In this document: positions 1 to 64,000 of the stretch, in pieces
Position numbering within the stretch: the stretch's first letter is position 1
How the letters are laid out: each line of letters opens with the position of its first letter
Source: an uncultured Alphaproteobacteria bacterium
Lineage (GTDB): Bacteria > Pseudomonadota > Alphaproteobacteria > CAAHEQ01 > UBA3637
Length of the DNA: 64,000 nt
Assembly: GCA_947627155.1 (NCBI GenBank)
Contig: CANQUX010000004.1
Location: forward strand, 22,889-86,888
Reading direction: 5' to 3'
The notes under the pieces: generated by a model
Told to the model about the DNA's origin: nothing
The model's database searches: none
Seen by the model: the letters and a program-made list of their open reading frames with translations, nothing else
Program-made: the position numbers and the translations under genes

Positions 1-1207
1 AGAAATCTTAAAAATTGAAGAAACGGTCGAAAAAGAATTAAAAGAACTCGAAAAAAAACAAGCAAGCAATCAAAAAGCGGAAAAGAAACCGCAAAATCAG
101 CAGGCAGACCCTCAAAAAAATAAGCAGCAACAAACCGATTCTCAAAAAAACAACCAACCGAAAACCGAATCGGCACAAACAAAGGAAAGTCAAAAAACGG
201 CAGCTTCAAAAGTTGATGCCAAAGAAGAAAAAGCTGATGTTAAAGAAGAAAACATAGCCACCGTTACCGCCGAGGGCGATTTTATTGTGCCGACCTATAT
301 GCTTCCCGCTAAGGAAGATTTGGAAACGGCGCCGCAAAATAATCCCGCCGAAAATAAGGCATCGGAGGCACCTCAAAACGCACCGGATGCCGCGCAAAAC
401 GCGCCTGTCAATAAAGTTTTGCATCAATCAACGGTTAAAATCACGCAAACGGAGTTAACGCCCGTTGCCGAACAAATGGCCGTCGAGCGGTTTTTAACCG
501 GTAAAACCACCAAAACCATGAAAGCTTATAAAGAAGCGTTGGCGCGTCAAAAAGCGGCTCAAAAAGCCGAGAAAGCGCAAACGAAAGAGAACGGCGCAAG
601 TGAAAATGCCGCAAACGGCAGTGAAAATAAAGCGGATGCAACACAAAATAATGATATTGACGCTTTACTTGAAGATGAAACGTCAAAAGAGGCGAAAAAG
701 CCCAAAAAACGGTTGTTGTTGCCGTTGCGTCCGTTGCCTTCAAAAACACCGCCCGCCGAAGATTTGTCGGGAACGGAACCGCTCTTTAAAGTTGTTTCTT
801 CCACCATGGCGGATCAGGTGTTGAAAGATGCGCAAGATCAAACGCGCAGCTCGCTTTTGATGCCGCAAGATATTAAAGTGACGTTTTATCCCGATTCGGC
901 AGAATTTTCCGGACAAACCGTGAAATGGATTAAAGCTTTTGCTTTGCAGGCGTTGAATGATCCGCGTCGGGTGGTGGAAATTCGGCTCAGTCAATATAAT
1001 CCGATCATGCAGCAAAAACGACTTTCCGTTGTCCAACGGCTTTTAATGAACAGCGGCTTATCGGCACATCAAATTGTGGTCGATTATGTGAATCGTCCGG
1101 CAGACAGTTTAATTTTGCGAACCGTGGAAAAGGTTGAAACGGTTCAAAAACGCAAAATTGAAATGAAAAACGGTAAAGTAAAGGAAAATGAAACAATTAT
1201 CTGGTAA
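1..1207 (+). CDS. Hypothetical Lys/Gln-rich protein with its 5' end outside the window; the C-terminal ~90 aa are weakly OmpA/MotB-like. It is the first gene of the pilus-like operon.
   Basis: The frame starting at nt 2 is open from the window edge with no stop before the listed GTG at 287. The N-terminal part is low-complexity (KKQ...). The C-terminus, 'RLSVVQRLLMNSGLSAHQIVVDY', resembles an OmpA-like peptidoglycan-binding segment. It is tightly followed by the next gene on the same strand. Confidence 0.45.
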   Translation, partial: EILKIEETVEKELKELEKKQASNQKAEKKPQNQQADPQKNKQQQTDSQKNNQPKTESAQTKESQKTAASKVDAKEEKADVKEENIATVTAEGDFIVPTYMLPAKEDLETAPQNNPAENKASEAPQNAPDAAQNAPVNKVLHQSTVKITQTELTPVAEQMAVERFLTGKTTKTMKAYKEALARQKAAQKAEKAQTKENGASENAANGSENKADATQNNDIDALLEDETSKEAKKPKKRLLLPLRPLPSKTPPAEDLSGTEPLFKVVSSTMADQVLKDAQDQTRSSLLMPQDIKVTFYPDSAEFSGQTVKWIKAFALQALNDPRRVVEIRLSQYNPIMQQKRLSVVQRLLMNSGLSAHQIVVDYVNRPADSLILRTVEKVETVQKRKIEMKNGKVKENETIIW

Positions 1208-1241
1208 CGCCCTTCTCGGGACATAACAAAAAGGAGTCTAA

Positions 1242-2168
1242 ATGAAGCAAAACTTACTTAAAAACACACTGACAATCGGTATTGCCGCTTGCGCATTCGG
1301 CGTTTTAAGCGCTTGTACGTCTTTGGGATCGTCCGAAAAAGAAGTTGTTGTCAGCGAAACAACATCGGCCGCCGCATCCAAACCGGTTTGCACATCGGAA
1401 CATGACGTTAATTGTATTGTGACTTATGAAGAGCCTGATTTGAATTTGTCGCAAGCGTATGCCGGTTATGCCATGAGTACGAACGCTTCATATCAAAGCG
1501 GCAGTGCGCCGATTTCGTTATCTGCACCGAACACGATTGCCGGCACGTCGGTTAAAGACAGAACGCGTCAAAAAGAATTGGCGCAACAACGAGCCGATTT
1601 GGCCTTGCAGCCCGTTTTAAGCGCCGATGTTCTTTGCGCGGGTGCCGATTGTGAGCAGGCATTGTTTAAAACGGAAATTGAAAAAACCATTCAAACAACC
1701 GTGTTGGAAAGTCAACCCGTTCCCGTAACGGTTAACGGACAAACGGTTATGGCCGCTCCGGCAGGACAAACGGCACAAGCGGCTCAGGTGGGACAAGCAG
1801 TTCAACCGGTACAAGCGGTACAAGCGGTACAAACGGTACAGCCGGCACAACCGGCGGAACCGCCCGTTATGTCCTTGAAAGAACGAATTGCTTACGGCGA
1901 AGAAGTGCATGATTGGGATGCGCCTGCCGGAGAAACATTGCGGAATTTGTTAATGCAATGGGGTGAACAATCCGGTTGGACGGTTGTTTGGAAAATGGAT
2001 CGCGATTATAATTTGGAAGCCGGCGTTGTTTTCCGCGGTAAGTTTACGGAAGTGGCCGCCGCTTTCATTCGCTCGTTTGCTCGGGCAACACCCGCGCCGA
2101 TCGGCACGTTCTATAAAGGAAACAGAGTTTTAGTCATTAACACGCAGGAGAATGATAATGCTGAATAA
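1242..2168 (+). CDS. Lipoprotein, PilL/TcpQ-like, a putative secretin-associated pilotin-type component of the type IVb pilus cluster.
   Basis: An RBS (AAAAGGAG) lies 8 nt upstream. The signal peptide has the lipobox 'LSAC'. It contains a Q/V/A repeat block (VQAVQAVQTVQ) and a C-terminal 'GW..VW...D' segment. Its position immediately 5' of the secretin gene matches R64 pilL-pilN order. Confidence 0.5.
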   Translation: MKQNLLKNTLTIGIAACAFGVLSACTSLGSSEKEVVVSETTSAAASKPVCTSEHDVNCIVTYEEPDLNLSQAYAGYAMSTNASYQSGSAPISLSAPNTIAGTSVKDRTRQKELAQQRADLALQPVLSADVLCAGADCEQALFKTEIEKTIQTTVLESQPVPVTVNGQTVMAAPAGQTAQAAQVGQAVQPVQAVQAVQTVQPAQPAEPPVMSLKERIAYGEEVHDWDAPAGETLRNLLMQWGEQSGWTVVWKMDRDYNLEAGVVFRGKFTEVAAAFIRSFARATPAPIGTFYKGNRVLVINTQENDNAE

Positions 2169-3804
2169 ATCAATGAAATGGAGTTTAATGGGTCTTTTAG
2201 CCGCCGCCGCCATGACGCTGTCGGCTTGTAATGATTATGTTGCCAAAACAAATGAAAAAATTGAAACCACGTTGGAACGTGTGGAAGATCATTTGCAACA
2301 GGCACAAATTCCCGATTTACCGGAACCCGTTGATACGGTGCGTACCAAAAACGATATTTGGTTGGGTACTCAAAGCGTGAAAATTTCCGAAGGCGATGCG
2401 TTGCCGGCAAATATGGAAGAAAAAGATTCCGTCACGCTCTCCATTGCCGAAGCAACCACGTTACCTACTTTGGCGCAGGAAATTACCGATATGACGGGCA
2501 TTACCGTTCGACTGGATAATTTAAAAGCCGAAAATGCCATTCCCACGGAAACCGTTCCGTTTAATTATACCGGTTCGCTCAGCGGCTTGTTAAATTATGC
2601 TTCAAACCGGTACGGCGTGTGGTGGCGGTATAAAGCGGGCATCATTACGTTCTATACGAAAGAAACGCGTGTCTTTAATATATATGCGTTGCCGACGGAA
2701 ACTTCTATTTCTAACTCGTTAAGCGGTGCCTCCATGGGCGATACGGGCGGCAGTTCCAGTTCAACCTTGTCGCAATCGGCCAATCTGGCTTTGTGGGATA
2801 ACATTGAACAAGGCTTACAACAGGTTGTCGGTGAAAACGGGCAGTTATCGTTCAGCCGCGTTGCCGGTACGGTGACCGTGACCGGCAGTCCGTTTGTTAT
2901 TCGCGAAGCCGCCGACTGGATTGCCAAGTTTAACGAAAAATTATCACGGCAGGTTGCCATTTCCGTGAAAGTGTTATCGGTTTCCGTTACGAATGCCGAT
3001 AACTACGGGTTGGATTTAACCGGTGTCTTTACAAACGATACCATTCAGGCAAACTATACCAGTCCGTTTACCATTGCCTCCGGCAGTACGGGTGCGGCAG
3101 CAGGTATGCTTTCCATGACGTTGTTAAAACCCAGCTCCAAGTGGAAAGACAGTAATGCCGTTATTCAGGCTTTCTCGTCGCAAGGTAAAACGGCGTTGGT
3201 TACCTCAGCCAGTGTGACCACACTTAATAATAAAGTGGCACCGATTCAAATTACCACACAACAAAACTATGTGAAAGAATCGAACGTGTCAACATCCGGT
3301 ACCGGTTCCGACAGAAGCGTTGATACCGATATGGAAACGGATACGTTGAATTACGGCTTTATGCTGGAAGTGTTGCCGCGTATTTTGGATCACGGTCGGT
3401 TGATTGTGATGTTCTCAATGAACTTAACCGATTTGGTTTCGTTGGAAACATTCTCGTCTGACGGTTCTTCTTCGGGCGGTACATATGATTACAGCGATGA
3501 ATCCGATTCGGAGGATACGGGTACATCAACGGGTGACCAGGAAAAAACGGTTGTCCAATTGCCGAAAATGCAAACCCGCGGCTTTGTTCAGGAAATTGCC
3601 ATGCGTTCGGGTTCAACATTGGTGTTAACAGGTTTCGAGCAAGTTCAAAATACCACGACGACAGGCGGTATCGGACAAGCCAAGATGGGTATTTTGGGCG
3701 GACAAGCTTATAGTGGCAATAATCGTGACGTGATGGTGATTTTATTAACACCGGAAGTGTTGGAATCGCCGTTATCTCCCGAATCGCGCATGAGAGACTT
3801 TTAA
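2158..3804 (+). CDS. Lipoprotein secretin of type IVb pilus systems (PilN/BfpB/TcpC-like).
   Basis: Lipobox 'LSAC' after an N-terminal signal peptide. The C-terminal ~250 aa have secretin-domain character ('LVTSASVTTLNNKVAPIQITTQQNYV' ... 'GSTLVLTGFEQ' ... 'DVMVILLTPEVL'). Size is 548 aa. The start was moved to the second ATG (2158) because AGGAG at 2146-2150 is too close to the ATG at 2152. Confidence 0.7.
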   Translation: MLNKSMKWSLMGLLAAAAMTLSACNDYVAKTNEKIETTLERVEDHLQQAQIPDLPEPVDTVRTKNDIWLGTQSVKISEGDALPANMEEKDSVTLSIAEATTLPTLAQEITDMTGITVRLDNLKAENAIPTETVPFNYTGSLSGLLNYASNRYGVWWRYKAGIITFYTKETRVFNIYALPTETSISNSLSGASMGDTGGSSSSTLSQSANLALWDNIEQGLQQVVGENGQLSFSRVAGTVTVTGSPFVIREAADWIAKFNEKLSRQVAISVKVLSVSVTNADNYGLDLTGVFTNDTIQANYTSPFTIASGSTGAAAGMLSMTLLKPSSKWKDSNAVIQAFSSQGKTALVTSASVTTLNNKVAPIQITTQQNYVKESNVSTSGTGSDRSVDTDMETDTLNYGFMLEVLPRILDHGRLIVMFSMNLTDLVSLETFSSDGSSSGGTYDYSDESDSEDTGTSTGDQEKTVVQLPKMQTRGFVQEIAMRSGSTLVLTGFEQVQNTTTTGGIGQAKMGILGGQAYSGNNRDVMVILLTPEVLESPLSPESRMRDF

Positions 3805-3815
3805 GGAGTTGACGA

Positions 3816-5144
3816 ATGGCAGAAGAGGCAATGAATAATCCCGCCGGAACGGTACCGGAAATCAATCCGGCCGCGCATGGCTCAATTACAATCGGACGGC
3901 GCGTATATGCCGTCGGGTTGCTGTGGCAGCCGTTGCAAAATTCAGATGATCCGCTGCCGGAAATTCGGGAAGCCATTGACAGTGATCCCGATGCCGATTT
4001 ATATTGCCTGCGGTCCACATCAACCCCGCAATACGGTATCGGCAAAAAAGCCATGGGGCATCATTCGGGTGAGCCGTCCGCGGCGGCAGCCGTTGCTTCA
4101 GCTTTGAATGAATATGTTTCCGTTGCTGCCGTGTTCCCCGTTAAAGAGGGGTGGTGGCTTCTGGCGGTCAGAAATGATTTAATTCTGTCCGAAGAAGATA
4201 TGCTTTTTGATACCGAGCAAGAGGCACAGGAAGCTTTTTATGCTTTAATGGCTTTGCCTGACTGGGATTTAAAAATTGCACCGGAGCATTGGGGTGTTGA
4301 AAAAGCGCGTCAAATCTCTTTGGAAACATTGATTAAAAAATCAGGAACCAAAGTGGCGTTGGAAGAGTTGGGAGCTGCAAAGAAAACGCAGTTCTTAACC
4401 GTTATCGCCATCGGGTTTTTAATTTTAATCGGTGTGTTGATTTATTTCCTTGTTTCGTTATGGAATTCGGTGTTTACGGAAGAAAAAATTGAAGCTGTTC
4501 CGATTCCCGAGGCTATTCAACCGGTTGAACCGACTCCCGAAAAACCGAAACCCTGGGAAAAAGTGCCGCAGTTGGATGTTTTTCTGCATAAGTGTTGGAA
4601 TAATGCTTATCAGTTGACGGCTTTAACCATTCCCGGTTGGCAAATCGGTGCCGTGAACTGTAACTTTCAGGGTTTGACGACCGGTTGGCATAAATCATGG
4701 GACAAAGCCGGCCGAATTGCGTGGCTCAAAGCTGCCTTAAACGAATATAAAATGTCAAGGGTAGATGTTAAATTGAATGATGACGGCGCAACCGCCAGCG
4801 GGCAATTGGCATTTACGGATATTCCGTTGGTTGCTTCCGTTCCGACCATTGAAGATCGGAAATTGTGGGAAGAATTAACCGATATTAAACAAGCTACAAA
4901 CATACAATTGAATTTTTCAAAACAAGCAGTGTTGGATCCGCCGGATAATCCTGACGGAACAAAACCTGCCAATCAGCAAGAGTATGTTTTTTACCAGTTT
5001 TCAATTTCGTCGCCATACACCCCGTTTGAATGGAAGACGTTCTTTGAAAAATTCCCGGGCTTGGAATTAACGGCTATCAGCTTTAATCCGGGTCTGGACG
5101 CTCAAGATAAATGGAAATATGAGGGAAGAATATATGCAAAATAG
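3816..5144 (+). CDS. PilO-like bitopic inner-membrane pilus assembly protein.
   Basis: RBS AAGGAG, then ATG at 3816. There is a single central TM segment ('FLTVIAIGFLILIGVLIYFLVSLW'). The ~440 aa size and its position after the secretin match the R64 pilN-pilO arrangement. No catalytic motifs were seen. Confidence 0.45.
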   Translation: MAEEAMNNPAGTVPEINPAAHGSITIGRRVYAVGLLWQPLQNSDDPLPEIREAIDSDPDADLYCLRSTSTPQYGIGKKAMGHHSGEPSAAAAVASALNEYVSVAAVFPVKEGWWLLAVRNDLILSEEDMLFDTEQEAQEAFYALMALPDWDLKIAPEHWGVEKARQISLETLIKKSGTKVALEELGAAKKTQFLTVIAIGFLILIGVLIYFLVSLWNSVFTEEKIEAVPIPEAIQPVEPTPEKPKPWEKVPQLDVFLHKCWNNAYQLTALTIPGWQIGAVNCNFQGLTTGWHKSWDKAGRIAWLKAALNEYKMSRVDVKLNDDGATASGQLAFTDIPLVASVPTIEDRKLWEELTDIKQATNIQLNFSKQAVLDPPDNPDGTKPANQQEYVFYQFSISSPYTPFEWKTFFEKFPGLELTAISFNPGLDAQDKWKYEGRIYAK

Positions 5145-6345
5145 TTCATTATCATTATTGGCAACGCTTTGTTTGTCAACCGCTTTGTTTGTCGCACCGG
5201 CCTCTGCGCAGAATGCGACGGCGAAAACCAATGATGCTCAACCGACGGCTCAGGCTCAGGCCAAAAATGCCGTAAACAATCAAGGGCAGGCCGCTGATAA
5301 AAAGGCGAATGCCAAACCGGCTGCAAACGGACAAGGGCAAGCCGCCGATAAAAAGGCAAATGCTAAACCGGCCGAAACCGGACAGGCGCAAGCTGCCGAT
5401 AAAAGTAACGGTGCGCAACCGGCCGAAAATAATGCCGCAAAGGAAGAAGAACGGAAGCTGTTGGAAGCCGAATTGAATAACACCGATGTTGATTCAACGG
5501 AAATTTTGGACTTTCCGGCACGGACTTCATTGGGAGAAATTGAAATGGCAACGTTACCGGGTGTCAAGGAATCGTTAATCAACGGTCCTGCCTCGATGGC
5601 ACCTTCCGTTTCAACAAAAGATTTGCCCAGCGAACAATTATTGGGACGTATTACTTCCGAAGTTTTTCAGGAAATGGCTGATTTGGAACGGGGTAATGTG
5701 TTCTTGAAATTACAAATGCAAAAAGAGCAATTGAAAAATGATTTGGAAAAATTAAAAGCAACATATCGTCAAAATCGGTTGGAAGAAATTGCTAAACGGG
5801 AAGATGTGGTGCGTTCGCGTATTGCTTGGTGGCAAGAGCAGGAGGCCGCTCGTTTGGAAATGGAAAAGAAAAAAGCCGAAACGGAAGCTATTGAGCAACA
5901 AATTACCGAAGCGGAAGAGTTGCGGAATAAGTTAAGAGAAGAAGCCATTGCCGAAAAAGAAGCTGCCAAGAAAAAAGCCATTGAAAAAGCGGCGGCAGAG
6001 GCAGCAAAAGCATTAAATACTGTTGAAACACCCGTTGTGGCCGAACAAACAAAAGCGAATGAACAAAATGAAACGCTCGGAGATAAACTTCCGATTTTAA
6101 GTGATACATATTCACTTATCAGTGTGCGCGGCATGAAATCAAATTTATCTGCCTCATTGAAAAACAAAAAGGACGGTTCTTTATCGGTTGTGAAAAAGGG
6201 TGATGTGTTACCTTCCGGACATCATGTGATTGAAATAACCAAAGAATCACTTATTGCTGAAATAGAGAATAGAAAAGATATTCTTCTTTTTGCTGTTGAA
6301 GCAAAAACAGATGATGAGTCGGGAACCGTTGGAGCAAATAAATAA
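5134..6345 (+). CDS. Secreted repeat and coiled-coil protein, PilP-like by position.
   Basis: RBS GAGGGAAG 5 nt before the ATG at 5134. Signal peptide '...LFVAPASA'. Three tandem 'GQAADKKANAKPA' repeats. The central region is coiled-coil (EEERKLLEAEL ... AAKKKAIEKAAAEAAK). It overlaps the previous gene's stop, indicating an operon. Confidence 0.4.
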   Translation: MQNSSLSLLATLCLSTALFVAPASAQNATAKTNDAQPTAQAQAKNAVNNQGQAADKKANAKPAANGQGQAADKKANAKPAETGQAQAADKSNGAQPAENNAAKEEERKLLEAELNNTDVDSTEILDFPARTSLGEIEMATLPGVKESLINGPASMAPSVSTKDLPSEQLLGRITSEVFQEMADLERGNVFLKLQMQKEQLKNDLEKLKATYRQNRLEEIAKREDVVRSRIAWWQEQEAARLEMEKKKAETEAIEQQITEAEELRNKLREEAIAEKEAAKKKAIEKAAAEAAKALNTVETPVVAEQTKANEQNETLGDKLPILSDTYSLISVRGMKSNLSASLKNKKDGSLSVVKKGDVLPSGHHVIEITKESLIAEIENRKDILLFAVEAKTDDESGTVGANK

Positions 6346-6367
6346 AAAAGCATAAAGGGGATTATTG

Positions 6368-8563
6368 ATGAGACCGCCTTTTTTCGGAAACAGACCGAAT
6401 AAACTTCCGGAGTCACATGAGAGTCATCAGGAAACGGACGGAATGTCCAGAGAATATCTTGATGTTTCTCATATTGAGATTCCGGAAGCAGGCGGTTTTG
6501 CGGAAGAAGAGTTACCTGTTATTTCAGAAGTTTCCCCTTTTCCTTCATTTATTGGTGAAACATCCGGTAAAGAAAATTCTGTTGGCAGAAATAATCAAGC
6601 GGAAAAAAATAATGGGGTTATGGGGCAAACACCCGTTACTCAATCAGCGGGCAATTATAATGCGGCACAGGAAGCTCCTTATCGGAATGCTGCCGTTACA
6701 GCTCCGTCATACAGAAAAAAAACATCAGAGGAAAATGTTGATGTCAGCAATATGAGTGAAGCGGCGCAGGCACGCAGTAATTTATTTACCCCGCCCAAAG
6801 CACGAAATTTTGTAAAAATGACGGAACCGTTGTCTTCCTCTGTTCAAAAAGAAGAAAATAATCGGGAAAATTTGCATAAAGTTGTGCAGGAAGCTTTTTT
6901 AAAAAGCGATAAACCGACGAATGAAACGCAAGCCGCGGCTACACCGCAGCCGACTATTGCCGTTAATAAAGATTTTAATTCTCCCTCATTTTTAAAAGAT
7001 TTATTTGATAACGGCAATGTGTGTATTACGGCTTCCGGCGGTTCATTACCGATTAAAGATGAAACGCGTATGTTATTGGCGTTATTTTCAAACGGGCGTT
7101 TTTTTGTTTGCGAAACATATAAGTTTGACGGAAAAGTTTTAGGATTTGAATATTTAGCAAAAAAACGGCATTTGCAGATCGGAAAGCCGGAATATGTGCC
7201 GATGCCGATTTTGCAAAGCATTTATGAATATGCCACGCGTAACGGTTTAACGGAAGTTTCCGAAAGCGATAAAAATGAAGAGCAGGAGCAAGCACAGGCG
7301 CGTATGCAGCGTGACTTTGTGACCATTGTTTCGCGTGCGGCTGCCATGCATGTTTCCGATATTCATATTGTGGTTGCTGATCATACAACGGTTATGTTTC
7401 GGGCGAACGGGTTAATGCAAACGGAAATGGAATACAACAAAGATTGGGGTGAAAGTTTTGTGCGGGCGGCTTTTGCTTCTTCCGATATTTCCGATTCAAA
7501 CTATGCGCAAAATGAATATCAGGCAGCTCAAAAGTTGGGGCGAACGCCGCTCAGAGGATCGCACGGAAAGTTAGTGTTGCCGCGAAATATTTTAGGTATT
7601 CGTTTACAGTTTAACCCGATTGCATTTGGTACACGCTATGTGGTTATGCGGTTATTATATGCCGAAGAATCATCAAATGCTTCCACCGGTTTGGAAGCGC
7701 TCGGGTTTACGGAACGGGAGCTTGATTTTTTCTATCAGCTGCGGGGGGCACCGACCGGTATTACCATTATTTCCGGACCGACGGGTTCCGGTAAATCAAC
7801 AACCTTGCAACGAAATATGATTCAAATGTTGCAGGAACGCAATTATGAAATTAACTTAATTACGGTGGAAGATCCGCCGGAATATCCGATTCCGGGTGCC
7901 CGACAAATGCCGGTGACCAACGCATCCATTGAAGAGGCCAAAGAACGTGAGTTTACAAAAGCCTTGTCTGCGGCTCTTCGTTCCGACCCGGACAGTTTGA
8001 TGATCGGAGAGGTGCGTACCTTGTCGGCGGCCGATTTGGCTTTCCGTGGCGCTTTATCCGGACATAACGTGTGGACAACGCTTCATGCCAACAGTGCGCC
8101 GGCCATTTTAATGCGTTTAAAAGATTTGGGTGTGGAAGATTTTAAATTGCGTGACCCGGATATTGTCAAAGGTTTGTTGGCTCAGCGGTTGTTTCGTCGG
8201 CTTTGCCCCAAGTGTCGTGTGCCGGCAACACAACGGCTGAATGTGCCGTCTGTGCAACGGTTGCGGGAGGCCTTTGGTGATATTGGTGTTGAAAGTTCTT
8301 ATTTGCGCGGAAAAGGGTGTAAATATTGTGATTTCAGAGGGGTTAAAGGACGAATGTCCGTTGCGGAAATTATTTTGCCGGATGCGACTTTCCTTGATTT
8401 GGTTATGAAAGGGGAAACGAAGAAAGCAATTAACTATTGGATTAATGATTTAAACGGTATGACATTGCGGGAGGTTGCCATTTCCCATATGTTTAAAGGA
8501 ATTATTGATGTTGATGAAGTCGAACGGTGGACGGGCTTCTTAAATCAGATTGTAAACGCCTGA
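6368..8563 (+). CDS. GspE/PilB-family secretion ATPase (PilQ-like) with a long disordered N-terminal extension.
   Basis: Walker A 'SGPTGSGKSTT', Asp box 'ITVEDPPEY', Walker B 'DPDSLMIGEVR', His box 'GHNVWTTLHANSA', and tetracysteine 'CPKC...CKYC'. RBS AAAGGGGA before the ATG at 6368. The first ~320 aa are low complexity (S/N/E-rich). Confidence 0.85.
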   Translation: MRPPFFGNRPNKLPESHESHQETDGMSREYLDVSHIEIPEAGGFAEEELPVISEVSPFPSFIGETSGKENSVGRNNQAEKNNGVMGQTPVTQSAGNYNAAQEAPYRNAAVTAPSYRKKTSEENVDVSNMSEAAQARSNLFTPPKARNFVKMTEPLSSSVQKEENNRENLHKVVQEAFLKSDKPTNETQAAATPQPTIAVNKDFNSPSFLKDLFDNGNVCITASGGSLPIKDETRMLLALFSNGRFFVCETYKFDGKVLGFEYLAKKRHLQIGKPEYVPMPILQSIYEYATRNGLTEVSESDKNEEQEQAQARMQRDFVTIVSRAAAMHVSDIHIVVADHTTVMFRANGLMQTEMEYNKDWGESFVRAAFASSDISDSNYAQNEYQAAQKLGRTPLRGSHGKLVLPRNILGIRLQFNPIAFGTRYVVMRLLYAEESSNASTGLEALGFTERELDFFYQLRGAPTGITIISGPTGSGKSTTLQRNMIQMLQERNYEINLITVEDPPEYPIPGARQMPVTNASIEEAKEREFTKALSAALRSDPDSLMIGEVRTLSAADLAFRGALSGHNVWTTLHANSAPAILMRLKDLGVEDFKLRDPDIVKGLLAQRLFRRLCPKCRVPATQRLNVPSVQRLREAFGDIGVESSYLRGKGCKYCDFRGVKGRMSVAEIILPDATFLDLVMKGETKKAINYWINDLNGMTLREVAISHMFKGIIDVDEVERWTGFLNQIVNA

Positions 8564-8580
8564 TAAATAAGGAGAGATAA

Positions 8581-9708
8581 ATGGCTGAAAATGCAAAAAA
8601 GAAAGATACGAAAGCTTCGGCAGCAATCGGTTCGGGTGATATTTTCTTTTCAAGAATGATGGTGCGGTTATACACCTCGGACAGATTGGCTTTTTATTAT
8701 AAATTAAAAGCTTTGTTGCACAACCGTTTTTCTTTAATGGATGCTTTGGAGCGTATGTATCAAATTTATTCGAAGGAAGGGAAAAAACCAACGGAATCCA
8801 TGGCGGTTGCCATTACAACGTGGATGCATCAAATTCGAAACGGTGAAACATTTTCCGTGGCTTTGCGCGGGTGGGCGCCGTCAACGGAAGTGTTAATGTT
8901 ATCCGTGGGTGATGTTTCGAATTTGGAAGATGCGTTGGCGAATACCATTAAGGTTGTGGAAGGAATGAACCGAATGAAAGAACCGGTGTTTTCAGCGGTT
9001 TCTTACCCGTTATTCTTGATGGTTATGGTTATTTTGCTTATTTACGGTGTCGGTGCTTATATGGTGCCGCCGATGGTTGATGCCGTTCCGAACCTGATCT
9101 GGACGGGAACGGCAAAATCGTTGGTTGATTTGTCTTATTTTGTGCGGGATCATCCGCTTCCTCTGTTTTTAACATTACCGATTATAATTTTTCTTATTAT
9201 TCTGACTTTCCCGCGTTGGAAACGAGAATCACGTGCGGTTGCCGATAAGTTTCCGCCATGGTCGATTTATCGAATTTTTATCGGTGTCGGTTGGTTGTTA
9301 TCATTATCGGCGCTTGTTCGGGCAGGAACACCTGTTTCAAAAGCCATGCGTTCGTTAAGAGGTGATGCTTCTCCTTATTTGCTTTATCGAATTGACAGAG
9401 CATTGAGCTATGTGAACAACGGTGATAACTTGGGTGATTCATTGTATAAAACAAAATTGAATTTTCCTGATGAAGAAGTTGTCGGTGATTTAAGAATTTA
9501 TGCCGAGTTGGATAACTTCCCGGAAGCCTTAACGCGTTTATCCGATGATTGGTTGGAAAGCTCTATTAAAGATATTGAGAAAAAAGCCGGGGTGTTAAAC
9601 GGTGTGGCTATTTTGTTGATTGCCGGTATTGTGGCTTGGGCCGTTATGGGAACATTTGATATGCAAGAGCAAATGGTCAACGGTATGGGCTTGGGCGGCG
9701 GTCGTTAA
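8581..9708 (+). CDS. GspF/PilC-family inner-membrane platform protein (PilR-like).
   Basis: RBS AAGGAGAG then ATG. 375 aa with three hydrophobic segments and a cytoplasmic N-domain. It lies immediately downstream of the ATPase, as in R64 pilQ-pilR and gspE-gspF. Confidence 0.6.
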   Translation: MAENAKKKDTKASAAIGSGDIFFSRMMVRLYTSDRLAFYYKLKALLHNRFSLMDALERMYQIYSKEGKKPTESMAVAITTWMHQIRNGETFSVALRGWAPSTEVLMLSVGDVSNLEDALANTIKVVEGMNRMKEPVFSAVSYPLFLMVMVILLIYGVGAYMVPPMVDAVPNLIWTGTAKSLVDLSYFVRDHPLPLFLTLPIIIFLIILTFPRWKRESRAVADKFPPWSIYRIFIGVGWLLSLSALVRAGTPVSKAMRSLRGDASPYLLYRIDRALSYVNNGDNLGDSLYKTKLNFPDEEVVGDLRIYAELDNFPEALTRLSDDWLESSIKDIEKKAGVLNGVAILLIAGIVAWAVMGTFDMQEQMVNGMGLGGGR

Positions 9709-9756
9709 TTTTTGTCAGCCGAATATCTTTATTTTTCTTATTCGAAAAAAAACCTC

Positions 9757-9790
9757 TTGACAAAAGAGAAAAAGAGGCTTATTCTCTCTG
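9757..9790 (+). promoter_or_regulatory. Putative sigma70 promoter for the MarC-family gene.
   Basis: TTGACA (9757-9762), a 17 nt spacer, then TATTCT. It is located inside a hairpin-forming region downstream of the pilus operon. Confidence 0.3.
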
Positions 9791-9812
9791 CCTGTTATTT
9801 GAGGGAATGGTT

Positions 9813-10424
9813 ATGCTTTCATTATTACAACAATTTGAATTTCAGGCTTTTTTAAGTGCTTTTTTGGTTTTGTTTGCGGCTATTGATGCGGTCGGCTCCA
9901 TTCCCGTTATATTAAGAGCCAAGTCTATGGGGCGAATTGTTAATCCCAAAACGGGTGCTATTTATTCCACGCTGATGATGTTCGGTTTTTTCTATATCGG
10001 AGAAGCTTTTTTGTCTTTGTTCGGATTAGATATTTCCACGTTTGCCATCGGCGGATCGATTATTATTTTCCTGTTCGGTTTGGAAATGATTTTAAATGTG
10101 GAAATATTTAAATCATCCGATGCCGAAAGCGGACGTGATGTCACTTTAATTCCGATTACGTTTCCGTTGTTAACCGGTGCCGGTGTTTTAACAACATTAT
10201 TGACCATTCGGGCGCAATTCGGTGATTTAAACGTGTTATTGGCTGCTATTTGCAATGTGTTTATTATTTGGTTTGTCATGCGGTTTGTGGAAAAGATAGA
10301 GCAGGTATTGGGGCGCAGTATTATTTATATGCTTCAAAAACTGTTCGGTATTATTTTGTTGGCAATTGCTTTTAAAGTTTTTATTACAAACGTGACATTG
10401 GTTGTTGAAAAAGCCGGTATGTAA
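9813..10424 (+). CDS. MarC family (UPF0056) integral membrane protein.
   Basis: The N-terminus 'LFAAIDAVGSIPVIL' matches the MarC signature 'F.I.NP.G.IP.FL'. There are six hydrophobic segments in ~200 aa. The start was chosen at the second ATG for RBS spacing. Confidence 0.6.
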   Translation: MLSLLQQFEFQAFLSAFLVLFAAIDAVGSIPVILRAKSMGRIVNPKTGAIYSTLMMFGFFYIGEAFLSLFGLDISTFAIGGSIIIFLFGLEMILNVEIFKSSDAESGRDVTLIPITFPLLTGAGVLTTLLTIRAQFGDLNVLLAAICNVFIIWFVMRFVEKIEQVLGRSIIYMLQKLFGIILLAIAFKVFITNVTLVVEKAGM

Positions 10425-10447
10425 TTTTTTAAAAATTAACCAAAAAA

Positions 10448-10476
10448 AAGCACTCGATTGACGGGTGCTTTTTTAT
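10448..10476. terminator. Intrinsic terminator between the convergent MarC-family gene and the lipoprotein gene.
   Basis: Stem AAGCAC/GTGCTT with an 11 nt loop, followed by TTTTTT and preceded by an A-run on the other strand, so it could act bidirectionally. Confidence 0.5.
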
Positions 10477-10495
10477 AGGATGAAAATGAAAAGTT

Positions 10496-10876
10496 TTAAA
10501 GAGCCGTGCAATTGTTTCCTTCAAATCGCCAAGAGGTAATAATGCCGTCTTCAACTTTGAAAAGCGTTGTACAAGTTTGCGTGACCAATCCTTGCGGGGA
10601 TTGATAGAAGGCATGTTCCTTGGCAATGCGGGGCATTCTGTCAATAGCAGCGCCGTTTGATGCTTCTTTGACATCGGATTTTATATATAAAACATAATTT
10701 GTGTTTGCTTTCCAATAATCGTGTTGCGGTTCGCCCCAAACGGCATATAAGGCGCTTTTTTCCTGACCGAGCCATTCGTTTAATAAAGCGCGGTAACCGT
10801 CTTCCGTGGGTTGCGGTGCCGTATTTGATTGACAGGCCGATAAAAACACAAGAGCGGCAATTAAAAACTTTTTCAT
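10496..10876 (-). CDS. Hypothetical lipoprotein.
   Basis: Signal peptide 'MKKFLIAALVFLSAC' with a lipobox. 126 aa with no recognisable motifs. Confidence 0.55.
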   Translation of the reverse strand: MKKFLIAALVFLSACQSNTAPQPTEDGYRALLNEWLGQEKSALYAVWGEPQHDYWKANTNYVLYIKSDVKEASNGAAIDRMPRIAKEHAFYQSPQGLVTQTCTTLFKVEDGIITSWRFEGNNCTAL

Positions 10877-11010
10877 CCCATTTTCCTTCGGTTAAATGTA
10901 AAAACATTATAACATATTTTATGAAATCGTCAATCATTTTGTTTCTTGAAAGATATTTATTGCTTTTTTTTAAAAAAACATTTATTTTAATAAAAAATAA
11001 GGAGGAAAAA

Positions 11011-11376
11011 ATGAAATATTTATTTGCTTTGATAAGTGTTTTTTTATCATTTAGCGGCTGTTATGCCGAATCATTTACCGGACAGACTTATCAATTAACA
11101 AATGCGCCGATGCCCGTTACGTTGGCGTTTGACGCAGAAGGCAATCGATATCACGGACGGGCATTGAATAATTATTTCGGTACTTATGATGTAAACGGGC
11201 AACAAATTAAGTTTAATTTGGGCGGCTCTACCATGATGGCCGGCGCGCCCGAAGAAATGCAGGCGGAAAGAGATTATTATACGGTTCTTGACAAAGTCGC
11301 GGAATATCAGTTGCAGTCAAATCAGCTGATTTTAATCACAAGCGACGGGCAAAAATTGATTTTTGAAAAGAAATAA
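11011..11376 (+). CDS. Secreted META/HslJ-like domain protein.
   Basis: RBS AAGGAGG 7 nt before the ATG at 11011. The ORF-track start at 10699 lacks an RBS and reads through the promoter region. Signal peptide 'MKYLFALISVFLSFSGCYA'. The pattern 'YHGRALNNYFGTYDV ... TMMAG ... LILITSDGQKLIFEK' fits the META (DUF306) domain. Confidence 0.5.
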   Translation: MKYLFALISVFLSFSGCYAESFTGQTYQLTNAPMPVTLAFDAEGNRYHGRALNNYFGTYDVNGQQIKFNLGGSTMMAGAPEEMQAERDYYTVLDKVAEYQLQSNQLILITSDGQKLIFEKK

Positions 11377-11397
11377 AAAAAGATTGTTTGAAAAAAG

Positions 11398-11427
11398 CGT
11401 CTGCTTGAAAAAAAGCAGGCGTTTTTT
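11398..11427 (+). terminator. Intrinsic terminator.
   Basis: Stem CGTCTGC/GCAGGCG (7 bp with one G-U pair), loop TTGAAAAAAA, then TTTTTT. Confidence 0.6.
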
Positions 11428-11505
11428 ATTTTGAAAAAATTTTTGAATGCCTCTTGAAATTAAACAAGGCACAACACACCTATATATGCAAAGGAGAAAA
11501 AAACA

Positions 11506-14022
11506 ATGCAGGAAAATTTAACGGAAAAATCACAAGGATTTATACAAAGTGCACAGTCGCTGGCCGTTCGAAACGGTAACCAGTTTTTAATGCCGGTTCA
11601 TTTATTGAAAGTGTTGTTAGATGATAAGGAGGGACAGGCCTCAACATTACTGATGTCGGCTGGTGTTGACGTAAATGCTTTGCGTGAACGGGTGAATGAA
11701 GAAGTAACGGCATTACCGCGCGTGTCGGGAAGCGGTGTGCAAACGGCGGCTGCGCAAGATTTTTTGAAAGTGTTGGATATGGCCGAACAAATGGCGCAAA
11801 AGGCCAAAGATTCCTATGTAACGACGGAACGTTTGTTGCAGGCGCTGATTGTTTTTAAATCATACGGCGTTGATGAGAAAAAATTAAATGCCGTTATTAA
11901 TGAAATGCGGCAGGGACGAACGGCTCAATCGCCCACGGCGGAAGATAATTTTGAAGCGCTTCAAAAATATGCCACGGATTATACCAAACGCGCGGCGGAG
12001 GGTAAGTTAGATCCGGTTATCGGTCGTGATGAAGAAATTCGGCGGACAATTCAAGTTTTATCGCGACGCACGAAAAATAATCCGATTCTGATCGGAGAAC
12101 CGGGCGTCGGTAAAACGGCCATTGTGGAAGGATTGGCGTTGCGCATTGTCAATAAAGATATGCCGGAAGCGTTAATGCATAAAAAACTGATGGCGTTGGA
12201 TATGGGGGCGCTTATTGCGGGTGCCAAATATCGGGGCGAGTTTGAAGAGCGCTTGAAAGCCGTGTTGGAGGAGGTAGCGGCATCGAACGGCGGCATTATT
12301 CTTTTCATCGATGAAATGCATACCGTGGTGGGTGCCGGTGCAACGGGCGGTTCAATGGATGCCTCCAATTTATTGAAGCCGGCGTTGGCGCGCGGAGAGT
12401 TGCATTGCGTAGGGGCAACCACGTTGAAGGAATATCAAAAATATATTGAAAAAGATGCCGCTTTTGCAAGGCGGTTTCAACCCGTTTATGTGGGCGAACC
12501 GCAAATTGAAGAAACGGTTTCCATTTTACGGGGATTGAAAGAGAAATATGAATTGCATCACGGTGTCAGAATTGCCGATGCGGCGTTGGTTTCGGCAGCG
12601 GTTTTATCCGATCGCTACATTACCGATCGCTTTTTACCCGATAAAGCTATTGACTTAATCGATGAGGCGGCAAGTAAACTGCGTCTTTCCATTGATTCGA
12701 AACCCGAGCATTTAGATGAAATCGATCGCCATTTGTTGCAGCTTAAAATTGAACGGGAGGCTTTGAAAAAAGAAACGGATTCGGCTTCTCACGAACGGTT
12801 GCAAAAAATTGAAGAGCAAATTCGAGCGTTGGAAAAAGAATCGCAAGAGGAAACAAATGTTTGGAATTTGCGCAAAAACAGTTTGCAGGAGGCCAATCGC
12901 ATTCGGGAAAGTTTGGATAGAGCCAAAACAGAGGTTGAAAAAGCCTTGCGTGACGGGGCTTATGAAAAAGCCGGTGAATTGCAATATAAAGAAATACCGG
13001 AAATGGAAAAACGGTTGGCGGCGCTGGACAGGCAAAATCAAAACTTGCCCTCTCTTGAAATCGTTACGCCGGATATTGTGGCATCTGTCGTGTCAAAATG
13101 GACAGGCATTCCAACCCAAAAACTGATGGGCAGCGAGCGCGAAAAACTCTTGCATTTGGAGGAAGAAATTGCCAAACGGGTTATCGGGCAGGAAAAAGCC
13201 GTCAAGGCGGTGGCCGATGCCGTTCGGCGTTCACGCGCCGGCTTGAACGATCCGAATCGCCCCATCGGTTCCTTTTTGTTTTTAGGCCCCACGGGGGTGG
13301 GTAAAACAGAGCTGGCAAAAGCGTTGGCAGCGTTTTTGTTCGATGAAGAAGCAGCCTATTTGCGTATTGATATGTCGGAATATATGGAAAAGCATGCCGT
13401 GGCTCGTTTAATCGGCGCGCCGCCGGGCTATGTGGGCTATGACGAAGGCGGTGTTTTAACCGAGGCTGTTCGCCGGCGTCCGTATCAGGTGATTTTGTTT
13501 GATGAAGTGGAAAAAGCGCACCCTGATGTTTTTAACGTTTTGTTGCAGGTGCTTGATGACGGGCGTTTAACTGACGGACAAGGGCGCACGGTTGACTTTA
13601 AAAACACGTTTTTAATTATGACATCTAACTTAATATCGGGCGGAAACGAAAAGGAGATATTGCCGAAACTCAAAAGTTTCTTTAAACCCGAGTTTATCAA
13701 TCGATTAGATGAAATTATCGTGTTTCGGGCACTTCAAAAAGAAGATATTCGAAAAATTGTCGATATTCAAATTCATCGACTTCAGGAGCGGTTGAAAGAT
13801 CACAAAATAGAACTTAAATTAGATGATGCGGCAAAAGATTGGTTGGCCGAAAACGGTTATGATACCGAATTCGGCGCCCGGCCGTTGAAACGGTTGATTC
13901 AACAAGAGGTTGAAAATCCGCTTGCAACGGCACTTTTGGAAGGCCGCGTGAAAGACTGTTCCGTTGCAAAATTGTTTGTCAAAGGTGATAAACTGGAAAT
14001 TGCAGACGAAACAGACAAATAA
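11506..14022 (+). CDS. clpB: ATP-dependent chaperone ClpB.
   Basis: 838 aa with an N-domain, two AAA+ modules ('[15 protein letters not shown]' and '[15 protein letters not shown]') and a middle coiled-coil. The N-terminus '[14 protein letters not shown]' resembles alphaproteobacterial ClpB. Confidence 0.95.
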
Positions 14023-14044
14023 AAAGGCACTCCCGTCCTTTTTT

Positions 14045-14080
14045 CGGCAGATGATTCAATGGAATTGTCTGCCGTTTTTT
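14045..14080 (+). terminator. Intrinsic terminator after clpB.
   Basis: Stem CGGCAGA/TCTGCCG with a 16 nt loop, followed by TTTTTT. Confidence 0.65.
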
Positions 14081-14185
14081 GAAACTGCCTTTCCGGTTTG
14101 ATTGCTCTTCATGAGTGCCGAAAAGCTTTTTATTGACTTATTTAAAAAAAAATGATATAAAAAATAATTAAATAAGGAATATAAA

Positions 14186-14890
14186 ATGCGTTTTATAAAA
14201 AAATTTTTTTCAAAAGATTTAAATAAAGCTTTTGTACGGGCTTTTGAAAAAGGCTTCTATCAAAAGGCATTGCATTATGCGCAAAAAGGCGCCAATCCCA
14301 ATGCCAAAAATTTTGAAGGAAACACTTTTTTGCATTACTATGTTGCGGCTTATGTTCATGTGCCGGCACGTGAGTTGAAGGCGTTTCATTTACCCCCGGA
14401 ACCCGATGAAAACGTATTGGCGCAAATGAAAGAATTAGGCGCCGATATGGATTGTTTAAATCGTTATAAGCAAACACCGTTGGAAATGGCATTGGAAAAA
14501 GATGATCCGTTTATGGTTTCCGTTTTAATTCGAGCGGGTGCTGATAAAGAACATCGCAATAAAAACGGATTAACGCCGTTGCAAAATGCCGTTTATCACG
14601 GAATGGGTCGTTGTATGCGCATTTTGGTGCGTATGGGTGCCGATATTGAAGCAGAATTAACAACAGCCTCTTCTTTAACGCATTTGGCGGAAAAAGGAAA
14701 AGAAGTTTTCGGCAAGTTTGCACATACGAATTTTGAAAGAGTTGACATGATTTTGCAAGAATTGAAAGAAAAGGGATTTAACGTTGATAAAACGCCGAAG
14801 CCGAAAGAAATAACGGGCTTAGCCATTGTTGAACCCGCTTTCGATATTCAAGTGATTAAAAATTTGCAAAATCAAAATACACGTTCTTAA
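14186..14890 (+). CDS. Ankyrin-repeat protein.
   Basis: Ankyrin units of the 'G.TPLH.A...G' type are visible: 'NGLTPLQNAVYHGMGRCMRILVRMGADIE' and 'YKQTPLEMALEKDDPFMVSVLIRAGAD'. Confidence 0.8.
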   Translation: MRFIKKFFSKDLNKAFVRAFEKGFYQKALHYAQKGANPNAKNFEGNTFLHYYVAAYVHVPARELKAFHLPPEPDENVLAQMKELGADMDCLNRYKQTPLEMALEKDDPFMVSVLIRAGADKEHRNKNGLTPLQNAVYHGMGRCMRILVRMGADIEAELTTASSLTHLAEKGKEVFGKFAHTNFERVDMILQELKEKGFNVDKTPKPKEITGLAIVEPAFDIQVIKNLQNQNTRS

Positions 14891-14905
14891 ATAAAGGCAA
14901 AAATA

Positions 14906-15556
14906 ATGAATGATTTTTTAAACAGTAACAGATTATTGAGTGAATCAATATGCTCTGATGATATTGTCGGTGTTCGAACGGCATTAGACAGAGGAGCTCA
15001 TTTGTCGGGAGTTGTTTTATTGGATGATAATATGCATACCGTGGAATGTGCCGTGTTAAATTTGCCGTTAAATCAAGCTTTTAATGAAAAAGTTTCCGAT
15101 GAAATTATCACGCTTTTAAAAAAAGCGGGTGCCGGTTGTGAAATTCCCAATATTTACAGATGTTCGGCACTTTATTTTGCATCGGCAAACGGGTTTTGTG
15201 CTTTGGCGCAAAAACTTGTTCAGGAGGGCAGTAAAATTGATGCGCGTAATTTGTTCGGTGAAACCCCGCTGCATGTGGCCATTCGGTCAGGACAACAAAA
15301 AATGGTTCAACTGTTGTGTGAAATGGGAGCCAATATATTTTTATCCGATAAAAGCGGGCGAACACCGCTTAAATTGATTGCTTTACTTAAAGAATCAAGA
15401 AAATACGGTCGCAAAAATATCAGCCGGCAACAGCTTGATGAAATGTATCGCATTTTAATCAATTCCAAGCAAATGCAAAAAGTTGAACCTGTTCGAATTT
15501 CTTCTCAAAAACCGAAAATTTTGCTTCGTTTTCAAAAAGAAAGGGTTTATGCATGA
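14906..15556 (+). CDS. Ankyrin-repeat protein.
   Basis: 'FGETPLHVAIRSGQQKMVQLLCEMGANI' and 'SGRTPLKLIA' are ankyrin units. It overlaps the next gene by 4 nt. Confidence 0.8.
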   Translation: MNDFLNSNRLLSESICSDDIVGVRTALDRGAHLSGVVLLDDNMHTVECAVLNLPLNQAFNEKVSDEIITLLKKAGAGCEIPNIYRCSALYFASANGFCALAQKLVQEGSKIDARNLFGETPLHVAIRSGQQKMVQLLCEMGANIFLSDKSGRTPLKLIALLKESRKYGRKNISRQQLDEMYRILINSKQMQKVEPVRISSQKPKILLRFQKERVYA

Positions 15557-16578
15557 CAGAGAGTGAAGAGAGCGTGGAATCACAGGTGCGGAAAAATAAG
15601 CAGGAAGAAAAAATTTTTGTCATTAAACGACTGTTCCTGTCTTATTTGATTCAACAATTTAAAAAATCGCATCCGGAACATTTTTCGCATAAAGTCTTTG
15701 CCGATTATTATCAAAAACTGGTTGAAACAGAGCAATTGCAAGAGCAGTTTATGCTTTTTATTGACGAAAAAACAGAAAAAAAGGTTCAGGAAAAACCATC
15801 GTTTTTGCAAAAAGGCAAAACGTTTCTTACAAATTTATTCCGCAAAAAAACACCGGCGGATTATCAAAAAATAATTGCCGATCGGTTATATGATGAGTAT
15901 CTTAAAAACATTCTTTTGAAAAAGCCGATATCGACGAATGCGGTTTATTCCCTGCTTGAAAAATGCGACACAACGGAGTTTTATATCAAATCACCTTATA
16001 CGGTTTTCGGAGATTTGACGCCGTTAACTTTTGCTTGCAAGGTTAATGATTCGAGCTTGGTTCATAAGCTTCAAAGATTAAATGCCGATGTGAATTTTCC
16101 CGACAGTGATTTAAATTTACCGCTTCATTTATCGGTGCAATGGGGGCGTTATGAAATTGTTCAATCCTTACTGATGAGTGATGAAATTGATAAAGAGTGT
16201 CCGGATTATAAAACCGGCAGAACGCCTTTACAGGAGGCTGCTTTTTGCGGATATGCCGATATGATGGGATTGTTGCTGATGAACGGTGCGCGGTTTGAAG
16301 ATCCCGAAAAATTAGCGGCTTTGGCTCGAAAAGGAAAAATGTATCGGATGTCAACGGATAAGAAAGAAGATTTTGAAAAAAGAAATTTTGAAAATGTTTT
16401 GGAAATGATTCACTATTATGCCGATCAAAAAAATGAAAAACATCAATCGGCCGAAATGACCGAAAAAACAGAAACAATCTCTATGCAAAATAAACCCGTT
16501 AAAATTATGTCGGATCAGCACCTAAATCAACTCATACGAACGGGGTTAGGCTTCAATTTATCGCGGGAGCATACTTAA
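15553..16578 (+). CDS. Ankyrin-repeat protein.
   Basis: 'DLNLPLHLSVQWGRYEIVQSLLMS' and 'TGRTPLQEAAFCGYADMMGLLLMNGA' are ankyrin units. It is the third gene of a tandem ankyrin trio. Confidence 0.75.
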   Translation: MTESEESVESQVRKNKQEEKIFVIKRLFLSYLIQQFKKSHPEHFSHKVFADYYQKLVETEQLQEQFMLFIDEKTEKKVQEKPSFLQKGKTFLTNLFRKKTPADYQKIIADRLYDEYLKNILLKKPISTNAVYSLLEKCDTTEFYIKSPYTVFGDLTPLTFACKVNDSSLVHKLQRLNADVNFPDSDLNLPLHLSVQWGRYEIVQSLLMSDEIDKECPDYKTGRTPLQEAAFCGYADMMGLLLMNGARFEDPEKLAALARKGKMYRMSTDKKEDFEKRNFENVLEMIHYYADQKNEKHQSAEMTEKTETISMQNKPVKIMSDQHLNQLIRTGLGFNLSREHT

Positions 16579-16587
16579 AAGAAACGC

Positions 16588-17325
16588 TCATTCATATTGC
16601 ACGGAAACAAAATATAATCCGGCCGCGGGCGCTGTTTGTCCGCCGCAGGTTCTGTCTTTTTTCTCAAAGGCCGCTTGAAAATCGGATATGCTCCAACTGC
16701 CGTTGCCGACATTGATGAGCGTTCCGATAATGTTGCGTACCTGATGATGCAAAAACGATTTGGCTTTAATTGTCATGATAATTTCATCACCGTTGCGTTT
16801 GAGCTCAATAAAATCAAGTGTTTTAACGGGGGATTTTGCCTGACATTCCGATGCGCGAAACGTTGAAAAATCGTGTTTGCCGATTAACAGGGCGGCGGCT
16901 TTGTTCATTTGCGCCACATCAAGCTCTTTGGCATACCACCACACGCGATTTTTGTTCAATGCCGGCGGAAAACGGGTGTTTAAAATACGATAAATATAAG
17001 TGCGTTGTTTGGCACTGAATCGCGCATGAAACGAATCGGCAACCGACAATATTTCCCGCACACTGATCGGATAAGGACGCACCAAAGCATTTAGCGATTC
17101 GCGCAGTTTGAATAAATCAACGGATCGGGCATAGTCAAAATGCGCCGTTTGCCCCAGCGCATGCACGCCGGCATCGGTTCGCCCGCTTCCGAATAATTCA
17201 ATTTCCTGACGCAAGGCAATTTTTAAGGCTTTTTCCAAAACGCCTTGAACGGATAGCCCCGATTTTTGCCGTTGCCAGCCGACAAACGGTGTGCCGTCAT
17301 ATTCAATAATCAGTTTGTAGCGCAA
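16588..17325 (-). CDS. truA: tRNA pseudouridine(38-40) synthase TruA.
   Basis: 'MRYKLIIEYDGTPFVGWQRQ' and 'GSGRTDAGVHALGQ' (catalytic Asp motif). It is the last gene of a def-fmt-truA cluster. Confidence 0.9.
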   Translation of the reverse strand: MRYKLIIEYDGTPFVGWQRQKSGLSVQGVLEKALKIALRQEIELFGSGRTDAGVHALGQTAHFDYARSVDLFKLRESLNALVRPYPISVREILSVADSFHARFSAKQRTYIYRILNTRFPPALNKNRVWWYAKELDVAQMNKAAALLIGKHDFSTFRASECQAKSPVKTLDFIELKRNGDEIIMTIKAKSFLHHQVRNIIGTLINVGNGSWSISDFQAAFEKKDRTCGGQTAPAAGLYFVSVQYE

Positions 17326-18227
17326 AACTTCTCTCCGATTTTTAAAAAGGCACTTTGCATAAAATCAGCCGTTGAAAGCGCTTTTTTGCCGGCGCGTTGC
17401 AAAAAATCGATTTGCAAAACCGTGCCGTTCCCGCAGGCAATGTGTAAATTTGAATCTAAAATTGTGCCGGGCGTTTGATCGGTTGATAATGGCGTTGCGT
17501 GTGCTTTTAATATTTTAACGCGTTCGCCGTGATAAAAGGAAAAAGTAGCGGGATACGAATAAAATGCCATAATTTTATGTGCCAGTTGATCGGCAGAACA
17601 ATTCCAATCGAGTAACGATTCGTCTTTTTGAATTTTTTCGGCATAGGTAACGCCTTGTGCGGGTTGCGGTTGCGGTTGCGGGTTTTCTTCCAACGCTTTT
17701 AAAATCAGTTCGGCGCCCATGGCGCTTAATGCGTCATGCAGCGATTCGCCCGTTGTTTCGGGTGTGATCGGACAGCTTTTTTTCAGTAACATATCGCCCG
17801 TATCCAAGCCGATATCCATTTGCATAATCGTTACGCCCGATTCCGAATCGCCGGCTTCAACGGCGCGTTGAACGGGAGCAGCGCCGCGCCACCGCGGTAA
17901 TAACGAGGCGTGAATGTTTATGCAGCCCTTTCGCGGCGCGTTTAAAACGGCAGCCGGTAAAATAAGCCCGTAGGCGCAAACAACGGCCACATCGGCATTT
18001 AAAGCAGCAAACTTTTTTTGCTCTTCTTCATTTTTAAGCGATTTCGGCGTGTAAACGGGAATACCGAAACTTTCGGCTTTTTGATGAACGGGGGAGGGTG
18101 TTAAATGATAACCCTTGCCGGCAGGACGCGGCGGTTGCGTATAAACGGCAATAACCGTGTGTTTTGTTATCAGCGATTCTAAAACGGGAACCGCAAAATC
18201 GGGTGTTCCCATAAAAATAACTCTCAT
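17310..18227 (-). CDS. fmt: Methionyl-tRNA formyltransferase.
   Basis: 'MRVIFMGTPDFAVPVL' and 'NIHASLLPRWRGAAPVQRA' (formyltransferase SLLP motif). Directly downstream of def. Confidence 0.9.
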   Translation of the reverse strand: MRVIFMGTPDFAVPVLESLITKHTVIAVYTQPPRPAGKGYHLTPSPVHQKAESFGIPVYTPKSLKNEEEQKKFAALNADVAVVCAYGLILPAAVLNAPRKGCINIHASLLPRWRGAAPVQRAVEAGDSESGVTIMQMDIGLDTGDMLLKKSCPITPETTGESLHDALSAMGAELILKALEENPQPQPQPAQGVTYAEKIQKDESLLDWNCSADQLAHKIMAFYSYPATFSFYHGERVKILKAHATPLSTDQTPGTILDSNLHIACGNGTVLQIDFLQRAGKKALSTADFMQSAFLKIGEKFCATN

Positions 18228-18236
18228 TTTTTCTCC

Positions 18237-18755
18237 TTATTCTTCCGTTTCGCGCCGCCGGCGTTTTTCCAAATGTTTAACCAAGCGCGCGCGTTTGAGC
18301 GGTGAAAGATAATCAATAAATAAGCGTCCGTCCAAGTGATCGGTTTCGTGTTGAATGCAAACGGAAAGAAGCCCCGTTGCCGTTAACGTTTTTTCCTGCC
18401 CGTTTTCATCCAAATATTGAACGGTAACTTCCGCGTGACGTTCCACATCGGCATATTCCAGCGGAACGGATAAACACCCCTCGTTGTGACAAATCATTTC
18501 GGCCGATTTGTGAATAATTTTCGGATTGACCATTTGAATGGGGCAGGGATCTTCATCTTTTCCCGCGCAATCCATCACAACCAAGCGTTTTAAAAGACCC
18601 ACCTGATTACCCGCTAACCCGACGCCGTTCGAGGCATACATGGTTTCAAGCATATCGGCCAATGTTTGCCGAATTTCGGGGGTTACCGCTTCAACCGGAA
18701 GGGCTTTTTCGTGTAAAATCGGCGCCGGAATTTCAAAAACTTTTAACTTTGTCAT
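18237..18755 (-). CDS. def: Peptide deformylase.
   Basis: The three Def motifs are present: 'GVGLAGNQVG', 'EGCLSVP' and 'QHETDHLDG'. Confidence 0.9.
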   Translation of the reverse strand: MTKLKVFEIPAPILHEKALPVEAVTPEIRQTLADMLETMYASNGVGLAGNQVGLLKRLVVMDCAGKDEDPCPIQMVNPKIIHKSAEMICHNEGCLSVPLEYADVERHAEVTVQYLDENGQEKTLTATGLLSVCIQHETDHLDGRLFIDYLSPLKRARLVKHLEKRRRRETEE

Positions 18756-18820
18756 TTTTTCGTTTCCTTTCTTGTTTTTTTATTATATACTCTTTTTATC
18801 AATTTGCAAAGGAGTTTTTT

Positions 18821-19372
18821 ATGTTACGTCTTTTTGTCGGTTTGGATTTGCCCGAAGAAATCAAAGAAGAGCTTTATGCGTTAAGAGGCGGTTTGTTTGG
18901 TGCCCGATGGCATACAAAAGATCACTTGAATTTAAATTTACGCTTTATCGGCAATGTGGAAGAGCCTGTTGCCGCCGATATTTTAAAAGAATTGCGCTAT
19001 ATTCGCTTTCCGGCTTTTCATATGGCTTTTAAAGAGGTCGGCTATTTTGCCGTGGGAAATCAACCGCACCATATATGGACGGGTGTTGATGCACCGAAAC
19101 TCATCGGCGAGTTGCAGGAAAAAATTGATAAAGCCGTTATTCGCGCCGGCGGCGGCAATGCCGATAAATTTAAGTTCGTGCCGCATGTATCGTTGGCAAA
19201 ATTGCAGGGTACGTCCATGGATGAGGTGTTTGAATATATCGGACGCAACAATTTGTTTCACGGAAAATCGTTTTTGGTCGATTCGTTTTGTTTGTTTCAA
19301 AGTCATGCGCGGGAAAACGGTGAGGGCAAATATTATACGGTGGAAGAAACCTATCCGTTAAGTTTAATTTGA
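18821..19372 (+). CDS. thpR: RNA 2',3'-cyclic phosphodiesterase (2H family, ThpR/LigT-like).
   Basis: RBS AAAGGAG, then ATG at 18821. There are two H-x-T/S-x motifs: 'HLNLNLRFIG' and 'HVSLAK'. The ORF-track start at 18662 runs through the def promoter region. Confidence 0.7.
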   Translation: MLRLFVGLDLPEEIKEELYALRGGLFGARWHTKDHLNLNLRFIGNVEEPVAADILKELRYIRFPAFHMAFKEVGYFAVGNQPHHIWTGVDAPKLIGELQEKIDKAVIRAGGGNADKFKFVPHVSLAKLQGTSMDEVFEYIGRNNLFHGKSFLVDSFCLFQSHARENGEGKYYTVEETYPLSLI

Positions 19373-19389
19373 TTTGTGTGCTTTAAATT

Positions 19390-20778
19390 TTATGCCCGAA
19401 TTTTGCGTTCGCGCGGTACGGGTGTTTTTTGATTGAGTTTGCCGAATAATTTTGTTTTATAGCGGGAAATCACGATTAGATAACCCGTAACGGCAACGGT
19501 TGCGCCGGCTGTCCATGCAATCGGGCCCGAATAACAAATGCCGATATAGCCGAAAACGGTAACCAAATAAAGAGCAGCGGTTGTTCGGGAACAAAGCTCC
19601 AAAACGGCGGCAAACAGCGGAATCAGCGAGTAGCCCATGCCTTGCAGAGCTTGGCGGAAAACAAAAATCAGCCCCAAAAAGGTGTAAAACATCATGGTAA
19701 TGCGAATGTATGTAATGGATTTTTCCAAAACCTCCGGCGGCGGATTGTTTAAAAACAATCCGGCCAAAACATCGCTCCATTCATAGGCCATTAAAGCCAT
19801 GATAATACTCATACCGGTCACGGTAATAAAACTTTGCAGAACGCCTTGCCGAATGCGCCGAATGAGGCAGGCACCGAAGTTTTGTGCCACATAAGTTGTA
19901 ACGGCCGGTCCGAAAGCAAACAGCGGCATGGTCATCACCTGCTCAATGCGGGAAGCGGCCGTAAAAGCGGCAATGGTATCCGAGCCGAATTGATTGCAAA
20001 TGCTTTGAACAATTGTCATGCTTAATCCGAGAATGGAAAAGTTTAATGTCATCGGCACGGCAATTTTTAAATGTTCGATTAAAAAGCCCATCGGCACTTT
20101 CCAATCTTCTTTTTTTAAGCGAAACACCGGAAATTTCCAAAACAGCCAGATTAAACAAAGCACGACGGAAATACATTGCGTTAATGTTGTTCCGAACGCC
20201 ACGCCTAACACGTCAAAATGATAATAAACAATAAAAATAATGTTAATGATTGCATTTAACACCGAGGAAAAGATTAAAAAATAAAGCGGTGTTTTACTGT
20301 CGCCCAAGGCGCGCATAATGCCGGCAAAATAGTTATAAAACATGGTGGCAAACGAGGAATAAGTCATCACGGTTAAAAAACGTTTGGCATCATCATAAAT
20401 ATCGGCCGGTACACTCATTTTTTCCAAAATAAAATCTTCAAACAAAAGCACCGTTCCGACAAAAATCGCGCAGCAGATAACGGAAAGCATCAAGCCGCCG
20501 CTGAATGATTTTCTGACACCGCGCATATCGTTGGCGCCGTAGCGTTGGGCGGTAATAATGCATAAGCCGTTGGTAAAGCCGACCGCTGCCATGATAATCA
20601 TCATAAAGACAGGCGCCATGGCTCCGATGACCGCCAAAGCGTGTAATCCCAGAAAATGCCCCAGAATATAGACATCAGACAAAATATACGCCTGTTGAAA
20701 CAGGTTTCCGAGAAAAACGGGAATTGCAAACAGGATAATCAAGGTTATCGGATTACCCTGTGTCATGGGTTTCATCAT
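19390..20778 (-). CDS. MATE family multidrug/sodium efflux transporter.
   Basis: 462 aa with about 12 TM segments. The N-terminus 'LFAIPVFLGNLFQQAYILSDVYILGHFLGLHALAVIGA' is typical of NorM/MATE. Confidence 0.7.
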   Translation of the reverse strand: MMKPMTQGNPITLIILFAIPVFLGNLFQQAYILSDVYILGHFLGLHALAVIGAMAPVFMMIIMAAVGFTNGLCIITAQRYGANDMRGVRKSFSGGLMLSVICCAIFVGTVLLFEDFILEKMSVPADIYDDAKRFLTVMTYSSFATMFYNYFAGIMRALGDSKTPLYFLIFSSVLNAIINIIFIVYYHFDVLGVAFGTTLTQCISVVLCLIWLFWKFPVFRLKKEDWKVPMGFLIEHLKIAVPMTLNFSILGLSMTIVQSICNQFGSDTIAAFTAASRIEQVMTMPLFAFGPAVTTYVAQNFGACLIRRIRQGVLQSFITVTGMSIIMALMAYEWSDVLAGLFLNNPPPEVLEKSITYIRITMMFYTFLGLIFVFRQALQGMGYSLIPLFAAVLELCSRTTAALYLVTVFGYIGICYSGPIAWTAGATVAVTGYLIVISRYKTKLFGKLNQKTPVPRERKIRA

Positions 20779-20914
20779 TTTTGTGCAGACCTTTTTTTTA
20801 TTTTCGGGTGCAGTGTAAGATTTTTTTTAATAGAATGCAAGCAGAATATAGATGTTTTTGAAAAAAATATTTTTTCAAGGCAATATAGGGTTCAAATCAT
20901 TCAAAAAAGTTTAT

Positions 20915-21676
20915 TTAACTGTCAAACAGTCCCCATTCGTCATCGGAATCATCTGTTGAAAACCATGATGAGTCATCTGATTTTTTTTGAATAACGCGCG
21001 GGGTCGACGGTTGTTGCGGAAGCGGTGCGTTATAAGCCGGTGCGGACGATGTATTGCCCGAAGAAAACCAGCCGCTTTCAAAAGCATCTGCCGGAAGAGC
21101 AGAGGTGTCTGTTCTTTTTACGGTACTGCCGGTGGTAAAAGAGGGTTGCCGACCGCTTGCCGGATTGGGAATAATAAGACCCCTTTGGGGAGCAGTATAT
21201 GTGAGTGAAGCATTGTTGCCGAACGCATCTGCCGGTAAAGTACCGCCGAATACATTTGTTTGTGGCGTGCTGCCGAACGCATCTGCCGGTAAAGAAGGGG
21301 TGGAAGAGGTGCCTGATTTTTGCGATTCGATGAGCTGATTAATTTCTTCGCCGTCGGAGTTGGAAGAAATCACACAGCCTTGTCCTTCGGCCGACCAATT
21401 GATGACCCGTTCGTCCCGTAAATGAATTTTAACGGTACAGGCGCGTAAATAACGATAAGCCCAATCTTTTTCAACTTCTTGCGATATCCAAATTAAAATT
21501 CGTTCATTATCGGAAAGCCGAATCCCTTTTGTCGGTGTGCCGAAATTTTCGTAAACATCGGCAACGGGTTGACCGTAATAAACCTGTGAACGCGGTTCCG
21601 ATGAGTGAACATATTCGCTTTCGGAACAGGCACACAGCAACAGAGAACATAAAAGAACGGCATTGATTTTTTTCAT
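20915..21676 (-). CDS. Lipoprotein with three 'LPADAF(G/E)' repeats.
   Basis: RBS AAAAAGGAG before the ATG for 'MKKINAVLLCSLLLCACSE' (lipobox LLCAC). The C-terminal half contains 'SLPADAFGSTP', 'TLPADAFGNN' and 'ALPADAFESG'. Confidence 0.55.
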   Translation of the reverse strand: MKKINAVLLCSLLLCACSESEYVHSSEPRSQVYYGQPVADVYENFGTPTKGIRLSDNERILIWISQEVEKDWAYRYLRACTVKIHLRDERVINWSAEGQGCVISSNSDGEEINQLIESQKSGTSSTPSLPADAFGSTPQTNVFGGTLPADAFGNNASLTYTAPQRGLIIPNPASGRQPSFTTGSTVKRTDTSALPADAFESGWFSSGNTSSAPAYNAPLPQQPSTPRVIQKKSDDSSWFSTDDSDDEWGLFDS

Positions 21677-21796
21677 AATTTTAAACTCCTTTTTTCTTAC
21701 CCTATCACAGAGTGAATAAAATGTCAAACGTCTTTTTTAATCGGCTTGACAAATGAAATCAATCGGGCTATAAAGTCCTTCAACAAGGAAACAAAA

Positions 21797-22837
21797 ATGG
21801 AAACAAAAATTTTTATGTTTGATATGCCGACTTCTTTAATTGCCAACGAGCCTGTCACGCCGCGCGATTCGGCTCGATTGTTGCATATAAAGGCTGATGG
21901 TTCTTTCGGTGATCAGCATGTGTCTGATTTGGATCAGCTGTTGCGTCCCGATGATGTGTTGATTTTTAATGATACAAAGGTGATTCCGGCCCGTTTATAC
22001 GGTGTGCGGGGAGAAGCAAAAATTGAAGTGACGCTTTTCAAACAAATTGACTTGTCTTGTTGGGAAACGTTGATTAAAAATGCGCGTCGGCTCAAAATAA
22101 ATGATGAAATTGTGTTTCAAGATGATTTTCGAGCCGTTGTGACGGCAAAAAAAGAAACGGGTGCCGTGGTGCTTCGATTTAACAAAAGCGGCGCTGATTT
22201 AATGGCGGCTTTTCACTTAACGGGTGTGATGCCGTTGCCGCCGTATATTAAGCGGGCGCGCGGCGGAAAAGAATCGGATAAAGCCGATTATCAAACCATT
22301 TATGCCCGCGCGGAAGGGGCTGTTGCCGCGCCGACGGCCGGTTTGCATTTTACGGATGATTTATTTCGGCGCTTGGACGAAAAAGGCATTGAAAGATTGT
22401 TTGTTACGCTTCATGTGGGCGGCGGAACGTTTTTGCCGGTGAAGGTTCAAGACACCAAAGATCATAAAATGCATTCGGAAATCGGTATTTTAACGCAGGA
22501 AACGGCTGATAAAATCAATGCTGCCAAAAAGCAGGGACGTCGAATCGTGACGGTCGGGACCACTTCGTTGCGTTTGTTGGAATCGGCAACCGATGAAAAC
22601 GGTATTGTTCACGCTTTTGAGGGCGAAACGGATATTTTTATTACACCGGGGTATCGTTTTAAGGCGACCGATGTGATGTTTACCAATTTTCATTTGTCCG
22701 GTTCAACGCTGTTTATGCTGGTTTGTGCATTTGCCGGTATTGACAGAATGAAAGCGGCTTATGCTTATGCCATTCAAAACCGGTATCGCTTTTTTTCATA
22801 CGGTGATGCGTGTTTAATTGAACCGCAAAAAAAATAA
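21797..22837 (+). CDS. queA: S-adenosylmethionine:tRNA ribosyltransferase-isomerase.
   Basis: 'FDMPTSLIANEPVTPRDSARLLHI' matches the QueA N-terminus. 'GTTSLRLLES' and 'TNFHLSGSTLFMLVCAF' match the QueA core. The start was set at the ATG at 21797, which has an AAGGA RBS. Confidence 0.85.
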   Translation: METKIFMFDMPTSLIANEPVTPRDSARLLHIKADGSFGDQHVSDLDQLLRPDDVLIFNDTKVIPARLYGVRGEAKIEVTLFKQIDLSCWETLIKNARRLKINDEIVFQDDFRAVVTAKKETGAVVLRFNKSGADLMAAFHLTGVMPLPPYIKRARGGKESDKADYQTIYARAEGAVAAPTAGLHFTDDLFRRLDEKGIERLFVTLHVGGGTFLPVKVQDTKDHKMHSEIGILTQETADKINAAKKQGRRIVTVGTTSLRLLESATDENGIVHAFEGETDIFITPGYRFKATDVMFTNFHLSGSTLFMLVCAFAGIDRMKAAYAYAIQNRYRFFSYGDACLIEPQKK

Positions 22838-22988
22838 TTCATTGAAAAATAATTCGATTTTCCCCGTAAAATAACGGTATTTTTTAAAATTTTCGGAAAA
22901 AGAAAAATATTTTTTTTGATTTTTCTGAAAAAATGATTGTGTTTTTTTTTGATATTGTTATAATAAATGTAATTTAAAGGAGTGTGCC

Positions 22989-24047
22989 ATGAAAAAAATC
23001 AGTTTGTTTTTGCTTGCGTTAACAGTTTCGTTGCCTGCTTTTGCCGGTTTTGTAGAGGGGGAACAAGCTTTTAACGAACAACGCTATTCTCAAGCCTTTA
23101 ACGAATTTTTACCGTTAGCGAACGAGGGTGATTTTCGGTCGCAGTATTATGTGGCTTATTTATACATTAACGGATACGGTGTCACACAAAACGCCAAAGA
23201 AGGGTTAAAATATTTGCAGCAGGCCGTTGATCAAAATTATGATATGGCACAAGCTTTAATGGCTTATTTATATTCTGAAGGGAAAATTGTTCCGGAGGAT
23301 AAAGAAAAAGCCATCGAGCTTTATCAACTGGCGGCTGATCAAAACAATATTTCCGCTAATTTAAATTTGGGGGTTATGTATTATAAAGGCGATTCGGTGC
23401 CGCGGAACTATCAAACCGCATTGGAATATTTCCAAAAGGTGCCGCTTGATCAAAACCCGGTTGTCAGCCGATATTTGGGCGATATTTACCTGAATAATGC
23501 TTCTTTGCGTGATTACAGCAAAGCGTTGCAATATTATGAATTATCGGCCAAACAAAAAGATTTAAGTGCCTATTTCAGTTTGGGTGAAATGTATCGCAAA
23601 GGATTGGGTGTTGATCAGGATATGTCACAAGCTCTCACCTATTATAAATATGCCGCTTCGCAAAATTACAGTTCGGCACAGTATATGTTGGGTATTATTT
23701 ACGCAAACGGTGAAGGTGTTTCAAAAGATGTTTATAAGGCTTATGCGTGGTTTCATTTAGCTGCCGAGCAAAATTTAACCAGTGCTGCCGATGCGCAACA
23801 ACGTTTAATTAAAAATATGTCGTTATCCGATTTGGATATGGCGCGGCGCCAGGTGGTACTTATTCAGCAAAATGAAATGGGTAAAATTGAGGCCCCGTTA
23901 AAGCCGGATCCGGTTCCGCAAGTGGTCGAGGCAACAGGTGCTGCTTCCGGTCAGGGTGCCATTTCCGTGTATGGCGGAAGTGCCAGTTCGGCCGGCGGCA
24001 ATTCCGGTAATGCAAAACGGCGTGTTTTACGCAGACGGAGGAGATAA
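22989..24047 (+). CDS. Secreted Sel1-repeat (TPR-like) protein.
   Basis: Signal peptide. There are about 7 Sel1 units of the form 'A...Y..AA.QG...AQ..LG.MY..G.GV..D...A..W'. The C-terminus is a basic tail, 'RRVLRRRRR'. Confidence 0.8.
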   Translation: MKKISLFLLALTVSLPAFAGFVEGEQAFNEQRYSQAFNEFLPLANEGDFRSQYYVAYLYINGYGVTQNAKEGLKYLQQAVDQNYDMAQALMAYLYSEGKIVPEDKEKAIELYQLAADQNNISANLNLGVMYYKGDSVPRNYQTALEYFQKVPLDQNPVVSRYLGDIYLNNASLRDYSKALQYYELSAKQKDLSAYFSLGEMYRKGLGVDQDMSQALTYYKYAASQNYSSAQYMLGIIYANGEGVSKDVYKAYAWFHLAAEQNLTSAADAQQRLIKNMSLSDLDMARRQVVLIQQNEMGKIEAPLKPDPVPQVVEATGAASGQGAISVYGGSASSAGGNSGNAKRRVLRRRRR

Positions 24048-24049
24048 AA

Positions 24050-24424
24050 ATGGTTGATTCGCGTTTTTCAATATCAAACGGTTTATCTGCCGAAGGCAGC
24101 AATTCGTTATTCAGTCGGTTTTTAAAATTCTTTTTCGGGTATCACTTCATTACCGTTTTAGGAGTGATTATCGGATGTATTGTTTATAATGTTCATTCCG
24201 AAACGAATCCGCTTAATGTGATTTTAACCACGCCCGATTTATATATTATCGGCTTTTTAATTGTGTTTGCTCTTAATTTTATTTATTGGATTTTTTCCGA
24301 TAAAGCCACGTTTTATAATATTAAAATGCGGTTGATTGATTTATTCAGTGATTTTATTTTCTTGGTTCTTTCGGCGTTAAGTACCGTCGGAACATTATTT
24401 TTAATCACAACGTTTATTTTATAA
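24050..24424 (+). CDS. Small hypothetical membrane protein.
   Basis: 124 aa with three hydrophobic segments. It starts 3 nt after the Sel1 gene. No motifs were recognised. Confidence 0.4.
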   Translation: MVDSRFSISNGLSAEGSNSLFSRFLKFFFGYHFITVLGVIIGCIVYNVHSETNPLNVILTTPDLYIIGFLIVFALNFIYWIFSDKATFYNIKMRLIDLFSDFIFLVLSALSTVGTLFLITTFIL

Positions 24425-24663
24425 GCCGAAAAAAGTTTTTCAAAGCGTTTCGGAGAGCTTTTTTTACATATTTTTATAAAAAAACGAAAAGAGCTTAACT
24501 TTTTTGTTTTTTTATTTAAAATCAATGGTTTGCTTTGATTGCAAAGGGGCTTCAAAACCTTATTTTTAAAAAAAGATAAACTTTCGCACATTTTTCTCTT
24601 GATTTTATAAAAAAAAAGCGCCATACTACTGCTTGTAATTCATTTTATTGAAGGAGTTTCATT

Positions 24664-25110
24664 ATGAAAAAACAAATCGCTACAATCGTGTTGTCTTCAA
24701 CACTTTTATTATCCGGTTGCGCCAGCTGGTGCGACGAATGTGCCGACGGCTCTTGCGAAGTTGTCACATCCAAAGTTGTTTTACCGACATCAACGTTATT
24801 TGCGTTTGATTCGGCTAAATTAACAATTGCTGATGATACGGCTTTGGCAACTGTTATCGACAGATTAAAAGCAGAACCGACGGAATATGTTAAAATTTCC
24901 GGTTATACAGACAGCACAGGTCCGGAAGGCTACAATTTGAAGTTATCCGAACGTCGTGCCAACGCCGTTGCCGCTTATTTGGAAGCCAACGGTATTGCTG
25001 CTGATCGCATTACAACACACGGTTATGGTGAAGCCGATCCGGTTGCTTCCAACGCAACGGCTGCCGGTCGTCAACAAAACCGTCGTGCGGTTGTCGTTAC
25101 ATATAAATAA
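24664..25110 (+). CDS. OmpA-family peptidoglycan-associated lipoprotein (Pal-like).
   Basis: RBS GAAGGAG. Lipobox 'LLLSGC'. OmpA-C signature: 'SGYTDSTGPEGYNLKLSERRANAVAAYL ... HGYGEADPVASNATAAGRQQNRRAVV'. Confidence 0.85.
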   Translation: MKKQIATIVLSSTLLLSGCASWCDECADGSCEVVTSKVVLPTSTLFAFDSAKLTIADDTALATVIDRLKAEPTEYVKISGYTDSTGPEGYNLKLSERRANAVAAYLEANGIAADRITTHGYGEADPVASNATAAGRQQNRRAVVVTYK

Positions 25111-25132
25111 TTTTATTTAAAATTAAAGAAAC

Positions 25133-25159
25133 GCGTCTTGCAAAAGGCGCGTTTTTTTA
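25133..25159 (+). terminator. Intrinsic terminator.
   Basis: Stem CGCGTCTT/AAGGCGCG (8 bp), GCAA tetraloop, then TTTTTTT. Confidence 0.65.
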
Positions 25160-25264
25160 TGCCTTAATTAAAATGTTAAAAAAATATTGACAAACAAAAC
25201 GACTCGTTATATAATAAATTTTCGTTAACGGTTATTTTTTATTAAAAAACAGGAGGAAAAGACA

Positions 25265-26209
25265 ATGAAAAAATATATTATCGGTGGTGTGGTCGGTTTT
25301 CTCGCCATTGTGGGCGGGTTATCGTCTATCAAAACCATTGATGCGGGTGAACGCGGTGTTCGCATCACATTGGGAAAAGTGAATGAAGATGAAGTGTTAA
25401 CGGAAGGGCTTAATTTCAGATTGCCGGTTTTTCAAAAAATTGTGCCGTATTCGATTCGTACGCAAAAATTGGAACAAAAAACATCGGCCTTTACGAAAGA
25501 TATTCAAAATGTGCAGCTTGATATGATTATGAATTACAGCATTATGCCCGAAGCCGTTACAAAGGTTTACAAGCAATATGGCAGTCGTATTGAAGAATTG
25601 GTTATTATTCCCACAATGTTAGATGAAGTGAAAAACGATTTGGGCAAATGGGAAGCGGCGCAACTGATTGAGAATCGGGAAAAGAGTTCGCGCAGCATTG
25701 AAGAAACGTTACGGCGGGAATTGGCGAAAAAACATGTGAACGTGATTGATTTCAGGTACAGAGATATTGATTTCAGTGACGAATTTGAAAAAGCCATTGA
25801 AGAAAAAGTCACGGCCGGACAAAAGGTGTTGACGGAACGGAATCGCAGCGAGCAGGAAAAAGAAAAAGCGCATCAAGCCGTTATTCGGGCGCAGGCCGAT
25901 GCTCAAAAAATCACGTTAACGGCCGAAGCGAAGGCCAAAGCCATTAAAATTGAAGCCGATGCCGAAGCAGCGGCGTTAAAAGTGAAGGCGGCGGCATTGA
26001 ATGACGATATTTTAAAGCTGCGTGCCATTGAAAATTGGGACGGTGCTTTGCCGAAAGTGATCAGCGGCAATAAAAACGGTCAAATTTTTGATATGAAAGA
26101 CTTGATTCAAGAGTCAAATTCAAAAGCAAAAGGCGCACAAGCAAGAAAAATCGACTCGCAAGCCGCGCGTGTGAATGCACCGCGTGAACGGCAACGCGAA
26201 TCGGAATAA
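25265..26209 (+). CDS. SPFH/band-7 (prohibitin-like) membrane protein.
   Basis: N-terminal TM segment. 'IDAGERGVRITLGKV' at the start is typical of the SPFH domain. A long Ala/Lys/Glu coiled-coil tail follows. Confidence 0.75.
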   Translation: MKKYIIGGVVGFLAIVGGLSSIKTIDAGERGVRITLGKVNEDEVLTEGLNFRLPVFQKIVPYSIRTQKLEQKTSAFTKDIQNVQLDMIMNYSIMPEAVTKVYKQYGSRIEELVIIPTMLDEVKNDLGKWEAAQLIENREKSSRSIEETLRRELAKKHVNVIDFRYRDIDFSDEFEKAIEEKVTAGQKVLTERNRSEQEKEKAHQAVIRAQADAQKITLTAEAKAKAIKIEADAEAAALKVKAAALNDDILKLRAIENWDGALPKVISGNKNGQIFDMKDLIQESNSKAKGAQARKIDSQAARVNAPRERQRESE

Positions 26210-26358
26210 AAAAGGTATTTTTAAAACAAAAGAGCGCTCTTTTTCCGGGGCGCTTTTTTATTGTTTTTTTTAGCGAGTTAATTAAGGAAAGGCCACCGGA
26301 AATACCTCTTGTTTTCTTTATTGATGAATGTTGGAAGGAATAGAGTATTAACACTTTT

Positions 26359-26418
26359 CCCTCTATCGGCGGGTGTGACAGACGGCTTTATGTCGTCTGG
26401 TGCTATGGGTGAAAGGGG
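26359..26418. repeat. Solo copy of a ~60 bp MITE-like palindromic repeat (family with 'CCCTCTATCGGCGG ... CCGATAGGGG' termini).
   Basis: CCCTCTATCGGCGGGTGTGA, then the palindromic core CAGACGGCTTTATGTCGTCTG, then CTATGGGTGAAAGGGG. The same family occurs at 52481, 52704, 53063, 55101, 55191 and 55373. Confidence 0.55.
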
Positions 26419-26442
26419 AAAAGTAACGGTTTATTTTTAAGA

Positions 26443-26478
26443 GTGTTGCACAAATTAAACGTACGTTTTTTGCAACAC
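26443..26478. promoter_or_regulatory. Nested-palindrome operator-like site upstream of pilin-adhesin gene A.
   Basis: GTGTTGCA, then caaatt, then AAACGTACGTTT (a perfect 12 bp palindrome), then ttt, then TGCAACAC. The outer 8 bp arms are a perfect inverted repeat. The same architecture is found at 30073-30102 and, degenerate, at 53403-53435. Confidence 0.5.
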
Positions 26479-26590
26479 TTTTTTTTGATTTTTGTAAAAA
26501 AAATTTATTTTAAGTGGAAATGATTGATTTTTCGACTGTTTTTTAAGGGTGATTTTTTGCCTTTTGAAGGCAATTTTGACCCCTGAATCC

Positions 26591-26623
26591 GCGTTGCATT
26601 AAAGGTACGTTTAATTGTATACT
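26591..26623 (+). promoter_or_regulatory. Conserved promoter box of pilin-adhesin gene A.
   Basis: TTGCAT (26594-26599), then 17 nt, then GTATAC or TATACT. The spacer TAAAGGTACGTTTAATT is itself a near-palindrome. The 26-mer is identical to the one at 53549-53574. Confidence 0.45.
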
Positions 26624-26650
26624 GTTCGTATAATGAAAGGGAGTCGGAAA

Positions 26651-28012
26651 ATGACCATGCAATCAAAAAAACAAATTCAAAATCAATCCCAAAGTGGCCG
26701 TTCAATGGTTGAAATGCTGGGTGTGTTGGCGATTATTGCTATTCTGTCCATCGGCGGGATTGTCGGATTCCGATTGGCAATGAATTATTATCAAGCCAAT
26801 CAAATTGCCCATGAAATGAATATCATGCGCACCGATGCGCAGATAAAAATCGCCCAAGGCGCGGAGGAATTAACCCTCGGTGATCCGTATGACAGCGGAA
26901 ATATTCAATTTAACGGATATAAAACCGATTTTGATTGTCTTTATATGGAAACGGAAACGTCAGAACCCGAACTTGCTTCCTGTGCCGTTGCAAATGCCTA
27001 TTATATTGAAATGCAAAAAATTCCCGAAGGCATTTGCAAACCGCTGGCGAATTTAATTGATAAAATGGATAACGAAATTGCTTTTTATATCAATGGGAAA
27101 TCGGTTGATGCGGCAGAGGGAGAAAAAGGCGCTTGCCTTGGAGAAGAGAATATATTAACGGTGATCTTCGGTGCCGATTCGGATTCGGAGGCGATTAAGT
27201 GTAATGATGATCCCGATTGTCCCGATAACTTACCGATTTGTCATGAACATTTGTGTGTGGAGTGTGAAACGGATGAAGATTGCCCCTATAACACACAATA
27301 TTGTGAAGGAAATGCTTGTCAAACGTGTCCCGATAATCAAATATGGGGCGGTGCAGGAAAAGGTTGTGTGGAATGTTTAACATATGAAGATTGCACAGAT
27401 CCCGAAAAACCCAAATGTGAGCAAACTACAAACAAGTGCGTAGCGTGTCCGCCGAAATCGGTCTTTTATGAGGGCGAATGCTATGAATATGAATGTCGCA
27501 CCAACGAAGATTGCGCTGATAAAGGTGATGGCTATTATTGTCATGCCGAAGACGGAGATCGCACGTCTGACGGAGGCACGAACTATTCCGAATGGATAGA
27601 CAAACCGGGACAATATCTCGGCGGGAAATGCAAAAATGCCAGTCAAAGCAAAATGACGACGCCTGATGATGTTCCCTATGTGGTTTCTCAAGAAAAAATG
27701 GATTGGTGGTCTGCACAGCGTTTTTGTGAAGTACTTCATATGAGAACCGCCTCACGAAGAGATTTCGGTTGTGAAAATACAATAACTGATACTGATTGTG
27801 CTACTATAGATTGTTGTAAAAATGAAAAACTTGAATATCTTGATGAACATCATTTTCCGCGTGTCCCTGTTTGGTTAGAGTTAGTTACAGATCCGACTGA
27901 CAGATTATATGGACGAGCTATCAGTTTTGGTACAAAAAATAACACAAATATAGATTCGGATTTTCCGGCTTGGGGGGAAACAACGTCAAATTATGCTTTC
28001 TGTCAACCTTAA
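26651..28012 (+). CDS. Modular minor pilin/tip-adhesin candidate A. It consists of a class-III signal pilin domain, a Cys-rich stalk, and a lectin-like C-terminal domain.
   Basis: RBS AAAGGGAG 7 nt before the ATG at 26651. Leader 'MTMQSKKQIQNQSQSG|RSMVEMLGVLAIIAILSIGG' with Glu at +5. The middle region has repeated 'C..DEDCP' modules. The C-terminus, 'MDWWSAQRFCEVLHMRTASRRDFGC', is conserved with the paralog at 53605. Confidence 0.7.
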   Translation: MTMQSKKQIQNQSQSGRSMVEMLGVLAIIAILSIGGIVGFRLAMNYYQANQIAHEMNIMRTDAQIKIAQGAEELTLGDPYDSGNIQFNGYKTDFDCLYMETETSEPELASCAVANAYYIEMQKIPEGICKPLANLIDKMDNEIAFYINGKSVDAAEGEKGACLGEENILTVIFGADSDSEAIKCNDDPDCPDNLPICHEHLCVECETDEDCPYNTQYCEGNACQTCPDNQIWGGAGKGCVECLTYEDCTDPEKPKCEQTTNKCVACPPKSVFYEGECYEYECRTNEDCADKGDGYYCHAEDGDRTSDGGTNYSEWIDKPGQYLGGKCKNASQSKMTTPDDVPYVVSQEKMDWWSAQRFCEVLHMRTASRRDFGCENTITDTDCATIDCCKNEKLEYLDEHHFPRVPVWLELVTDPTDRLYGRAISFGTKNNTNIDSDFPAWGETTSNYAFCQP

Positions 28013-28117
28013 ATAATTAAAAACAAATTTTTTTGAAAAAACATAAAAAAAGTTTGCAAAAATCATCTGTTTTTGTAACAATATGCATTATATGGCGTAT
28101 TTCAAAAGGAGATTATT

Positions 28118-28465
28118 ATGAAGCCGGAAATTAAAGTTGATTATAAATCGGTTGATATTGTGCAAAAAGACGGGTCAATGCAACGGTGTCGGTTACCGAT
28201 TTATGTTTTGTCAAATGCACAACAGCTTGAAATTAACACAGCCGAAGAGGCGGCTTTTTTGAGTAGGTCTGTCGGCAATGCTTTAGAAATAAAATTAAAT
28301 CAACTTACAAATGAGGAAGCGATTGCCGAAAAAAGAAAACTTTTGGCTTGGATTGATAAAAAGGCAAAAAAACATCCGGCAGAAGTTGTTATGGAAACGC
28401 GCACTTTTGCCGATAATTTCCAATCGCTGGAACCGCTTGTAAAACTGGGTTTTGATAGAGATTAA
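28118..28465 (+). CDS. Hypothetical protein; probably the N-terminal fragment of an interrupted HD-domain gene.
   Basis: The 115 aa ORF ends at TAA 28463-28465. It is in the same frame as the ORF beginning 28478, which carries the HD motif. Confidence 0.4.
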   Translation: MKPEIKVDYKSVDIVQKDGSMQRCRLPIYVLSNAQQLEINTAEEAAFLSRSVGNALEIKLNQLTNEEAIAEKRKLLAWIDKKAKKHPAEVVMETRTFADNFQSLEPLVKLGFDRD

Positions 28466-28477
28466 GTCACGCAGGAT

Positions 28478-29227
28478 TTGTTGATTATTGCGCACTTGCA
28501 TGATATCGGCCGGCTCGGAGAAGTTGATTTGTTATCGGGAAAGCTTGTTGACCTGGCAGCCGTTTACGGCAAAGGATATAATCATGCTTTTGAAAGCGGT
28601 GTCCTTTTGGAAAGAATGGGCTATACAAGAGAGGAAATTATATTGCCCGTTCAATATCACGGTGTTTTAAATTTTGAAGAGAGTTTAAATCAAGATTTTC
28701 GGTTTCAAAAACTCTCCGATAAAGAAAAAGAACGTGTTTTGTTTTACGGGTATGTTATTCGCGATACGGATCGGTTGGCAAATTGGTCGGAAAAACGCGT
28801 GACCGGCATTAAAGGATGCAGTGAAGAACATAATCCGCAATATTCGCGTGATTATAACACGACCGATAGTCTGTTGCAGGCTGTGGCAACCGGTGAAATA
28901 TGTGATTCTCGCTTGGCACAAACCTATGCCGATGCGATTTTACGATGGATATCTTGGGCTGATCAAATGCATTTTCCGTCAATGAAAATACAATCAAATG
29001 CGGCCGTTCATGATTTGTGGGACAGATATTTTGAAGAAATTGAAGTCGCTTGGAGGCAAACACCGCCTCAAAAGCGCGATGCCCAAAAATATGCCGAGGT
29101 GCTGACAAAATCAATATCGGCAAAAAATGCCCTGATGAAGCGGTTAAATCCCTTTTATGAAGCGCCGGCCGATGAAAATGAACGTATTCAAGCAAAAATA
29201 AAAGCTTTAATTGAGTTGCGACAATAA
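28478..29227 (+). CDS. HD-domain phosphohydrolase-like protein (C-terminal part). It has no ATG start and is in frame with the upstream ORF.
   Basis: 'LLIIAHLHDIGRL' matches HD motif II ('LAALLHDIGK'). The expected motif I should lie upstream of the TAA. The only available starts are TTG codons. Confidence 0.45.
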   Translation: MLIIAHLHDIGRLGEVDLLSGKLVDLAAVYGKGYNHAFESGVLLERMGYTREEIILPVQYHGVLNFEESLNQDFRFQKLSDKEKERVLFYGYVIRDTDRLANWSEKRVTGIKGCSEEHNPQYSRDYNTTDSLLQAVATGEICDSRLAQTYADAILRWISWADQMHFPSMKIQSNAAVHDLWDRYFEEIEVAWRQTPPQKRDAQKYAEVLTKSISAKNALMKRLNPFYEAPADENERIQAKIKALIELRQ

Positions 29228-29366
29228 AAAACCGTATTTGATTTTGATAAACCGGCAGAGAGAATCGGAAGTAAAAAAAACAACAGGCAGGGCGGAAACT
29301 CAAGAAAAACCGCTCTGCCCGCCGTTCTTTGCTTTAAAAAATGCACTTTTTAAAGCAAATAAGAGG

Positions 29367-29807
29367 TTAGCTTTGTTTGAATTCAACAGCGCTCATTTTT
29401 GCAGAGGCGCATCCGTCATTTTTACCCAAAATGCTGGCACCGGCTTTGCAAACGGCATCTGTCGGAAATTCAATATCTAATTTTACAATACCTTTTTTCA
29501 AATCTTCTTCTGAAGAAGAGGTATAAGTAATTTTAGCGCCACCGGGGGTTGTACTGCTGCCGGAATTAATTAAACCGGAACTGGCTAACGTGGGGGTTGA
29601 CCAATTATTGCCCATGGCGCTCGCCGTTTGATAGCTGGAATAAATAACCACGGCAAATTTATTGGCCATATCCAGTGCTTCATTGGCGCGATAACGATTC
29701 ATTGCCATGGAATAACCGGCAATACCGCCAATGGATAAAACGCCGATAATGGCTAAAACGCCCAGCATTTCAACCATTGACCGGCCTGATTCGTTTGTTC
29801 TTTTCAT
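29367..29807 (-). CDS. Type IV pilin, major-pilin-like (PilS-like).
   Basis: Leader 'MKRTNESG|RSMVEMLGVLAIIGVLSIGGIAGY' with Glu at +5. The C-terminus 'CKAGASILGKNDGC' is a disulfide-bonded D-region pair. 146 aa. An AAGGA RBS lies before the second ATG; the alternative start is 29822. Confidence 0.7.
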   Translation of the reverse strand: MKRTNESGRSMVEMLGVLAIIGVLSIGGIAGYSMAMNRYRANEALDMANKFAVVIYSSYQTASAMGNNWSTPTLASSGLINSGSSTTPGGAKITYTSSSEEDLKKGIVKLDIEFPTDAVCKAGASILGKNDGCASAKMSAVEFKQS

Positions 29808-29920
29808 TTTTTGTCCTTTCATTTATGTTGTTTTTTAAGCTCCCCGAGCCAAAAAACGTTTATTTTTAAGGCATTATTGCCTTATTTTCCCTATCGAGAG
29901 ATTTTTTTCTCTCATTTATG

Positions 29921-29950
29921 AGTATAAAATAAACGTCCCTTTAATTCACC
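29921..29950 (-). promoter_or_regulatory. Proximal conserved box upstream of the PilS-like pilin gene.
   Basis: On the minus strand it reads GGTGAATTAAAGGGACGTTTATTTTATACT. This is related to the TTGCATTAAAGGTACGTTTAATT(G)TATACT box of the two adhesin genes. Confidence 0.35.
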
Positions 29951-30072
29951 GTTTTTTTAGACAACTTTCCTTAAAAACAAGGGTTGAACCAGAAAAGCAA
30001 AAACTCAATAAAAATCAAAAAATTATGAAAAAAACAAAAAAAATGAAAAAAAGATAAAAAAATTAAAAAAAA

Positions 30073-30102
30073 GTGTTGCAAAAAACGGACGTTTAATGCA
30101 AC
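30073..30102. promoter_or_regulatory. Nested-palindrome operator-like site upstream of the PilS-like pilin gene.
   Basis: GTGTTGCA, then aaa, then AAACGGACGTTT, then aa, then TGCAAC. It lies ~270 nt 5' of the start codon and has the same architecture as 26443-26478. Confidence 0.45.
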
Positions 30103-30185
30103 GCCGAATATTGTTGTTTTTCAATGGGTTAAATGAATAAAAGCTGCTTTTTGACACGGAAAAGTGTTTTTTTAACCAATTGATT

Positions 30186-31046
30186 TTATTGCTTTTTCTT
30201 AAAATCCAATGCAACGGAGTTAATGCAATACCGATTGCCGGTTGCAGTCGGCCCGTCGGGGAAAAGATGCCCCAAATGACTGCCGCACCGCGCGCAAACA
30301 ACTTCGTTCCGAATCATAAAATGCGATAAATCAAGCTTTGTATGAACGGCTTGGGGCAGGGCTTTGTCAAAACTCGGCCAGCCGCAGGACGAATCGAATT
30401 TCGAATCGGCATCGAACAGCGGCTGTCCGCAAGCACCGCAGAAATATGTGCCGTTTTCATTAAAAACGGTATATTTGCCGGAAAACGGCCGCTCCGTTCC
30501 TTTTTGACGCATTACCTCATAGCGCGCGGGCGTCATTTTGGCGCGATAATAAGCTTCTTTGTCAAAGGCGTTTGTGTCATGAAAACAGCTTGTTTGCCCT
30601 TGTTTTTCAAAATATTTTTGATGATATTCCTCCGCCGGATAAAAAACACCCGCTTTTTCAAGCGTTGTCACAATGGGATTTTTAAAAAACGGCTGATATT
30701 CTTTTATTTTTTCCTCCGCCGCCTGTTTTTGCGACTCGTTCAAATAAAAAACGGCCGATCGATATTGCGTGCCTCTGTCAACGCCCTGACGATTTTTCGT
30801 TGTGGGATTATGCGATTGAAAAAACACGTCCAACAATTCGTTAAAGCTGATTTTTTCGGAATCGAACGTTATTTTTAACGCTTCGGCATGACCCGTTAAA
30901 TCAGTGCAAACATCGGCATAAGTCGGATTTTGTGTTGTGCCGCCGATGTAGCCGACTTCGGTTTTCATAACGCCCGGCAATGAATCAAAAACAGATTGCA
31001 CGCCCCAAAAACAGCCGCCTGCTAAAATAGCAGATTCTTGTATCAT
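30186..31046 (-). CDS. msrAB: Bifunctional peptide methionine sulfoxide reductase MsrA-MsrB.
   Basis: MsrA 'GGCFWGVQ' at the N-terminus. MsrB 'CGWPSF' plus 'RCGSHLGHLF' and the zinc CxxC pairs at the C-terminus. RBS AAAGGGGGG before the ATG at 31046. Confidence 0.85.
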   Translation of the reverse strand: MIQESAILAGGCFWGVQSVFDSLPGVMKTEVGYIGGTTQNPTYADVCTDLTGHAEALKITFDSEKISFNELLDVFFQSHNPTTKNRQGVDRGTQYRSAVFYLNESQKQAAEEKIKEYQPFFKNPIVTTLEKAGVFYPAEEYHQKYFEKQGQTSCFHDTNAFDKEAYYRAKMTPARYEVMRQKGTERPFSGKYTVFNENGTYFCGACGQPLFDADSKFDSSCGWPSFDKALPQAVHTKLDLSHFMIRNEVVCARCGSHLGHLFPDGPTATGNRYCINSVALDFKKKQ

Positions 31047-31060
31047 TTTTCCCCCCTTTG

Positions 31061-31384
31061 TTATCGACGCCATTGCCAACGCTTTAAATCAACGCGATAA
31101 TCTTTTGAAACAATAACGTTTTCATTGGTTAACAGTTGCTTTTGCCGTTCAATTCCTTCAAACCCGAAATGCTTTGCCAATCCGCCCTTGCCGTTTACAA
31201 CACGGTGACACGGCGTTGTTACGGGGTAGGGGTTGTTGTGCAATGCGTTTCCGACGGCACGCGCGGCTCGCGGCTGCCCGATCAGGCGGGCTATTTGCCC
31301 GTAAGTTGCCACACGTCCTTTGGGAATTTGCTTTGTAACCAAATAAACCCGCTCGGCAAACGATTTTTCAAACGCATTATCCAT
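31061..31384 (-). CDS. ogt: Methylated-DNA--protein-cysteine methyltransferase (Ogt family, short form).
   Basis: Active-site 'TPCHRVV'. Helix-turn-wing 'ATYGQIARLIGQPRAARAVG'. About 108 aa with the start chosen at MDNAF. Confidence 0.65.
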   Translation of the reverse strand: MDNAFEKSFAERVYLVTKQIPKGRVATYGQIARLIGQPRAARAVGNALHNNPYPVTTPCHRVVNGKGGLAKHFGFEGIERQKQLLTNENVIVSKDYRVDLKRWQWRR

Positions 31385-31429
31385 ACGTTCCGGTTTAACA
31401 CCGATGAACGCAAAAAGCAAGCGTTAATT

Positions 31430-31726
31430 TTATTGATTGATGTTTTCAATTGTTTCTTCTTCCCCGTGTCGGTATTCTGCCGCATCTTCGGGCGAGAGAA
31501 TCGCCAACAATTTATATAAACCGCCGACGTGGTGTTTTTCATCTTCGGCAATTTCCGCCAAAACGTTTTTAACGCCTTCATTATCGGTGCTTTCCATAAT
31601 TTGCTGATATAATTGTATGGCTTCAAACTCCGAGGCAAGCGCAAATTTAACGGCGCGCAGCGTTTCAACCGCATTTAATTTTTTCGGCGGCGTGTAAACA
31701 GAGTTGATGTTTGTAAAATCAGGCAT
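31430..31726 (-). CDS. Small ferritin-like/rubrerythrin-like diiron protein.
   Basis: RBS AAAAGGAGGA. 'EFEAIQLYQQI' and 'EDEKHHVGGLYKLL' (an E...ExxH ligand pattern). 98 aa. Confidence 0.4.
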   Translation of the reverse strand: MPDFTNINSVYTPPKKLNAVETLRAVKFALASEFEAIQLYQQIMESTDNEGVKNVLAEIAEDEKHHVGGLYKLLAILSPEDAAEYRHGEEETIENINQ

Positions 31727-31949
31727 AATTTCCTCCTTTTGTGTTGTGTTGAACAGTAAAAAAATAAGTTTTGTATCGGTTTTACGCAATGCGTCAAAAG
31801 ACGGTAAGGAAAAAATAGAATTTTTGGGAATGTTTTTCCTTAAAAAATAAAAAAAATGAAATTTATAAAAAAAAAGGGTTGAAAAAAGAAAAGGAATGTG
31901 TTAATGTTTTACTTGTGTTAATTTTTATGTGTCCGAAAAGGAGTTTACT

Positions 31950-32234
31950 ATGAAAAAATTTTTAGCTTTGGCGCTTGTTTGCTCCGTTGTCAGCGGTTGT
32001 AGCTATTTGGGAGCGCCGGAATCTTATACGGTTGTTGATGAAAACATTACGCAGGAAGCACCGGCAACACCGGTTGTTGCCCCGGCTCCGGTAACGGCTT
32101 TGCCGTGCGGTGGTGTTTATTGTGCTGCGCGCGCCCCGAGATGCGGTTGTGCTCATGCACCGTGCCAAACGAATCCGGGTGTTGCCGGTCCGTTAATGGT
32201 TACCATTCCGGTACAATCCGTTTGGGTTCAATAA
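31950..32234 (+). CDS. Small Cys-rich lipoprotein.
   Basis: RBS AAAGGAG, then ATG at 31950. 'MKKFLALALVCSVVSGC' with a lipobox. The C-terminus is 'CGGVYCAARAPRCGCAHAPC'. Confidence 0.5.
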   Translation: MKKFLALALVCSVVSGCSYLGAPESYTVVDENITQEAPATPVVAPAPVTALPCGGVYCAARAPRCGCAHAPCQTNPGVAGPLMVTIPVQSVWVQ

Positions 32235-32258
32235 TTTTTTTAATTGCAAAAACAAAAA

Positions 32259-32288
32259 ACCCGTTGAAGGTATCAGCGGGTTTTTTTA
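32259..32288 (+). terminator. Intrinsic terminator.
   Basis: Stem ACCCGTTGA/TCAGCGGGT (9 bp with one G-U pair), loop AGGTA, then TTTTTTT. Confidence 0.65.
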
Positions 32289-32398
32289 TTATTTTTTTTA
32301 ATCAGGTAATCATATTTTTTTGCAGAAAAGAATTGACTTATTCTAAAATAATGGTAAAATAAGTACATATCGTACAATCGTATGCATAAGGAAGAGCA

Positions 32399-33067
32399 AT
32401 GGCCGAAATAAATGAAAAAAATTTGAAGCAATCAGAAAGAATGATTTCCTGTCGGCTGAAACTCGGTTGTCGCGATGCCATGGATTTTTATAAAAAATTC
32501 AGTCAGAACGGTTTATTGTTTTCTTATCCGAAATATCAAAAGCATGAAAGCGGTGAGCGTCGGCTGAATGAAAAATCAGCCATTACTTATGCTAAAATTT
32601 TTAACGTGGATTGGATGTGGTTACTTTACGGCGAAGTGGAAAAATATGCCGATACGGTTTCCATTGATGTGGTTGATGCCGTTGCCTGTTGCGGAAACGG
32701 ACATGTAAATTTTGAAACGCATATTCTCGGTCAGCAAATGTTAACGGTTTCGGCATTGCATCAAATAACGAGTGTGAATCCGGTGCATATTAAAATTTTA
32801 AAAGTTGTCGGCGACAGTATGGAACCGACCATCAGCAATAATGATTTTGTTTGGGTGGATATTTCCTGTCATACGCCGACGGGTGACGGTATTTATTTGT
32901 TTTGTATCGGGGATATGTTGGTTGTCAAGCGCGTACAAATCAATCCGTTTGATCAATCAGTACAGATTTTATCGGACAATGCAAAATATCAGCCGATTCG
33001 GGCAGAAAATTATCAAACCGTTAAAACGGTAGGGCGTGTGATTTCTTTTACCAAAATGATCGGATAA
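32399..33067 (+). CDS. S24 peptidase-family repressor (LexA/phage CI-like).
   Basis: The C-terminal domain has 'VVGDSMEPTI' (the Ser nucleophile) and 'VVKRV' (the Lys). The N-terminal ~80 aa are HTH-like. There is no adjacent integrase or phage genes. Confidence 0.65.
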   Translation: MAEINEKNLKQSERMISCRLKLGCRDAMDFYKKFSQNGLLFSYPKYQKHESGERRLNEKSAITYAKIFNVDWMWLLYGEVEKYADTVSIDVVDAVACCGNGHVNFETHILGQQMLTVSALHQITSVNPVHIKILKVVGDSMEPTISNNDFVWVDISCHTPTGDGIYLFCIGDMLVVKRVQINPFDQSVQILSDNAKYQPIRAENYQTVKTVGRVISFTKMIG

Positions 33068-33070
33068 CAA

Positions 33071-33871
33071 ATGGATTGGTTACGTCGCTTTATTTTATTA
33101 AGTGTTTATTCGATTGCACCGCCGTTTTATATGATTTGCGCTACCTTTTTGCTTGATGATTACAGCGGGCGAAATAACTTCTTGCAAGAGCATATTTTTC
33201 CTTTTTTAAGCGTAACGATTTGGATTGCCCTTGTTTGTGCTTTCGGAGCCAATCATTTGTGGCGTCGCTATCGGCAAAAACATTTGTTGCCCGGCGAAAA
33301 AGTGAAAGATTATCCGTTGATTTTTGTATTTGTCTATTCCGTTTATTTTTTGCTGATCGGTTGCTTTTTTTGGGGAACGGATTGTTTATATGCGGCGTTC
33401 AGCGGATTATCGGTTGTGCTTTGGGTGCTGATTTTTCATGAAAATATGCGTCGGTGCGTGGAATATTTGCCGGCCGTTGAAAAGTTTTATTTTTATGTGG
33501 TAGCGTTTGTTTATCCGATTTTCATTTTAATGATGAGTGATGCGTTGTCTCTTATTGAAAATACGCCGTGGCATATGACAATTTTACTGTCACCCATTGC
33601 CTATGTACCCGGGGTAACGGTGTTTGCGTGTGCCTGTTTAATGTTAAAAATAGTTTGCCGTATGCGAGATAGTGCCCTCAAAAAAAACGTTTTCGGGTTA
33701 ACGCAGGCTATTTTGTTATTGCTGATCGGTGATGTAAGCGGCTGTCTTTATTTGGTGCCGTATGTCGGGCGCGGTATTTTTCTTGTCGGTTTTGTCATGA
33801 GTTTCAGCGTTTATTTAATTGAGTTATTTTATCATTATAAGCGGCATCAGCGTCTTAAAATGGGAATTTGA
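33071..33871 (+). CDS. Polytopic membrane protein, hypothetical.
   Basis: 266 aa with about 7 hydrophobic segments. 'LDDYSG' is present near the N-terminus and 'LIGDVSG' near the C-terminus. It starts 4 nt after the repressor gene. Confidence 0.45.
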   Translation: MDWLRRFILLSVYSIAPPFYMICATFLLDDYSGRNNFLQEHIFPFLSVTIWIALVCAFGANHLWRRYRQKHLLPGEKVKDYPLIFVFVYSVYFLLIGCFFWGTDCLYAAFSGLSVVLWVLIFHENMRRCVEYLPAVEKFYFYVVAFVYPIFILMMSDALSLIENTPWHMTILLSPIAYVPGVTVFACACLMLKIVCRMRDSALKKNVFGLTQAILLLLIGDVSGCLYLVPYVGRGIFLVGFVMSFSVYLIELFYHYKRHQRLKMGI

Positions 33872-33972
33872 TTATTTTTTTATGCCGATTAGATAAATAA
33901 ATCTTGTTTTTTTCATATTTTACGGATAAAATAACTTAGAATTGTTTTTATAGGGAAAAGGAAAAAAATAAG

Positions 33973-36039
33973 ATGACGGCGTTAATTATGTTTTTTATGG
34001 CCTTTATCATCGCTTTATGGACCGCAGCACGGTTATGGCAGGGGCAAAATTTATCACCTCATTATAAGGCGCTATTTTACACTTTTTTTGTGTTTATATG
34101 GCTTTTGCCGTTAATTTATCGGCAGTTGGGCTTCCAGGTGCCTATTGTTTATACATTTCCGTATCATTTGTTCGGCTTTTTGTTTTTTTGGGCCTATTTG
34201 TTTTTCATTTTTATTTTTATACAAGATGTTTTCTGGGGAATCAGATATATTATTCGTTTTTTGAAAGGCAGTTCAAAACCGTTTCCGTGGAAGCGGGAAG
34301 CGCGTATTAAAAAATCAAATGCAGTGTTGTTGGGGTGTTCATTTGTTTTAGCCCTCTTTGCCTTATATGCGGGGCTGAAAACGCCGGATGTGAAAGAAGT
34401 AAAAATCTATACTTCCAAGCTTCCTTCCAATATAACTATTGTGGCATTAAGCGATTTGCATTTACATCATAATTTATCATTGAAAAAAATTCAGGAAATT
34501 GTGGATAAAGTCAATGCAATTCAACCCGATATGATTGTGTTTTTGGGCGATTTTGCCGATGAGAGAACCAATCATTTACATCAGCAATTGTTTGAATTAT
34601 CCCAGTTAAAGGCGCCGCTCGGAAAATATGCCGTTGCCGGTAATCATGATTTTTATTTGGGGCATGAAGAAGCCAAGGAAGCATTTAAAGAGGCAGAATT
34701 TACCTATTTGTTTAATGAAGGCGTGCAGGTAACGCCGCAACTTTATTTAGCCGGTATTCCCGATTATCGCACCGTTCGACAAATCAGCGATTCGGTTGAT
34801 ATTATTCGGGCGCTTTCATCGGCGCAACCGAGTGATTATAAAATATTATTATCGCATCGGCCGAAGTTAATCGATACGTTGGTTCCCAAGCAAATTGATT
34901 TGCAATTGTCGGGGCATACGCATGGCGGGCAAGTGTTTCCGCATCACTTTATGGTTAAATTGTTTAATAAATATTTATCCGGCTTGTATCAAACACGGCA
35001 CGGAAAGTTATATGTAACGTCGGGAGCGGGGCAATGGGGCGCGCAAATGCGTTTGTTTGCGCCGTCTGAAATTACGGTCATACGGCTGATTGCCGAGGCA
35101 CATGATGTGTTGCCGGGAAATCATCAAAAACGAACAGAAACAGCAATGAAAGAAAACGGATTGGCTGTTAAGGCTATGTCCGAAAAAGAAGCTGTTGTTC
35201 CGAATAAAAAAACGAATAAGAAAAGATCGGCTTTAATGCCGATTGTCGGTAAGGTTTTAAAGAAAAATGTTTCTGTCGAAAAGAAAACCGATAACGAAAA
35301 AACAGTGACGGAAGAAAAGGGCAATTCCGAAGAAAAAACCGATGTAAAAACCGAAGAAGTGAAAACGCCGTCGGAAAATCAGGCAAAAGCCCTGACAAAA
35401 CCGGTGGAAGCCTCTGCAATAACAGAGCAAACGTTCTCGGAAAAAACGCTTTCAAAAGAGCCTGTTCAAACAATGAAAGCGGAAGAGAGCGAGAATCCGT
35501 TTGAAAATATTTCGAAAGATATCGATTCGTTAATTGCGTCCATTCAGCCGCGGCAAACGACCGATTCGGAATTTGATGATATAACGGATTCGGAAACAAA
35601 CGATGATATTGATGAAACAACAGATGAAAATGAGCCTGATGAAACGCTGACGAATGAAATATCGCCGGAAGATGCAGGGTCAGAAGAAATTCCCTTTTAT
35701 AAAGAAGAATTGTATATTGAGGTATTAAAGAAAGGCGGGCAAATTTCAAGCGTCCGAGTTTATAATGCCAATCATGATTTAATTGCCGATACCACTTTAC
35801 GCGAAGGTACAAGTGTTTTAACGCACACGCTGCATAACACGGACGGGTCGGTTGAAACGCATGAAACCATTATGCACGTTCGCGCCATGCCGGATAGGCA
35901 TGTAACCAAAGAAACAACGCAGGTTTTTGAAAAGAAAAGGCCGCAAATAAAACATTTTATTCCGATTGTTGAAGAGCCTGTAAAGCCGGCATTTTCGCCG
36001 ACGGAAGATGCTTTGCCGTCTTCGGTGAATAATAAATAG
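33973..36039 (+). CDS. Membrane-anchored metallophosphoesterase (calcineurin-like) with a long acidic C-terminal tail.
   Basis: Four N-terminal TM segments. Metallophosphoesterase motifs 'ALSDLHLHH', 'FLGDFADE', 'AGNHD' and 'GHTHGGQ'. The tail after residue ~380 is E/D/K/T-rich. Confidence 0.75.
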   Translation: MTALIMFFMAFIIALWTAARLWQGQNLSPHYKALFYTFFVFIWLLPLIYRQLGFQVPIVYTFPYHLFGFLFFWAYLFFIFIFIQDVFWGIRYIIRFLKGSSKPFPWKREARIKKSNAVLLGCSFVLALFALYAGLKTPDVKEVKIYTSKLPSNITIVALSDLHLHHNLSLKKIQEIVDKVNAIQPDMIVFLGDFADERTNHLHQQLFELSQLKAPLGKYAVAGNHDFYLGHEEAKEAFKEAEFTYLFNEGVQVTPQLYLAGIPDYRTVRQISDSVDIIRALSSAQPSDYKILLSHRPKLIDTLVPKQIDLQLSGHTHGGQVFPHHFMVKLFNKYLSGLYQTRHGKLYVTSGAGQWGAQMRLFAPSEITVIRLIAEAHDVLPGNHQKRTETAMKENGLAVKAMSEKEAVVPNKKTNKKRSALMPIVGKVLKKNVSVEKKTDNEKTVTEEKGNSEEKTDVKTEEVKTPSENQAKALTKPVEASAITEQTFSEKTLSKEPVQTMKAEESENPFENISKDIDSLIASIQPRQTTDSEFDDITDSETNDDIDETTDENEPDETLTNEISPEDAGSEEIPFYKEELYIEVLKKGGQISSVRVYNANHDLIADTTLREGTSVLTHTLHNTDGSVETHETIMHVRAMPDRHVTKETTQVFEKKRPQIKHFIPIVEEPVKPAFSPTEDALPSSVNNK

Positions 36040-36136
36040 GGTTTAAAATTCAAATATCACGAGTAATTGTATCAGGCGGAAAAGAATGCATAAAAAAGCA
36101 CCGGTGAAAAAATTTTCATCGATGCTTTTTTCATAT

Positions 36137-37774
36137 TTACGCAAGTTCTGCGCCGTTTGTGCGATTTAACAGATAATTAGATTCTTCATTGGTTTCAACA
36201 AGTTGAGTACCGGCCAGTTTTAATGTTGTTAACCCGCCGCCGGATTCGTTTGTTTTGCCGGATTCTTCGGCATTTGAATGCGTATCAGCGTGTTGCGAGA
36301 CCGTATTGTCGGAAGCAATTTTGTTTTCGTTCGGCACTTTCGGCGCGGCCGGGTTTGCTGCTTTTTCGGTATTGTCAGTCGCCTTGTCAGTTGCCTTGTC
36401 GGCTTTTTGTTCGGTAGCAGCTTTTTGTTCGGTGGCAGATTGTTCGTTGGAATCTTGTGCTTTTTCCTGATTATCAGGTGTTTGATATTTACTGACATCT
36501 ATGCCGGCCATTTGAACAATCTTTTGATCAACATTTTTATTCTGAACAACTTCTTTTATTTTTGTGTCAATGGATTGAGAAATATTCCTCGCTTTTATTC
36601 TTTCTGGTTCTGATAAACTGGTATTTTCTGACCATTCTTTGAGAATCTTTACAGTTTTTGCTGCATTTTTTAATGCCTCAACTTTTTGCTCTTTTGGGGA
36701 TAATTTAGTTGATTTTTCATTCTTGGAATTCTCTCGGGATATTTTCTCAAGTTTAGCTATATCTTCCGAAGACCAGTTGTTTTCTTTTGCCAATTCTTTC
36801 CATTCTTCAAGCTTTTTTTTGTGCAGCATCTCATCCATTTTAGCAATATTTTCATCAGAAGCTCCCAAAATTTTTGCTGTCTTGACAATGGCTTTCAAAT
36901 CATTTGAATTGATAGTGTCTATGAGGTTGTTTTTGTCCTCTTCTACTCTTTGCTCTATTGATTCACCGTTAGAATTTTTTTCAGTATAGCTTTTTTCTAC
37001 GCTTCCGCCTTGTTTCTCTACTTTATCTCTTGTGGCCGCCATGGCTTTTGTCTGAATATTTGCGTTCCGAGCAGCTACACGATATTTGTCGGCAGCTTCT
37101 GTATCTCCCCGCTCACGCGCCTCTTCTTCTAAACGCTGAAATTTTTCTGCTTCTTGTTTTTTTTGCTCTATTCCTTCTTGCAATGATTGTAATCTGTATG
37201 CCTGTTGTAATTCCGGCGGTAATTTTTCGGCATTTTTATCAATTTGTTGCATCCAGTTAAGCATCATTTGCGGCGTTTCGTTTATATGACGCAAAATTTC
37301 TTCTTTGGAGCTGTGTTCCCAATCAAAATGATCATATTTGCTCCAAAAATCACTGTAATCTTTAGCGGCTTGCAACTTAATTTGTGCAATTTGTTGCGCT
37401 GTTAAAACCTGTTGCTGATCTTGATGAATTTGCGCTTGTATTAACGCTTCTTTTTTATCGTTTCCCGACGTTTTTACGCTTTTAAACGATTCTTGGTAGT
37501 AAGAGTATACCTGGGGGGGGGTATTCTGCATCGCATTTTCCCGGCTTCCTGCCGGCAATTCCGCCAAAGCCGTACGCAGCATTTCATCACAGGCGGTTTT
37601 GGTTGTTTCATTCGGATTTGTGTGATACGAATCGATTAAAGAAGCTAAATCTGCCATTTGCGCTTGAAATTTTGCCATTGATTCGTTTGTTAAAACAACG
37701 GTTGCCTTGGGTTGAGACATTATCGGTGCTTTGGGTAAATTTAAACGTGATAGGACTTGCGTGGTTGATGGCAT
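36137..37774 (-). CDS. Low-complexity coiled-coil protein (Gln/Lys/Glu-rich); secreted effector-like candidate.
   Basis: 545 aa with no TM segment and no enzyme motifs. 'ATEQKAATEQKADKATDKATD' repeats near the C-terminus. Confidence 0.45.
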   Translation of the reverse strand: MPSTTQVLSRLNLPKAPIMSQPKATVVLTNESMAKFQAQMADLASLIDSYHTNPNETTKTACDEMLRTALAELPAGSRENAMQNTPPQVYSYYQESFKSVKTSGNDKKEALIQAQIHQDQQQVLTAQQIAQIKLQAAKDYSDFWSKYDHFDWEHSSKEEILRHINETPQMMLNWMQQIDKNAEKLPPELQQAYRLQSLQEGIEQKKQEAEKFQRLEEEARERGDTEAADKYRVAARNANIQTKAMAATRDKVEKQGGSVEKSYTEKNSNGESIEQRVEEDKNNLIDTINSNDLKAIVKTAKILGASDENIAKMDEMLHKKKLEEWKELAKENNWSSEDIAKLEKISRENSKNEKSTKLSPKEQKVEALKNAAKTVKILKEWSENTSLSEPERIKARNISQSIDTKIKEVVQNKNVDQKIVQMAGIDVSKYQTPDNQEKAQDSNEQSATEQKAATEQKADKATDKATDNTEKAANPAAPKVPNENKIASDNTVSQHADTHSNAEESGKTNESGGGLTTLKLAGTQLVETNEESNYLLNRTNGAELA

Positions 37775-37916
37775 TTACACTCTCCTTAATAAATTCTTAA
37801 TAATTGTATCACAAAAAAGAATCCCTGTCAACGAAAAAAAGATAACTGCTTTTAGTGTTTGTTTTCATTAAAAAAATCCGACAATAATGCCGGATTTTTT
37901 ATCGCTTTTTAAGGCT

Positions 37917-38153
37917 TTATTTTTTAAATAAATTGCAATGGCAATGCCCCATTGTGGCAATTTCCTGCTCATGCTCGCCGCACGGACAAAAACCGCGTGA
38001 AACATCACACGGGCAATGCCCCTGACATGCGTTAATGCACCGATTGATAATTTTATCGGCAAACGGTGTGAGTTGATATCCTTTCGCTTTGGCATAAAGT
38101 TCCAAGGCGTGCTTAAAGTGATTGTTGTTGTTTAAAATTTCATCTTGTTCCAT
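37917..38153 (-). CDS. Small Cys-rich protein resembling the ferredoxin-thioredoxin reductase catalytic chain.
   Basis: 'CQGHCPC ... CPCGEHE ... CHC' matches the CPC/CHC spacing of FtrC-like proteins. 78 aa. Confidence 0.4.
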   Translation of the reverse strand: MEQDEILNNNNHFKHALELYAKAKGYQLTPFADKIINRCINACQGHCPCDVSRGFCPCGEHEQEIATMGHCHCNLFKK

Positions 38154-38168
38154 TTTTTTTCTCCTTGA

Positions 38169-38675
38169 TTATAATATAAAATGAATGCCGTATAAAACAA
38201 ATGAAGCATATAGACCGGCAATAACATCATCTGCCATCACACCGAATGCATTATGTGTTTTTCTGTCAATAATGGAGGCCGGCCACACTTTCACAATGTC
38301 AAAAAAACGAAATAACGCGAATCCGATAAAATAATCATACCATATTAAACCGCTTTGTGCAACCCATAAAAAGGTGAGCAGTTGCCCCACTGTTTCATCA
38401 ATGACCACATAGCCCGGATCGGTTGCTTTTTGCGCTTTTAAAACAACGCTTGTTGCTTGCTGCCCGATGAAAAACAAAAGAATACCGGAAATGAGAATGC
38501 CCCAAAAACCGAGCGGTGCCAGCACAAAAACAAGCGGTAACGTGAAAAACGAACCGGCCGTGCCGGGCGCTTTGGGAGATAACCCCGAAAAGAACCATGT
38601 TGCCACGGCAAAAGCCGCTTTTATTTTCATCGGCTGATTTTTAATGTCGGCAAAATGAACGCGTTGCTTTGTCAT
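38169..38675 (-). CDS. pgpA: Phosphatidylglycerophosphatase A.
   Basis: 'LSPKAPGTAGSFFTLPL' is the PgpA signature. 168 aa membrane protein. Confidence 0.8.
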   Translation of the reverse strand: MTKQRVHFADIKNQPMKIKAAFAVATWFFSGLSPKAPGTAGSFFTLPLVFVLAPLGFWGILISGILLFFIGQQATSVVLKAQKATDPGYVVIDETVGQLLTFLWVAQSGLIWYDYFIGFALFRFFDIVKVWPASIIDRKTHNAFGVMADDVIAGLYASFVLYGIHFIL

Positions 38676-38681
38676 AACCGA

Positions 38682-40028
38682 TTATGCCTTCGGTGCGGGG
38701 TTTGCGGGCATTGCCGGGGCACGCAATCCGGTAACAACTTGCTGTTTACTTTCTTGCTGTTCTTCTGGCGCCGGTTGTTGTTCCGTTTGTTGCGTCGCTT
38801 GTGATGTCGCTGGCTCTGATGTTGTTGCAGCTGCGGCTTTTTCCGTTGACTCGGCTTGTGTTTCATCAGTTGTTGCAATTTCTTCCGTGTCTTCGGATGA
38901 ATTTGTAATTTCACTTAAACTGGCGCGAATTCTTTCAAGCTCCTCATCAAAATCGGAAGTTTCTTCCTGAGCGGCTTCTTCCGTTGCGGCTGAATTTTCT
39001 TGTGTTTTTGCCTCTTCGGGTTGCGTTTTGGTCGATTCGCTCGGTGTTGCCTCAACGGCAGGCGCTTGTTTTGATTTTAACGGCACTTTTTCAACCGGAT
39101 GCGGTGCCGGATCGGTTTCGCCGTCTTTTAAATCAAAATACGCACTTAAAAACGAAGCCAAATCAGGCAATTCATCTTTGGGTTCGGCATTATTAAAGCC
39201 TAAAAGAAAAATGCCTTTGGAGCGAAAATATTCAACGGCTTGCTTGGTATTTAAAACGCGTCCGTCCGTAACCAATATGGCCGATAACACTTCGGAATTC
39301 GGTTCGGATTTGGCCAATGATTTTGAAGCGCCGATTAAATCTTGCGCCAAACGTTCCATAACGCCGCCCTCCGAATACCATCCGCCGGCCGTGACATCGT
39401 CGGTAAATTCAACCGACCAATTCACTTTCTTTTTGTTGACAATTTCAATTAAAACGGCGCGCGCATCGGTTGAAATGGCCATCGGTACCCGAAAGCCTTC
39501 CAGAAGAATGTGTTGAAAAATTTCCACCTTATATTTTCGCGCCAACGCCGCCGCTTGTTTAATCATTTGCGCTAAATTGGCATGACTCTTTTCACCGGAA
39601 ACCACTTCATCTTTTTGGTTGGGCAACCGCGGCGCCACATAACGATTGATTTGCATGGTGGAAGGCATTTTGCGCGGCATATGATAAATCGGCTTCGATT
39701 CTTTTAACTCGAATTTTGACTGAACTGCTTTTTTCATTTTTATTTTCGGCTTTAATTTTTTCCAATTCAAATGATAGAAAAAATGCCAGCCCCAAAGCCA
39801 AAGCGGAATCCAAGCAATCATCATGAAAAGTAATAATGTATCGGGCAGGGTGTTAATGCGCCATTTGTAATTGAAAAAATCGGTATATCGTTTTTCCCAA
39901 TCTTGCGCCGACAGGAAATTGAAATCTAAAAAATAGCCGATCAGCGGTAGAATAATGTAACCGTATATAATGGCCCACAAGAAGAATGTTAATATCAGTT
40001 TTATCGGTTGTGTTTTTGCTTTTGCCAT
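38682..40028 (-). CDS. Membrane-anchored hypothetical protein with an acidic Gln/Glu/Thr-rich C-terminal tail.
   Basis: Two N-terminal TM segments, a ~200 aa globular region, then 'EEAAQEETSDFDEELERIRASLSEITNSSEDTEE...'. No motif was identified. Confidence 0.45.
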   Translation of the reverse strand: MAKAKTQPIKLILTFFLWAIIYGYIILPLIGYFLDFNFLSAQDWEKRYTDFFNYKWRINTLPDTLLLFMMIAWIPLWLWGWHFFYHLNWKKLKPKIKMKKAVQSKFELKESKPIYHMPRKMPSTMQINRYVAPRLPNQKDEVVSGEKSHANLAQMIKQAAALARKYKVEIFQHILLEGFRVPMAISTDARAVLIEIVNKKKVNWSVEFTDDVTAGGWYSEGGVMERLAQDLIGASKSLAKSEPNSEVLSAILVTDGRVLNTKQAVEYFRSKGIFLLGFNNAEPKDELPDLASFLSAYFDLKDGETDPAPHPVEKVPLKSKQAPAVEATPSESTKTQPEEAKTQENSAATEEAAQEETSDFDEELERIRASLSEITNSSEDTEEIATTDETQAESTEKAAAATTSEPATSQATQQTEQQPAPEEQQESKQQVVTGLRAPAMPANPAPKA

Positions 40029-40040
40029 GGCTTTTCCCGT

Positions 40041-42128
40041 TTAGTTTCCTCTTGAATTGTTGTTGCGTATGTTCATTTGCGTGTTTACATTCTTTTCAAC
40101 ACCGTTTCGAGCATTGCTTAACTGTCGTTGTTGTTGTAAGACTTGTTGTTTTTTCTCATCATTGTCACGCTTTTTGGTTTCTAATTGTTGAGCTTTTGCC
40201 GTTAATTTGTCTTTATTCTCATTGTTAACGGGAACTTTGGTACCGTTTGGTAATTCCACAACGGGATTTTTTAAATTGCCTTTGACGGTTACTTTATCTA
40301 ACGGATCTAATTGGTTAGCTGCTTGTAAAGCTTCGTCGCGCAATTTGGCTTGCTCCGATGTTTGCACTGTTTTGGGCGCTGCCGCTTTCGGTACGGGTGC
40401 CTGTTGTTGCGGCTGCGGCGCTTGTTGTTGCTGCGGTGCCTGTTGTTGCGGCTGCGGTGCTTGCTGTTGATGTTGCGGCGCCTGTTGTTGCGGCTGTGGT
40501 GCCTGTTGTTGCGGCTGCGGCGCTTGCTGTTGCGGTTGCGGCGCCTGTTGTTGCGGCTGCGGTGCCTGTTGTTGCGGTTGCGGCGCTTGTTGTTGCTGCG
40601 GTGCTTGTTGTTGCGGCTGCGGCGCTTGTTGTTGATGTTGCGCCACCTGAATCGTTTGCATTTTCGCCGCTTGCGATGCTATTTCTTTTAATTCTTTTCC
40701 CATCAAAGCCAGGCCGGTTGCTTCATAAGCAACGTTTTTAAAGGGAGGCACTTGGGCATAATGAGTCATATAGGTGGTATAGCGTTTTTTTTGCGCTCGT
40801 GTCATTTTATTAAAATCAATCGTGCCGTTTTCATTTTTCGGTAAACCGGCCGCAAAATCGCGTTTTTCCTTTAATGCCTCTTCATATTTTGAATAAGGCC
40901 CCTTGGAGGGGATTTTTTTATAAGCAGGATCGTTTAATAACCATTCTTGCGTGTCATGCGCTAAAACGGCTGCCAGTTTCGGCATGCTTAACCCGTTGTT
41001 TCTTAAATTCGTATCAATAAATTCATTTCGCTTTGATTGCCGAATTTTATCGTTTTCTTTCATGTTGGCGTGAATTTGATTAAGCCATTCGGTTGCCATG
41101 TCAATGGGCGCCAAAAGAGCCAATTCCATTACTTGAAACATTAAATCTTCGGGATTTTTGCCGGAACCGACTTTTTCAAGACGGCTTAACCCTTTTTCAA
41201 AAATTTTTGAGCTGTCAATGGTTTTTAAATCATCTTTATTAACAGGCGCTTTGTCAAAATAACCGCTGCTGCCGTCACTTGTTTTGACATTAAAAGCTTC
41301 TTGCATTTCGGCTAAATCGGCTTGCTGTTTATCCGGTTCGGTAATGCCTTCTTTCAAGGCAGAATGAATCTCGTTGCCTTTTTGCACTTCTTCTTTTATT
41401 TCTTCCGGAGAGAGCGGCATCGGTTGTTGTGTCGCTTGCGCCGGTTGTTGCGGCTGCGCATGTTGCTCTTGCGGCTGTGATACCTTTTGTTGCGGCTGCG
41501 GCATTTGCACCTGCGCCGCTTGTTTTATCGGTTGTTGTACCGTTTGCATCGGTTGTTGCGGCTGCACTTGTTGCTCTTGCACCTGCGCCGCTGGCTTCGT
41601 CGGTTGTTGTGCCGCTTGCGTCGGTTGTTGCGGCTGCGCTTGTTGCTCCTGCGGCTGCGATACCTTCTGTTGCGGTACTTTTTCCGTCGGCGTTATGTTT
41701 TGTTGCAACTTGTCGGCTTGTAAATTGTTCGTGCTTGTTTTTTCAGAATTGAAAGCTTGCGGATATCTGCTTTTTGCCCAATCCACCCACGCCGATTTTT
41801 GAGCGAGAATGTTGGTTTCATGAAACGATAATGCATTCCCTTTTTCCTTTTTGTCATCAATTTGTTTAATAAGGGGAATTACCTGTGCCAACCGTTGCAC
41901 GCTTTGCTGATTTTGAATGGCCGATACCAGATTTCCCATTTCGGGTGATTGTAGTGCCAATTCTTTGAGTTTGCCTTTATCGCCCGATTTGACGGCTTCG
42001 GTCACATTTTTAATCTGTATTTTGCGTGCCGCCTCCGGAAAGTATTTCATTGCTTCCGTTAAATCGACCGTACTTTGTTGAATCAGTTGTTCCAATTGTT
42101 GATCACTTATAAACGCTTTTGCCATCAC
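40041..42128 (-). CDS. Gln/Pro-repeat protein carrying a conserved ~130 aa domain shared with the protein at 50607.
   Basis: There are 12 or more tandem 'QQQAPQP' units and 'QQPxxAAQVQ' repeats. The central 'DLMFQVMELALLAPIDMATEWLNQIHANMKEN ... WLLNDPAYKKIPSKGPYSKYEEALKEKRDFAAGLPKNENGTIDFNKMTRAQKKRYTTYMTHYA' aligns with the 50607 product. Confidence 0.6.
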   Translation of the reverse strand: MMAKAFISDQQLEQLIQQSTVDLTEAMKYFPEAARKIQIKNVTEAVKSGDKGKLKELALQSPEMGNLVSAIQNQQSVQRLAQVIPLIKQIDDKKEKGNALSFHETNILAQKSAWVDWAKSRYPQAFNSEKTSTNNLQADKLQQNITPTEKVPQQKVSQPQEQQAQPQQPTQAAQQPTKPAAQVQEQQVQPQQPMQTVQQPIKQAAQVQMPQPQQKVSQPQEQHAQPQQPAQATQQPMPLSPEEIKEEVQKGNEIHSALKEGITEPDKQQADLAEMQEAFNVKTSDGSSGYFDKAPVNKDDLKTIDSSKIFEKGLSRLEKVGSGKNPEDLMFQVMELALLAPIDMATEWLNQIHANMKENDKIRQSKRNEFIDTNLRNNGLSMPKLAAVLAHDTQEWLLNDPAYKKIPSKGPYSKYEEALKEKRDFAAGLPKNENGTIDFNKMTRAQKKRYTTYMTHYAQVPPFKNVAYEATGLALMGKELKEIASQAAKMQTIQVAQHQQQAPQPQQQAPQQQQAPQPQQQAPQPQQQAPQPQQQAPQPQQQAPQPQQQAPQHQQQAPQPQQQAPQQQQAPQPQQQAPVPKAAAPKTVQTSEQAKLRDEALQAANQLDPLDKVTVKGNLKNPVVELPNGTKVPVNNENKDKLTAKAQQLETKKRDNDEKKQQVLQQQRQLSNARNGVEKNVNTQMNIRNNNSRGN

Positions 42129-42187
42129 TTATTCTCCTTGACATAAATATGGTTCTATTATAGCACATTTTTACGGCTTGTCAAACG

Positions 42188-42823
42188 CTATATTTTTAAT
42201 CCTTTTAAAAATTTGGCAATTTTGGCGTTTTCCTCTTTGGCGGCCTCCGGCGTTAAAATGGAATTACCCGATGAATCAATTGTAATAATGGGTGAAAAAT
42301 AGGCCGGGTTGGAAATGAGTGTATCATAAGCTTTTTTGGCATCTTTTCGATACATAATAAAATAGCAGGACATGAGTTTATAGGCATCAATGTGGAAATG
42401 TTGCGCATTGATTTGATCACCGAACGTGCGCACCAGTTCTTTCCGCCGGTTTTCTTCCTGCCGGATTTCATTTAAAACCCGAGTTGTTTCCTTCAATAAT
42501 TCAACGTTACGTTTGTAAATGGTTTCTTCCTGTTGTTTGAGCTTATATTCCATATAATCCAAAATAATATCTTTCCAAAACGGTTGATCATTGTAGTTTT
42601 GCTGCACAATTCGCAAAATATCTTTGACCTCACAGGTATTAATATCTTTCACACTGCATAAATATGAAACAATGGCAGCAGATTCTTTTTCAGCCAACGC
42701 AACGGGAAAATTTTGAACGTTGTATTGCGTTATGTCAATGGTGAGCTGCGGCGCCGCCGATAAAACGCTGCGCTGTGCATAGAGCCGGGAATATAAGCCG
42801 TAAAGAATGTCATTTGCCGCCAT
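42188..42823 (-). CDS. Hypothetical protein.
   Basis: 211 aa, soluble, no motifs. It is co-oriented with the Gln-rich gene. Confidence 0.45.
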   Translation of the reverse strand: MAANDILYGLYSRLYAQRSVLSAAPQLTIDITQYNVQNFPVALAEKESAAIVSYLCSVKDINTCEVKDILRIVQQNYNDQPFWKDIILDYMEYKLKQQEETIYKRNVELLKETTRVLNEIRQEENRRKELVRTFGDQINAQHFHIDAYKLMSCYFIMYRKDAKKAYDTLISNPAYFSPIITIDSSGNSILTPEAAKEENAKIAKFLKGLKI

Positions 42824-42991
42824 GTTGTTTTTTCCTCCCTCGGATATTTTTTAAAAATTTTTTGACCGTTTCAACGGTTGTTTCTTTCAGTATAAGCATA
42901 AATTTTAAAAAATCTACTAAAAAGTGTTGTCTTTTTTAAAAATATGGTGTATTATGGTAGTATAAGGTTAATTATTTAAGGGGAAAAATCA

Positions 42992-44515
42992 ATGAAAAAA
43001 CGCCTTTTTCTTATCTTAACTGCTTGTGTAACAACACTTTTCTGCTTTATTCCTTTTTCGGTACAAGCAGCGGGTTGGCTAACTAAAATTGCCGGTTCTA
43101 TTTTCCAAGGAGTCATGAGTATATTGGGTTTTGGTGACTCATTGAACGGGTGGTGTTGGTTTTGTCCCATTATTGAGACTTTGTTGAAAGGGGCTAACAC
43201 AATTTCGTGCAACATCTATCTTAGAACCAAAGATGAACTTTTAATCTTGTTGGGTGTGGGTACGTTGTTTTTCATTGCCTTTAAAGTGGGCGCCATGGTT
43301 GTTAAATTGCAGGAAGTTGACTTAATGCAATTTATGGGCGAAATGTTTAAAGTTTTGGGTCGCGTTATTATCGCGGCAGCTATTTTATCTTCTGCGCCGT
43401 TTGTTGTTGACAATATTATTACGCCGTTTGTGGCTTATTCAACCGATTTTGCTTTAAAAGCGTTGGATGATAAAAATATTGATGTGAGCAATAAAATTTA
43501 TAAAAAAGTTAAAGGTATGCTCGATTATGACGATCAGGCACGCGAGCAAGTAGAGGCTGCCGCAACCGCTGTTGTTACCTGGGCCGGACAAGATAATTCC
43601 GATTCGTGTGTCTTTATTAACAGTGCGTTGATTCAAAGTATGAAAGCCATCGTTGCCAAAATCACCGCAAATTTGGTTATCGGCTTGGCTGTCGGGTTGG
43701 TGTTGATTGTGTTCAGCGGACTTTCTTCTTTGGTCTTCCCTGATTTGCAAAGCGTGTTATCCGGCGGTGTTATCTTTATGTCCTTCGCGGTCTTAATTGT
43801 GACGGTACCGTTTCAAATGATCAATTTGGCAATTCAATTGGTGTTCGTGCTGGCTTTGCTACCGTTCTGGGTGGTGTTGTGGGTTTTCCCCGTTACGGCG
43901 CAATATACCAAGAAAGCGTGGGATATGTTTGTTACAACCTGCTTGTCAATTATGATTTTCGGTATTTTGGCGGCTTTGGTGTTAAATCTGCTGAATTATA
44001 TGTTGCCGAACGGCAGTGATATTTTGGGCGATATGATTCCGGGCTATGATTTGCTTGCCGGCAAAAAAGCCAGTGCTTTCTCTTCAAGCACTTTGTTAAC
44101 GCTTGCTTTGGGCTTCTTGTGCAAAGAGCTTTTAAAATCGGCACCCGAATTGGCTTCCCGTATTACCAGTGTTTACGGTATTCAGGTTGGTGAGTCAATG
44201 GCTTCGTCCATTTCTGCCGCCATTGCGGGCGGTGCGGCAGCCGGCGGTACCATGTTCGGTTTGGCAAAAGCCTTTGGCGGCACGAGTCTTGAAACGGCTC
44301 AATCAGTCGGCAAGAAAGGCAGTGAATTGTTCAGGGGTACGTTTGGTCTGGAAGAGGGTAAGAGCTTGCAAGATAAATATTTGTTCGGTAGTTCAAGCAG
44401 CAGCTCCGATTCCGGATCCAAAGCCGCAAACAGAAACACTTATCAACAACCGCAGGCGGGTAGCTCAAATTCAACGGCGCAAGCATCGCAACAACAAACA
44501 ACATCGAAAAAGTGA
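42992..44515 (+). CDS. Polytopic membrane protein, paralog 1 of a tandem trio, with a CWFCP motif.
   Basis: Signal peptide. 'NGWCWFCPIIETL' before TM1. About 6 TM segments. The conserved 'LLPFWVVLWVFPVTAQYTKKAW' segment is also seen in paralog 3. The tail is Gly/Ser/Gln-rich. Confidence 0.6.
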   Translation: MKKRLFLILTACVTTLFCFIPFSVQAAGWLTKIAGSIFQGVMSILGFGDSLNGWCWFCPIIETLLKGANTISCNIYLRTKDELLILLGVGTLFFIAFKVGAMVVKLQEVDLMQFMGEMFKVLGRVIIAAAILSSAPFVVDNIITPFVAYSTDFALKALDDKNIDVSNKIYKKVKGMLDYDDQAREQVEAAATAVVTWAGQDNSDSCVFINSALIQSMKAIVAKITANLVIGLAVGLVLIVFSGLSSLVFPDLQSVLSGGVIFMSFAVLIVTVPFQMINLAIQLVFVLALLPFWVVLWVFPVTAQYTKKAWDMFVTTCLSIMIFGILAALVLNLLNYMLPNGSDILGDMIPGYDLLAGKKASAFSSSTLLTLALGFLCKELLKSAPELASRITSVYGIQVGESMASSISAAIAGGAAAGGTMFGLAKAFGGTSLETAQSVGKKGSELFRGTFGLEEGKSLQDKYLFGSSSSSSDSGSKAANRNTYQQPQAGSSNSTAQASQQQTTSKK

Positions 44516-44541
44516 TAACGCGATAAAAAAGAGGGCAGACG

Positions 44542-45876
44542 ATGATTTATTTGAACAAAATCCGTTGTTCTATCGAAAAACTTTCAAAAGGAATGTTTTT
44601 ATTGTCCCTTCTGTTTTTAGGTGGCTGTTCCACGAATATTGATTCGATGATGATTACCCAGCTGTTGCTGGCAAAGGAAGAAAATTGTTGGCCGTGTACC
44701 ATGTATAAAGTAATATGGGAGGGTATCGGAACGCTGGTTTCGAATATTTATCCCGAGTTGTGCGGTGACGCCCTGGTATTTTTGGGTATCGGTCTGTTAT
44801 TTTGGATTTGCTTTACGGTCGGGAAATTGGTTGTTTCAATAAAAGAGCCGAATTTAAAAGATTTTATCAGCAATATGGCAACGGTTCTTTTTAAAGCCAT
44901 GGTGATTGCCGTTATTTTATCGGCTCATACTTATACGATTTATTTCTTGGATTTGATTGTCAGGAATGTATTGGAAGCATTTATGGATTTAACCTTGAAT
45001 ATTATGTTTTCAAGTCAGACCATTGCCAAAAGTTTGGCAACGGGGCATGTGTATGAGGGTGATATTGTTTCTACCGCTTCCGGTGCGGGGAATATTCTTT
45101 TTACAAGCGAAATCGGTCATCAAATACAAGACTTGATTTATCGTATTTATGTCGGCTTTCACGGCGGTTTGAGTTTGGGTGTTAATTTAATTTTTCAAAC
45201 GGATCCGTCTTTGGTTGTAACGGGTTTGTTTGTAACAGCCATATTCTTTTATTTAATGCTGATTATTCCGTTGTTGTTTATTGAGGCTTTTGCTTTGTTG
45301 GGTGCGGTTATTGTGTTTTTCCCGCTGGCGTTGGTGCTGTATGTTTTCCCGTCAACAAAGGCTTATGTGGTTCCCATGTGGAAGGTGTTGTTTGTTTCAA
45401 TGGCACAAATTTTGGTGACCGGTGTTTATATGGCGGTGATGATTCATGTGGTGCAGGTGTTTTCGGATAATATTCTGTCGCCGAGTCGCATTTTGTCCGA
45501 TCCGCTTTTGATGATGAATTTGAAAAATATGAAAGATCAGTTTTTGGCATTTTGTGCGTTGGCATATATTATGTATCGTATGTCCAAAGATATTCCGAAC
45601 ATTTCTTCCAAACTGCTGGGTGACTTTAACCGATCCATGATGTTAGCCGGTGTTTCAAAAGCCATTAATTTAGGTAAAAATATCGGTATGGCGCTGGGTG
45701 GTGCCGCTTTGGCGGGAACCGGTGTTGCCGGAGGTGTGGGTCTTTCCATGATGATGAGTGCCGGCAAAGGTATGATGGAAAATACGCGAAATCCTGACGG
45801 ACAAGGCGGTTCTTCCGGATTAAGTACGGCGGAACAGGCGCAACAGGCACAACAGGCTGCTGCCAAACCGAAATAG
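44542..45876 (+). CDS. Polytopic membrane protein, paralog 2, with a CWPC motif.
   Basis: Lipobox-like 'LFLGGCS'. 'ENCWPCTMYKVIWEG' before TM1. 'FFPLALVLYVFPSTKAYVVPMWKV' segment. Gly/Ala/Gln-rich tail. Confidence 0.6.
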   Translation: MIYLNKIRCSIEKLSKGMFLLSLLFLGGCSTNIDSMMITQLLLAKEENCWPCTMYKVIWEGIGTLVSNIYPELCGDALVFLGIGLLFWICFTVGKLVVSIKEPNLKDFISNMATVLFKAMVIAVILSAHTYTIYFLDLIVRNVLEAFMDLTLNIMFSSQTIAKSLATGHVYEGDIVSTASGAGNILFTSEIGHQIQDLIYRIYVGFHGGLSLGVNLIFQTDPSLVVTGLFVTAIFFYLMLIIPLLFIEAFALLGAVIVFFPLALVLYVFPSTKAYVVPMWKVLFVSMAQILVTGVYMAVMIHVVQVFSDNILSPSRILSDPLLMMNLKNMKDQFLAFCALAYIMYRMSKDIPNISSKLLGDFNRSMMLAGVSKAINLGKNIGMALGGAALAGTGVAGGVGLSMMMSAGKGMMENTRNPDGQGGSSGLSTAEQAQQAQQAAAKPK

Positions 45877-45891
45877 GGAGAAGGAGAAAAT

Positions 45892-47952
45892 ATGAAACAC
45901 ATAATCCGACTTTTCTTCTTTATTTGCTTAATCAGTATGGGAGCTGTTCTTTCTCAATTGAATTTGGGTAACGGACAAGCGGTGTTTTGGGTTTGTTTCG
46001 GATTAACGCTTATTATTGGCGGCAGTGCTTGTTTTTACTTCATCCGTGTTAAAAATCATAAATTGTTATTGTTAATTGGTGTCGCTCTTTTTTCTGTGTG
46101 CTTATTTTCCGGTTCAATCGGTTACGCGGACAGTGTCAGGGTGAGTAATTTGGGACAGCAAGATAAGCTGAATGATTATAAAAGCTGGGTTTCTTCTTTT
46201 GAGAGCGCGTTAAAAAATGATAACACGTTGAAAGATTATGACGGCATTATGGACGGGACAAAAATTCCCGTTATTAACGGCGAGACTGCGCAGTTAGCTT
46301 CGCGGGCCAATTTGGCTTGTCAAATGCTTGAATACAGTGACAGCAATGAGGCCGGTTCTTATGAGGATACGTGTGAAAATGCCAAAAAATATACCGATGT
46401 TGTCGGAAAAGTTTATAACAGTATGGGATCGGGATGCAGTCCCATTGCCAGTATCGTTAAAAACATATTGAATAAAAATTCCTGTTGGCCATGTGATGTA
46501 ACGGCATTGGTTATTACCGCCATTCAGGAAGTTGCAAAAAGTTCACATGAGGTTATGACAAAGGCAGCGCTTAATTTAATGGGCGGATTATTTTTGCTGT
46601 GGTTAGCTTATGTAACATTGGCCTTTTTCGGTAAGTTCGGTTTTGCGCGTATTTCCGAATATTTAACAAACGTTTTAAATAAAGCGATTCTTGTTTTAAT
46701 TGTGGCAGCCTTTTTGCATTTACCGGTTCCGGAAATTTATAGTAAAACCGTTTCGCCGTTTGTGCAGTTTACGGCGGGATTGACACAGGTGTTTTCGCAA
46801 GAGGGTGAAGCTGCCGCGAAAAAAGCAGGTAAAACATTACACATATTGCAAAACATCATTACCGGCGGTACAAATCCGAAATGTAAATATTGTGATAATA
46901 TGAGCAGTTCAATGGCTGATGATTCGCCGTCATTTTTGGATCAAGGATCCGTGAACGGCTTATTGTGTACCGTTTGTACGGTTTATCATCAGGTTGCACC
47001 GATGATCAGTTTAGGGCAAGGGCTTTCCTGTTTTTCGGGAATGTCCCAAAAATCCAACAGTGACAGTAGTACAATCGGCGGTACTTCCTCATTCGGCGTT
47101 CCCCGAATAGGCGCTTTGCTGGCCGGAACAACCATTGTGTTGATTTTCTCGTTTTTGATGTTTATGATTGCCTATTATATCATTTCATCGGTGTTACAAT
47201 TAGGGTTTGTTATTATTTTATTGCCGTTTTGGATGGTTGCTTTTGTCTTTAAGGCCACACGGGAGTATACCAAAAATGCATGGATATTGGTTTTGCATGC
47301 AATGGGAACATTGATTTCGCTATCATTAAACGTTGCTCTGGTAATGGTCGGATTTAGTGAATTGTTATCCGGAAAAGTTGCTTTGGCACTCGGTTGGGGT
47401 ATTATTTCCGGCTCGCCGACAACTGTGATGGATGCTTTTACGGGGGGTGAAATTTTTCAATCTCAAAGTGAAGGAGATGGTTCATTTTTCTCGGGATTAA
47501 CGGATAAGCTCATTGATTTTGCCGTTAATCAGGCAATCGGTATGTCACCGACGCATGCTATTCTTTTGCTGATTGCATATGCTATTTTGTCCATTACGAT
47601 TGTCAGCAACACTTCGTTTTTTGTTGAACGTATTTTAGATGCCTGGATTAACAGAGAAGCCAACCCGCAAGGAGAAATGATGGCCGGTATTCAAGCTGCC
47701 GGTAAAGGGATTGGTTCCATGTCGCGGTTAGGTGCTGCCGGTGCAGGTGCTGCTGTCGGTGCGGTATCGGCAAGTTATGCTCGTATGCGTGATAAGCTGG
47801 ATAAGCAGCGAGCAGAGGCATCGAAATCGAGTAAAGGGCATACACCTAATACATATGGAAGTACGGCTGCCGAGATTATTAACCGTAATGTTTACGGATG
47901 GGAAGATAAGAAAACGTCGGATAAATCAAAAGAAAAATCAACAAAGAAATAA
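45892..47952 (+). CDS. Polytopic membrane protein, paralog 3, with a CWPC motif.
   Basis: RBS GGAGAAGGAG. 'KNSCWPCDVTALVITA'. 'ILLPFWMVAFVFKATREYTKNAW'. Additional 'CKYC' and 'CTVCTV' motifs. A long Ala/Gly/Ser/Lys tail. Confidence 0.6.
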   Translation: MKHIIRLFFFICLISMGAVLSQLNLGNGQAVFWVCFGLTLIIGGSACFYFIRVKNHKLLLLIGVALFSVCLFSGSIGYADSVRVSNLGQQDKLNDYKSWVSSFESALKNDNTLKDYDGIMDGTKIPVINGETAQLASRANLACQMLEYSDSNEAGSYEDTCENAKKYTDVVGKVYNSMGSGCSPIASIVKNILNKNSCWPCDVTALVITAIQEVAKSSHEVMTKAALNLMGGLFLLWLAYVTLAFFGKFGFARISEYLTNVLNKAILVLIVAAFLHLPVPEIYSKTVSPFVQFTAGLTQVFSQEGEAAAKKAGKTLHILQNIITGGTNPKCKYCDNMSSSMADDSPSFLDQGSVNGLLCTVCTVYHQVAPMISLGQGLSCFSGMSQKSNSDSSTIGGTSSFGVPRIGALLAGTTIVLIFSFLMFMIAYYIISSVLQLGFVIILLPFWMVAFVFKATREYTKNAWILVLHAMGTLISLSLNVALVMVGFSELLSGKVALALGWGIISGSPTTVMDAFTGGEIFQSQSEGDGSFFSGLTDKLIDFAVNQAIGMSPTHAILLLIAYAILSITIVSNTSFFVERILDAWINREANPQGEMMAGIQAAGKGIGSMSRLGAAGAGAAVGAVSASYARMRDKLDKQRAEASKSSKGHTPNTYGSTAAEIINRNVYGWEDKKTSDKSKEKSTKK

Positions 47953-47979
47953 GTGTCGAAAAACGAGTATCATAAAAAA

Positions 47980-48006
47980 AACCTTGGTTTTCCCAAGGTT
48001 TTTTTA
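47980..48006. terminator. Bidirectional intrinsic terminator between the membrane-protein trio and tRNA-Leu.
   Basis: Stem AACCTTGG/CCAAGGTT (8 bp), loop TTTTC, flanked by A8 on the 5' side and T5 on the 3' side. Confidence 0.65.
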
Positions 48007-48095
48007 TGGTGCGGAAAGCCGGAATCGAACCGGCACGGGAGCAAAGTCCCAACAGATTTTAAGTCTGTTGCGTCTACCAGTTCCGCCATATCCGC
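48007..48095 (-). tRNA. tRNA-Leu (anticodon TAA).
   Basis: The reverse complement reads GCGGATATGGCGGAACTGGTAGACGC ... anticodon loop CTTAAAA ... long variable arm ... GGTTCGATTCCGGCTTTCCGCACCA, with the CCA encoded. Confidence 0.9.
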
Positions 48096-48253
48096 GTGGT
48101 AGAAAACAATTTGTGTTATATCTTATAATTTAAAAATCGTCAAGAGTTTTTTTGCGATTTTATGAAAATTTTTTTTGAAAATGAAAATAATGCTTGATTC
48201 ATCCTTCCTTTTTGTGCTATTTTCAATTAAATTATATGAAAAGGAGCTTTTCT

Positions 48254-49387
48254 ATGGATGAATTTGATAAAATCAGAGAGATTTCGGAAGATTTAACCCA
48301 TCGGCGTGAACCCTCATTTGAAAATTTGGTATCACCGACGGCGGAGAATACGTCGAGTGCTTCCATGCCGTCATCTGATCGAACGGAACAAAATAATACG
48401 GCTTTAAAAAGTGCTTTTGCCGATTTGCAATCCGACGGGGAAGAACCGTTTACATCGCCGTTTGCCAACGATTCCGGTTTAAATGATTCATTTATGGAAG
48501 AAAAAAAATTTCCGTCAATGAAAATTCATTTAATCGGGTTAACTTTGTTTGTTGGTATTTTAGCGGTTGTTTTGGCCGGCTTTTTCATTTTTAACAACGA
48601 ACCGGAAGATATGAGCGAAGTGGTAACCATTACGGCTGAACCGGTTGTTGTGAAGGAATTGCCGGAGCAGGCGGGCGGTATTAACATTCCCGATCAGGAT
48701 AAGTTGGTCTATAATCGAATTCGGTCAGAAAATGTAACGGCCAAAGTGGAAAGTTTGTTCCCGGAACCGGAAAAGCCTGTTATGCCGCAAATTCTTGCCA
48801 TTGAAGATAACACGCCCGAGCAGAAATTTGTTGATATGAATGCCGTTAAGCCCATTAATCCGTTAGAGGGCACGCAAACGGCATCATCGGCACAACCCGT
48901 TGAAGAAAAACCGCAAATACCTGTTGTTCAACCGCAACCCGTTCAGCCGCAAGTTGTACAGGCACCGGTTGTTAAAGATGAAAAACCCGTACAAGCTCCT
49001 GTTGTTGTTCAAACGCCAAAAGCTGAACCGGTTAAAATTCCGGAACCGAAAGTTGAACCTGTGCAAATAGCGCAACCGACGGTAAAACCGGCGGAGAAGG
49101 CAAAAATTACGACCGAAAATGTTGCTAAACCTGTTCAAAAAGGAGCATGGCGCGTGCAGTTGTTTGCTTCCAATAATAAAACAGCTGTTGAAAAAGCATG
49201 GTCAAAAATTCAATCTCAACAAAAAGCGTTGCTTTCCGGGTTGCCGTATGAAATTGAAACGGCCACTATTGCCGGAAAAGGAAAGTTTTATCGGTTGAAA
49301 GTCGGATCTTTCCCCTCTCGCGAATCGGCAGCCGACTTATGCGGTAAACTCAAAGCACGCAAGCAAGATTGTATGCCGGTCAAGTAG
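48254..49387 (+). CDS. SPOR-domain (peptidoglycan-binding, septal) protein.
   Basis: RBS AAAGGAG, then ATG at 48254. One TM segment ('LIGLTLFVGILAVVLAGFFIF'). Pro/Val/Gln-rich linker. C-terminal SPOR fold: 'GAWRVQLFASNNKTAVEKAWSKIQ ... GKGKFYRLKVGSFPSRESAADLCGKLKA'. Confidence 0.75.
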   Translation: MDEFDKIREISEDLTHRREPSFENLVSPTAENTSSASMPSSDRTEQNNTALKSAFADLQSDGEEPFTSPFANDSGLNDSFMEEKKFPSMKIHLIGLTLFVGILAVVLAGFFIFNNEPEDMSEVVTITAEPVVVKELPEQAGGINIPDQDKLVYNRIRSENVTAKVESLFPEPEKPVMPQILAIEDNTPEQKFVDMNAVKPINPLEGTQTASSAQPVEEKPQIPVVQPQPVQPQVVQAPVVKDEKPVQAPVVVQTPKAEPVKIPEPKVEPVQIAQPTVKPAEKAKITTENVAKPVQKGAWRVQLFASNNKTAVEKAWSKIQSQQKALLSGLPYEIETATIAGKGKFYRLKVGSFPSRESAADLCGKLKARKQDCMPVK

Positions 49388-50065
49388 ATGTTAAATTTAA
49401 ATAATGTAATTTATACCATAACAACATGGATTTTGCCGTTGTTGCTTTCTTTGATTTTGCATGAAGTGGCGCACGGATATGTTGCTTTAAAACTGGGTGA
49501 TAAAACGGCAGAGAGAGCAGGGCGCTTAACCCTGAATCCGTTTGATCATATTGATTGGATGGGAACCGTTGCCGTTCCGTTATTTTTGTTAGCCGTTCAA
49601 GCGCCGGTATTATTTGGTTGGGCAAAACCGGTGCCTGTTAATTTTTCAGCCTTGAATCACCCCAAACGCGATATGGGGTTGGTTGCGTTGGCAGGGCCGG
49701 TAACAAACTTTTTATTGGCTATTTGTTTTGTTATTTTTGCGCGTGTGGTTTTGCCGTTTTGTGATCCCGATTCGTTTGCCGGATTATGGATTGCTCAAAA
49801 TGTTTATAACGGCGTGTTAATCAGTGTTATTTTGGGCATTTTCAATTTATTTCCGGTGTTACCGCTGGATGGCGGGCGTGTTTTGGCAGCGCTTTTACCG
49901 AAAGGGTTAAGTGAAAAATATCAGGAGACGGAGAAATACGGCTTTATGATTTTATTGCTGTTATTGTTTGTTTTACCGTTTTTGGGGATCAATGTTATTG
50001 ACTGGTTTATCGGGACGCTTTTTCCGTTTTTTATGCGAATAATCAATCTGTTAGTCGGTGCTTAA
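49388..50065 (+). CDS. Site-2 protease family (peptidase M50) membrane metalloprotease, short form.
   Basis: 'LILHEVAHGYVA' (HExxH in a TM segment) and 'FNLFPVLPLDGGRVL' (the LDG motif). 225 aa. The start codon abuts the stop of the SPOR gene. Confidence 0.75.
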   Translation: MLNLNNVIYTITTWILPLLLSLILHEVAHGYVALKLGDKTAERAGRLTLNPFDHIDWMGTVAVPLFLLAVQAPVLFGWAKPVPVNFSALNHPKRDMGLVALAGPVTNFLLAICFVIFARVVLPFCDPDSFAGLWIAQNVYNGVLISVILGIFNLFPVLPLDGGRVLAALLPKGLSEKYQETEKYGFMILLLLLFVLPFLGINVIDWFIGTLFPFFMRIINLLVGA

Positions 50066-50353
50066 AAAAAGAAACAATTCAGTCATTTCGAATCGCTTGA
50101 TTTTGTTTTTTATTTTAAAATTCAAATAGTTGTATTTTGTTGGTTTTTTATGATTCTCAATTATCCGTTTTCTTTGCCTGCAAGAAGTGTTTTTAAGGGC
50201 AAAAAAAATTCAATTTTCGGAAAAAATCAGAAAAAAACGAAGTTTTGCCACAAAAATATTTTAGTAAAAGTAAAAAATAAAATAAAAAAACGCATATATT
50301 TCAATTGATTGTAAAATAATTAAATCATTTGTCAAATATTTTTTAAAAATATG

Positions 50354-50382
50354 TTGACAATTTTTGAATACAGTGTTATACA
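50354..50382 (+). promoter_or_regulatory. Sigma70-type promoter of the candidate sRNA.
   Basis: TTGACA (50354-50359), a 17 nt spacer, then TATACA (50377-50382). It sits in a 540 nt AT-rich intergenic region. Confidence 0.4.
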
Positions 50383-50389
50383 ATAATTA

Positions 50390-50528
50390 TGAGATTGAGA
50401 TGATGATGTTGAACATGTTAGTCTCCCTATGTTTTAGTTCAACATCTTCTAGTGAAAGAGAGAACGTCCCCCCCCTTTTTTTTTAGTTCCTCTTTCATGA
50501 GGCGCCTGTTCGCAGGCGCCTTTTTTTT
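50390..50528 (+). ncRNA. Candidate small RNA (~140 nt).
   Basis: It begins ~7 nt after the -10 hexamer. Internal hairpin GATGTTGAAC(50404-50413)/GTTCAACATC(50447-50456). C8T9 tract at 50468-50484. Terminal hairpin GGCGCCTG-TTCG-CAGGCGCC (50501-50520) followed by T8. It contains only a ~55-codon ORF with no RBS. Confidence 0.3.
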
Positions 50529-50606
50529 ATTTCAAGAATGAATTGACTTCTTTTAAAAATGTGATATAATAAAGATATAAAGGTTAATCTGTCACGGAGG
50601 TAACAC

Positions 50607-51395
50607 ATGGCTATTGAAGAAATGAAAGCAAATAACAAGACCGATCAAACGGCTTTGGAAGAGAAAAAGCAAAAGCTTGAAAATATGGCGGAAAAGGAAA
50701 AGGCACGAAAACTTTCCGAAGTGTTTGATTTACCGACGGGACAAAACGGTTATTTAGATGATGTGTCTTTGGGCAAAGAAGAAAAGGCAACGGTTGATTG
50801 GGATCAGGTTTTGGATAAAGGTTTAGAGAGATTGAGAAAAATGAATGTGAAAAATCCCGATGATTTGATTTTCGCTTTATTTGAAATTATGTTGTTATCG
50901 CCGATTGATATGATGACAAATGCTTTGAACCAAATGCGTAAAAATATGAAAGAAAATCGTAAAAAAGAGGAATCAACACGTCAGTCATTTATTGAAAATA
51001 ACTTAAAAAGTAATAACTTAACAAAGGTGTCTTTGGCGGCAAAGCTTTCGCGTCAGGTGCAAAATTGGTTACTGAATGATCCGGCATATCAAAATTTACC
51101 GGCACAAGGCCCTTATACGAAATATCAAAAAGCAATTATGGAAAAGCAAAATTTTGCGGCGCGTTTACCGAAATCGGCGGACGGAAATATTGATTTTTCC
51201 CGGATGACATTTGCGCAAAAACGCCGATTTACCACTTATCTCACCTGTTTTGCCCGTTCAAACATGTGGCGGCAATATTTAAATGAAATGAGTGGTGTGC
51301 GGTTGCGGGAAAGCGAAGTGCAATCCATTAAAAATTCCGCCGCTCGTATGAAAATGGTGCGTTTGCCGAAAGAAGCGTTGGTGAATACGCGGTAA
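50607..51395 (+). CDS. Hypothetical protein, paralog of the conserved domain of the Gln-rich protein at 40041-42128.
   Basis: 'DLIFALFEIMLLSPIDMMTNALNQMRKNMKEN ... WLLNDPAYQNLPAQGPYTKYQKAIMEKQNFAARLPKSADGNIDFSRMTFAQKRRFTTYLTCFA' aligns collinearly with the 40041 product. RBS GGAGG. Confidence 0.6.
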   Translation: MAIEEMKANNKTDQTALEEKKQKLENMAEKEKARKLSEVFDLPTGQNGYLDDVSLGKEEKATVDWDQVLDKGLERLRKMNVKNPDDLIFALFEIMLLSPIDMMTNALNQMRKNMKENRKKEESTRQSFIENNLKSNNLTKVSLAAKLSRQVQNWLLNDPAYQNLPAQGPYTKYQKAIMEKQNFAARLPKSADGNIDFSRMTFAQKRRFTTYLTCFARSNMWRQYLNEMSGVRLRESEVQSIKNSAARMKMVRLPKEALVNTR

Positions 51396-51543
51396 AAGCT
51401 GAAAAATCTGATAAAAAAAGAAACCGTTCCCTTGTTTCGAACGGTTTTTTTTGTGCTTTTGCGGAATGTTTTTAAGAAAAATGCAGTTTTTTAAAAAAAA
51501 GACTTGATTTTTTCAAAAAAAAGGTATATGAAAAAAATGTTGT

Positions 51544-51618
51544 TCCAGCGTAGCTCAGTGGTAGAGCAATCGGCTGTTAACCGATCGGTCGTAGGTTCGA
51601 GCCCTACCGCTGGAGCCA
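51544..51618 (+). tRNA. tRNA-Asn (anticodon GTT).
   Basis: TCCAGCGTAGCTCAGTGGTAGAGCAATCGGCTGTTAACCGATCGGTCGTAGGTTCGAGCCCTACCGCTGGAGCCA. Anticodon stem ATCGG/CCGAT, loop CTGTTAA. Confidence 0.9.
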
Positions 51619-51684
51619 TTTAAAAAAGCTCCTTTTGAACGGGAGTTTTTTTTATGGAAAAAGTTGTTTAAATTTTTTTAAAAA

Positions 51685-52416
51685 TCAATTTTCGTAAATA
51701 ACCGGCAAATAAGTATTATAACCGTTATCATGCGTTGCGTTCGGAATGACAATCAAATTCTTTTTATCAACCAGCGATTCGGTTAATTTCCATGAAATAA
51801 CCTGATCCTGATCACCAATCAAATGAATTTGGGGAACGGAAGGTAATTTTTTCAAATCAAGAGAATCCGTTAAGGGGGGCAACTTTAAATTTTCCGTCCA
51901 TTGACCGTGATTTAACACGCCGGCCAGCGTTATCCATTTTTTAACGGGTAAATCGGGATTTTTTTCCATCACCAAACCGGATACCAAAGCCCCGCCGGAA
52001 TAGCCGATTAAAATAACGGGTTGATTTTTTGATATGTCTTGAACGGCTTGTGCGACAGCGGCTATGATTTCCGGTGAAAATCTGCCGGTTGTCCAGTCTT
52101 TTTCGCTGCATTTCATATCGTTTACGAATTGACAGGGGCGTGCCAGATATACCACATTCGGATTCGGATCGTTAAAAGCAATTTTTCTTAAAAAAACGCC
52201 GTGCGGTGTCGGATTCGCTGTGGGTTGACCGGCATAATTGAAAGCGTTTCCGTCGCCTTCAATATAAATGCGAACGGGTTGAGACGAATTTGTTATTTTT
52301 TGCCATGAGGCCAATTGATAAGAATCCGTTTGAATTTCTTTATATATAAAAGAAGGCGGCACCGTAACGGTTTGGCAACCACACAACAAAAATAAAAGCA
52401 AGAAAATTTTTTTCAT
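51685..52416 (-). CDS. Secreted alpha/beta-hydrolase (esterase/lipase-like).
   Basis: Signal peptide 'MKKIFLLLFLLCGC'. Nucleophile elbow 'IGYSGGALV' (GxSxG). His near the C-terminus ('NATHDNG'). 243 aa. Confidence 0.6.
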   Translation of the reverse strand: MKKIFLLLFLLCGCQTVTVPPSFIYKEIQTDSYQLASWQKITNSSQPVRIYIEGDGNAFNYAGQPTANPTPHGVFLRKIAFNDPNPNVVYLARPCQFVNDMKCSEKDWTTGRFSPEIIAAVAQAVQDISKNQPVILIGYSGGALVSGLVMEKNPDLPVKKWITLAGVLNHGQWTENLKLPPLTDSLDLKKLPSVPQIHLIGDQDQVISWKLTESLVDKKNLIVIPNATHDNGYNTYLPVIYEN

Positions 52417-52480
52417 ATCACTATTATCACATTTTTAATTTTTATTGCAATATATTTTTTGCTGTATATAAAAAAAGGGC

Positions 52481-53132
52481 GGGTGTGATGCACTGCGAAA
52501 AATAAGCCGATAGGGGGGGGAACGGACAGCAGGAAAGAGAAAGATTAACGATATTTCTTTCTCTTTTAATTTGCAGACGATAACTCTTTTCTCTTATTTC
52601 GGCGGGAAGTGCTATCCCGCATTTGTGGGATAGCGCGGTGTGCCGAAAATAATGTGATTCGGTAGGATATCACTCTATTATCTGTATATGGCACTTTCTT
52701 TTTCCTCTATCGGCGGATGTGGAGCGGCGCAATTGTGCCGCTCAACTATGGGTCGATAGAGGGAAAGGAACGGCAGGCTATCATTTTGGTAAAAGTGGTA
52801 AAGACAAGAGATATTTTTAGCCTCTTTGTTTATGAGTGGCACTTTCTCTTATTTTCGGCGAGAAGTGGCGGTGTGGGAAATGTGAATTGGCACGGTGGCA
52901 GAATAAAGACTGATTTTATTTTCTCCCCATTCGCAGGTGATAATTCTTCTTTCTTATTTTCGGCGGGAAGTGCTATCCCGCATTTGTGGGATAGCGCGGT
53001 GTGCCGAAAATAAGAAAAGAGGCGGTGAAAATGTGGCAATTTTAACGTTATTGCCGAATTTTCCCTCTATCGGCGGGTGTGATGCGCTGCTGAAAGGGGC
53101 GCTCCGCTATGGGCCGATAGGGGGAAAAATAA
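52481..53132. repeat. Left array of MITE-like palindromic repeats (three families) upstream of pilin-adhesin gene B.
   Basis: Family A, 'CTTATTTTCGGCGGGAAGTGCTATCCCGC...GGGATAGCGCGGTGTGCCGAAAATAAG', at 52593-52652 and 52953-53014 (identical), with a variant at 52846-52900. Family B, 'CCCTCTATCGGCGGGTGTGATGCGCTGC...GGGCCGATAGGGGG', at 53063-53125, with a partial copy at 52481-52521. Family C, 'CCTCTATCGGCGGATGTGGAGCGGCGCAATTGTGCCGCTC...CGATAGAGGG', at 52704-52763. Confidence 0.6.
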
Positions 53133-53402
53133 ATGATGCAAATTTTCTGCTTGACATTGGTATGAAAAGTTTTTATGCTGAAGGCAAGGCAAGTGATGTG
53201 TGCCCCGAGGCTTAAGAACCTCTTTAAAGGTATCCTTGAAAAAGGATAAATATTTGCGCCTTTTTTTGATATTGTCAAAAAAAGGAAACGGTTACAAGAC
53301 CGGAAGGTAGTAAAATAAACCTTTTGGTCAATATACTGCGCTATTTCCTTTAAGTAGTTCTTAACTTCCGGTCGCCTCTCATCAAGGCGATTTTTTTTGA
53401 AT

Positions 53403-53435
53403 ATGCATCAAAAAAACGTACGATTTTTGCAACAC
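53403..53435. promoter_or_regulatory. Operator-like site upstream of pilin-adhesin gene B (a degenerate copy of the nested palindrome).
   Basis: ATGCAT, then caaa, then AAACGTACGATTT, then tt, then TGCAACAC. The right arm and core are conserved with 26443-26478; the left arm is degenerate. Confidence 0.4.
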
Positions 53436-53551
53436 TTTTTTTTGATTTTTTCAAAAAAAATTTATTTGGAGGTAATTTTAATGCAATATCAACAGGTTAT
53501 AAAAAGTTTGTTTCAACACTTTTTAAGGGTAATTTTACCCCCGAATCCGCG

Positions 53552-53580
53552 TTGCATTAAAGGTACGTTTAATTTATGCT
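53552..53580 (+). promoter_or_regulatory. Conserved promoter box of pilin-adhesin gene B.
   Basis: TTGCAT (53552-53557), then the 17 nt spacer TAAAGGTACGTTTAATT, then TATGCT. The 26-mer GCGTTGCATTAAAGGTACGTTTAATT is identical to 26591-26616. Confidence 0.45.
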
Positions 53581-53604
53581 ATTTGCATTGAAAGGAAGCG
53601 AAAA

Positions 53605-55023
53605 ATGAGCAATAAAACAAGAAAAAAACAAATCGAAAATCAAACTCAACAAGGCCGTTCAATGGTTGAAATGCTCGGGGTGCTGGCTATTATCGGTGTT
53701 ATTTCAATCGGTGGCATTGCCGGTTACAGAATGGCCATGAATCGATATCAAGCGAATCAAATTGCGAATGAAATCAATCTCATGCGTACCGATGCGAAAA
53801 TGAAAGTTGCGCGCGGCGTGGAATTATTGCTCGGTGAGCCGTATGACGGTGACGACGGGCATTTGAATTTTAATGCAAATTATGGCGTTGCGGTTAAATT
53901 TGAGGAAATAGGAACAGACACGCCGGGTGAAACGGAAAAGGGCTATTCGTTTACGTTATCAAACATTCCTGAAGGGGTGTGTAAACCGTTGGTAGCCTTG
54001 TTAGATAACATGGACGACACGGCTGATATAAAAATAGGTGACAAAAGTTATTATGATGAGCAGGATAATTTCTGCGGTGAAACGAATGAAGTAATGGTCG
54101 CCTTCTCAACCAAAGATATAGGCGGGGCGAGCAGCGGAAGCGGAGAGGAGCCGGAGGTAACAGACCCGGATCAAGGCGATGAGCCGCATGAATGTGATCC
54201 GGAGACATGCCCGGGAGAATGCAACGAAGAAGGAGTATGTGAATGTCCGGAAGGAAGCCATTTAAAAGGCGATGAGTGCGTGAGTTGTTCGGGCGGAAAG
54301 GTATGGGACGAAGGTAGTAATGATTGCGTTTGTCCGGCGGGAGCAGAAAAATCCGGAGAAGATGGCGAAGAATGTGCGTGCAGTACCGAGAAACCGCATT
54401 GGAATGGTACCGAATGTACGGCGTGTCCGAACGGCAGCACTTGGGATAGTACAACCGGCGAATGCAAATGTGAAGGTAATAAAGTCTGGAAAGAATCAGT
54501 GAGTGGAGAAGATAAATGTGTAGAAATTGTCGGAGAATGCGAGAGCAATGCCGATTGCGGGCCGGGAGAGTATTGTTACATATATTATGGATATGATTGT
54601 CATGACGGCCAGGAATTTCAATCCGGCAAATTTGGTGCTGGAAGATACGATTATACGAGTGAATGCCGGAATGCGCGCAAAGATGCAGTAATAGGAGAAA
54701 AGACTGGTTTTGCATTAGGTTGGCCGGAAGAAACGAAAAGTAATTCTAAATATATGGATTGGTGGAGCGCCGGGCGATTCTGTGAGGCATTAGGAAGGAA
54801 ACAAGCAACGCGGGCAAGCATCGGGTGTGGCGAGGTGTCGTCCGGAGGCACATGTGACAGTCAGATAAGAAAGGATTTGTACGAGGATTTTGGTAGCGGT
54901 TATGTTTGGTTGTACGATATGTGCAATGATTCTTCCTGCGCCGCGTACTACGTTCTCCTCTATAGCGGTGGCGTCTACAACTACAATCGCTACACCGGCA
55001 ACACCTACGCCTTATGTGAGTGA
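53605..55023 (+). CDS. Modular minor pilin/tip-adhesin candidate B (paralog of 26651-28012).
   Basis: Leader 'MSNKTRKKQIENQTQQG|RSMVEMLGVLAIIGVISIGGIAGY'. The N-terminal ~65 aa are ~75% identical to A. The shared pilin core is 'IPEGVCKPLVALLDNMD'. The Cys-rich stalk is divergent ('CDPETCPGECNEEGVCECPEGSH...'). The conserved C-terminus is 'MDWWSAGRFCEALGRKQATRASIGC'. Confidence 0.7.
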   Translation: MSNKTRKKQIENQTQQGRSMVEMLGVLAIIGVISIGGIAGYRMAMNRYQANQIANEINLMRTDAKMKVARGVELLLGEPYDGDDGHLNFNANYGVAVKFEEIGTDTPGETEKGYSFTLSNIPEGVCKPLVALLDNMDDTADIKIGDKSYYDEQDNFCGETNEVMVAFSTKDIGGASSGSGEEPEVTDPDQGDEPHECDPETCPGECNEEGVCECPEGSHLKGDECVSCSGGKVWDEGSNDCVCPAGAEKSGEDGEECACSTEKPHWNGTECTACPNGSTWDSTTGECKCEGNKVWKESVSGEDKCVEIVGECESNADCGPGEYCYIYYGYDCHDGQEFQSGKFGAGRYDYTSECRNARKDAVIGEKTGFALGWPEETKSNSKYMDWWSAGRFCEALGRKQATRASIGCGEVSSGGTCDSQIRKDLYEDFGSGYVWLYDMCNDSSCAAYYVLLYSGGVYNYNRYTGNTYALCE

Positions 55024-55092
55024 GGCCAGCCCGCCGGCCGTCCTTTTCCCGATGCCCCGCCTTTACGGCTTCCATTCAGCGGGGCACCTCTC

Positions 55093-55530
55093 TCATTTTT
55101 CCCCCTATCGGCCCATAGCGATGCGCTACTTTTCGCAGCGCATCACACCCGCCGATAGGGGGAAAAAAGAGTGCCGCATTACTTCTTGCACCCGCCGATA
55201 GAGGGGAAATATCGTCAGCAACATTTAAAAAAAGCATAGTTTTCCTGCCATTTTCTTATTTTCGGCACACCGCGCTATCCCACGTTTCACGGGATAGCAC
55301 TTCCCGCCGAAAATAAGAGAAAGTGTCAAAACAACATGTCTTTTATCATTTTACTCCACCGAATTGTCTGATTTTCGGCACATAGCGGAGCGGCACAGTT
55401 GCGCCGCTCCACATCCGCCGAGAATGAGAGACAGAGACACAATTTCCGTTCTCTGCCTTTCTTAATTTTCGGCACACCGCGTCGGCGCATATTCCACGCG
55501 CCGCCACTTCCCGCCGAAAATTAAGAAAGA
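55093..55530. repeat. Right array of the same MITE-like repeat families, in inverted orientation relative to the left array.
   Basis: Family B inverted at 55101-55163, plus a partial copy at 55191-55209. Family A inverted at 55256-55318 (the central loop differs), with a variant at 55461-55525. Family C inverted at 55373-55424 ('GGAGCGGCACAGTTGCGCCGCTCCACATCCGCCGAG'). Confidence 0.6.
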
Positions 55531-55552
55531 AAGCGAATACAATCGCCGCTCC

Positions 55553-55755
55553 AAAAAATAAATGTCGGCCGAAAATAAATGAAGAGCCGAATATATTACC
55601 TTTAAAAAATAAATGTCGGCCGAAAATAAATGAAAAGCCGAATATGCTTCCTCAAAACAAATTTTTAATTGCCGAATTTGTGGTTGTGCGGAAATCGGAT
55701 CTTCAAACAAATTTTTAATTGCCGAATTTGTTGCTGCGCGGAAATCCGACCGGCG
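55553..55755. repeat. Two adjacent ~50 bp tandem duplications; the second duplicates the 3' end of parC.
   Basis: Unit X: AAAAAATAAATGTCGGCCGAAAATAAATGAA(G/A)AGCCGAATAT, twice (55553-55602 and 55604-55653). Unit Y: AAACAAATTTTTAATTGCCGAATTTGT..GCGGAAATC.GA, twice (55656-55705 and 55706-55755). The second Y copy contains the parC stop codon and last codons (..KFGN*). The first Y copy would encode ..HKFGN*. Confidence 0.6.
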
Positions 55756-57937
55756 GAATTTTACCCACCGTTGCCCGCTTGGCAAGCCAAAGCTCAATGT
55801 TGCGCTCAATACGCGTGCCGTTGCCCGAGGGGAAAGATAATCCGTCGGCCAAATTAAAGAATTTCACATCGGAAAGCTTGGCCTCCTGATAGCGTTGCAA
55901 AATCACGCCGTTGGAGCGCGCCATAACGGGAATTTCTTCCGTTTTAAACACAATCATTTTGCGATTGGTGCCGATAACGGCAATATGATCACCCGTAACG
56001 GGTTTGCAAAGGATGGCTTTATCGTTATCGGACAAATTGAGAATAATTTTACCGGCACGCGTTTGCGCAATCACATCGGACGCGGCAACAATAAAGCCTT
56101 TACCGTTTTGCGAGGCCACCAACAGTTTTTGAGCGGCATCGTAAGGCAACAGCGCGACAATGTCGGCTTCTTGGGCAATATCGACCGACAGACGCAACGG
56201 CTCGCCAAACCCGCGCCCGCCCGCTATGTTATTGCCTAACAGCGTGTAAAACCGTCCGTTTGTGGTGAAAATTAAAATATTATCGGTGGTATAAGTTTTT
56301 AACACGGCTTTAAGCGAATCGCCCTCTTTAAACTTTAAGTCGGAAGAAATGTCAACATGCCCTTTCACGGCACGAATCCACCCTTGCTTGGATAACACAA
56401 TCGTAATCGGTTCGCGCTCAATCATGGCTTCAATGGAAATTTTCACTTCTTCGGGCGCATCGGTCACTTGTGTTCGACGCGCTCCGAGCGCTGTTTTTTG
56501 CCCGAACGCTTTTTGAATGACTTTAATTTCTTCGGCAAGCTTTTTAACCCGTAAAGCGGTATTATTTACAAGCTTTTCCAATTCCTGCTTTTCATTTGAC
56601 AGCGTTTCATATTCGTTTTTCAGTTGCGCTTCTTCCAGCTTTCTCAAACTTCTTAACCGCATATTCAAAACAGCTTCCGCTTGAATATCGCTTAATGAAA
56701 ATTCTTGCATGAGCCGCGGTTTCGGTTCATCTTCATTGCGAATAATTTCAATCACGCGATCTAAATTTAAATAAGTGATTAAAAAGCCTTGCAAAAGCTC
56801 CATTCGGTGCCTGATTTTGTCCAGCCGATATTGCGAGCGACGCACCAACACAATATCCCGATGTTTTAAGTAGGCAACCAACACTTCTTTTAAACTCATA
56901 ACGCGCGGGGTATGATCGGCATCAAGCACATTCATGTTGAGATTGAAGTTAATTTGCAAATCGGTGTTTTTGAACAAATGTTCCATCAGCTGTTCGGGCA
57001 GAACGGAGCGGGATTTCGGCTCTAACACCAAACGAACGACATCGGACGATTCGTCACGAATATCAGCCAACAGCGGCAGCTTTTTTTCGGACAGCAGCTT
57101 TGCAATGCGCATCACCAAATCTGATTTTTGAATGCCGTAGGGAATTTCGGTAACAACAATTTGATATTGCCCGTGCGATAACTCTTCTTTTTCCCATTTC
57201 GCACGCACTTTCATGGCGCCGCGCCCCTCTTGATAAACTTTAATAATGTTTTGACGACTTTCCGCCAAAATACCGCCCGTGGGAAAATCGGGTCCTTGAA
57301 TATATTGAATTAAATCGGCCGTTGAGGCTTCGGGATATTTTAATAAATGCAACAGCGCATCGCAAATTTCGCCCACGTTATGCGGCGGAATGTTGGTGGC
57401 CATACCCACGGCAATGCCCGATGAGCCGTTCGCCAATAAATTCGGAAAGGCGGCCGGCATAACCGACGGTTCTTCTTCTTCACCGTCATACGTTTTATCA
57501 AAATCAACGGCGTTATCCTCCAAGCCGTCCATCAGTGCAACGGCAACCGCCGTTAAGCGCGCTTCCGTATAACGCATGGCGGCGGCTTTATCGCCGTCAA
57601 TGTTGCCGAAATTGCCTTGCCCGTCCACCAACGGATAACGTACGGCAAAATCTTGCGCCAAACGCACCATGGCTTCGTAAACGGACGTATCACCGTGCGG
57701 GTGATATTTACCGATAACATCTCCCACCACGCGCGCGCATTTTTTAAAGCCCGAAACCGGATCCAGTTTCAGTTGGCGCATGGCATATAATAATCGGCGA
57801 TGCACCGGTTTTAAGCCGTCACGCACATCGGGAAGCGAGCGCGCCACAATGGTTGACATGGCATAAGCCAAATAGCGTTCCGAAAGCGCATCGGCCAGTT
57901 TTGTTTCACGGATATTTTCAATGTTTTCCATACTCAT
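55715..57937 (-). CDS. parC: DNA topoisomerase IV subunit A (type IIA topoisomerase A subunit; ParC preferred over GyrA because it is 740 aa).
   Basis: '[19 protein letters not shown]'. The active-site region '[10 protein letters not shown]' contains the catalytic Tyr. There is no long GyrA-type C-terminal extension. Confidence 0.8.
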
Positions 57938-58094
57938 AAGGCTTATTTATAAAGCAAAGCGCTCAAAAACGCAAGCTTTTTTTAGCCTTTTTGTATTTTT
58001 TTCGGTGTGTTTTTTATTCTTTTGACTTTTGTTTTAAATTTTCTGCTTGCCAATTTCAAAAGAATTGTGTAATCTGAAAAAAAGGATTTTTTTA

Positions 58095-58586
58095 ATGAAA
58101 AGATTTTTGTTGATTTTGGTGTTATTCGTCAGTTTTTCCGCTTTTGCAGAGGAAGAAGTAACGCCGATCGGGCATTTTTCCGCCTGGCGTGCTTATAAGG
58201 GCGTGCAAAACGGACAAACTACCTGCTATATGGCGGCAACGCCTTTAAGAAGCAGTCAAAAAAGAGAGGATGCGTATTTAATGATTGCCCGTCACAAGGA
58301 AGCCAAAAAATATAATGAAATTGTTGTTTATTTGGGGGCGCCGTATCATAAAAACAGTCAGCCGACAATCGGGGTCGACAATCAAAAAGCGGTGGCGCTG
58401 GTGCCGTCGGGAGATAAGGCATGGGTTAAATCAACAACCGATGAAAGCAACTTAATTTCAAAAATGATTGAAGGGAATATTGTTCGGGTGACCGGTAAAT
58501 CGGCGCGCGGTACCGTTTTAAAAGACAGTTATTCTTTAAAAGGCTTTACCAAGGCGCTTGAAGCCGTTACCAAAGAATGTCCGTAA
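58095..58586 (+). CDS. Secreted protein, possibly IalB-like (invasion-associated locus B family).
   Basis: Signal peptide 'MKRFLLILVLFVSFSAFA'. 'FSAWRAYKGVQNGQTTCYMAATP' has the W...C pattern of IalB-like proteins. 163 aa. This is a weak assignment. Confidence 0.4.
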   Translation: MKRFLLILVLFVSFSAFAEEEVTPIGHFSAWRAYKGVQNGQTTCYMAATPLRSSQKREDAYLMIARHKEAKKYNEIVVYLGAPYHKNSQPTIGVDNQKAVALVPSGDKAWVKSTTDESNLISKMIEGNIVRVTGKSARGTVLKDSYSLKGFTKALEAVTKECP

Positions 58587-58595
58587 GAGAGAAAA

Positions 58596-59651
58596 ATGAA
58601 AAAAGAATTGATCGGATTGGGGTTTGACGATTTAAAAAAAGAACTGGTTAGTTTGGGCGAGCAGCCGTTTCGCGCTAAACAGCTGTGGCATTGGATTTAT
58701 CATAAAGGCGAAACGGATTTTTTTAAAATGACAACGCTGGCCAAGCCGTTTCAAAGTCGGTTGAATGAATTATATACGGTTACGCATCCGAAAATTGTGA
58801 CCGAGCAAAATTCGGTGGACGGGACTCGAAAATGGCTGATGGAATTTGCCGATGAAAAACAAGTCGAATGTGTTTACATTCCCGAATCGGATCGCGGCGC
58901 TGTTTGTATTTCAACGCAGGTCGGTTGTGCGCAAGGGTGTCGTTTTTGTCATACGGGCACGCAAAAAATGATGCGGAATTTAACGGCAGGTGAAATTGTC
59001 GGACAATTTATGTCGGCGCGTGACAGTTACGGCGAATGGCCGACGCCGACTGATGAAACGCGGTATTTATCAAATATTGTCGTGATGGGAATGGGTGAAC
59101 CGTTATGTAATTTCGAAAACTTAAAAACCGCGCTTCTGATTGCCACAAACGGTGACGGATTATCCGTTTCGAAACGACGCGTAACCGTGTCCACATCGGG
59201 CATTGCGCCTTATATTCCGCAGTTGGCCGATTTAGGCGTTAAATTGGCGGTGAGTTTACATGCGCCGAATAACGAAATTCGCAGTCAGATTATGCCCGTC
59301 AATCGCAAATATCCGCTGGAAGTGTTGATTGAGGCTTGTAAAGAATATCAAAAACGGTGTGAACGACGGCAGTTTATTACCATGGAATATGTGCTGTTAA
59401 AAGATATTAACGATCAACCGAAACATGCCGAAGAATTAATGAAACTTGTTGACGGGTTGGAAGTGAAGTTTAATTTAATTCCGTTCCATTATTGGGAAGG
59501 AGCGCCGTTTGAGCCGTCAAGCAATAATGCAATTCATCGGTTTGCCAAAATTTTGGAAAGCCATTATTTCGCCGCACCGATTCGGCGGTCGCGCGGGGAG
59601 GATATTATGGCTGCCTGCGGTCAGCTGAAATCAATTAAAGGAAAAATGTAA
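58596..59651 (+). CDS. rlmN: Radical-SAM 23S rRNA (A2503-C2)/tRNA methyltransferase RlmN.
   Basis: 'STQVGCAQGCRFCHTG' (the CxxxCxxC radical-SAM cluster). 'GMGEPLCNFENL'. Conserved C-terminal Cys in 'MAACGQL'. Confidence 0.85.
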   Translation: MKKELIGLGFDDLKKELVSLGEQPFRAKQLWHWIYHKGETDFFKMTTLAKPFQSRLNELYTVTHPKIVTEQNSVDGTRKWLMEFADEKQVECVYIPESDRGAVCISTQVGCAQGCRFCHTGTQKMMRNLTAGEIVGQFMSARDSYGEWPTPTDETRYLSNIVVMGMGEPLCNFENLKTALLIATNGDGLSVSKRRVTVSTSGIAPYIPQLADLGVKLAVSLHAPNNEIRSQIMPVNRKYPLEVLIEACKEYQKRCERRQFITMEYVLLKDINDQPKHAEELMKLVDGLEVKFNLIPFHYWEGAPFEPSSNNAIHRFAKILESHYFAAPIRRSRGEDIMAACGQLKSIKGKM

Positions 59652-59735
59652 TCAATTTATTGCCTTTGCATCGAATGAATGATTCTTTCAAAAAATAAAG
59701 TTGATTTTTTAATGAAGAACATTTATATTTAAGGC

Positions 59736-60722
59736 ATGGAATTTTTATGGCCGGTTGTTTTTTTGCTGTTACCGCTGCCGCTTGTTTTTCGGTGGCTGTT
59801 AAAGCCTGATTTATCCGCGCAACAAGCCCGTATTCAAGCGTTGCGGGTGCCGTTTTTTCAACAAATTCGCTCCTTTGCCTTAACCGGCGAAACGGCGCAT
59901 CGTGCCTCGGCAAAATGGCCTTTAATTTTGTTTTGGATTTGTTGCGTGCTATCGGCTGCGCGACCCGTTTGGTACGGACAGGCTCAAACAATCACGCAAA
60001 ACGTGCGAAACATTGTGTTGGCACTTGATGCGTCCGGCTCAATGCAGGAGCAGGATTTTGATATCAATAACAATCCCGTCAGTCGGCTGAATTTGGTGAA
60101 ACTGTTGGTTGATGATTTTTTGCAAAAACGGCAGGGTGATGAAATATCGCTGGTTATTTTCGGCAGTGAGGCTTATACCTATACGCCGTTAACCTACGAT
60201 ATGAAAACCTTGCGGCAGTTGTTGAGCGAAATTGATGTCGGCATTGCGGGTGAAATGACGGCCATCGGTGATGCGTTGGCATTAAGTGTTGCCAATGCGG
60301 GTAAAGTGCCGGCGGAAAGTCGGATTGTGATTTTGTTGTCGGACGGAACGGCCAATGCAGGTGTTGTCAATGTGCAGGAAGCCGTTAAAATGGCCAAAAA
60401 GGCCGGTGTGAAAGTTTATACCATCGGTGTGGGGTCTTCGCCCGTGATGATGCGCTCGTTTATGGGGTTTCGGCAGTTGGTAAATCCGGCAGCCGATTTA
60501 GATGAGCAAACGTTGACGGAAATTGCCGAACAAACCGGCGGAAAATATTTTCGGGCGAAAACAAGTCAGGATTTAAAGGAAATTTACGAAACCATTAACG
60601 CGTTGGAGCCCGTTCAAAATGACGGTGTGTTGTTTCGTCCGCGAACGGAGTTGTTTTATGTGCCGCTTTTATTGGCGTTTTTATTTTTAACGCTTGCCGT
60701 TATTCAAAGGAGGGGTGTATGA
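59736..60722 (+). CDS. batA: vWA-domain membrane protein BatA (aerotolerance operon).
   Basis: Two N-terminal TM segments ('MEFLWPVVFLLLPLPLVF'). vWA MIDAS 'LALDASGSM'. C-terminal TM segment. It overlaps the next vWA gene by 4 nt. Confidence 0.75.
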   Translation: MEFLWPVVFLLLPLPLVFRWLLKPDLSAQQARIQALRVPFFQQIRSFALTGETAHRASAKWPLILFWICCVLSAARPVWYGQAQTITQNVRNIVLALDASGSMQEQDFDINNNPVSRLNLVKLLVDDFLQKRQGDEISLVIFGSEAYTYTPLTYDMKTLRQLLSEIDVGIAGEMTAIGDALALSVANAGKVPAESRIVILLSDGTANAGVVNVQEAVKMAKKAGVKVYTIGVGSSPVMMRSFMGFRQLVNPAADLDEQTLTEIAEQTGGKYFRAKTSQDLKEIYETINALEPVQNDGVLFRPRTELFYVPLLLAFLFLTLAVIQRRGV

Positions 60723-62563
60723 TATTTTTGCGCCCGTGGGCCTTTTTGTTGTTACTTGTTTTGCCCGTTTTATATCGGTTGGCAAAGCGTTATGAAACAA
60801 TTTCAAACCCGTGGCATAAATATGTTGATGCCGTATTTTTAAAATATTTAACCGTGGGCGAAAAGGGTGTTCGGCAGTCATCGGCTCTGAAATATATTGT
60901 GCCGTTCGTGTGGATTTTAATGACCGTTGCTTTATCCGGCCCCGCTTTTGAAAAATTGCCCGTTGCCGGTACCGAAAATGCATCGCCCACGGTTTTAATT
61001 GTTGATTTAAATGCGCTTAATCAGGAAAAATCAACCTTATTGCAAATTAAACTCTATGAATTAACGGAGGCATTGAAAGAAAACAATGTCGGCTTGGTGT
61101 TATATGATACCAAAGGTTATGTTGCTGCTCCGTTAACGGCCGATAAAGAATTGATTAAGGCTCTCATTCCCTCGTTAAAACAAAATATTATGCCCGATCA
61201 GGGAAATCGGTTGGAAAAAGGCATTGAAAAGGCCATAGAGTTGTTTCAAAACACACAAAATAAATCGGGACGCATTCTCATTTTAACCGGCGGTACGCCC
61301 GATATTGAAAAAGCAAAAGCGGCGCTTCAAAATCAGCCCTATACCGTGGGTATTTTGGGATTGGGAGAGGCAACGCCCACGCCCGTTTTAACGCGCGACG
61401 GTGCTTTTTTGCGAGATTTGAACGGACAGCTTGTGTTGGCCGCGCCCGATAAGAAGCAGCTGGAAAAATTAGGCGTTTATCGGCAAACAACACCGAGCGG
61501 GGAAGAAATTAAGCAATTGATTGATCAAACAAATCCGCTTACGGATTTATTTTCAAAATCAACCGAATCGCCGTTGTTAAAGCCCGATGTTTGGCACGAT
61601 TTAGGCGTTTATGTGGTCTGCGCGGCTTTGCCGTTTATGGCATTGTTGTTTCGAAAGGGCGTTTTCTTTTTGCTGATAACGGCTTTGGGGCTTGGTTTGT
61701 CGGGTGAGGCTTTTGCGGGATTGTGGCTTCGAGCGGATCAGGAAAATTATCGCGCGCTTAAAGAAGCCAATCAATTATATCGTCAAGGATCGTATGAAGA
61801 AGCACTTCGGCAGTATGAAACGGTGCCTTCGGCAGAAGCGCTTTATAATAAAGCTAATGCGTTGGCACATTTAAAGTCGTATCAGGAAGCTGTTGATTTA
61901 TACGGGCAGGTGTTGAAAGAAAATCCCAATCATGAGGACGCCGCTTTTAATAAAAAATATTTGGAAGAGCAATTAAAGCAAAATCAGGCGCAATCAACCG
62001 CTCAAAACAGCGATTCGCAAGAGAAAAATCAGTCGGATAAATCGGATCAATCGGATGAAGCAAATCAATCAGACCAATCAGACCAATCCGACTCGTCCGA
62101 TCAATCGGATAAGGCGCAAAATCAATCTGCCGAGCAAAATGAGAAAAACGAACAGCCTGACGAGTCGAAACAAAATCAATCGGAGCAAGAGCAAAACGAA
62201 CAAAACAATCAGCAAAATCAATCGGAGAAAGAGAAAAATGAGCAAAATGAACAGCAAAATCAATCAGAGAATGCGTCGCAAAACAAAGACGATTCTTCCG
62301 ATTTGAAAGAGGAACAAAATCAAGAACAAAAAGCCGATTCACCATCAAACGAAACAGATGAAAATCAGGCAAGCGAGTCTTCTGCCGCAACCGGTGAGGA
62401 AACGCAATCGGACAGGCCTGATGCCGGTGCTGCCGTCGGCGAAGAAGCGGAAAATCCGTCCGATGAGCCGGATCAGGAAACGCAGCAAATTATCAATCGG
62501 TTGCAAAAAGATCCCGCGCGCGTGTTGCGCTATCGGTTGCGTCGGCAATATTTAAGTATGTAA
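60719..62563 (+). CDS. batB: vWA plus TPR protein BatB (BatB/BatC-like fusion) with a long acidic Gln/Ser/Asp/Glu tail.
   Basis: N-terminal TM segments, a vWA-like region, and TPR units ('YNKANALAHLKSYQEAVDLYGQVLKENPNHEDAAFN'). The tail is 'QSDQSDQSDSSDQSDKAQNQSAEQNEKNEQ...'. Confidence 0.65.
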   Translation: MIFLRPWAFLLLLVLPVLYRLAKRYETISNPWHKYVDAVFLKYLTVGEKGVRQSSALKYIVPFVWILMTVALSGPAFEKLPVAGTENASPTVLIVDLNALNQEKSTLLQIKLYELTEALKENNVGLVLYDTKGYVAAPLTADKELIKALIPSLKQNIMPDQGNRLEKGIEKAIELFQNTQNKSGRILILTGGTPDIEKAKAALQNQPYTVGILGLGEATPTPVLTRDGAFLRDLNGQLVLAAPDKKQLEKLGVYRQTTPSGEEIKQLIDQTNPLTDLFSKSTESPLLKPDVWHDLGVYVVCAALPFMALLFRKGVFFLLITALGLGLSGEAFAGLWLRADQENYRALKEANQLYRQGSYEEALRQYETVPSAEALYNKANALAHLKSYQEAVDLYGQVLKENPNHEDAAFNKKYLEEQLKQNQAQSTAQNSDSQEKNQSDKSDQSDEANQSDQSDQSDSSDQSDKAQNQSAEQNEKNEQPDESKQNQSEQEQNEQNNQQNQSEKEKNEQNEQQNQSENASQNKDDSSDLKEEQNQEQKADSPSNETDENQASESSAATGEETQSDRPDAGAAVGEEAENPSDEPDQETQQIINRLQKDPARVLRYRLRRQYLSM

Positions 62564-62572
62564 AGGACAAAC

Positions 62573-64000
62573 ATGAAAAAATTATTTTTAGGATTACTTC
62601 TTGTGTCGGGGCAGGCTTTGGCGGCGCCGACAATGACGCTTTCAACGCAAACGCCGCAAATCGGCGAACAAATGCAAATTATTTTTGAAGATACGCAACC
62701 GATCGGACAATTGCCCGATTTAAGCGCTTTGCAAACGCATTTTGTTGTGCGCGGACAGCAAAGTGCTTTTAATACCAGCATTATTAACGGCGTTCAATCG
62801 CAATCACACCGCTTGATTTTATCGGTTTTTCCGAAAGAAGTCGGAACGTTCTCCGTCGGACCGTTTGAAATCAATCAAACGCAATTGCCGGCACAAACGG
62901 TGACGGTATCGGAACAAGCGGCAATGCCTGTCGCATCTTCAAACGCCTCCGATGCCGCACAACAAACAATGCCGGATTCTTTGTTTCAGGTAGAAGCGCA
63001 AATTGAGCCGAAAGAAATATATATCGGCGAAACGGCTTTATATTCGGTTCGGTTTACGGAAAATATCGGCTTAACGCAGGCACAGGTTGAAATGCCGGAA
63101 GATGAAAATTTCACGTTTACTTTGTCCGGTGAGGATAAAATGGGGCGAACGCTCGTTCAAAATCAGCCGGCACGCTTTTTTGAAAGAAATTTTTTGTTAA
63201 CGCCCAAACAAAGCGGTGATTTTACCGTTCCGCCGGCGGCGGTTATCGGCTATTTACCCGATAAAAACTTTAAATCCTCCCGTTTGGGATTTCCGGACTT
63301 GTTCGGGCAAGATCCTTTTTTTGATGCGGCTTTCGGATTGCCGCAAAAAGAAGTTTATCGGCAGTCACAACCAATTCGCTTAACCGTTCTGCCCAAGCCC
63401 GATAATTGGAAAGGCTGGTGGTTACCTTCCCGAAAAGTCACGCTTTCTCAAACGTATCAATGGCCGCAAACGGTGAAAGTCGGGCAGCCGATTGAACGGC
63501 GCGTTCGTTTGCAGGCATCAGGTGTTGAAGGACATCAGTTGCCGTTGTTGGTTCAGCCGGCCGGGCAGGGATTGAAAGTTTATGCCAATCCCGATCAACG
63601 CGGACAAATGACAACCGCGGAAGGGTTAACGGGGTATGAAGAAATGACGTTTGTGTTGGTTCCGACCGAATCGGGGAAAATGACCATACCGGAAATAAAA
63701 GTTTCATGGTTTAATACAAAAGAGAAAAAGGGAGAAACGGCTCTTTTACCGGCCAAAGAAATAACGGTGGAAGCCGATTCGCAAGGCGGGGTTATGCAAA
63801 CGCAAAATCAAACACCGCCCGCTAGCGGCCAACCTGATGCGATAAAACCGAAAGCCTCGATTCAAGCACCAAATCAAACTCCCAAAACACTTCAACCGAC
63901 ACTTTCTCCGACGGTACGGTATTTTCTGATCGGCGGCTTCGGATTTTTGTTTTTATTGATTTGTATCGGCAGCGGTATTTACTTGTCCAGACGGCGGCGA
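62573..64000 (+). CDS. batD: BatD-like oxygen-tolerance protein, with its 3' end outside the window.
   Basis: RBS AAGGA, then ATG at 62573. Signal peptide 'MKKLFLGLLLVSGQALAAP'. The frame is open for 476 codons to the window edge. There is a C-terminal TM segment ('YFLIGGFGFLFLLICIGSGIYL'), as in BatD. Confidence 0.55.
   Translation, partial: MKKLFLGLLLVSGQALAAPTMTLSTQTPQIGEQMQIIFEDTQPIGQLPDLSALQTHFVVRGQQSAFNTSIINGVQSQSHRLILSVFPKEVGTFSVGPFEINQTQLPAQTVTVSEQAAMPVASSNASDAAQQTMPDSLFQVEAQIEPKEIYIGETALYSVRFTENIGLTQAQVEMPEDENFTFTLSGEDKMGRTLVQNQPARFFERNFLLTPKQSGDFTVPPAAVIGYLPDKNFKSSRLGFPDLFGQDPFFDAAFGLPQKEVYRQSQPIRLTVLPKPDNWKGWWLPSRKVTLSQTYQWPQTVKVGQPIERRVRLQASGVEGHQLPLLVQPAGQGLKVYANPDQRGQMTTAEGLTGYEEMTFVLVPTESGKMTIPEIKVSWFNTKEKKGETALLPAKEITVEADSQGGVMQTQNQTPPASGQPDAIKPKASIQAPNQTPKTLQPTLSPTVRYFLIGGFGFLFLLICIGSGIYLSRRRR

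What the first reader, a model, noticed from the sequence alone, without database searches (positions are those of the whole stretch)
29367..29807. Three pilin genes share a noncanonical class-III signal peptide, G|RSMVEML, with Arg at +1
The PilS-like pilin (29367-29807, minus strand) and the two long pilin-adhesins (26651-28012 and 53605-55023) all have G at -1, R at +1 and E at +5. Canonical type IVa and IVb pilins have F, M, L or W at +1, which is the residue that is N-methylated. An Arg at +1 implies a dedicated prepilin peptidase with altered specificity, or an unmethylated N-terminus. No A24 peptidase gene is recognisable in the window.
Basis: seen in the sequence. Interest (0 to 1): 0.6.

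Follow-up and report, generated by a model that had tools for sequence, protein, structure and literature searches.

The report
Gut-bacterial type IVb pilins starting with arginine
The three genes are real type IVb pilus subunits, one small filament subunit and two long lectin-tipped adhesins, from an uncultured gut alphaproteobacterium, and they belong to a very large unstudied pilin radiation whose mature end is predicted always to begin with arginine instead of the usual hydrophobic residue.

Summary
ORFs 29367-29807(-), 26651-28012(+) and 53605-55023(+) all carry G|RSMVEMLGVLAII, with Gly at -1, Arg at +1 and Glu at +5.

This is not chance or a local oddity.
- About 500 relatives were inspected, and every one with an intact N-terminus has G|RS[MTI][VIL]E[MI]L.
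- Arg is encoded by five codons and Ser by both codon families, so selection acts on the amino acids.
- An exhaustive profile search finds 8467 representatives at 50% identity (613 at E<=1e-30).
- All named hits are uncultured gut Alphaproteobacteria.

The window itself encodes the matching machine at 287-9708. It is an R64/Tfp7-type type IVb operon: TcpQ, secretin, PilO2, ATPase and platform. In sister lineages, Arg+1 pilins that hit Pfam PilS and Bundlin sit directly after the platform gene. Their profile matches BfpA (2e-17), TcpA and S. Typhi PilS, and the TcpA alignment puts Arg opposite Met1.

The long proteins are modular pilins: a pilin module, a Cys-rich stalk and a C-type-lectin-like head.

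No A24 peptidase was found in the window or in 1.3 Mb of clade DNA. Whole genomes could not be searched, so the peptidase is unidentified. Most likely it is an ordinary A24 enzyme encoded elsewhere. This is a new variant of a known kind.

The parts
29367..29807 (-). Small pilin, 146 aa. It has an 8-residue leader MKRTNESG, and the predicted mature protein of 138 aa starts RSMVEML. A C-terminal Cys120-Cys133 pair is invariant. It is a probable filament subunit.
   Evidence: AF2 gives pLDDT 81.7 with alpha1 at residues 7-65. The best PDB fold hit is the ETEC type IVb pilus 9iuf, prob 0.94. hhalign to PilS/Bundlin-type sisters gives 99.8% over residues 2-70.
29763..29786 (-). Codons for G(-1) R(+1) S M V E(+5) M L of the small pilin. 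The predicted cleavage lies between 29784 and 29783.
   Evidence: The register is supported by the TcpA alignment of sister proteins and by the Geobacter pilin alignment.
26651..28012 (+). Long modular pilin 1, 453 aa. The motif G|RSMVEML is at 26696-26719. The protein has a pilin module, Cys-rich repeats and a C-terminal domain homologous to that of long2.
   Evidence: (35% identity to long2 over 431 aa).
53605..55023 (+). Long modular pilin 2, 472 aa. The motif G|RSMVEML is at 53653-53676. It has alpha1 plus a pilin head (residues 21-168), a low-confidence linker, a Cys-rich beta-hairpin stalk (~200-310) and a C-type-lectin-like head (~310-472, pLDDT >90).
   Evidence: AF2. Foldseek: TCP 8uhf prob 0.98, ETEC T4b 9iuf 1.00, PilS Typhi 3fhu 0.60; snake-venom C-type lectin-like 1jwi/1iod/1ixx 0.94-0.97; Legionella Lcl C-terminal domain 8q4e 0.84.
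287..1207 (+). 3' part of the first operon gene. The product is a 450-aa Lys/Gln-rich exported protein of unknown role, cut by the window start.
1242..2168 (+). TcpQ-family lipoprotein, a secretin partner that takes the PilL/TcpQ2 position.
   Evidence: PF10671, E 2e-17.
2152..3804 (+). Secretin (PilN-like).
   Evidence: PF00263. 28-30% identity to the Bosea and IncI PilN proteins.
3816..5144 (+). PilO2, the hallmark protein of R64-variant type IVb machines.
   Evidence: PF06864, E 8e-29, full length; PMC3984277.
5119..6345 (+). 403-aa exported coiled-coil protein in the PilP position. It has no family hit.
   Evidence: It is conserved in the 18 related loci that cover this position.
6365..8563 (+). 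Assembly ATPase (PilQ-like) with a ~300-aa N-terminal extension.
   Evidence: PF00437, E 5e-68. 39% identity to the Bosea pil ATPase and 28% to IncI PilQ.
8581..9708 (+). Platform protein (PilR-like).
   Evidence: PF00482. 20 related loci were found, all from gut Alphaproteobacteria MAGs.

Best explanation
The three ORFs are prepilins of a chromosomal type IVb pilus of the R64 thin-pilus / Burkholderia Tfp7 variant, in an uncultured animal-gut alphaproteobacterium.

Shown:
- Each has a class III signal peptide, [EQ]-x-G|R-S-M-V-E-M-L-G-V-L-A-I-I-G-V-L-S, followed by a long alpha1 helix.
- The matching assembly machine is encoded at 287-9708.
- In sister lineages, pilins with the same leader lie directly behind the platform gene. 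Those sisters are sequence homologues of BfpA, TcpA and PilS.
- The two long proteins carry a pilin module, a Cys-rich stalk and a C-type-lectin-like head.

Inferred:
- The prepilins are inserted into the inner membrane. The leader is removed after Gly-1 on the cytoplasmic face by an A24-family prepilin peptidase encoded elsewhere in the genome, as in PAPI-1 and Tfp7.
- The mature subunits begin with Arg1 and are polymerised by the PilQ-like ATPase and PilR-like platform, then pass through the secretin.
- The 146-aa protein is a major, or alternative major, subunit.
- The long proteins are minor pilins that place a lectin-like adhesin on the pilus. This is functionally like R64 PilV, CofB/TcpB or the modular pilins of Streptococcus sanguinis. 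Many differently tipped paralogues replace a shufflon.

Speculative:
- Arg1 lies one helical turn from Glu5 (i, i+4). Its guanidinium could neutralise Glu5 in the membrane and in the filament core, the role usually ascribed to the (methylated) N-terminal amine. That would explain why Arg1 is invariant.
For: - Motif and register.
- Codon diversity at Arg and Ser.
- Machine in the window.
- The operon is conserved in 20 related MAG loci.
- Arg+1 pilins lie in the operon next to the platform gene in L056, L138, L152, L160-L163.
- These in-operon pilins carry precomputed Pfam PF08805 (PilS) and PF05307 (Bundlin).
- Their profile hits BfpA 1zwt at E 2.1e-17, TcpA 8uhf at 2.9e-6 and PilS 1q5f at 1.7e-5. 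M14/V15/E16 align to TcpA L3/L4/E5, which puts Arg at +1.
- The window's small pilin aligns to them at hhalign 99.8% over about 70 residues.
- AF2 and Foldseek give type IVb pilin hits for both models and C-type-lectin-like hits for the long one.
- IncI PilS (G|WGIMEQ), IncI PilV (G|WASLEI) and Bosea PilV (G|LTLIET) share the G-1/E+5 register.
- R64-type operons without pilU have precedent: PMC3984277.
Against: - No prepilin peptidase was found. None is in the window, none is in 24 pil operons of the clade, and none is in 1.32 Mb of partly redundant clade DNA. Whole genomes could not be searched.
- Cleavage, its exact site and the state of the N-terminus are untested.
- The window proteins themselves fall below the Pfam N_methyl and TIGR02532 cut-offs. 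They give no PilS or Bundlin hit.
- Fold matches are weak in E-value, 0.009-0.1.
- The small pilin has an 8-residue leader and a 138-aa mature part, which is atypical for type IVb major pilins.
- The Arg1-Glu5 idea rests on spacing alone.
Confidence: 0.78

Rival explanations
1. Arg+1 marks substrates of a dedicated, co-evolved prepilin peptidase. This could be a specialised A24 subfamily, perhaps without the methylase domain, or a non-A24 enzyme. Such an enzyme would insulate this pilin repertoire from other peptidases, and the mature N-terminus would not be N-methylated.
For: - Arg+1, Ser+2 and [EQ] at -3 are invariant across thousands of proteins. This fits a tight enzyme-substrate fit.
- No peptidase lies in any of the operons seen, although BFP, TCP and R64 each carry their own.
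- No A24-like ORF was found in 1.32 Mb of clade DNA.
Against: - Known prepilin peptidases depend on Gly-1 and tolerate changes elsewhere (PMC4471445).
- The sampled DNA is a biased, small part of each genome, so failing to find a gene there says little.
- PAPI-1 and Tfp7 show that a peptidase outside the operon is ordinary.
- No alternative protease candidate is linked to the pilins. MarC adjacency is limited to the three closest relatives, and the 8-TM orphan at 33071-33871 has no GxGD motif or family hit.
Confidence: 0.15
2. The cleavage site is not Gly|Arg. Processing occurs after Ser+2 (G-R-S|M-V-E-M-L), as in archaeal class III signals with [KR]-[GAS] before the cut. The mature protein would then start with Met, as in TcpA, and Glu would sit at +3.
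For: The tripeptide R-S-M fits the archaeal-type consensus of a basic residue at -2, a small one at -1 and a hydrophobic one at +1 (my own knowledge of PibD/FlaK substrates). Position -2 relative to Gly is not basic here.
Against: - The G-1/E+5 spacing is exactly that of bacterial pilins.
- Alignments to TcpA and Geobacter pilin put Arg opposite residue 1 and Glu opposite Glu5.
- Homologous R64-type pilins keep the same register.
- The sharp onset of invariance is at Gly, with a hypervariable leader before it.
Confidence: 0.04
3. They are not filament subunits. They would instead be membrane-anchored or secreted proteins that merely use a pilin-like signal anchor. This could resemble pseudopilins of a secretion system, or archaeal-bindosome-like surface lectins that are never polymerised into long pili.
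For: - The long proteins are mostly adhesin-like passenger domains.
- No filament has been observed.
- JGI named one relative 'pseudopilin PulG'.
Against: - The only type IV filament machine seen is a type IVb pilus machine with a secretin and PilO2.
- Sister proteins are homologues of major pilins BfpA, TcpA and PilS.
- Some lineages also carry a PilT-like ATPase, which is typical of pili.
- No T2SS-specific genes were seen.
Confidence: 0.03

Closest known systems
R64/IncI thin pilus (PilS major pilin, PilV tip adhesins, PilL-PilR machine)
   Same: The machine parts match: secretin PilN, PilO2 (PF06864), ATPase PilQ and platform PilR. The prepilin register G-1/E+5 is the same. Both have a small filament pilin plus long adhesin pilins with variable C-termini.
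   Different: - +1 is Trp in IncI PilS and PilV, and Arg here.
- There is no pilU peptidase, no pilT transglycosylase and no shufflon or rci recombinase in the operon. Adhesin diversity comes from many separate genes.
- The system is chromosomal, in Alphaproteobacteria.
- The window's pilin genes are scattered 17-45 kb from the operon.
- The window's small pilin has no detectable PilS domain.
Burkholderia pseudomallei Tfp7 and Pseudomonas aeruginosa PAPI-1 pili (R64-variant operons lacking pilU)
   Same: Both are R64-variant operons without their own prepilin peptidase. Tfp7 has TcpQ2 in place of PilL (PMC3984277), as here.
   Different: Those hosts have other type IV systems whose peptidase (PilD) does the job. 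No other system or peptidase has been seen yet for this clade. Whether those pilins have Arg+1 was not examined here.
Bundlin BfpA (EPEC), TcpA (V. cholerae) and PilS (S. Typhi) type IVb major pilins
   Same: Sister Arg+1 pilins of the clade are sequence homologues, with 1zwt at 2e-17, 8uhf at 3e-6 and 1q5f at 2e-5. They carry Pfam Bundlin and PilS. Both AF2 models have type IVb pilins as best fold hits.
   Different: - +1 is Leu in BfpA and Met in TcpA (for TcpA; BfpA from my own knowledge).
- Those systems carry their own peptidase, BfpP or TcpJ.
- The window's own small pilin is shorter and has diverged beyond HMM detection after residue ~70.
Modular pilins (Streptococcus sanguinis PilB/PilC; CofB/TcpB of ETEC and V. 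cholerae)
   Same: All have an N-terminal pilin module fused to a C-terminal binding module, here one of lectin-like fold. They are thought to be displayed on the pilus for adhesion (PMC8179133 abstract).
   Different: The module here is a C-type-lectin-like domain on a Cys-rich EGF-like stalk. This combination was not seen among the solved pilins returned by the fold search. The ligand is unknown.
Tad/Flp (type IVc) and archaeal pilins
   Same: These are precedents for non-hydrophobic or variable +1 residues and for peptidases without the methylase domain (PMC10191384; PMC4471445).
   Different: They are different machines (TadA/B/C, FlaI/J) with much shorter or unrelated pilins. No Tad genes were seen here.

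Membership tests
Type IV pilin (class III signal peptide) | Hydrophilic leader ending in Gly-1 | tested here: met
   MKRTNESG|...QNQSQSG| and ...ENQTQQG|. The leader is hypervariable and Gly is invariant in homologues.
Type IV pilin (class III signal peptide) | Glu at +5 inside a ~21-residue hydrophobic tract that forms alpha1-N | tested here: met
   RSMVE(+5)MLGVLAIIGVLSIGGIAGY. AF2 predicts a helix at residues 7-65 in the small pilin and 21-70 in long2.
Type IV pilin (class III signal peptide) | Hydrophobic +1 residue (Phe, Met, Leu or Trp in bacterial T4a, T4b and T2SS), commonly N-methylated | tested here: not met
   Arg at +1 in all members. The methylation state is not testable with these tools.
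Type IV pilin (class III signal peptide) | Score above the curated cut-off of PF07963 N_methyl or TIGR02532 | tested here: not met
   PF07963 gives 14.9, 14.2 and 12.2 bits against a cut-off of 21.2. TIGR02532 gives 10.1 against 16.3.
Type IV pilin (class III signal peptide) | Cleavage by an A24 prepilin peptidase | not testable with these tools
   No A24 gene lies in the window or in 1.32 Mb of clade loci. Whole genomes could not be searched.
Type IVb major pilin family (Pfam PF08805 PilS, PF05307 Bundlin) | HMM match to PilS or Bundlin | tested here: not met
   The window proteins give no hit at E<=1. Sister proteins with the same leader do match, and their profile hits BfpA, TcpA and PilS. 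The window's small pilin is linked to them only over residues 2-70.
Type IVb major pilin family (Pfam PF08805 PilS, PF05307 Bundlin) | Type IVb pilin fold | tested here: inconclusive
Type IVb major pilin family (Pfam PF08805 PilS, PF05307 Bundlin) | Long leader (~15-30 aa) and large mature protein (~180-200 aa) | tested here: not met
   The small pilin has an 8-aa leader and a 138-aa mature part. The long pilins have 16-17-aa leaders. Sister in-operon pilins are 190-210 aa with 10-13-aa leaders.
R64 thin-pilus variant type IVb system | Operon with secretin PilN, PilO2 (PF06864), ATPase PilQ, platform PilR, and PilL or TcpQ | tested here: met
   Window 1242-9708. The operon is conserved in 20 MAG loci.
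R64 thin-pilus variant type IVb system | In-operon pilS, pilT, pilU (A24 peptidase) and pilV with a shufflon | tested here: not met
   The operon ends at the platform gene and a MarC-family gene follows. pilU is absent from all clade operons seen. In sister lineages pilS-like genes are in the operon.
Modular (adhesin-carrying) minor pilins | N-terminal pilin module plus an independently folded C-terminal binding module | tested here: met
   The AF2 domain layout and separate Foldseek hits to pilins and to C-type-lectin-like or Lcl domains. Binding itself is not testable here.

The most novel reading that the evidence does not exclude
The invariant Arg1 reflects a different solution to the two chemical problems of pilin N-termini. 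Under this reading, these pilins are matured by a specialised peptidase, or by one that is not an A24 enzyme at all, which requires Arg at +1. Arg1 then pairs with Glu5 in place of the N-methylated amine, giving a filament core chemistry not yet seen in any type IV filament.
Probability: 0.15. Interest if true: 0.75.

Novelty: new variant of a known kind. Interest (0 to 1): 0.5.

Why it matters
Residue 1 of a type IV pilin sits at the cleavage and methylation site, and later in the buried core of the filament next to Glu5. The role of N-methylation is still called a mystery (PMC10191384). A natural radiation with an invariant charged Arg1 offers a ready-made test of what residue 1 and its methylation are for, and of what prepilin peptidases really recognise. 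The radiation counts 8467 representatives at 50% identity, of which 613 have E<=1e-30, and it spans animal and human gut samples.

There are practical consequences too.
- Of the homologues inspected that carry a source name, the relatives of the window's small pilin (eight) are all called hypothetical protein. Among the operon-linked sisters, two are called 'type 4 pilus major pilin', one hypothetical and one 'pseudopilin PulG'. None of the long-pilin relatives listed carries a name.
- Standard pilin motif models score them below cut-off, and some gene calls cut off the leader.
- Pili and lectin-tipped adhesins of common gut Alphaproteobacteria are therefore being overlooked.
- The many C-type-lectin-like tip pilins per genome point to glycan-directed adhesion in the gut.

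Tried and rejected
1. Hunt for the prepilin peptidase.
- I ran Pfam and NCBIfam on all sizeable window ORFs.
- I ran a strict GxGD[VAILMFT][KR] motif scan, a hydrophobicity scan that also looked for bare GxGD, and further hydrophobicity scans.
- I ran phmmer with IncI PilU against ORFs of 163 sequences (the window plus 162 loci), 1.32 Mb.
- I read Pfam tables of 11 contig neighbourhoods (one search found nothing on record).
- Result: none found. The tools cannot fetch whole MAGs, so absence from the genome is not shown.

2. MarC-family gene (9807-10424) as a hidden operon member. Rejected, because it adjoins the operon only in the three closest relatives.

3. The 8-TM orphan at 33071-33871 and an M50B-like protein (L024) as alternative proteases. 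There is no GxGD motif, no family hit and no conserved linkage.

4. DNA-level explanations for the shared 5' ends, such as gene conversion or a recombination site. A 22-nt identical core exists among the three window genes. Across the clade, however, every codon varies synonymously, so selection is on the protein.

5. Direct sequence homology of the small pilin to solved pilins. There are no significant hits, and no match on plasmids.

7. Literature. There is no paper containing RSMVEML, and nothing on pili of RF32-type gut Alphaproteobacteria.

Full report
**Observation**

The three ORFs are present as described, and a six-frame scan finds the motif nowhere else in the window.

- The small gene starts at 29807 (MKRTNESG|RSMVEML...). 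That start has an AAGGA ribosome-binding site upstream, and it is the start used by homologues.
- The long genes start at 26651 and 53605.
- All three read G(-1) R(+1) S M V E(+5) M L G V L A I I.
- A fourth long paralogue lies on the same contig outside the window.

**More than chance, and more than a local quirk**

- Database searches with the small pilin, a long pilin and an operon-linked sister each returned thousands of hits: 7606, 408 and 7693 at E<=1e-3.
- Of the listed proteins, every one with an intact N-terminus has G|RSM[VIL]E[MI]L.
- An exhaustive profile search of 1.84 billion cluster representatives gave 8467 hits at E<=1e-3 and 613 at E<=1e-30.
- Of the 148 new representatives among the top 150, 140 show the motif. 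The other 8 are gene calls that begin at Met+3.
- In fetched DNA, Arg is written with CGT, CGG, CGC, CGA and AGA, Ser with TCA, AGC and AGT, and Gly with all four codons. The amino acids are therefore under selection, not a DNA element.
- Position -3 is E or Q, and position -2 is variable.
- Leaders range from 7 residues to about 24 at the 95th percentile, and some long-pilin gene calls extend much further upstream of the motif.

**Organism**

Twenty loci with 68-96% identical platform proteins all come from 'uncultured Alphaproteobacteria bacterium' MAGs of rabbit, yak, sheep, roe deer and buffalo gut. A degenerate DNA pattern for the motif also pulls contigs labelled human gut metagenome.

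Source names are sparse and inconsistent.
- The eight named relatives of the window's small pilin are all 'hypothetical protein'.
- Among the operon-linked sisters, two are 'type 4 pilus major pilin', one is hypothetical and one is 'pseudopilin PulG'.
- None of the long-pilin relatives listed carries a name.

**The machine**

| Position | Gene product |
|---|---|
| 287-1207 (gene cut by window start) | 450-aa exported protein |
| 1242-2168 | TcpQ-family lipoprotein |
| 2152-3804 | secretin |
| 3816-5144 | PilO2 (PF06864, full length) |
| 5119-6345 | 403-aa coiled-coil protein |
| 6365-8563 | T2SSE ATPase |
| 8581-9708 | T2SSF platform |

PF06864 defines the R64 thin-pilus variant. A TcpQ2 in place of PilL, together with no pilU, is the Burkholderia Tfp7 arrangement (PMC3984277). 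The closest annotated relatives are a Bosea megaplasmid pil cluster (ATPase 39% identical) and IncI plasmid pil operons.

**Link between pilins and machine**

- In the window's sublineage the operon ends at the platform gene and the pilin genes are scattered.
- In sister lineages one to four Arg+1 pilins of 190-210 aa follow the platform gene directly. They sometimes come with a bundlin-like membrane protein and a PilT-like second ATPase (L056, L138, L152, L160-L163).
- These in-operon pilins carry Pfam PilS and Bundlin.
- A profile of them hits BfpA (1zwt, 2.1e-17), TcpA (8uhf, 2.9e-6) and S. Typhi PilS (1q5f, 1.7e-5).
- In the TcpA alignment M-V-E pairs with L3-L4-E5, which places Arg at +1.
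- The window's small-pilin family aligns to them with 99.8% hhalign probability, but only over the first ~70 residues.
- Its globular part has diverged beyond sequence detection.

**Structures**

- AF2 of the small pilin (74-sequence alignment, pLDDT 81.7) gives a 59-residue alpha1 and a small head.
- The head bears the two Cys residues that are invariant in the alignment.
- Its only meaningful PDB hit is the ETEC type IVb pilus (9iuf, prob 0.94, E 0.1).
- AF2 of long2 (pLDDT 78.6) shows alpha1 plus a pilin head, a disordered linker, a Cys-rich beta-hairpin stalk and a confident C-terminal domain.
- For long2, Foldseek hits type IVb pilins: TCP at 0.98, ETEC at 1.00 and PilS at 0.60.
- It separately hits C-type-lectin-like proteins at 0.94-0.97 and the Legionella Lcl C-terminal domain at 0.84.
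- E-values are weak, so the fold assignments are supportive rather than decisive.

**The peptidase**

No A24 gene was found in any of the following:
- the window;
- any of the 24 clade operons seen (20; L160-L163);
- 1.32 Mb of partly redundant clade loci.

This sampling is biased toward pilin and pil neighbourhoods and covers only a small part of each genome. The tools do not allow a whole-MAG search, so 'no peptidase in the genome' is not established. PAPI-1 and Tfp7 show that R64-type operons can rely on a peptidase encoded elsewhere.

**Interpretation of Arg+1**

- The reviews read here state that Gly-1 is the critical determinant of cleavage and that Glu5 is dispensable for it.
- They also state that methylation is frequent but not universal and that its role is unknown. 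Some peptidases, such as TadV, lack the methylase domain (PMC4471445; PMC10191384).
- Arg+1 therefore does not by itself demand a new enzyme or exclude methylation of the alpha-amine.
- What does need explaining is its invariance. One inference is co-evolution with the clade's peptidase.
- Another inference comes from the i/i+4 spacing. Arg1 could pair with Glu5 and neutralise it in the bilayer and the filament core.
- Neither idea is tested.

**Verdict**

The feature is real, strongly selected and apparently undescribed (no literature hit). It sits inside a known kind of system. I rate it a new variant of a known kind, with moderate interest (0.5). The interest would rise if whole-genome searches showed a special peptidase or none at all.

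Noticed in passing
window 52590-53130 and 55095-55530: The long2 adhesin gene is bracketed by arrays of REP-like palindromic units with core TTATTTTCGGCGGGAAGTG. There are 5 copies in the window, all of them here, against 0.03 expected. It is also bracketed by a 72-nt inverted pair at 53059-53130 / 55095-55166 that is 90% complementary. This could be a mobile or invertible cassette, or just intergenic REP elements.
   Followed up: partly
window 36137-47952: Seven consecutive ORFs have no Pfam or NCBIfam family: 545, 448, 695 and 211 aa on the minus strand, and 507, 444 and 686 aa on the plus strand. The last three are polytopic membrane proteins with roughly 8, 6 and 11 hydrophobic segments. 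No homologues were found in the other fetched loci.
   Followed up: partly
L004 8011-8373 (-), about 0.4-0.75 kb upstream of window position 1: A 120-aa TrbC/VirB2-family (type IV secretion pilin-like) gene lies just upstream of, and divergent from, the pil operon.
   Followed up: no
window 14186-16578: Three tandem ankyrin-repeat proteins (234, 216 and 341 aa). Ankyrin and Sel1 proteins recur near pilin genes in related MAGs, which hints at a host-associated lifestyle.
   Followed up: no
window 33071-33871: An orphan 266-aa protein with 8 predicted transmembrane segments lies directly after an S24/LexA-like gene (32399-33067), about 3.3 kb from the small pilin. It has no family hit and no GxGD motif.
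   Followed up: partly
L152, L160-L163 (sister lineages): The same operon retains in-operon PilS/Bundlin-type Arg+1 pilins (up to four in tandem). It also has a bundlin-like protein with an uncleaved N-terminal anchor and a 320-aa PilT-like ATPase. The window's sublineage has lost these from the operon.
   Followed up: yes
database proteins P0414, P0437, P0447, P0460, P0477, P0485, P0509, P0525: The gene calls for these pilins start at Met+3 (MIEMLGV... or MVEMLGV...). The leader, Gly-1 and Arg+1 are therefore missing from the deposited protein, which is a systematic annotation error for this family.
   Followed up: partly
window 26600-26650 and 53560-53604: The two long pilin genes share a conserved upstream stretch (AAGGTACGTTTAATT...), which suggests common regulation.
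   Followed up: no
L009-L015 and contig lengths: Relatives carry many pilin paralogues per genome. There are four 145-aa genes within 7 kb in L009 and three in tandem in L013. At least six long modular pilins share one 192-kb contig. This looks like a repertoire for antigenic or binding diversity.
   Followed up: partly

What the first reader, a model, noticed from the sequence alone, without database searches (positions are those of the whole stretch)
42992..47952. Tandem trio of paralogous polytopic membrane proteins with N-terminal CW(F/P)C motifs and low-complexity tails (VirB6/TrbL-like architecture?)
Three consecutive genes of 507, 444 and 686 aa each encode the same layout. There is a signal peptide. 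A Cys-Trp-(Phe/Pro)-Cys motif lies just before TM1 (CWFCP, CWPC, CWPC). There are 5-7 TM segments with a conserved 'LLPFW..V..VF..T..YTK.AW' block, and a Gly/Ser/Ala/Gln-rich hydrophilic tail. The trio ends at a bidirectional terminator abutting tRNA-Leu. Multiple tandem polytopic paralogs with extended tails are the hallmark of VirB6 (RvhB6) arrays in Rickettsiales-type type IV secretion systems. The CxxC motif is not something I can assign to that family from memory, so this may be a distinct, undescribed family. No VirB4, VirB9, VirB10 or VirB11 genes are in the window.
Basis: partly seen in the sequence, partly recalled or inferred. Interest (0 to 1): 0.7.

Follow-up and report, generated by a model that had tools for sequence, protein, structure and literature searches.

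The report
Divergent VirB6-like membrane protein triad
Three neighbouring genes in an uncultured gut alphaproteobacterium encode very divergent relatives of VirB6, the central inner-membrane platform of type IV secretion systems; no standard domain model recognises these three proteins, and the same gene triad is conserved in about 50 related loci.

Summary
Three co-oriented ORFs (507, 444 and 686 aa) are true paralogs (BLASTP E = 6e-21 to 2e-7). They share a near-invariant periplasmic C-W-x-C motif, a conserved P..F..T..YTK.AW block and Gly/Ser/Ala/Gln-rich tails. No Pfam, NCBIfam, PHROGs or PADLOC model hits them.

The VirB6 reading is nevertheless supported on three counts:
- 38 of 59 distant family members individually hit Pfam TrbL/VirB6.
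- Profile-profile alignment to real VirB6 lands on the block holding VirB6's essential Trp.

The A-B-C order, together with a divergent 211-aa cytoplasmic partner (U1, no known fold), is conserved in gut Alphaproteobacteria MAGs. B-type members are lipoproteins.

No VirB4, VirB8-11 or VirD4 gene lies in the window or within 10 kb of any array, with one exception. A related MAG has VirD4 about 10 kb from its array. The window's own genome has an orphan TrbC/VirB2 pilin gene just upstream of the window.

Best reading: these are extended-VirB6 subunits of a dispersed, rvh-like type IV secretion system. This is a new variant of a known kind.

The parts
42992..44515 (+). Protein A (507 aa): extended VirB6-like subunit. 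It has a cleavable signal peptide (~1-26), periplasmic CWFC at 55-58 capping the first long helix, six to seven long helices, the invariant P291..F299..T302..Y305..W310 block and a disordered G/S/A/Q-rich tail (414-507).
44542..45876 (+). Protein B (444 aa): VirB6-like paralog with a lipoprotein signal (lipobox LGGC, Cys29) and CWPC at 49-52.
   Evidence: Paralogy to A, E = 6e-21. Lipobox in 37 of 41 B orthologs, CWxC about 20 residues after the lipid-anchor Cys.
45892..47952 (+). Protein C (686 aa): VirB6-like paralog. It has an N-terminal extension (three hydrophobic segments plus a Cys-rich soluble region), CWPC at 198-201, and two extra CxxC motifs (331, 359) in the central insert.
   Evidence: Paralogy to A 3e-15 and to B 2e-7; hydropathy and Cys map. 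C-type orthologs occupy the third position in essentially all loci.
42188..42823 (-). U1 (211 aa): divergently transcribed cytoplasmic all-helical protein, the invariable partner of the array. Function unknown.
42824..42991 (.). 168-bp divergent intergenic region between U1 and A, the presumed promoter and regulatory region for both transcription units.
   Evidence: Gene coordinates. Promoter-like matches on both strands (+42927-42955, -42874-42846, -42998-42971), consensus matches only.
47973..48005 (.). Symmetric intrinsic terminator hairpin (A9-CCTTGG-TTTTC-CCAAGG-T7) ending the A-B-C unit and abutting the 3' end of tRNA-Leu.
   Evidence: Read directly from the sequence. tRNA-Leu at 48007-48095 on the minus strand.
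40041..42128 (-). U2 (695 aa): soluble protein with Q/P-rich repeats flanking a conserved ~220-aa core (275-495). A frequent syntenic neighbour.
   Evidence: Found in 24 loci. The core is 44% identical to window 50607-51395. No family or PDB match.
38682..40028 (-). U3 (448 aa): N-terminal membrane segments, a conserved central domain and an acidic tail. It always sits next to pgpA and is often, but not always, next to the array.
   Evidence: Found in 24 loci. It moves together with PgpA to about 7 kb away in L007, L019, L024 and L025. No family or PDB match.
38169..38675 (-). PgpA (phosphatidylglycerophosphatase A), a syntenic neighbour of U3. Probably not part of the system.
   Evidence: PF04608, 4e-38. 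Synteny.
50607..51395 (+). 262-aa paralog of the U2 core domain, 2.6 kb downstream of the array.
   Evidence: BLASTP 4e-66, 44% identity to U2 275-495. The same gene sits at the same place in L008 and L009.

Best explanation
A, B and C are three anciently diverged paralogs of the VirB6/TrbL superfamily, of the 'extended-VirB6' type. 

Shown:
- They have the VirB6/DotA fold.
- They are linked to PF04610 through intermediate sequences.
- The A-B-C order and the partner gene U1 are conserved across about 50 loci from gut Alphaproteobacteria.
- The CWxC motif lies on the periplasmic side, because B is a lipoprotein and A has a signal peptide.

Inferred:
- By analogy with R388 TrwI and Legionella DotA, which form pentamers at the centre of the machine, the three proteins probably assemble into an inner-membrane-anchored periplasmic platform or protochannel.
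- Retention of three distinct orthogroups in fixed order suggests a hetero-oligomer or three specialised platforms.
- The platform would recruit VirB2-type pilin and conduct substrates for a type IV secretion system whose other genes are dispersed around the chromosome, as in the Rickettsiales rvh system.
- The CWxC caps the first long helix, the helix that in R388 carries the proposed VirB2 recruitment site. It most likely forms a periplasmic disulfide or an inter-subunit redox or metal site that stabilises the top of that helix.
- The disordered C-terminal tails would be cytoplasmic.
- U1 would be a dedicated cytoplasmic assembly factor, chaperone or regulator.
For: - Sequence bridge: the family profile recovers 1,816 cluster representatives. 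38 of 59 distant ones hit PF04610 (best 1.8e-8), and one is named 'type IV secretion system protein' by NCBI.
- Profile-profile: hhalign gives E = 0.011 (A2 vs VirB6 family) and 2.7e-4 over 86 columns (A5 vs VirB6 family). Both align family P291-x7-F299-x2-T302 with VirB6 P179-x7-F187-x2-T190, next to the essential Trp (PMC2653234).
- T4SS genes in the lineage: a TrbC/VirB2 pilin gene (40.7 bits, gathering threshold 27.9) lies 386-748 bp upstream of the window in the same genome. VirD4 lies about 10 kb from an array that includes a U1 homolog in MAG GCA_017958225.1.
- Conservation: the A-B-C order and U1 are conserved.
- Periplasmic location of the motif: lipobox in 37 of 41 B orthologs.
- Precedents: VirB6 pentamer and VirB2 recruitment on helix alpha1 (PMC9259494); a DotA pentamer with periplasmic disulfides (PMC12501162); tandem RvhB6a-e arrays of 674-1154 aa (PMC2653234); the extended-VirB6 class (PMC12857230).
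Against: - PF04610, NCBIfam and PDB sequence profiles do not hit A, B or C themselves.
- The hhalign probabilities are low (3.7% and 42%).
- No VirB3, VirB4, VirB8-11 or VirD4 gene is in the 64-kb window, in about 18 kb walked outside it, or within 10 kb of the array in about 50 loci, apart from the VirD4 in L049/L050.
- Unlike rvh, the array is not next to virB3-virB4.
- I could not inspect whole genomes, so a complete T4SS is not demonstrated.
- The oligomeric state, the chemistry of CWxC and the role of U1 are pure inference.
Confidence: 0.6

Rival explanations
1. This is an autonomous envelope machine built from VirB6-fold proteins. A, B and C, with U1 and perhaps U2 and U3, would form a stand-alone inner-membrane and periplasmic complex that has been uncoupled from type IV secretion. 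It might act as a channel, a membrane or lipid-homeostasis device, or a surface-structure platform.
For: - No T4SS core gene lies within 10 kb of the array in about 50 loci.
- The synteny partners are family-specific unknowns (U1, U2, U3) plus PgpA, a lipid phosphatase.
- The context is chromosomal housekeeping.
- The family carries features absent from canonical VirB6: CWxC and the lipoprotein B-type.
- More distant arrays embed large Peptidase_M23 proteins and a separate conserved module of an HTH regulator plus four unknown genes.
Against: - VirB6-fold proteins are known only as T4SS components.
- The same genome keeps an orphan VirB2 pilin gene, and a related MAG has VirD4 near the array.
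- Dispersed T4SS genes are normal in Rickettsiales (PMC2653234).
Confidence: 0.25
2. This is a decayed remnant of an integrated conjugative element inserted at tRNA-Leu. The VirB6-like genes would be leftovers of a former conjugation system with no current function.
For: The array abuts a tRNA gene, a typical integration site. T4SS core genes are missing nearby.
Against: - All three ORFs are intact and are conserved in the same order at 25-73% identity across about 40 species-level MAGs.
- The downstream flank differs between lineages while the upstream partners persist.
- GC content matches the surroundings.
- No integrase or relaxase lies nearby.
- There is no match in 72,556 plasmids.
Confidence: 0.04
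3. This is an unrelated helical membrane transporter family whose resemblance to VirB6 is convergent.
Against: - 38 of 59 family members hit PF04610.
- The motif spacing P-x7-F-x2-T is shared with VirB6.
- No transporter family matches.
Confidence: 0.03

Closest known systems
TrwI / VirB6 of conjugative and effector T4SSs (Pfam PF04610 TrbL/VirB6; R388 structures 7O3V and 8RT9)
   Same: - It has long hydrophobic helices.
- The conserved helix-turn-helix block has the same P-x7-F-x2-T spacing followed by a Trp.
- Distant members of the family score on PF04610.
   Different: - The three window proteins do not reach PF04610 even at E <= 1.
- They are 1.5 to 2.3 times longer than VirB6.
- They carry an N-terminal export signal and a periplasmic CWxC absent from the VirB6 alignment.
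- One paralog is a lipoprotein.
- They are not in a virB operon.
- They come as a fixed triad with a unique partner, U1.
RvhB6a-e arrays of the Rickettsiales vir homolog (rvh) T4SS, and the VirB6-1..4 arrays of Anaplasmataceae
   Same: - Several tandem, highly diverged VirB6 paralogs with long flanking or hydrophilic extensions.
- T4SS genes dispersed among housekeeping genes.
- An alphaproteobacterial host.
- Conservation limited to the region around the invariant Trp (PMC2653234, PMC7648143).
   Different: - RvhB6 proteins all hit COG3704 and PF04610, and the array follows rvhB3-rvhB4 (PMC2653234). Here there is no PF04610 hit and no adjacent virB3 or virB4.
- There are three copies here rather than four or five. 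Relatives have five.
- The hosts are uncultured gut Alphaproteobacteria, not Rickettsiales by their record names.
- U1 and the CWxC motif are not reported for rvh.
DotA of the Legionella Dot/Icm type IVB system (9NGY)
   Same: - Signal peptide, then two N-terminal transmembrane helices, then long hydrophobic helices with a hydrophilic insert.
- Periplasmic disulfides (PMC12501162).
   Different: - DotA has a 530-residue extended domain of unique fold and pairs with IcmX.
- No Dot/Icm genes or IcmX-like partner were found here.
- No sequence similarity was detected.

Membership tests
TrbL/VirB6 (Pfam PF04610) | Significant match of the protein itself to the PF04610 profile | tested here: not met
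   hmmscan of A, B and C at E <= 1 gave no TrbL hit. NCBIfam gave none either.
TrbL/VirB6 (Pfam PF04610) | Homology through intermediate sequences or profile-profile comparison | tested here: met
   38 of 59 distant members, each matching the family profile at E <= 1e-56, hit PF04610 (best 1.8e-8). hhalign against a VirB6 alignment gave E = 0.011 and 2.7e-4.
TrbL/VirB6 (Pfam PF04610) | VirB6 three-dimensional fold (seven long helices, as in R388 TrwI) | tested here: met
   [not shown]
TrbL/VirB6 (Pfam PF04610) | Essential invariant Trp after the conserved P...F..T segment | tested here: inconclusive
   The family has W310, conserved in all three window paralogs. In the hhalign alignments it lies one position after the column of VirB6 W197, while P, F and T align exactly.
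Type IV secretion system (functional component) | A VirB4-family ATPase encoded in the same genome | not testable with these tools
   Absent from the window, from about 18 kb walked outside it, and from +-10 kb of about 50 loci. Whole genomes could not be fetched.
Type IV secretion system (functional component) | Other dedicated T4SS genes in the same genome or lineage | tested here: met
   TrbC/VirB2 pilin (PF04956, 2.8e-10, above the gathering threshold) lies 386-748 bp upstream of the window on a contig 100% identical over the 2000 window bases compared. VirD4 lies about 10 kb from the array in L049/L050.
Rickettsiales rvh-type VirB6 array | Several tandem, divergent, extended VirB6 paralogs | tested here: met
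   Three in the window. Three to five in related loci.
Rickettsiales rvh-type VirB6 array | Array immediately downstream of rvhB3-rvhB4 | tested here: not met
   The upstream neighbour is the divergent U1. phmmer with VirB3 and VirB4 finds nothing in the window or the loci.
DotA/TraY (type IVB) | Sequence match to DotA-family models, or Dot/Icm neighbours | tested here: not met
   [not shown]

The most novel reading that the evidence does not exclude
The A-B-C triad with U1, and perhaps U2 and U3, is a self-contained envelope machine that has co-opted the VirB6 fold outside type IV secretion. It would be a hetero-oligomeric periplasmic dome anchored by a lipoprotein subunit and carrying a ring of redox- or metal-active CWxC sites. 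It would be specific to mammalian-gut Alphaproteobacteria.
Probability: 0.2. Interest if true: 0.8.

Novelty: new variant of a known kind. Interest (0 to 1): 0.5.

Why it matters
- **Evolution of the rvh system.** Proliferation of VirB6 into tandem, extended paralogs has been treated as a peculiarity of the Rickettsiales rvh system. Here an equally old and strictly ordered triplication occurs in uncultured Alphaproteobacteria from mammalian guts, including human samples. It sits in a family of about 1,800 sequence clusters whose members in this window go unrecognised by standard annotation. That widens the known diversity of VirB6 and gives a comparison point for how rvh-type systems evolved.
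- **Gut biology.** It suggests these little-known gut bacteria may carry a dispersed secretion or pilus system relevant to host or microbe interactions.
- **Tractable handles.** Three concrete features are absent from the model systems: a periplasmic CWxC cap on the helix proposed to recruit pilin, a lipid-anchored VirB6 subunit, and a dedicated cytoplasmic partner of unknown fold.
- **Annotation.** A new profile for this clade would annotate thousands of 'hypothetical' proteins.

Tried and rejected
- **Direct family scans.** Pfam, NCBIfam, PHROGs and PADLOC scans of A, B, C, U1, U2 and U3 gave nothing meaningful.
- **PDB sequence searches.** The trio profile and U3 gave no match; U2 gave only three chance-level hits (best E = 0.029).
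- **Plasmids.** tblastn of A against 72,556 plasmids gave no match, which argues against a plasmid or ICE origin.
- **Reference sequences and libraries.** The R388 accession BR000038 is not in the plasmid collection, so pTiC58 was used instead. The afdb50 fold library was unavailable.
- **Cryptic T4SS parts.** The four conserved unknown genes after the HTH_3 regulator in distant loci, and the small 76-aa genes next to U1, have no Pfam signal.
- **Walking the window ends.** The right side shows only housekeeping genes. The left side gave the TrbC/VirB2 gene but nothing else.
- **More VirB2 copies.** A search near other arrays found none.
- **Terminator scan.** The simple scan did not list the hairpin at 47973-48005. 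I accepted it from direct reading.
- **Literature.** No paper describing this clade was found.
Full report

Yes. The three ORFs are exactly where stated: 42992-44515 (A, 507 aa), 44542-45876 (B, 444 aa) and 45892-47952 (C, 686 aa). All are on the + strand and are separated by 26 and 15 nt. Pairwise BLASTP shows true but old paralogy: A-B 6e-21, A-C 3e-15, B-C 2e-7, at 20-24% identity.

The Cys-Trp-x-Cys motif is at A55, B49 and C198. In a 39-sequence family alignment the invariant columns are C55, W56, C58, G258, P291, F299, T302 and Y305. Across deduplicated orthologs from about 50 loci, C[W/F]xC is present in more than 90% of each type: CWFC in A, mostly CWPC in B and C.

The tails are 43-59% Gly+Ser+Ala+Gln, against 22-30% elsewhere in each protein. 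The tail of A is predicted disordered. tRNA-Leu(taa) lies at 48007-48095 on the minus strand. The symmetric hairpin A9-CCTTGG-TTTTC-CCAAGG-T7 at 47973-48005 is visible in the sequence, although the simple scan missed it.

- B carries a lipoprotein signal, with a lipobox in 37 of 41 orthologs.
- C begins with three hydrophobic segments and a Cys-rich soluble region rather than a plain signal peptide.

**2. What do direct database searches say?**

Nothing. Pfam (including PF04610 TrbL/VirB6, at E <= 1), NCBIfam, PHROGs, PADLOC and a PDB sequence-profile search all fail on A, B and C. The word-indexed search of 5.8 billion proteins found only 44 relatives. None has a Pfam domain, and the few that are named are 'MAG: hypothetical protein [Alphaproteobacteria bacterium]'. 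No plasmid encodes anything similar.

**3. Structure.**

An AlphaFold2 model of A built on the family alignment has a well-predicted core: pLDDT 75-90 for residues 60-160 and 210-340, and pTM 0.63. It consists of six to seven very long helices, a poorly predicted insert (160-210) and a disordered tail.

Foldseek against the PDB returns chains of the R388 T4SS stalk complex as its nine best hits (probability 1.00, TM 0.51-0.63 on the target). After those the probability falls sharply.

**4. Sequence bridge.**

An exhaustive HMMER search with the family profile against 1.84 billion cluster representatives finds 1,816 proteins at E <= 1e-3 and 594 at E <= 1e-30. I took 59 of the lower-ranked listed hits, all still at E <= 1e-56 to my profile. 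Of these, 38 individually match PF04610 (best 1.8e-8). One (MBP5160745.1) is named 'type IV secretion system protein' by NCBI, the same generic name PGAP gives A. tumefaciens VirB6. These distant members keep the CWFC consensus.

I fetched the pTiC58 virB operon and built a 27-sequence VirB6 alignment. hhalign gives E = 0.011 over 53 columns for the close family and E = 2.7e-4 over 86 columns for the distant members.

Both alignments fall on the family's invariant block and match it to the conserved VirB6 residues: P179-x7-F187-x2-T190 in VirB6 against P291-x7-F299-x2-T302 here. A conserved Trp (W197 in VirB6, W310 here) is offset by one position. The rickettsial literature describes this as the only conserved part of VirB6 domains and as containing the essential Trp (PMC2653234).

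Fold, transitive profile hits and motif spacing together make homology to VirB6/TrbL very likely. I put it at about 0.9. The window proteins themselves still fail the formal PF04610 test.

**5. Genomic context and distribution.**

A scan of GTDB species genomes gave 40 loci. Nearly all are from uncultured Alphaproteobacteria MAGs, and those whose records name a source come from guts: rabbit, buffalo, roe deer, yak, sheep, and human Hadza and Nepali samples. The window itself is chromosomal housekeeping DNA, with ClpB, a ParC/GyrA-type topoisomerase, RlmN, an FtsN-like SPOR protein, PgpA and MsrAB.

BLASTP of the window proteins against all ORFs of the loci shows that the order A, B, C is fixed everywhere. 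Each position is a separate orthogroup, so the triplication predates the radiation.

A 211-aa gene (U1, 42188-42823, minus strand) is divergently adjacent to the array in 45 of 52 loci. U2 (695 aa, Q/P-rich), U3 (448 aa, membrane N-terminus) and pgpA accompany them in 24 loci, but U3-pgpA can move away.

Some lineages have five paralogs (A-A-A-B-C). In distant lineages A and C reach 800-970 aa, which fits the 'extended-VirB6' class (PMC12857230). More distant arrays also contain giant Peptidase_M23 proteins. They are followed by a conserved HTH_3 regulator and four unknown genes that are absent from the window.

**6. Is there a type IV secretion system?**

phmmer with all A. tumefaciens VirB1-11 and VirD4 proteins, run against six-frame translations of the window and every locus, finds only two things: the pilus ATPase at 6365-8563, which is a weak VirB11 superfamily hit, and a VirD4 fragment. 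So the array is never inside a virB operon.

Two positive findings exist:
- In MAG GCA_017958225.1, a VirD4 coupling protein (PF02534, PF10412, PF12696) lies about 10 kb from an array that contains a U1 homolog. PPDK and ribosomal-protein genes lie in between.
- Walking left from the window on a contig 100% identical to it over the 2000 window bases compared, a 120-aa gene lies 386-748 bp before window position 1. It hits PF04956 TrbC/VirB2 pilin at 2.8e-10 (40.7 bits; gathering threshold 27.9) and has the typical signal peptide plus two hydrophobic helices.

An orphan VirB2 gene and a VirD4 gene embedded among housekeeping genes form the dispersed pattern known from the Rickettsiales rvh system (PMC2653234). 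I could not retrieve whole genomes, so VirB4 and VirB8-11 remain unverified.

**7. Mechanism (inferred).**

In R388, five VirB6 subunits form the base of the central stalk. Only helices alpha1 and alpha2 span the inner membrane. The remaining hydrophobic helices form a periplasmic dome that carries the VirB5 pentamer, and alpha1 is the proposed VirB2 recruitment site (PMC9259494, PMC12857230). In Legionella, DotA forms a pentameric chamber whose periplasmic domain has five potential disulfides per monomer (PMC12501162).

By analogy, A, B and C should form inner-membrane-anchored pentameric or mixed assemblies at the centre of a secretion or pilus machine. The CWxC sits at residues 55-58, at the N-terminal cap of the first long helix (58-105) in the model. 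It is periplasmic, because A has a signal peptide and B is lipid-anchored about 20 residues upstream of the motif. A structural disulfide or an inter-subunit redox or metal site at this cap is the most economical reading.

Keeping three orthogroups in fixed order suggests either a hetero-oligomer or functional specialisation. The same open question exists for RvhB6a-e.

**8. Rivals.**

- **Autonomous VirB6-fold machine, uncoupled from T4SS (about 0.25).** Nothing I could test excludes it. It is favoured by the private partners U1-U3 and by the absence of core genes nearby.
- **Decayed ICE remnant (about 0.04).** The intact, ordered conservation across about 40 species and the native GC content contradict it.
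- **Convergent unrelated transporter (about 0.03).** The near-complete structural superposition and the PF04610 hits of family members contradict it.

**9. Novelty and score.**

I found no paper describing this clade. It is best filed as a new variant of a known kind: a divergent, extended VirB6/TrbL subfamily with its own signature (periplasmic CWxC, a lipoprotein paralog, an ordered triad, and U1).

It is moderately interesting. A T4SS or Rickettsiales specialist would find VirB6 proliferation outside Rickettsiales, in mammalian-gut Alphaproteobacteria, noteworthy. The family is large and unannotated. The fold and general role, however, are those of a known component. Interest: 0.5.

Noticed in passing
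window 287-9708 (+), continuing upstream in L053 8614-18467: A type IVb, R64 thin-pilus-like gene cluster. It comprises a 450-aa unknown gene (truncated at the window start), a TcpQ-domain protein (1242-2168), a secretin (2152-3804), a PAP_PilO protein (3816-5144), an unknown gene (5119-6345), a 732-aa T2SSE ATPase (6365-8563) and a T2SSF platform protein (8581-9708). No pilin gene was identified in it.
   Followed up: partly
L053 8011-8373 (-), i.e. 386-748 bp upstream of window position 1: An orphan TrbC/VirB2-family T4SS pilin gene (120 aa, PF04956 2.8e-10). It is divergently adjacent to the type IVb pilus cluster and surrounded by housekeeping genes. It is unclear whether this pilin works with the VirB6-like triad 44 kb away or with the neighbouring pilus genes.
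   Followed up: partly
window 40041-42128 (-) and 50607-51395 (+); also L023, L026 and L027 (ORFs of 2325-2598 aa): The ~220-aa core of U2 (residues 275-495) is a recurrent domain. A 262-aa paralog lies 2.6 kb downstream of the array (44% identity). Giant 2,300-2,600-aa proteins in other MAGs also match U2, but only weakly (E = 9e-10 to 6e-7), so that link is tentative. U2 itself has long, near-perfect QQQAPQP repeats. These could be secreted or surface proteins.
   Followed up: partly
window 14186-14890 (+), 22989-24047 (+); L005 368-1693: Eukaryote-like repeat proteins in this lineage: an ankyrin-repeat protein and a protein with five Sel1 repeats in the window, and another ankyrin protein in a related MAG. 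This hints at host interaction.
   Followed up: no
L051 10044-14027 (+), L052 5515-8580 (+): In more distant arrays, a 1,000-1,300-aa Peptidase_M23 protein sits between VirB6-like genes. One has a weak T6SS VgrG3-like C-terminal match. It could be a VirB1-like cell-wall hydrolase or a toxin.
   Followed up: no
L007 15372-21059 (+); also L049, L051 and L052 downstream of the arrays: A second conserved module follows the array in 8-16 of the more distant loci: a double-HTH_3 regulator (~320-345 aa) and four unknown genes (~390, ~505, ~393 and ~238 aa) with no Pfam signal. It is absent from the window.
   Followed up: partly
window 38682-40028 (-) with 38169-38675 (-): U3 (448 aa; membrane N-terminus, conserved central domain, acidic tail) is always adjacent to pgpA, even when the pair is displaced from the VirB6-like array. 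It may be functionally tied to phospholipid metabolism rather than to the array.
   Followed up: no
window 26615-28012 (+), 29367-29822 (-), 53605-55023 (+): Three window ORFs with no Pfam hit cluster together with ORFs from other loci. They appear to be a lineage-specific paralogous family of unknown function.
   Followed up: no

What the first reader, a model, noticed from the sequence alone, without database searches (positions are those of the whole stretch)
52481..55530. Pilin-adhesin B cassette bracketed by inverted arrays of three MITE-like repeat families
The left array (52481-53132) and right array (55093-55530) contain copies of the same three ~60 bp palindromic element families (A, B and C, with CCCTATCGGC-type or CTTATTTTCGGC-type termini). 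Every family is in opposite orientation in the two arms. The 3 kb between them holds only the pilin-B operator, promoter and gene. Homologous recombination between the arms would invert the cassette. The arrangement also resembles the footprint of repeated MITE insertion at a recombination hotspot. A solo family-B copy sits 90 nt upstream of the pilin-A operator (26359-26418). No recombinase or transposase ORF is present, since the small ORFs inside the arrays are built from repeat sequence.
Basis: seen in the sequence. Interest (0 to 1): 0.65.

Follow-up and report, generated by a model that had tools for sequence, protein, structure and literature searches.

The report
Hairpin-repeat arrays bracketing switchable pilus adhesin genes
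An uncultured gut alphaproteobacterium surrounds its pilus-tip adhesin genes with mirror-image arrays of a previously undescribed ~75-90-nt hairpin repeat, which look like recombination-prone, Neisseria-NIME-like arrays rather than transposons. The only DNA inversion the data support is a 153-bp promoter segment inside the bracket, not the 2-kb gene cassette.

Summary
Nine full copies of one structured repeat lie in the 64-kb window. Four are on the + strand left of pilin-B, four on the - strand right of it, and one is upstream of pilin-A. Partial and decayed copies sit beside them. The families A, B and C are variants of one element: a 13-bp pyrimidine/purine outer stem, a conserved 5x5 asymmetric internal loop and a 12-bp hypervariable apical stem, with strong covariation. 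In the ~128 kb of related DNA searched with the model (plus a 2-kb contig searched separately), elements occur only beside PilV-like type IVb pilin-adhesin genes (8 of 14 flanking intergenic regions against 0 of 42 others). One rabbit-gut MAG contig end, where the neighbouring gene is unknown, is the possible exception. A paralogous locus from the same sample repeats the bracket architecture. Array differences between strains and loci are unit-level unequal recombination, chimeric elements and wholesale apical-hairpin swaps. I found no target-site duplications and no transposase, so the MITE reading is weak. The closest analogue is the Neisseria NIME/dRS3 arrays around surface-protein genes. 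Arm-to-arm recombination could invert the cassette, but nothing shows that it does, and it would switch nothing. A 141-bp promoter segment between the "operator" inverted repeats is found inverted at a paralogue, which suggests an inverton. A conserved sRNA-like unit also lies inside the bracket.

The parts
52478..52520 (+). Partial, degenerate element of the CCCTATCGGC-terminus type. The left core and right arm are present; the right half of the apical hairpin is missing.
   Evidence: Read. Repeat pairs D10 and I12. Conserved in strains L121 and L122.
52578..52668 (+). Full element, B type (TTATTTCGGC arm, core GGGAAGTG...CGCGGTGT, apical stem CTATCCCG/GGGATAG).
   Evidence: CM 69.8 bits, E 7e-15. 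Absent through a TCGG-microhomology deletion in strain L121.
52688..52778 (+). Full element, C type (CTCTATCGGC arms, apical stem GAGCGGCGC/GCCGCTC).
   Evidence: CM 76.9 bits. 89% complementary to 55375-55421.
52836..52910 (+). Degenerate B-type element with a decayed right half.
   Evidence: Repeats D1 and I8. The homologous degenerate copy in L131 at 9059-9143 scores 22.9 bits.
52938..53029 (+). Full element, B type. Together with 53048-53139 it is the second copy of a ~360-bp tandem duplication of the left array.
   Evidence: CM 85.6 bits. D3 and D6 spacings of 361 and 360. 52569-52766 is ~75% identical to 52929-53127. In strain L121 the same site carries a completely different apical stem.
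53019..53058 (+). 'Spacer' that is a decayed, internally deleted C-type element.
   Evidence: Aligns with the full element L131:9327-9417 at the homologous place.
53048..53139 (+). Full element, A type (CCCTCTATCGGC arms, apical stem ATGCGCTGC). It is the innermost element of the left arm.
   Evidence: CM 83.6 bits. 90% complementary over 72 nt to 55095-55166.
53151..53400 (+). Conserved sRNA-like transcription unit: promoter TTGACA-17-TATGCT (53151-53179), a ~215-nt structured body, and an intrinsic terminator (53370-53392 plus a T run).
   Evidence: Promoter and terminator scans, with the same layout in L131. ~77% identical copies in L131 and L124. 12 pairs with compensatory changes among 3 copies. 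Sub-threshold full-length match to Rfam sRNA-Xcc1: 37.9 bits here and 39.8 bits in L124, against a gathering score of 53.
53405..53579 (.). Candidate invertible promoter switch. Left site: GCATCAAAAAA-ACGTAC(53416-53421)-GATTTTTGCAAC. Then a 141-bp segment (53422-53562). Right site: GTTGCATTAAAG-GTACGT(53563-53568)-TTAATTTATGC.
   Evidence: The L131 and L132 segment is 90.1% identical in inverted orientation and 55.3% in direct orientation, while both flanks stay direct. The site pair is present upstream of every adhesin gene examined at a constant 140-141 bp; one copy (L137) is 139 bp.
53605..55023 (+). Pilin-B gene: a 472-aa PilV-like minor pilin/adhesin. It has a type IVb pilin N-domain, Cys-rich repeats and a C-type-lectin-like C-domain.
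   Evidence: Translation. AF2 model with pLDDT 77.9. Foldseek hits CofA 9iuf_A (prob 1.00), TcpA 8uhf_E (0.98) and C-type lectin 1iod_B (0.97). 373 homologues. No Pfam, NCBIfam or PDB sequence hit.
55055..55084 (+). Conserved hairpin CCCCGC...GCGGGG just after the stop codon. It abuts the first downstream element.
   Evidence: Read. Conserved in L123 and L134.
55086..55177 (-). Full element, A type, innermost of the right arm. Every pilin-B-type homologue examined has a '-' element as the first element after the gene.
   Evidence: CM 96.2 bits. Homologous '-' copies at L123 2042-2133, L125 1617-1708, L124 11483-11573 and L134 1786-1877.
55189..55210 (-). Partial A-type element (left arm and the start of the core only).
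   Evidence: I16 and I22. Conserved at the same place in L123, L125 and L134.
55240..55332 (-). Full element, B type.
   Evidence: CM 84.9 bits. This element plus its spacer (113 nt) is absent from L123, with the indel bounded at homologous arm positions.
55353..55443 (-). Full element with a C-type core and B-like chimeric arms.
   Evidence: CM 80.5 bits. Flank identical to L131:9327.
55447..55539 (-). Full element, B type, with apical stem GCGGCGCG/GCGCCGA.
   Evidence: CM 83.0 bits.
55553..55749 (.). Two tandem duplications: 51 bp x2 (55553-55654), each holding a core-less B-type arm remnant (TTATTTTCGGC|CGACA on the - strand), and 50 bp x2 (55655-55749), which overlaps the last ~11 codons of parC.
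   Evidence: D5 and D7. TTATTTTCGGC hits on the - strand at 55568 and 55619.
26344..26434 (+). Solo element (CCCTCTATCGGC left arm, decayed right arm, apical stem ACAGACGG/CGTCTG) upstream of the pilin-A switch.
   Evidence: CM 63 bits. The orthologous-looking copy L123:226-317 lies 49 nt before that locus's switch.
26448..28012 (+). Pilin-A locus: switch sites (ACGTAC 26459-26464, GTACGT 26605-26610, 140-bp segment) and the adhesin gene (26651-28012).

Best explanation
The arrays are made of one lineage-specific, structure-constrained palindromic repeat. They are not three MITE families.

Each element is a ~75-100-nt hairpin. It has a pyrimidine-rich 5' arm pairing with a purine-rich 3' arm (13 bp or more). 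It has a sequence-conserved asymmetric internal loop (TCGGC-GGRWGTG ... CGCKRTGK-GCCGA). It has a 12-bp apical stem whose sequence is free but whose pairing is kept.

The elements live almost exclusively in the intergenic DNA around a multigene family of PilV-like type IVb pilin-adhesins. They point towards the gene from both sides: '+' relative to the gene upstream, mostly '-' downstream.

I read them as the functional analogue of Neisseria NIME/dRS3 arrays. In that reading they are dynamic blocks of dispersed homology, possibly also protein-recognised hairpins, flanking surface-protein genes. They grow, shrink and hybridise by recombination between neighbouring and non-allelic copies. This would let whole adhesin genes plus their flanks be duplicated, relocated, exchanged and occasionally flipped.

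Shown here: the elements, their structure and strand asymmetry, the association with adhesin loci, the recurrence of the bracket, and the recombinational nature of array differences. Inferred: that the arrays promote cassette exchange or diversification, and that a protein recognises the conserved loop.

The mirror-image layout is invariant under any inversion between an upstream and a downstream element. It therefore persists once established. The layout itself does not act as a switch. On/off control of each adhesin most likely comes from the separate 153-bp invertible promoter segment inside the bracket.
For: Structure:
- On 29 copies, 94% of cells are paired. There are 162 double-change cells against 58.7+-6.8 in shuffles (0 of 500 reach the observed value). 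The covariation score is 0.551 against 0.198, with slid controls at 0.11-0.18. Two G.U pairs are conserved.
- RNAalifold finds 15 of 25 pairs compensatory.
- DNA folds have z-scores of -8 to -11.
- The sense strand is ~10 kcal/mol more stable than the antisense strand in 27 of 28 copies.

Association with adhesin genes:
- 9 of 9 window copies lie beside 2 of the 3 pilin-like genes.
- 8 of 14 adhesin-flanking intergenic regions carry elements against 0 of 42 others, p=2e-6.
- Bracket at paralogue L131, from the same sample: 5 '+' copies upstream and 6 copies downstream (4 '-', 2 '+'), with none elsewhere in 21 kb.
- Homologues in three other genomic contexts all carry a '-' element right after the gene.
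- Upstream copies are 11 of 11 '+'. Downstream copies are ~14 '-' against 3 '+'.

Recombinational dynamics:
- A 113-nt element-plus-spacer indel and a C/B fusion are bounded at homologous arm or GCCGA positions.
- There is a TCGG-microhomology deletion, and the apical stem is completely replaced at an orthologous site between strains that are 98.4% identical in the flank.
- Arms and hairpins reassort.
- The left array contains a 360-bp tandem duplication.
- The same 236-nt array stretch lies downstream(-) at pilin-B and upstream(+) at L131.
- Elements are conserved at 89-100% while the spacers are unalignable.

Analogy: NIME arrays flank surface-protein genes and pilS, are dynamic, and have been proposed as recombination substrates or recombinase sites (PMC1797815).
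Against: - No whole genome was available, so 'exclusive' association rests on ~128 kb, much of it fetched through adhesin homologues.
- One relative (L095) has two elements after an ABC-transporter gene at a contig end, with the neighbouring gene unknown.
- No direct evidence shows that adhesin genes are exchanged through the arrays. Adhesin homologues in different contexts may simply be old paralogues.
- The consistent orientation can be explained by descent from one duplicated module.
- Covariation in a DNA palindrome does not prove a selected structure.
- No recombinase or binding protein is identified.
- In L125 the array between two tandem adhesin genes is -,+,-. The orientation rule is therefore not absolute.
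Confidence: 0.5

Rival explanations
1. The elements are non-autonomous mobile elements (MITE or REPIN-like). A transposase or RAYT encoded elsewhere mobilises them, with a strong insertion preference for the AT-rich flanks of adhesin genes. The arrays record repeated insertion.
For: Terminal inverted arms and a ~75-100-nt size. Several sub-families. Copies in at least two related species (L095). Constant GGCA(C/G) motifs just outside many copies could be a target or cleavage motif.
Against: There is no variable target-site duplication. Every resolvable presence/absence difference is bounded inside neighbouring elements or by microhomology, not at element ends. No transposase, RAYT or recombinase domain is found in the window or among the called genes of L123, L124, L131 and L133. 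There are no dispersed copies in 42 non-adhesin intergenic regions. The most conserved part is the internal loop, not the termini.
Confidence: 0.17
2. The elements act as strand-specific RNA hairpins. Each faces outward-in, so they would process, pause or stabilise transcripts. This would insulate each phase-variable adhesin gene from read-through coming from either side, or protect mRNA 3' ends as REP sequences do.
For: The sense strand folds ~10 kcal/mol better than the antisense strand as RNA in 27 of 28 copies, owing to conserved G.U pairs. Sense strands point into the gene from both sides. A '-' element immediately follows the stop-codon hairpin in every pilin-B-type homologue.
Against: No U-tract follows the hairpin on either strand, so they are not intrinsic terminators. 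In the adhesin mRNA itself the downstream copies would be antisense. The G.U asymmetry comes mainly from two positions shared by descent. There are no expression data and no Rfam family match above noise.
Confidence: 0.13
3. The hairpins are folded single-strand recombination sites, comparable to integron attC or the CTX-phage attP hairpin. Two duplex arms are separated by an unpaired central region. A dedicated recombinase would use them to capture, swap or flip whole adhesin cassettes.
For: The architecture is a 13-bp stem, a 5x5 unpaired loop with conserved bases, and a 12-bp stem of free sequence. There is a strand asymmetry. Chimeric elements are joined at the conserved CGGC/GCCGA boundaries. 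The apical structure is replaced wholesale between near-identical strains. The bracket interior matches, below threshold, an sRNA family first described in integron cassettes (PMC2996969 is listed).
Against: No AAC/GTT R-box is present. Arrays are inverted around the gene rather than direct. The 'cassettes' between sites are only 35-45 nt of decayed repeat. No integrase is nearby. Unequal homologous recombination explains the chimeras equally well.
Confidence: 0.12
4. This is the first reader's functional reading: the 53133-55092 cassette is a programmed invertible segment that flips by recombination between the arms.
For: The inverted homologous arms include 33- and 29-nt perfect matches. Array segments are shared in opposite roles between loci.
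Against: The promoter, leader and gene would flip together, so expression would not change. Neither flanking gene provides an alternative promoter or partner. Every adhesin homologue seen keeps the same up/down relation to its elements. Short-read contigs break at the multicopy promoter box, not at the arms, so they say nothing about cassette orientation. A smaller, better-defined inversion exists inside the bracket.
Confidence: 0.05

Closest known systems
Neisseria intergenic mosaic elements (NIME: dRS3 inverted repeats plus RS spacers)
   Same: Both are arrays of short inverted repeats with conserved ends and a variable centre, separated by short spacers. Both cluster beside surface-protein and pilin (pilS) genes, sometimes as pairs of arrays around a gene. 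In both, arrays differ in repeat number between strains. NIMEs have been proposed as substrates for homologous or site-specific recombination that diversifies the flanking genes (PMC1797815).
   Different: The sequences are unrelated (dRS3 is ATTCCC-N8-GGGAAT, 20 bp). These elements are 75-100-nt bulged hairpins with covarying stems. Here the orientation is polarised towards the gene. The host is a gut alphaproteobacterium whose competence and DUS status are unknown.
REP/BIME and REPIN elements (RAYT-associated)
   Same: Both are extragenic imperfect palindromes that form stable hairpins, occur in clusters and have no coding capacity. REPINs are likewise ~100-nt hairpins.
   Different: REPs are dispersed genome-wide, mostly at the 3' ends of many unrelated operons. 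BIME clusters alternate in orientation. A RAYT gene is the hallmark of the system. Here copies are confined to one gene family's flanks, arrays are co-oriented, and no RAYT is seen in the available DNA.
MITEs such as the Correia (CREE) elements of Neisseria
   Same: Both have terminal inverted repeats, a small size, sub-families and an intergenic location near promoters.
   Different: Correia elements and other MITEs carry target-site duplications and show clean presence/absence polymorphisms. Neither was found here.
Integron attC sites / CALIN arrays
   Same: In both, the structure is conserved rather than the sequence: two stems are separated by an unpaired central region, there is a variable terminal structure, and one strand folds better than the other.
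   Different: There are no R''/R' AAC...GTT boxes and no IntI. The sites are not in direct orientation with ORF cassettes between them.
R64-type shufflon (Rci acting on sfx repeats in pilV)
   Same: Both concern a type IVb (thin-pilus-like) system whose PilV-type tip adhesin is varied by DNA rearrangement. The machinery genes in the window include PAP_PilO, TcpQ, a secretin, T2SSE and T2SSF.
   Different: The shufflon swaps C-terminal exons of a single pilV gene through 19-bp sfx sites and the adjacent rci gene. Here there are many complete adhesin genes, each with its own promoter switch, and no rci gene in the window.
Invertible promoters (fimS; Bacteroides Mpi-controlled promoters; gut 'invertons')
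   Same: This comparison concerns the interior 153-bp segment. Inverted repeats bound a short promoter-bearing segment directly upstream of a surface-structure gene. The same repeat is reused at many loci, as with Mpi. Invertons are common near adhesion genes of gut bacteria (PMC11892184 and PMC11602134, listed).
   Different: Both orientations are seen only between paralogous loci, not yet at one locus. No recombinase has been identified. The sites are 11-6-11-type cores with the hexamer ACGTAC. To my knowledge this has not been described for Alphaproteobacteria type IVb pili.

Membership tests
MITE | Terminal inverted repeats | tested here: met
   A 13-bp or longer outer stem with 93% of cells paired across 29 copies.
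MITE | Target-site duplication flanking each copy | tested here: not met
   No variable direct repeat is seen at the element ends. Only a constant GGCA(C/G) or a palindromic GTGCC lies just outside the arms.
MITE | Clean presence/absence polymorphism of single elements | tested here: not met
   Indels between the window and L123, L121 or L131 begin and end at homologous positions of adjacent elements or at a TCGG microhomology.
MITE | Related autonomous element or transposase in the genome | not testable with these tools
   None is found in the 64-kb window or in the called genes of the fetched loci. The rest of the genome could not be fetched.
REP/REPIN-RAYT | Extragenic hairpin-forming palindromes in clusters | tested here: met
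REP/REPIN-RAYT | Hundreds of copies dispersed among unrelated operons | tested here: inconclusive
   0 of 42 non-adhesin intergenic regions carry a copy, but only ~128 kb was seen.
REP/REPIN-RAYT | Y1 (HUH) RAYT gene flanked by the repeats | not testable with these tools
   No Y1_Tnp hit in the window ORFs. The whole genome was unavailable.
Neisseria NIME/dRS3 | dRS3 consensus ATTCCC-N8-GGGAAT | tested here: not met
   The element consensus is TCGGCGGRWGTG...CGCKRTGKGCCGA. This is an analogue of NIME, not a member.
Neisseria NIME/dRS3 | Dynamic repeat arrays flanking surface-protein genes | tested here: met
   Definition taken from PMC1797815.
Integron attC | R''/R' boxes (RYYYAAC ... GTTRRRY) | tested here: not met
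   The arms are YYYTATCGGC or TTATTTTCGGC with no AAC/GTT core.
Integron attC | Two stems separated by an unpaired central spacer, with a variable terminal structure | tested here: met
   Consensus structure.
Integron attC | Adjacent intI gene, or a direct array of ORF cassettes | tested here: not met
   No integrase is present. The arrays are inverted around one gene, and the spacers are 35-45 nt.
Shufflon (Rci/sfx) | rci recombinase gene and sfx repeats inside the 3' part of pilV | tested here: not met
   No Phage_integrase hit in the window. The repeats lie outside complete genes.
Invertible promoter (inverton), for 53405-53579 | Inverted repeats bounding a short segment upstream of a gene | tested here: met
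   ACGTAC/GTACGT cores with GCAAC/GTTGC arms, 140-141 bp apart at about a dozen loci; one copy is 139 bp.
Invertible promoter (inverton), for 53405-53579 | Both orientations observed | tested here: inconclusive
   The segment is inverted at paralogue L131/L132 (90.1% identity inverted, 55.3% direct, flanks direct). The same locus was never seen in two states: P0007 in 4 samples, P0008 in 2 and P0038 in 2.
Invertible promoter (inverton), for 53405-53579 | Promoter inside the segment and a cognate invertase | tested here: inconclusive
   Only weak sigma-70-like hexamers are found. They face away from the gene in the window and towards it in L131. No recombinase is present in the window.
Type IVb pilin (for the bracketed gene) | Prepilin leader ending in G, Glu at +5, a hydrophobic alpha1 helix and a beta-sheet head | tested here: met
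   The leader is ...QQG|RSMVEMLGVLAIIG. AF2 predicts a helix at 21-70 plus a sheet. Foldseek gives CofA prob 1.00, TcpA prob 0.98 and S. Typhi PilS prob 0.89. Type IVb machinery genes are in the window.
Type IVb pilin (for the bracketed gene) | Match to curated pilin sequence models | tested here: not met
   No Pfam, NCBIfam or PDB sequence hit.

The most novel reading that the evidence does not exclude
The hairpins could be strand-specific, structure-recognised recombination sites, working like attC sites or the CTX attP hairpin, for an unidentified recombinase. In that case each [array - sRNA-like unit - inverton - adhesin gene - array] would be a mobile or exchangeable cassette. This would amount to an integron- or shufflon-like system that trades whole, individually phase-variable pilus-tip adhesins in a gut alphaproteobacterium.
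Probability: 0.12. Interest if true: 0.85.

Novelty: new variant of a known kind. Interest (0 to 1): 0.55.

Why it matters
Repeat arrays that track one family of surface adhesins are a recognised but poorly understood route to antigenic and adhesive diversity. NIMEs in Neisseria are the main precedent, and their mechanism is still unproven.

This system is independent and structurally much better defined. The elements are bulged hairpins with strong covariation, a conserved loop and a fixed polarity towards the gene. They sit in an uncultured gut alphaproteobacterium with a type IVb pilus and a large repertoire of C-type-lectin-like tip adhesins, each apparently under its own invertible promoter.

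The system gives a concrete covariance model and defined sites. These can be used to test in metagenomic long reads whether such arrays really drive cassette exchange. It also flags a likely multi-locus inverton regulon in a lineage where none has been described, to my knowledge.

Tried and rejected
1. Genome-wide census. My single genome-contig scan used a pattern that was too degenerate and returned chance hits in high-GC genomes. Only L095, a rabbit-gut Alphaproteobacteria MAG, was a true relative.

2. Two JGI metagenome scans. The B-specific pattern found nothing. The general pattern gave 4 GC-rich chance hits of 20 bits or less. The lineage appears absent from that collection. IMG/VR had no element or switch site.

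3. Exact-protein look-ups for pilin-B, P0001, P0005 and pilin-A were not on record.

4. Evidence for cassette inversion in assemblies. Contigs from the window's own sample stop at 53409 and 54178. They break at the multicopy promoter and N-terminal region, so they are uninformative.

5. Intrinsic terminators. The hairpins are preceded by T-runs and followed by A-runs on both strands, and the terminator scan does not pick them up.

6. Known RNA families. No family matches the elements. The sub-threshold hits are miRNA-precursor models, that is, generic hairpins.

7. Sigma-54 promoter in the GGCAC motif next to the arms. There is no GC at -12, so this was rejected by eye.

8. CRISPR-like reading. 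The repeats are not identical, and the 'spacers' are decayed repeats.

9. Same-locus switch polymorphism. The P0007 locus in 4 samples always has the window orientation.

Full report
**The observation**

The region was read directly and analysed for repeats. Left of the 472-aa ORF at 53605-55023 and right of it lie clusters of ~70-nt imperfect palindromes.

A pattern capturing the shared core hits 8 times in the window against 0.00 expected from shuffles. All four left copies are on the + strand and all four right copies on the - strand.

I aligned 14 copies from the window and relatives and built a covariance model. The model finds exactly nine full copies in the 64 kb. Eight flank this gene and one lies at 26344-26434 upstream of the paralogous gene pilin-A. 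Each scores 63-96 bits on its own strand and 25-47 bits on the other. Orientation is therefore not a matter of taste.

Partial or decayed copies sit at 52478-52520, about 52836-52910, 53019-53058 and 55189-55210. Core-less arm remnants continue to about 55654.

A global alignment of the left arm against the reverse complement of the right arm shows the elements in the same order, B, C, (B'), B, A reading towards the gene. The spacers between them do not align. The left array is itself a ~360-bp tandem duplication.

**What the elements are**

The three 'families' are one element. The consensus has four parts:
- a pyrimidine-rich arm ending in TCGGC;
- a conserved asymmetric internal loop (GGRWGTG on the left, CGCKRTGK on the right);
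- a 12-bp apical stem and loop of essentially free sequence;
- a purine-rich arm beginning GCCGA.

RNAalifold predicts a 13-bp stem, a 5x5 loop and a 12-bp stem, with 15 of 25 pairs showing compensatory double changes.

On 29 copies, 94% of cells pair. Double-change cells number 162 against 58.7+-6.8 in shuffles (0 of 500 reach the observed value). The covariation score is 0.551, against 0.198 in shuffles and 0.11-0.18 when partners are slid. Two G.U pairs are conserved at fixed positions.

The hairpins are very stable as DNA, with z-scores of -8 to -11. As RNA, the strand I call sense is about 10 kcal/mol more stable than its complement in 27 of 28 copies.

Arms and apical stems reassort. The same apical stem occurs with different arm types, and some elements have two different arms.

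No Rfam family matches beyond generic hairpin noise.

**The bracketed gene and the organism**

The gene product has no Pfam, NCBIfam or PDB sequence match. Several lines still identify it as a pilin-type adhesin:
- It starts with a long leader ending ...QQG|RSMVEMLGVLAIIG, with Glu at +5.
- An AlphaFold model built from 46 homologues (pLDDT 77.9) shows a 50-residue N-terminal helix and a beta-sheet head. Cys-rich hairpin repeats and a confident C-terminal domain follow.
- Foldseek places the N-domain with the type IVb pilins CofA, TcpA and S. Typhi PilS (probabilities 1.00, 0.98 and 0.89). It places the C-domain with C-type-lectin-like folds.
- The window begins with type IVb machinery genes: TcpQ, a secretin, PAP_PilO, T2SSE and T2SSF.

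These proteins are therefore best described as PilV-like minor pilin-adhesins. The family is large: 373 homologues, with several on single long contigs.

The only true relative recovered from the reference genomes is a rabbit-gut 'uncultured Alphaproteobacteria' MAG. The window is 100% identical to contigs of ENA assembly ERZ27249395.

No recombinase or transposase domain is found in about 48 large ORFs of the window. The small ORFs inside the arrays match no NCBIfam family.

**Association with adhesin genes**

I fetched loci that encode adhesin homologues. The main cases are:
- **L131** comes from the same sample as the window and holds a 43%-identical paralogue with 10 kb on either side. It repeats the architecture: five '+' elements upstream and six downstream (+,-,-,+,-,-), with none in the other intergenic regions.
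- **L123** holds a 73%-identical homologue beside secDF. It has one '+' element 49 nt before its promoter box. Downstream it carries the same '-' A, partial A and C elements as the window, with homologous spacers.
- **L124, L125 and L134** (61-66% identical, again in other genomic contexts) each have a '-' element directly after the gene.

Counting intergenic regions longer than 20 nt, 8 of 14 that flank adhesin genes carry elements, against 0 of 42 others (Fisher p=2e-6).

Relative to the gene, upstream copies are '+' in 11 of 11 cases. Downstream copies are '-' about 14 times and '+' 3 times. In L125 the array lies between two tandem adhesin genes and reads -,+,-, so the rule is a strong tendency rather than a law.

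Two caveats apply. Only ~128 kb was available. In the rabbit MAG two elements follow an ABC-transporter gene at a contig end, where the next gene is unknown.

**How the arrays change**

- The right array of the window and the downstream array of L123 are homologous, spacers included. L123 lacks one B element plus its spacer (113 nt). That indel begins and ends at the same position of the TCTYATTYTCGGC arm of two neighbouring elements. A second difference fuses a C core to the flank of the next B element at the conserved GCCGA.
- A strain that is 98.4% identical across the flanking hydrolase gene (L121) has lost one element core through a TCGG microhomology. It also lacks another element with its spacer.
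- At an orthologous B element in that strain, the whole apical stem-loop differs (CCGGCTT...AAGCCGG instead of CTATCCC...GGGATAG) while the surrounding sequence is over 90% identical.
- A 40-nt 'spacer' in the window aligns as a decayed element with a full copy in L131.
- A 236-nt stretch of the window's right array (55367-55579, '-' and downstream) is homologous in inverted orientation to part of L131's upstream array.

None of these differences is a clean single-element insertion with a target-site duplication. All are what unequal, non-allelic or gene-conversion-type recombination among repeats produces.

**Interpretation**

The best-supported reading is that these are recombination-prone, structure-constrained repeat arrays dedicated to the flanks of a variable surface-adhesin family.

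The closest described system is the Neisseria NIME/dRS3 arrays. Those are short inverted repeats with conserved ends and variable centres. They are arrayed with spacers next to surface-protein genes and pilS cassettes, and they vary between strains. They have been proposed to act as substrates for homologous or site-specific recombination that diversifies the adjacent genes (PMC1797815). The sequences are unrelated, so this is an analogue and not a member.

The conserved asymmetric loop, the conserved G.U pairs and the free apical stem suggest that a protein reads one folded strand. That is also the logic of attC sites, REP/RAYT and IS200/IS605 ends. I could neither identify such a protein nor exclude an RNA-level role.

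The mirror-image polarity has a simple property. Any inversion between an upstream and a downstream element leaves every element, inside or outside the flipped segment, with the same polarity relative to the gene. The layout is therefore self-perpetuating and compatible with occasional cassette flips.

Such a flip would carry the promoter along with the gene and would switch nothing. I found no contig in the alternative orientation. The short-read contigs of the source sample break at the multicopy promoter and N-terminal region (53409 and 54178), which is uninformative.

**What is inside the bracket**

*1. A candidate invertible promoter.* The 'operator' is a pair of inverted sites with the anatomy of recombinase core sites. 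Each has an outer arm GCAT(C/A)AAAWWAA, a central hexamer (ACGTAC at 53416-53421, GTACGT at 53563-53568) and an inner arm ending in GCAAC or beginning with GTTGC. The sites are 140-141 bp apart at every adhesin locus examined, apart from one 139-bp copy.
- At the paralogue in L131, and in a second sample (L132), the 141-bp segment is 90.1% identical to pilin-B's in inverted orientation and only 55.3% in direct orientation. Both flanks remain direct, and the inner arms have changed places. That is the signature of site-specific inversion with crossover in the hexamer.
- The only sigma-70-like hexamers inside the segment face away from the gene in the window orientation and towards it in L131. 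By eye, a TTGCA(T/A)-17-TATGCT promoter is rebuilt at the gene-proximal junction in both states. An A/T-rich UP-like block abuts it only in the L131 state.
- I therefore lean, weakly, towards the window orientation being OFF or low.
- The same locus was never seen in two states across samples. 'Programmed inverton' thus remains an inference from paralogues.
- The short, presumably major, pilin gene at 29367-29822 has a degenerate gene-proximal site and may be locked.

*2. An sRNA-like unit.* Between the innermost left element and the switch lies a conserved unit with a TTGACA-17-TATGCT promoter and an intrinsic terminator (53151-53400). It is present at ~77% identity at two other pilin-B-type loci. 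Helices covary even among three copies. It gives a sub-threshold full-length match to Rfam sRNA-Xcc1, at 37.9 and 39.8 bits against a gathering score of 53.

**Verdict**

The MITE-insertion story and the functional cassette inversion are not supported.

The thing itself is a new, well-defined variant of a known kind (NIME/REP-like arrays at surface-protein genes). It is coupled to what looks like a multi-locus inverton system. It deserves a moderate-to-good interest score, chiefly because it is now directly testable with long reads and a genome-wide census.

Noticed in passing
window 53405-53579 (pilin-B); 26448-26622 (pilin-A); L131:9801-9975; L132:39-213: Candidate invertible promoter. Paired 11-6-11-type sites (central ACGTAC/GTACGT, inner arms GCAAC/GTTGC) bound a 140-141-bp segment upstream of every adhesin gene. 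At one paralogue, in two samples, the segment is inverted (90.1% identity inverted, 55.3% direct) with direct flanks and swapped inner arms.
   Followed up: yes
window 53151-53400; L131:9543-9786; L124:~9556-9792: A conserved ~215-nt sRNA-like unit with a TTGACA-17-TATGCT promoter and an intrinsic terminator, lying just upstream of the switch at pilin-B-type loci. Helices covary (for example AAGAAC/GTTCTT, GCTAAC/GTTAGC, GGAAAC/GTTTCC). It gives a sub-threshold full-length match to Rfam sRNA-Xcc1 (38-40 bits against a gathering score of 53).
   Followed up: partly
window 1242-9708: A type IVb (R64 thin-pilus/Tcp-like) pilus machinery cluster: TcpQ, secretin, PAP_PilO, T2SSE ATPase and T2SSF. 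This makes the 450-470-aa 'pilin-adhesins' PilV-like tip adhesins.
   Followed up: partly
window 29367-30102 (- strand gene): A short 151-aa pilin-like gene, probably the major pilin. It has the same promoter box, but the gene-proximal site is degenerate (GTGAATTAAAGGGACGT) and the hexamers are ACGTCC/GGACGT, so it may be a locked version of the switch. Its 5' leader also contains an arm-like remnant, TTATTTTCCCTATCGAGAG (29880-29900).
   Followed up: partly
window 52938-53029 compared with L121:1-74: At an orthologous B element in two strains that are 98.4% identical in the flank, the entire apical stem-loop is replaced (CTATCCCGCATTTGTGGGATAG against CCGGCTTGTGGAACGTAAGCCGG). Both arms of the stem changed together, which implies templated replacement rather than point mutation.
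   Followed up: partly
window 55553-55749: Tandem duplications of 51 bp x2 and 50 bp x2. The first pair carries core-less B-type arm remnants. The second overlaps the last ~11 codons of the ParC/GyrA-like gene (55715-57937, - strand), so the protein's C-terminal tail is repeat-derived.
   Followed up: no
window 40350-40670 and 41420-41675 (inside ORF 40041-42128, - strand): Long runs of 21-nt (and 72-nt) tandem repeats (GTTGTTGCGGCTGCGG...) inside a 695-aa ORF with no Pfam match. This is a repetitive protein, possibly length-variable.
   Followed up: no
window 14186-16578 and 22989-24047: Three consecutive ankyrin-repeat proteins and a Sel1-repeat protein. These are eukaryote-like repeat proteins, suggestive of a host-associated lifestyle.
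   Followed up: no
L120 end (= window 53409); L125 and L126 start; L123 start; L132 and L133 starts: Short-read metagenome contigs repeatedly begin or end at or near the promoter box or switch. This is expected from its multicopy nature and, possibly, from mixed orientation.
   Followed up: partly
L095:2515-2935 (rabbit-gut Alphaproteobacteria MAG CANQKV010000043.1): Two true elements (A-type and B-type, both +) follow an oligopeptide-type ABC-transporter ATPase gene at a contig end. This is the only case where adjacency to an adhesin gene could not be checked.
   Followed up: partly
window 36137-37774, 38682-40028, 42188-47952, 50607-51395: A run of large ORFs (211-686 aa) with no Pfam match at E<=0.001. 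Their functions are unknown.
   Followed up: no
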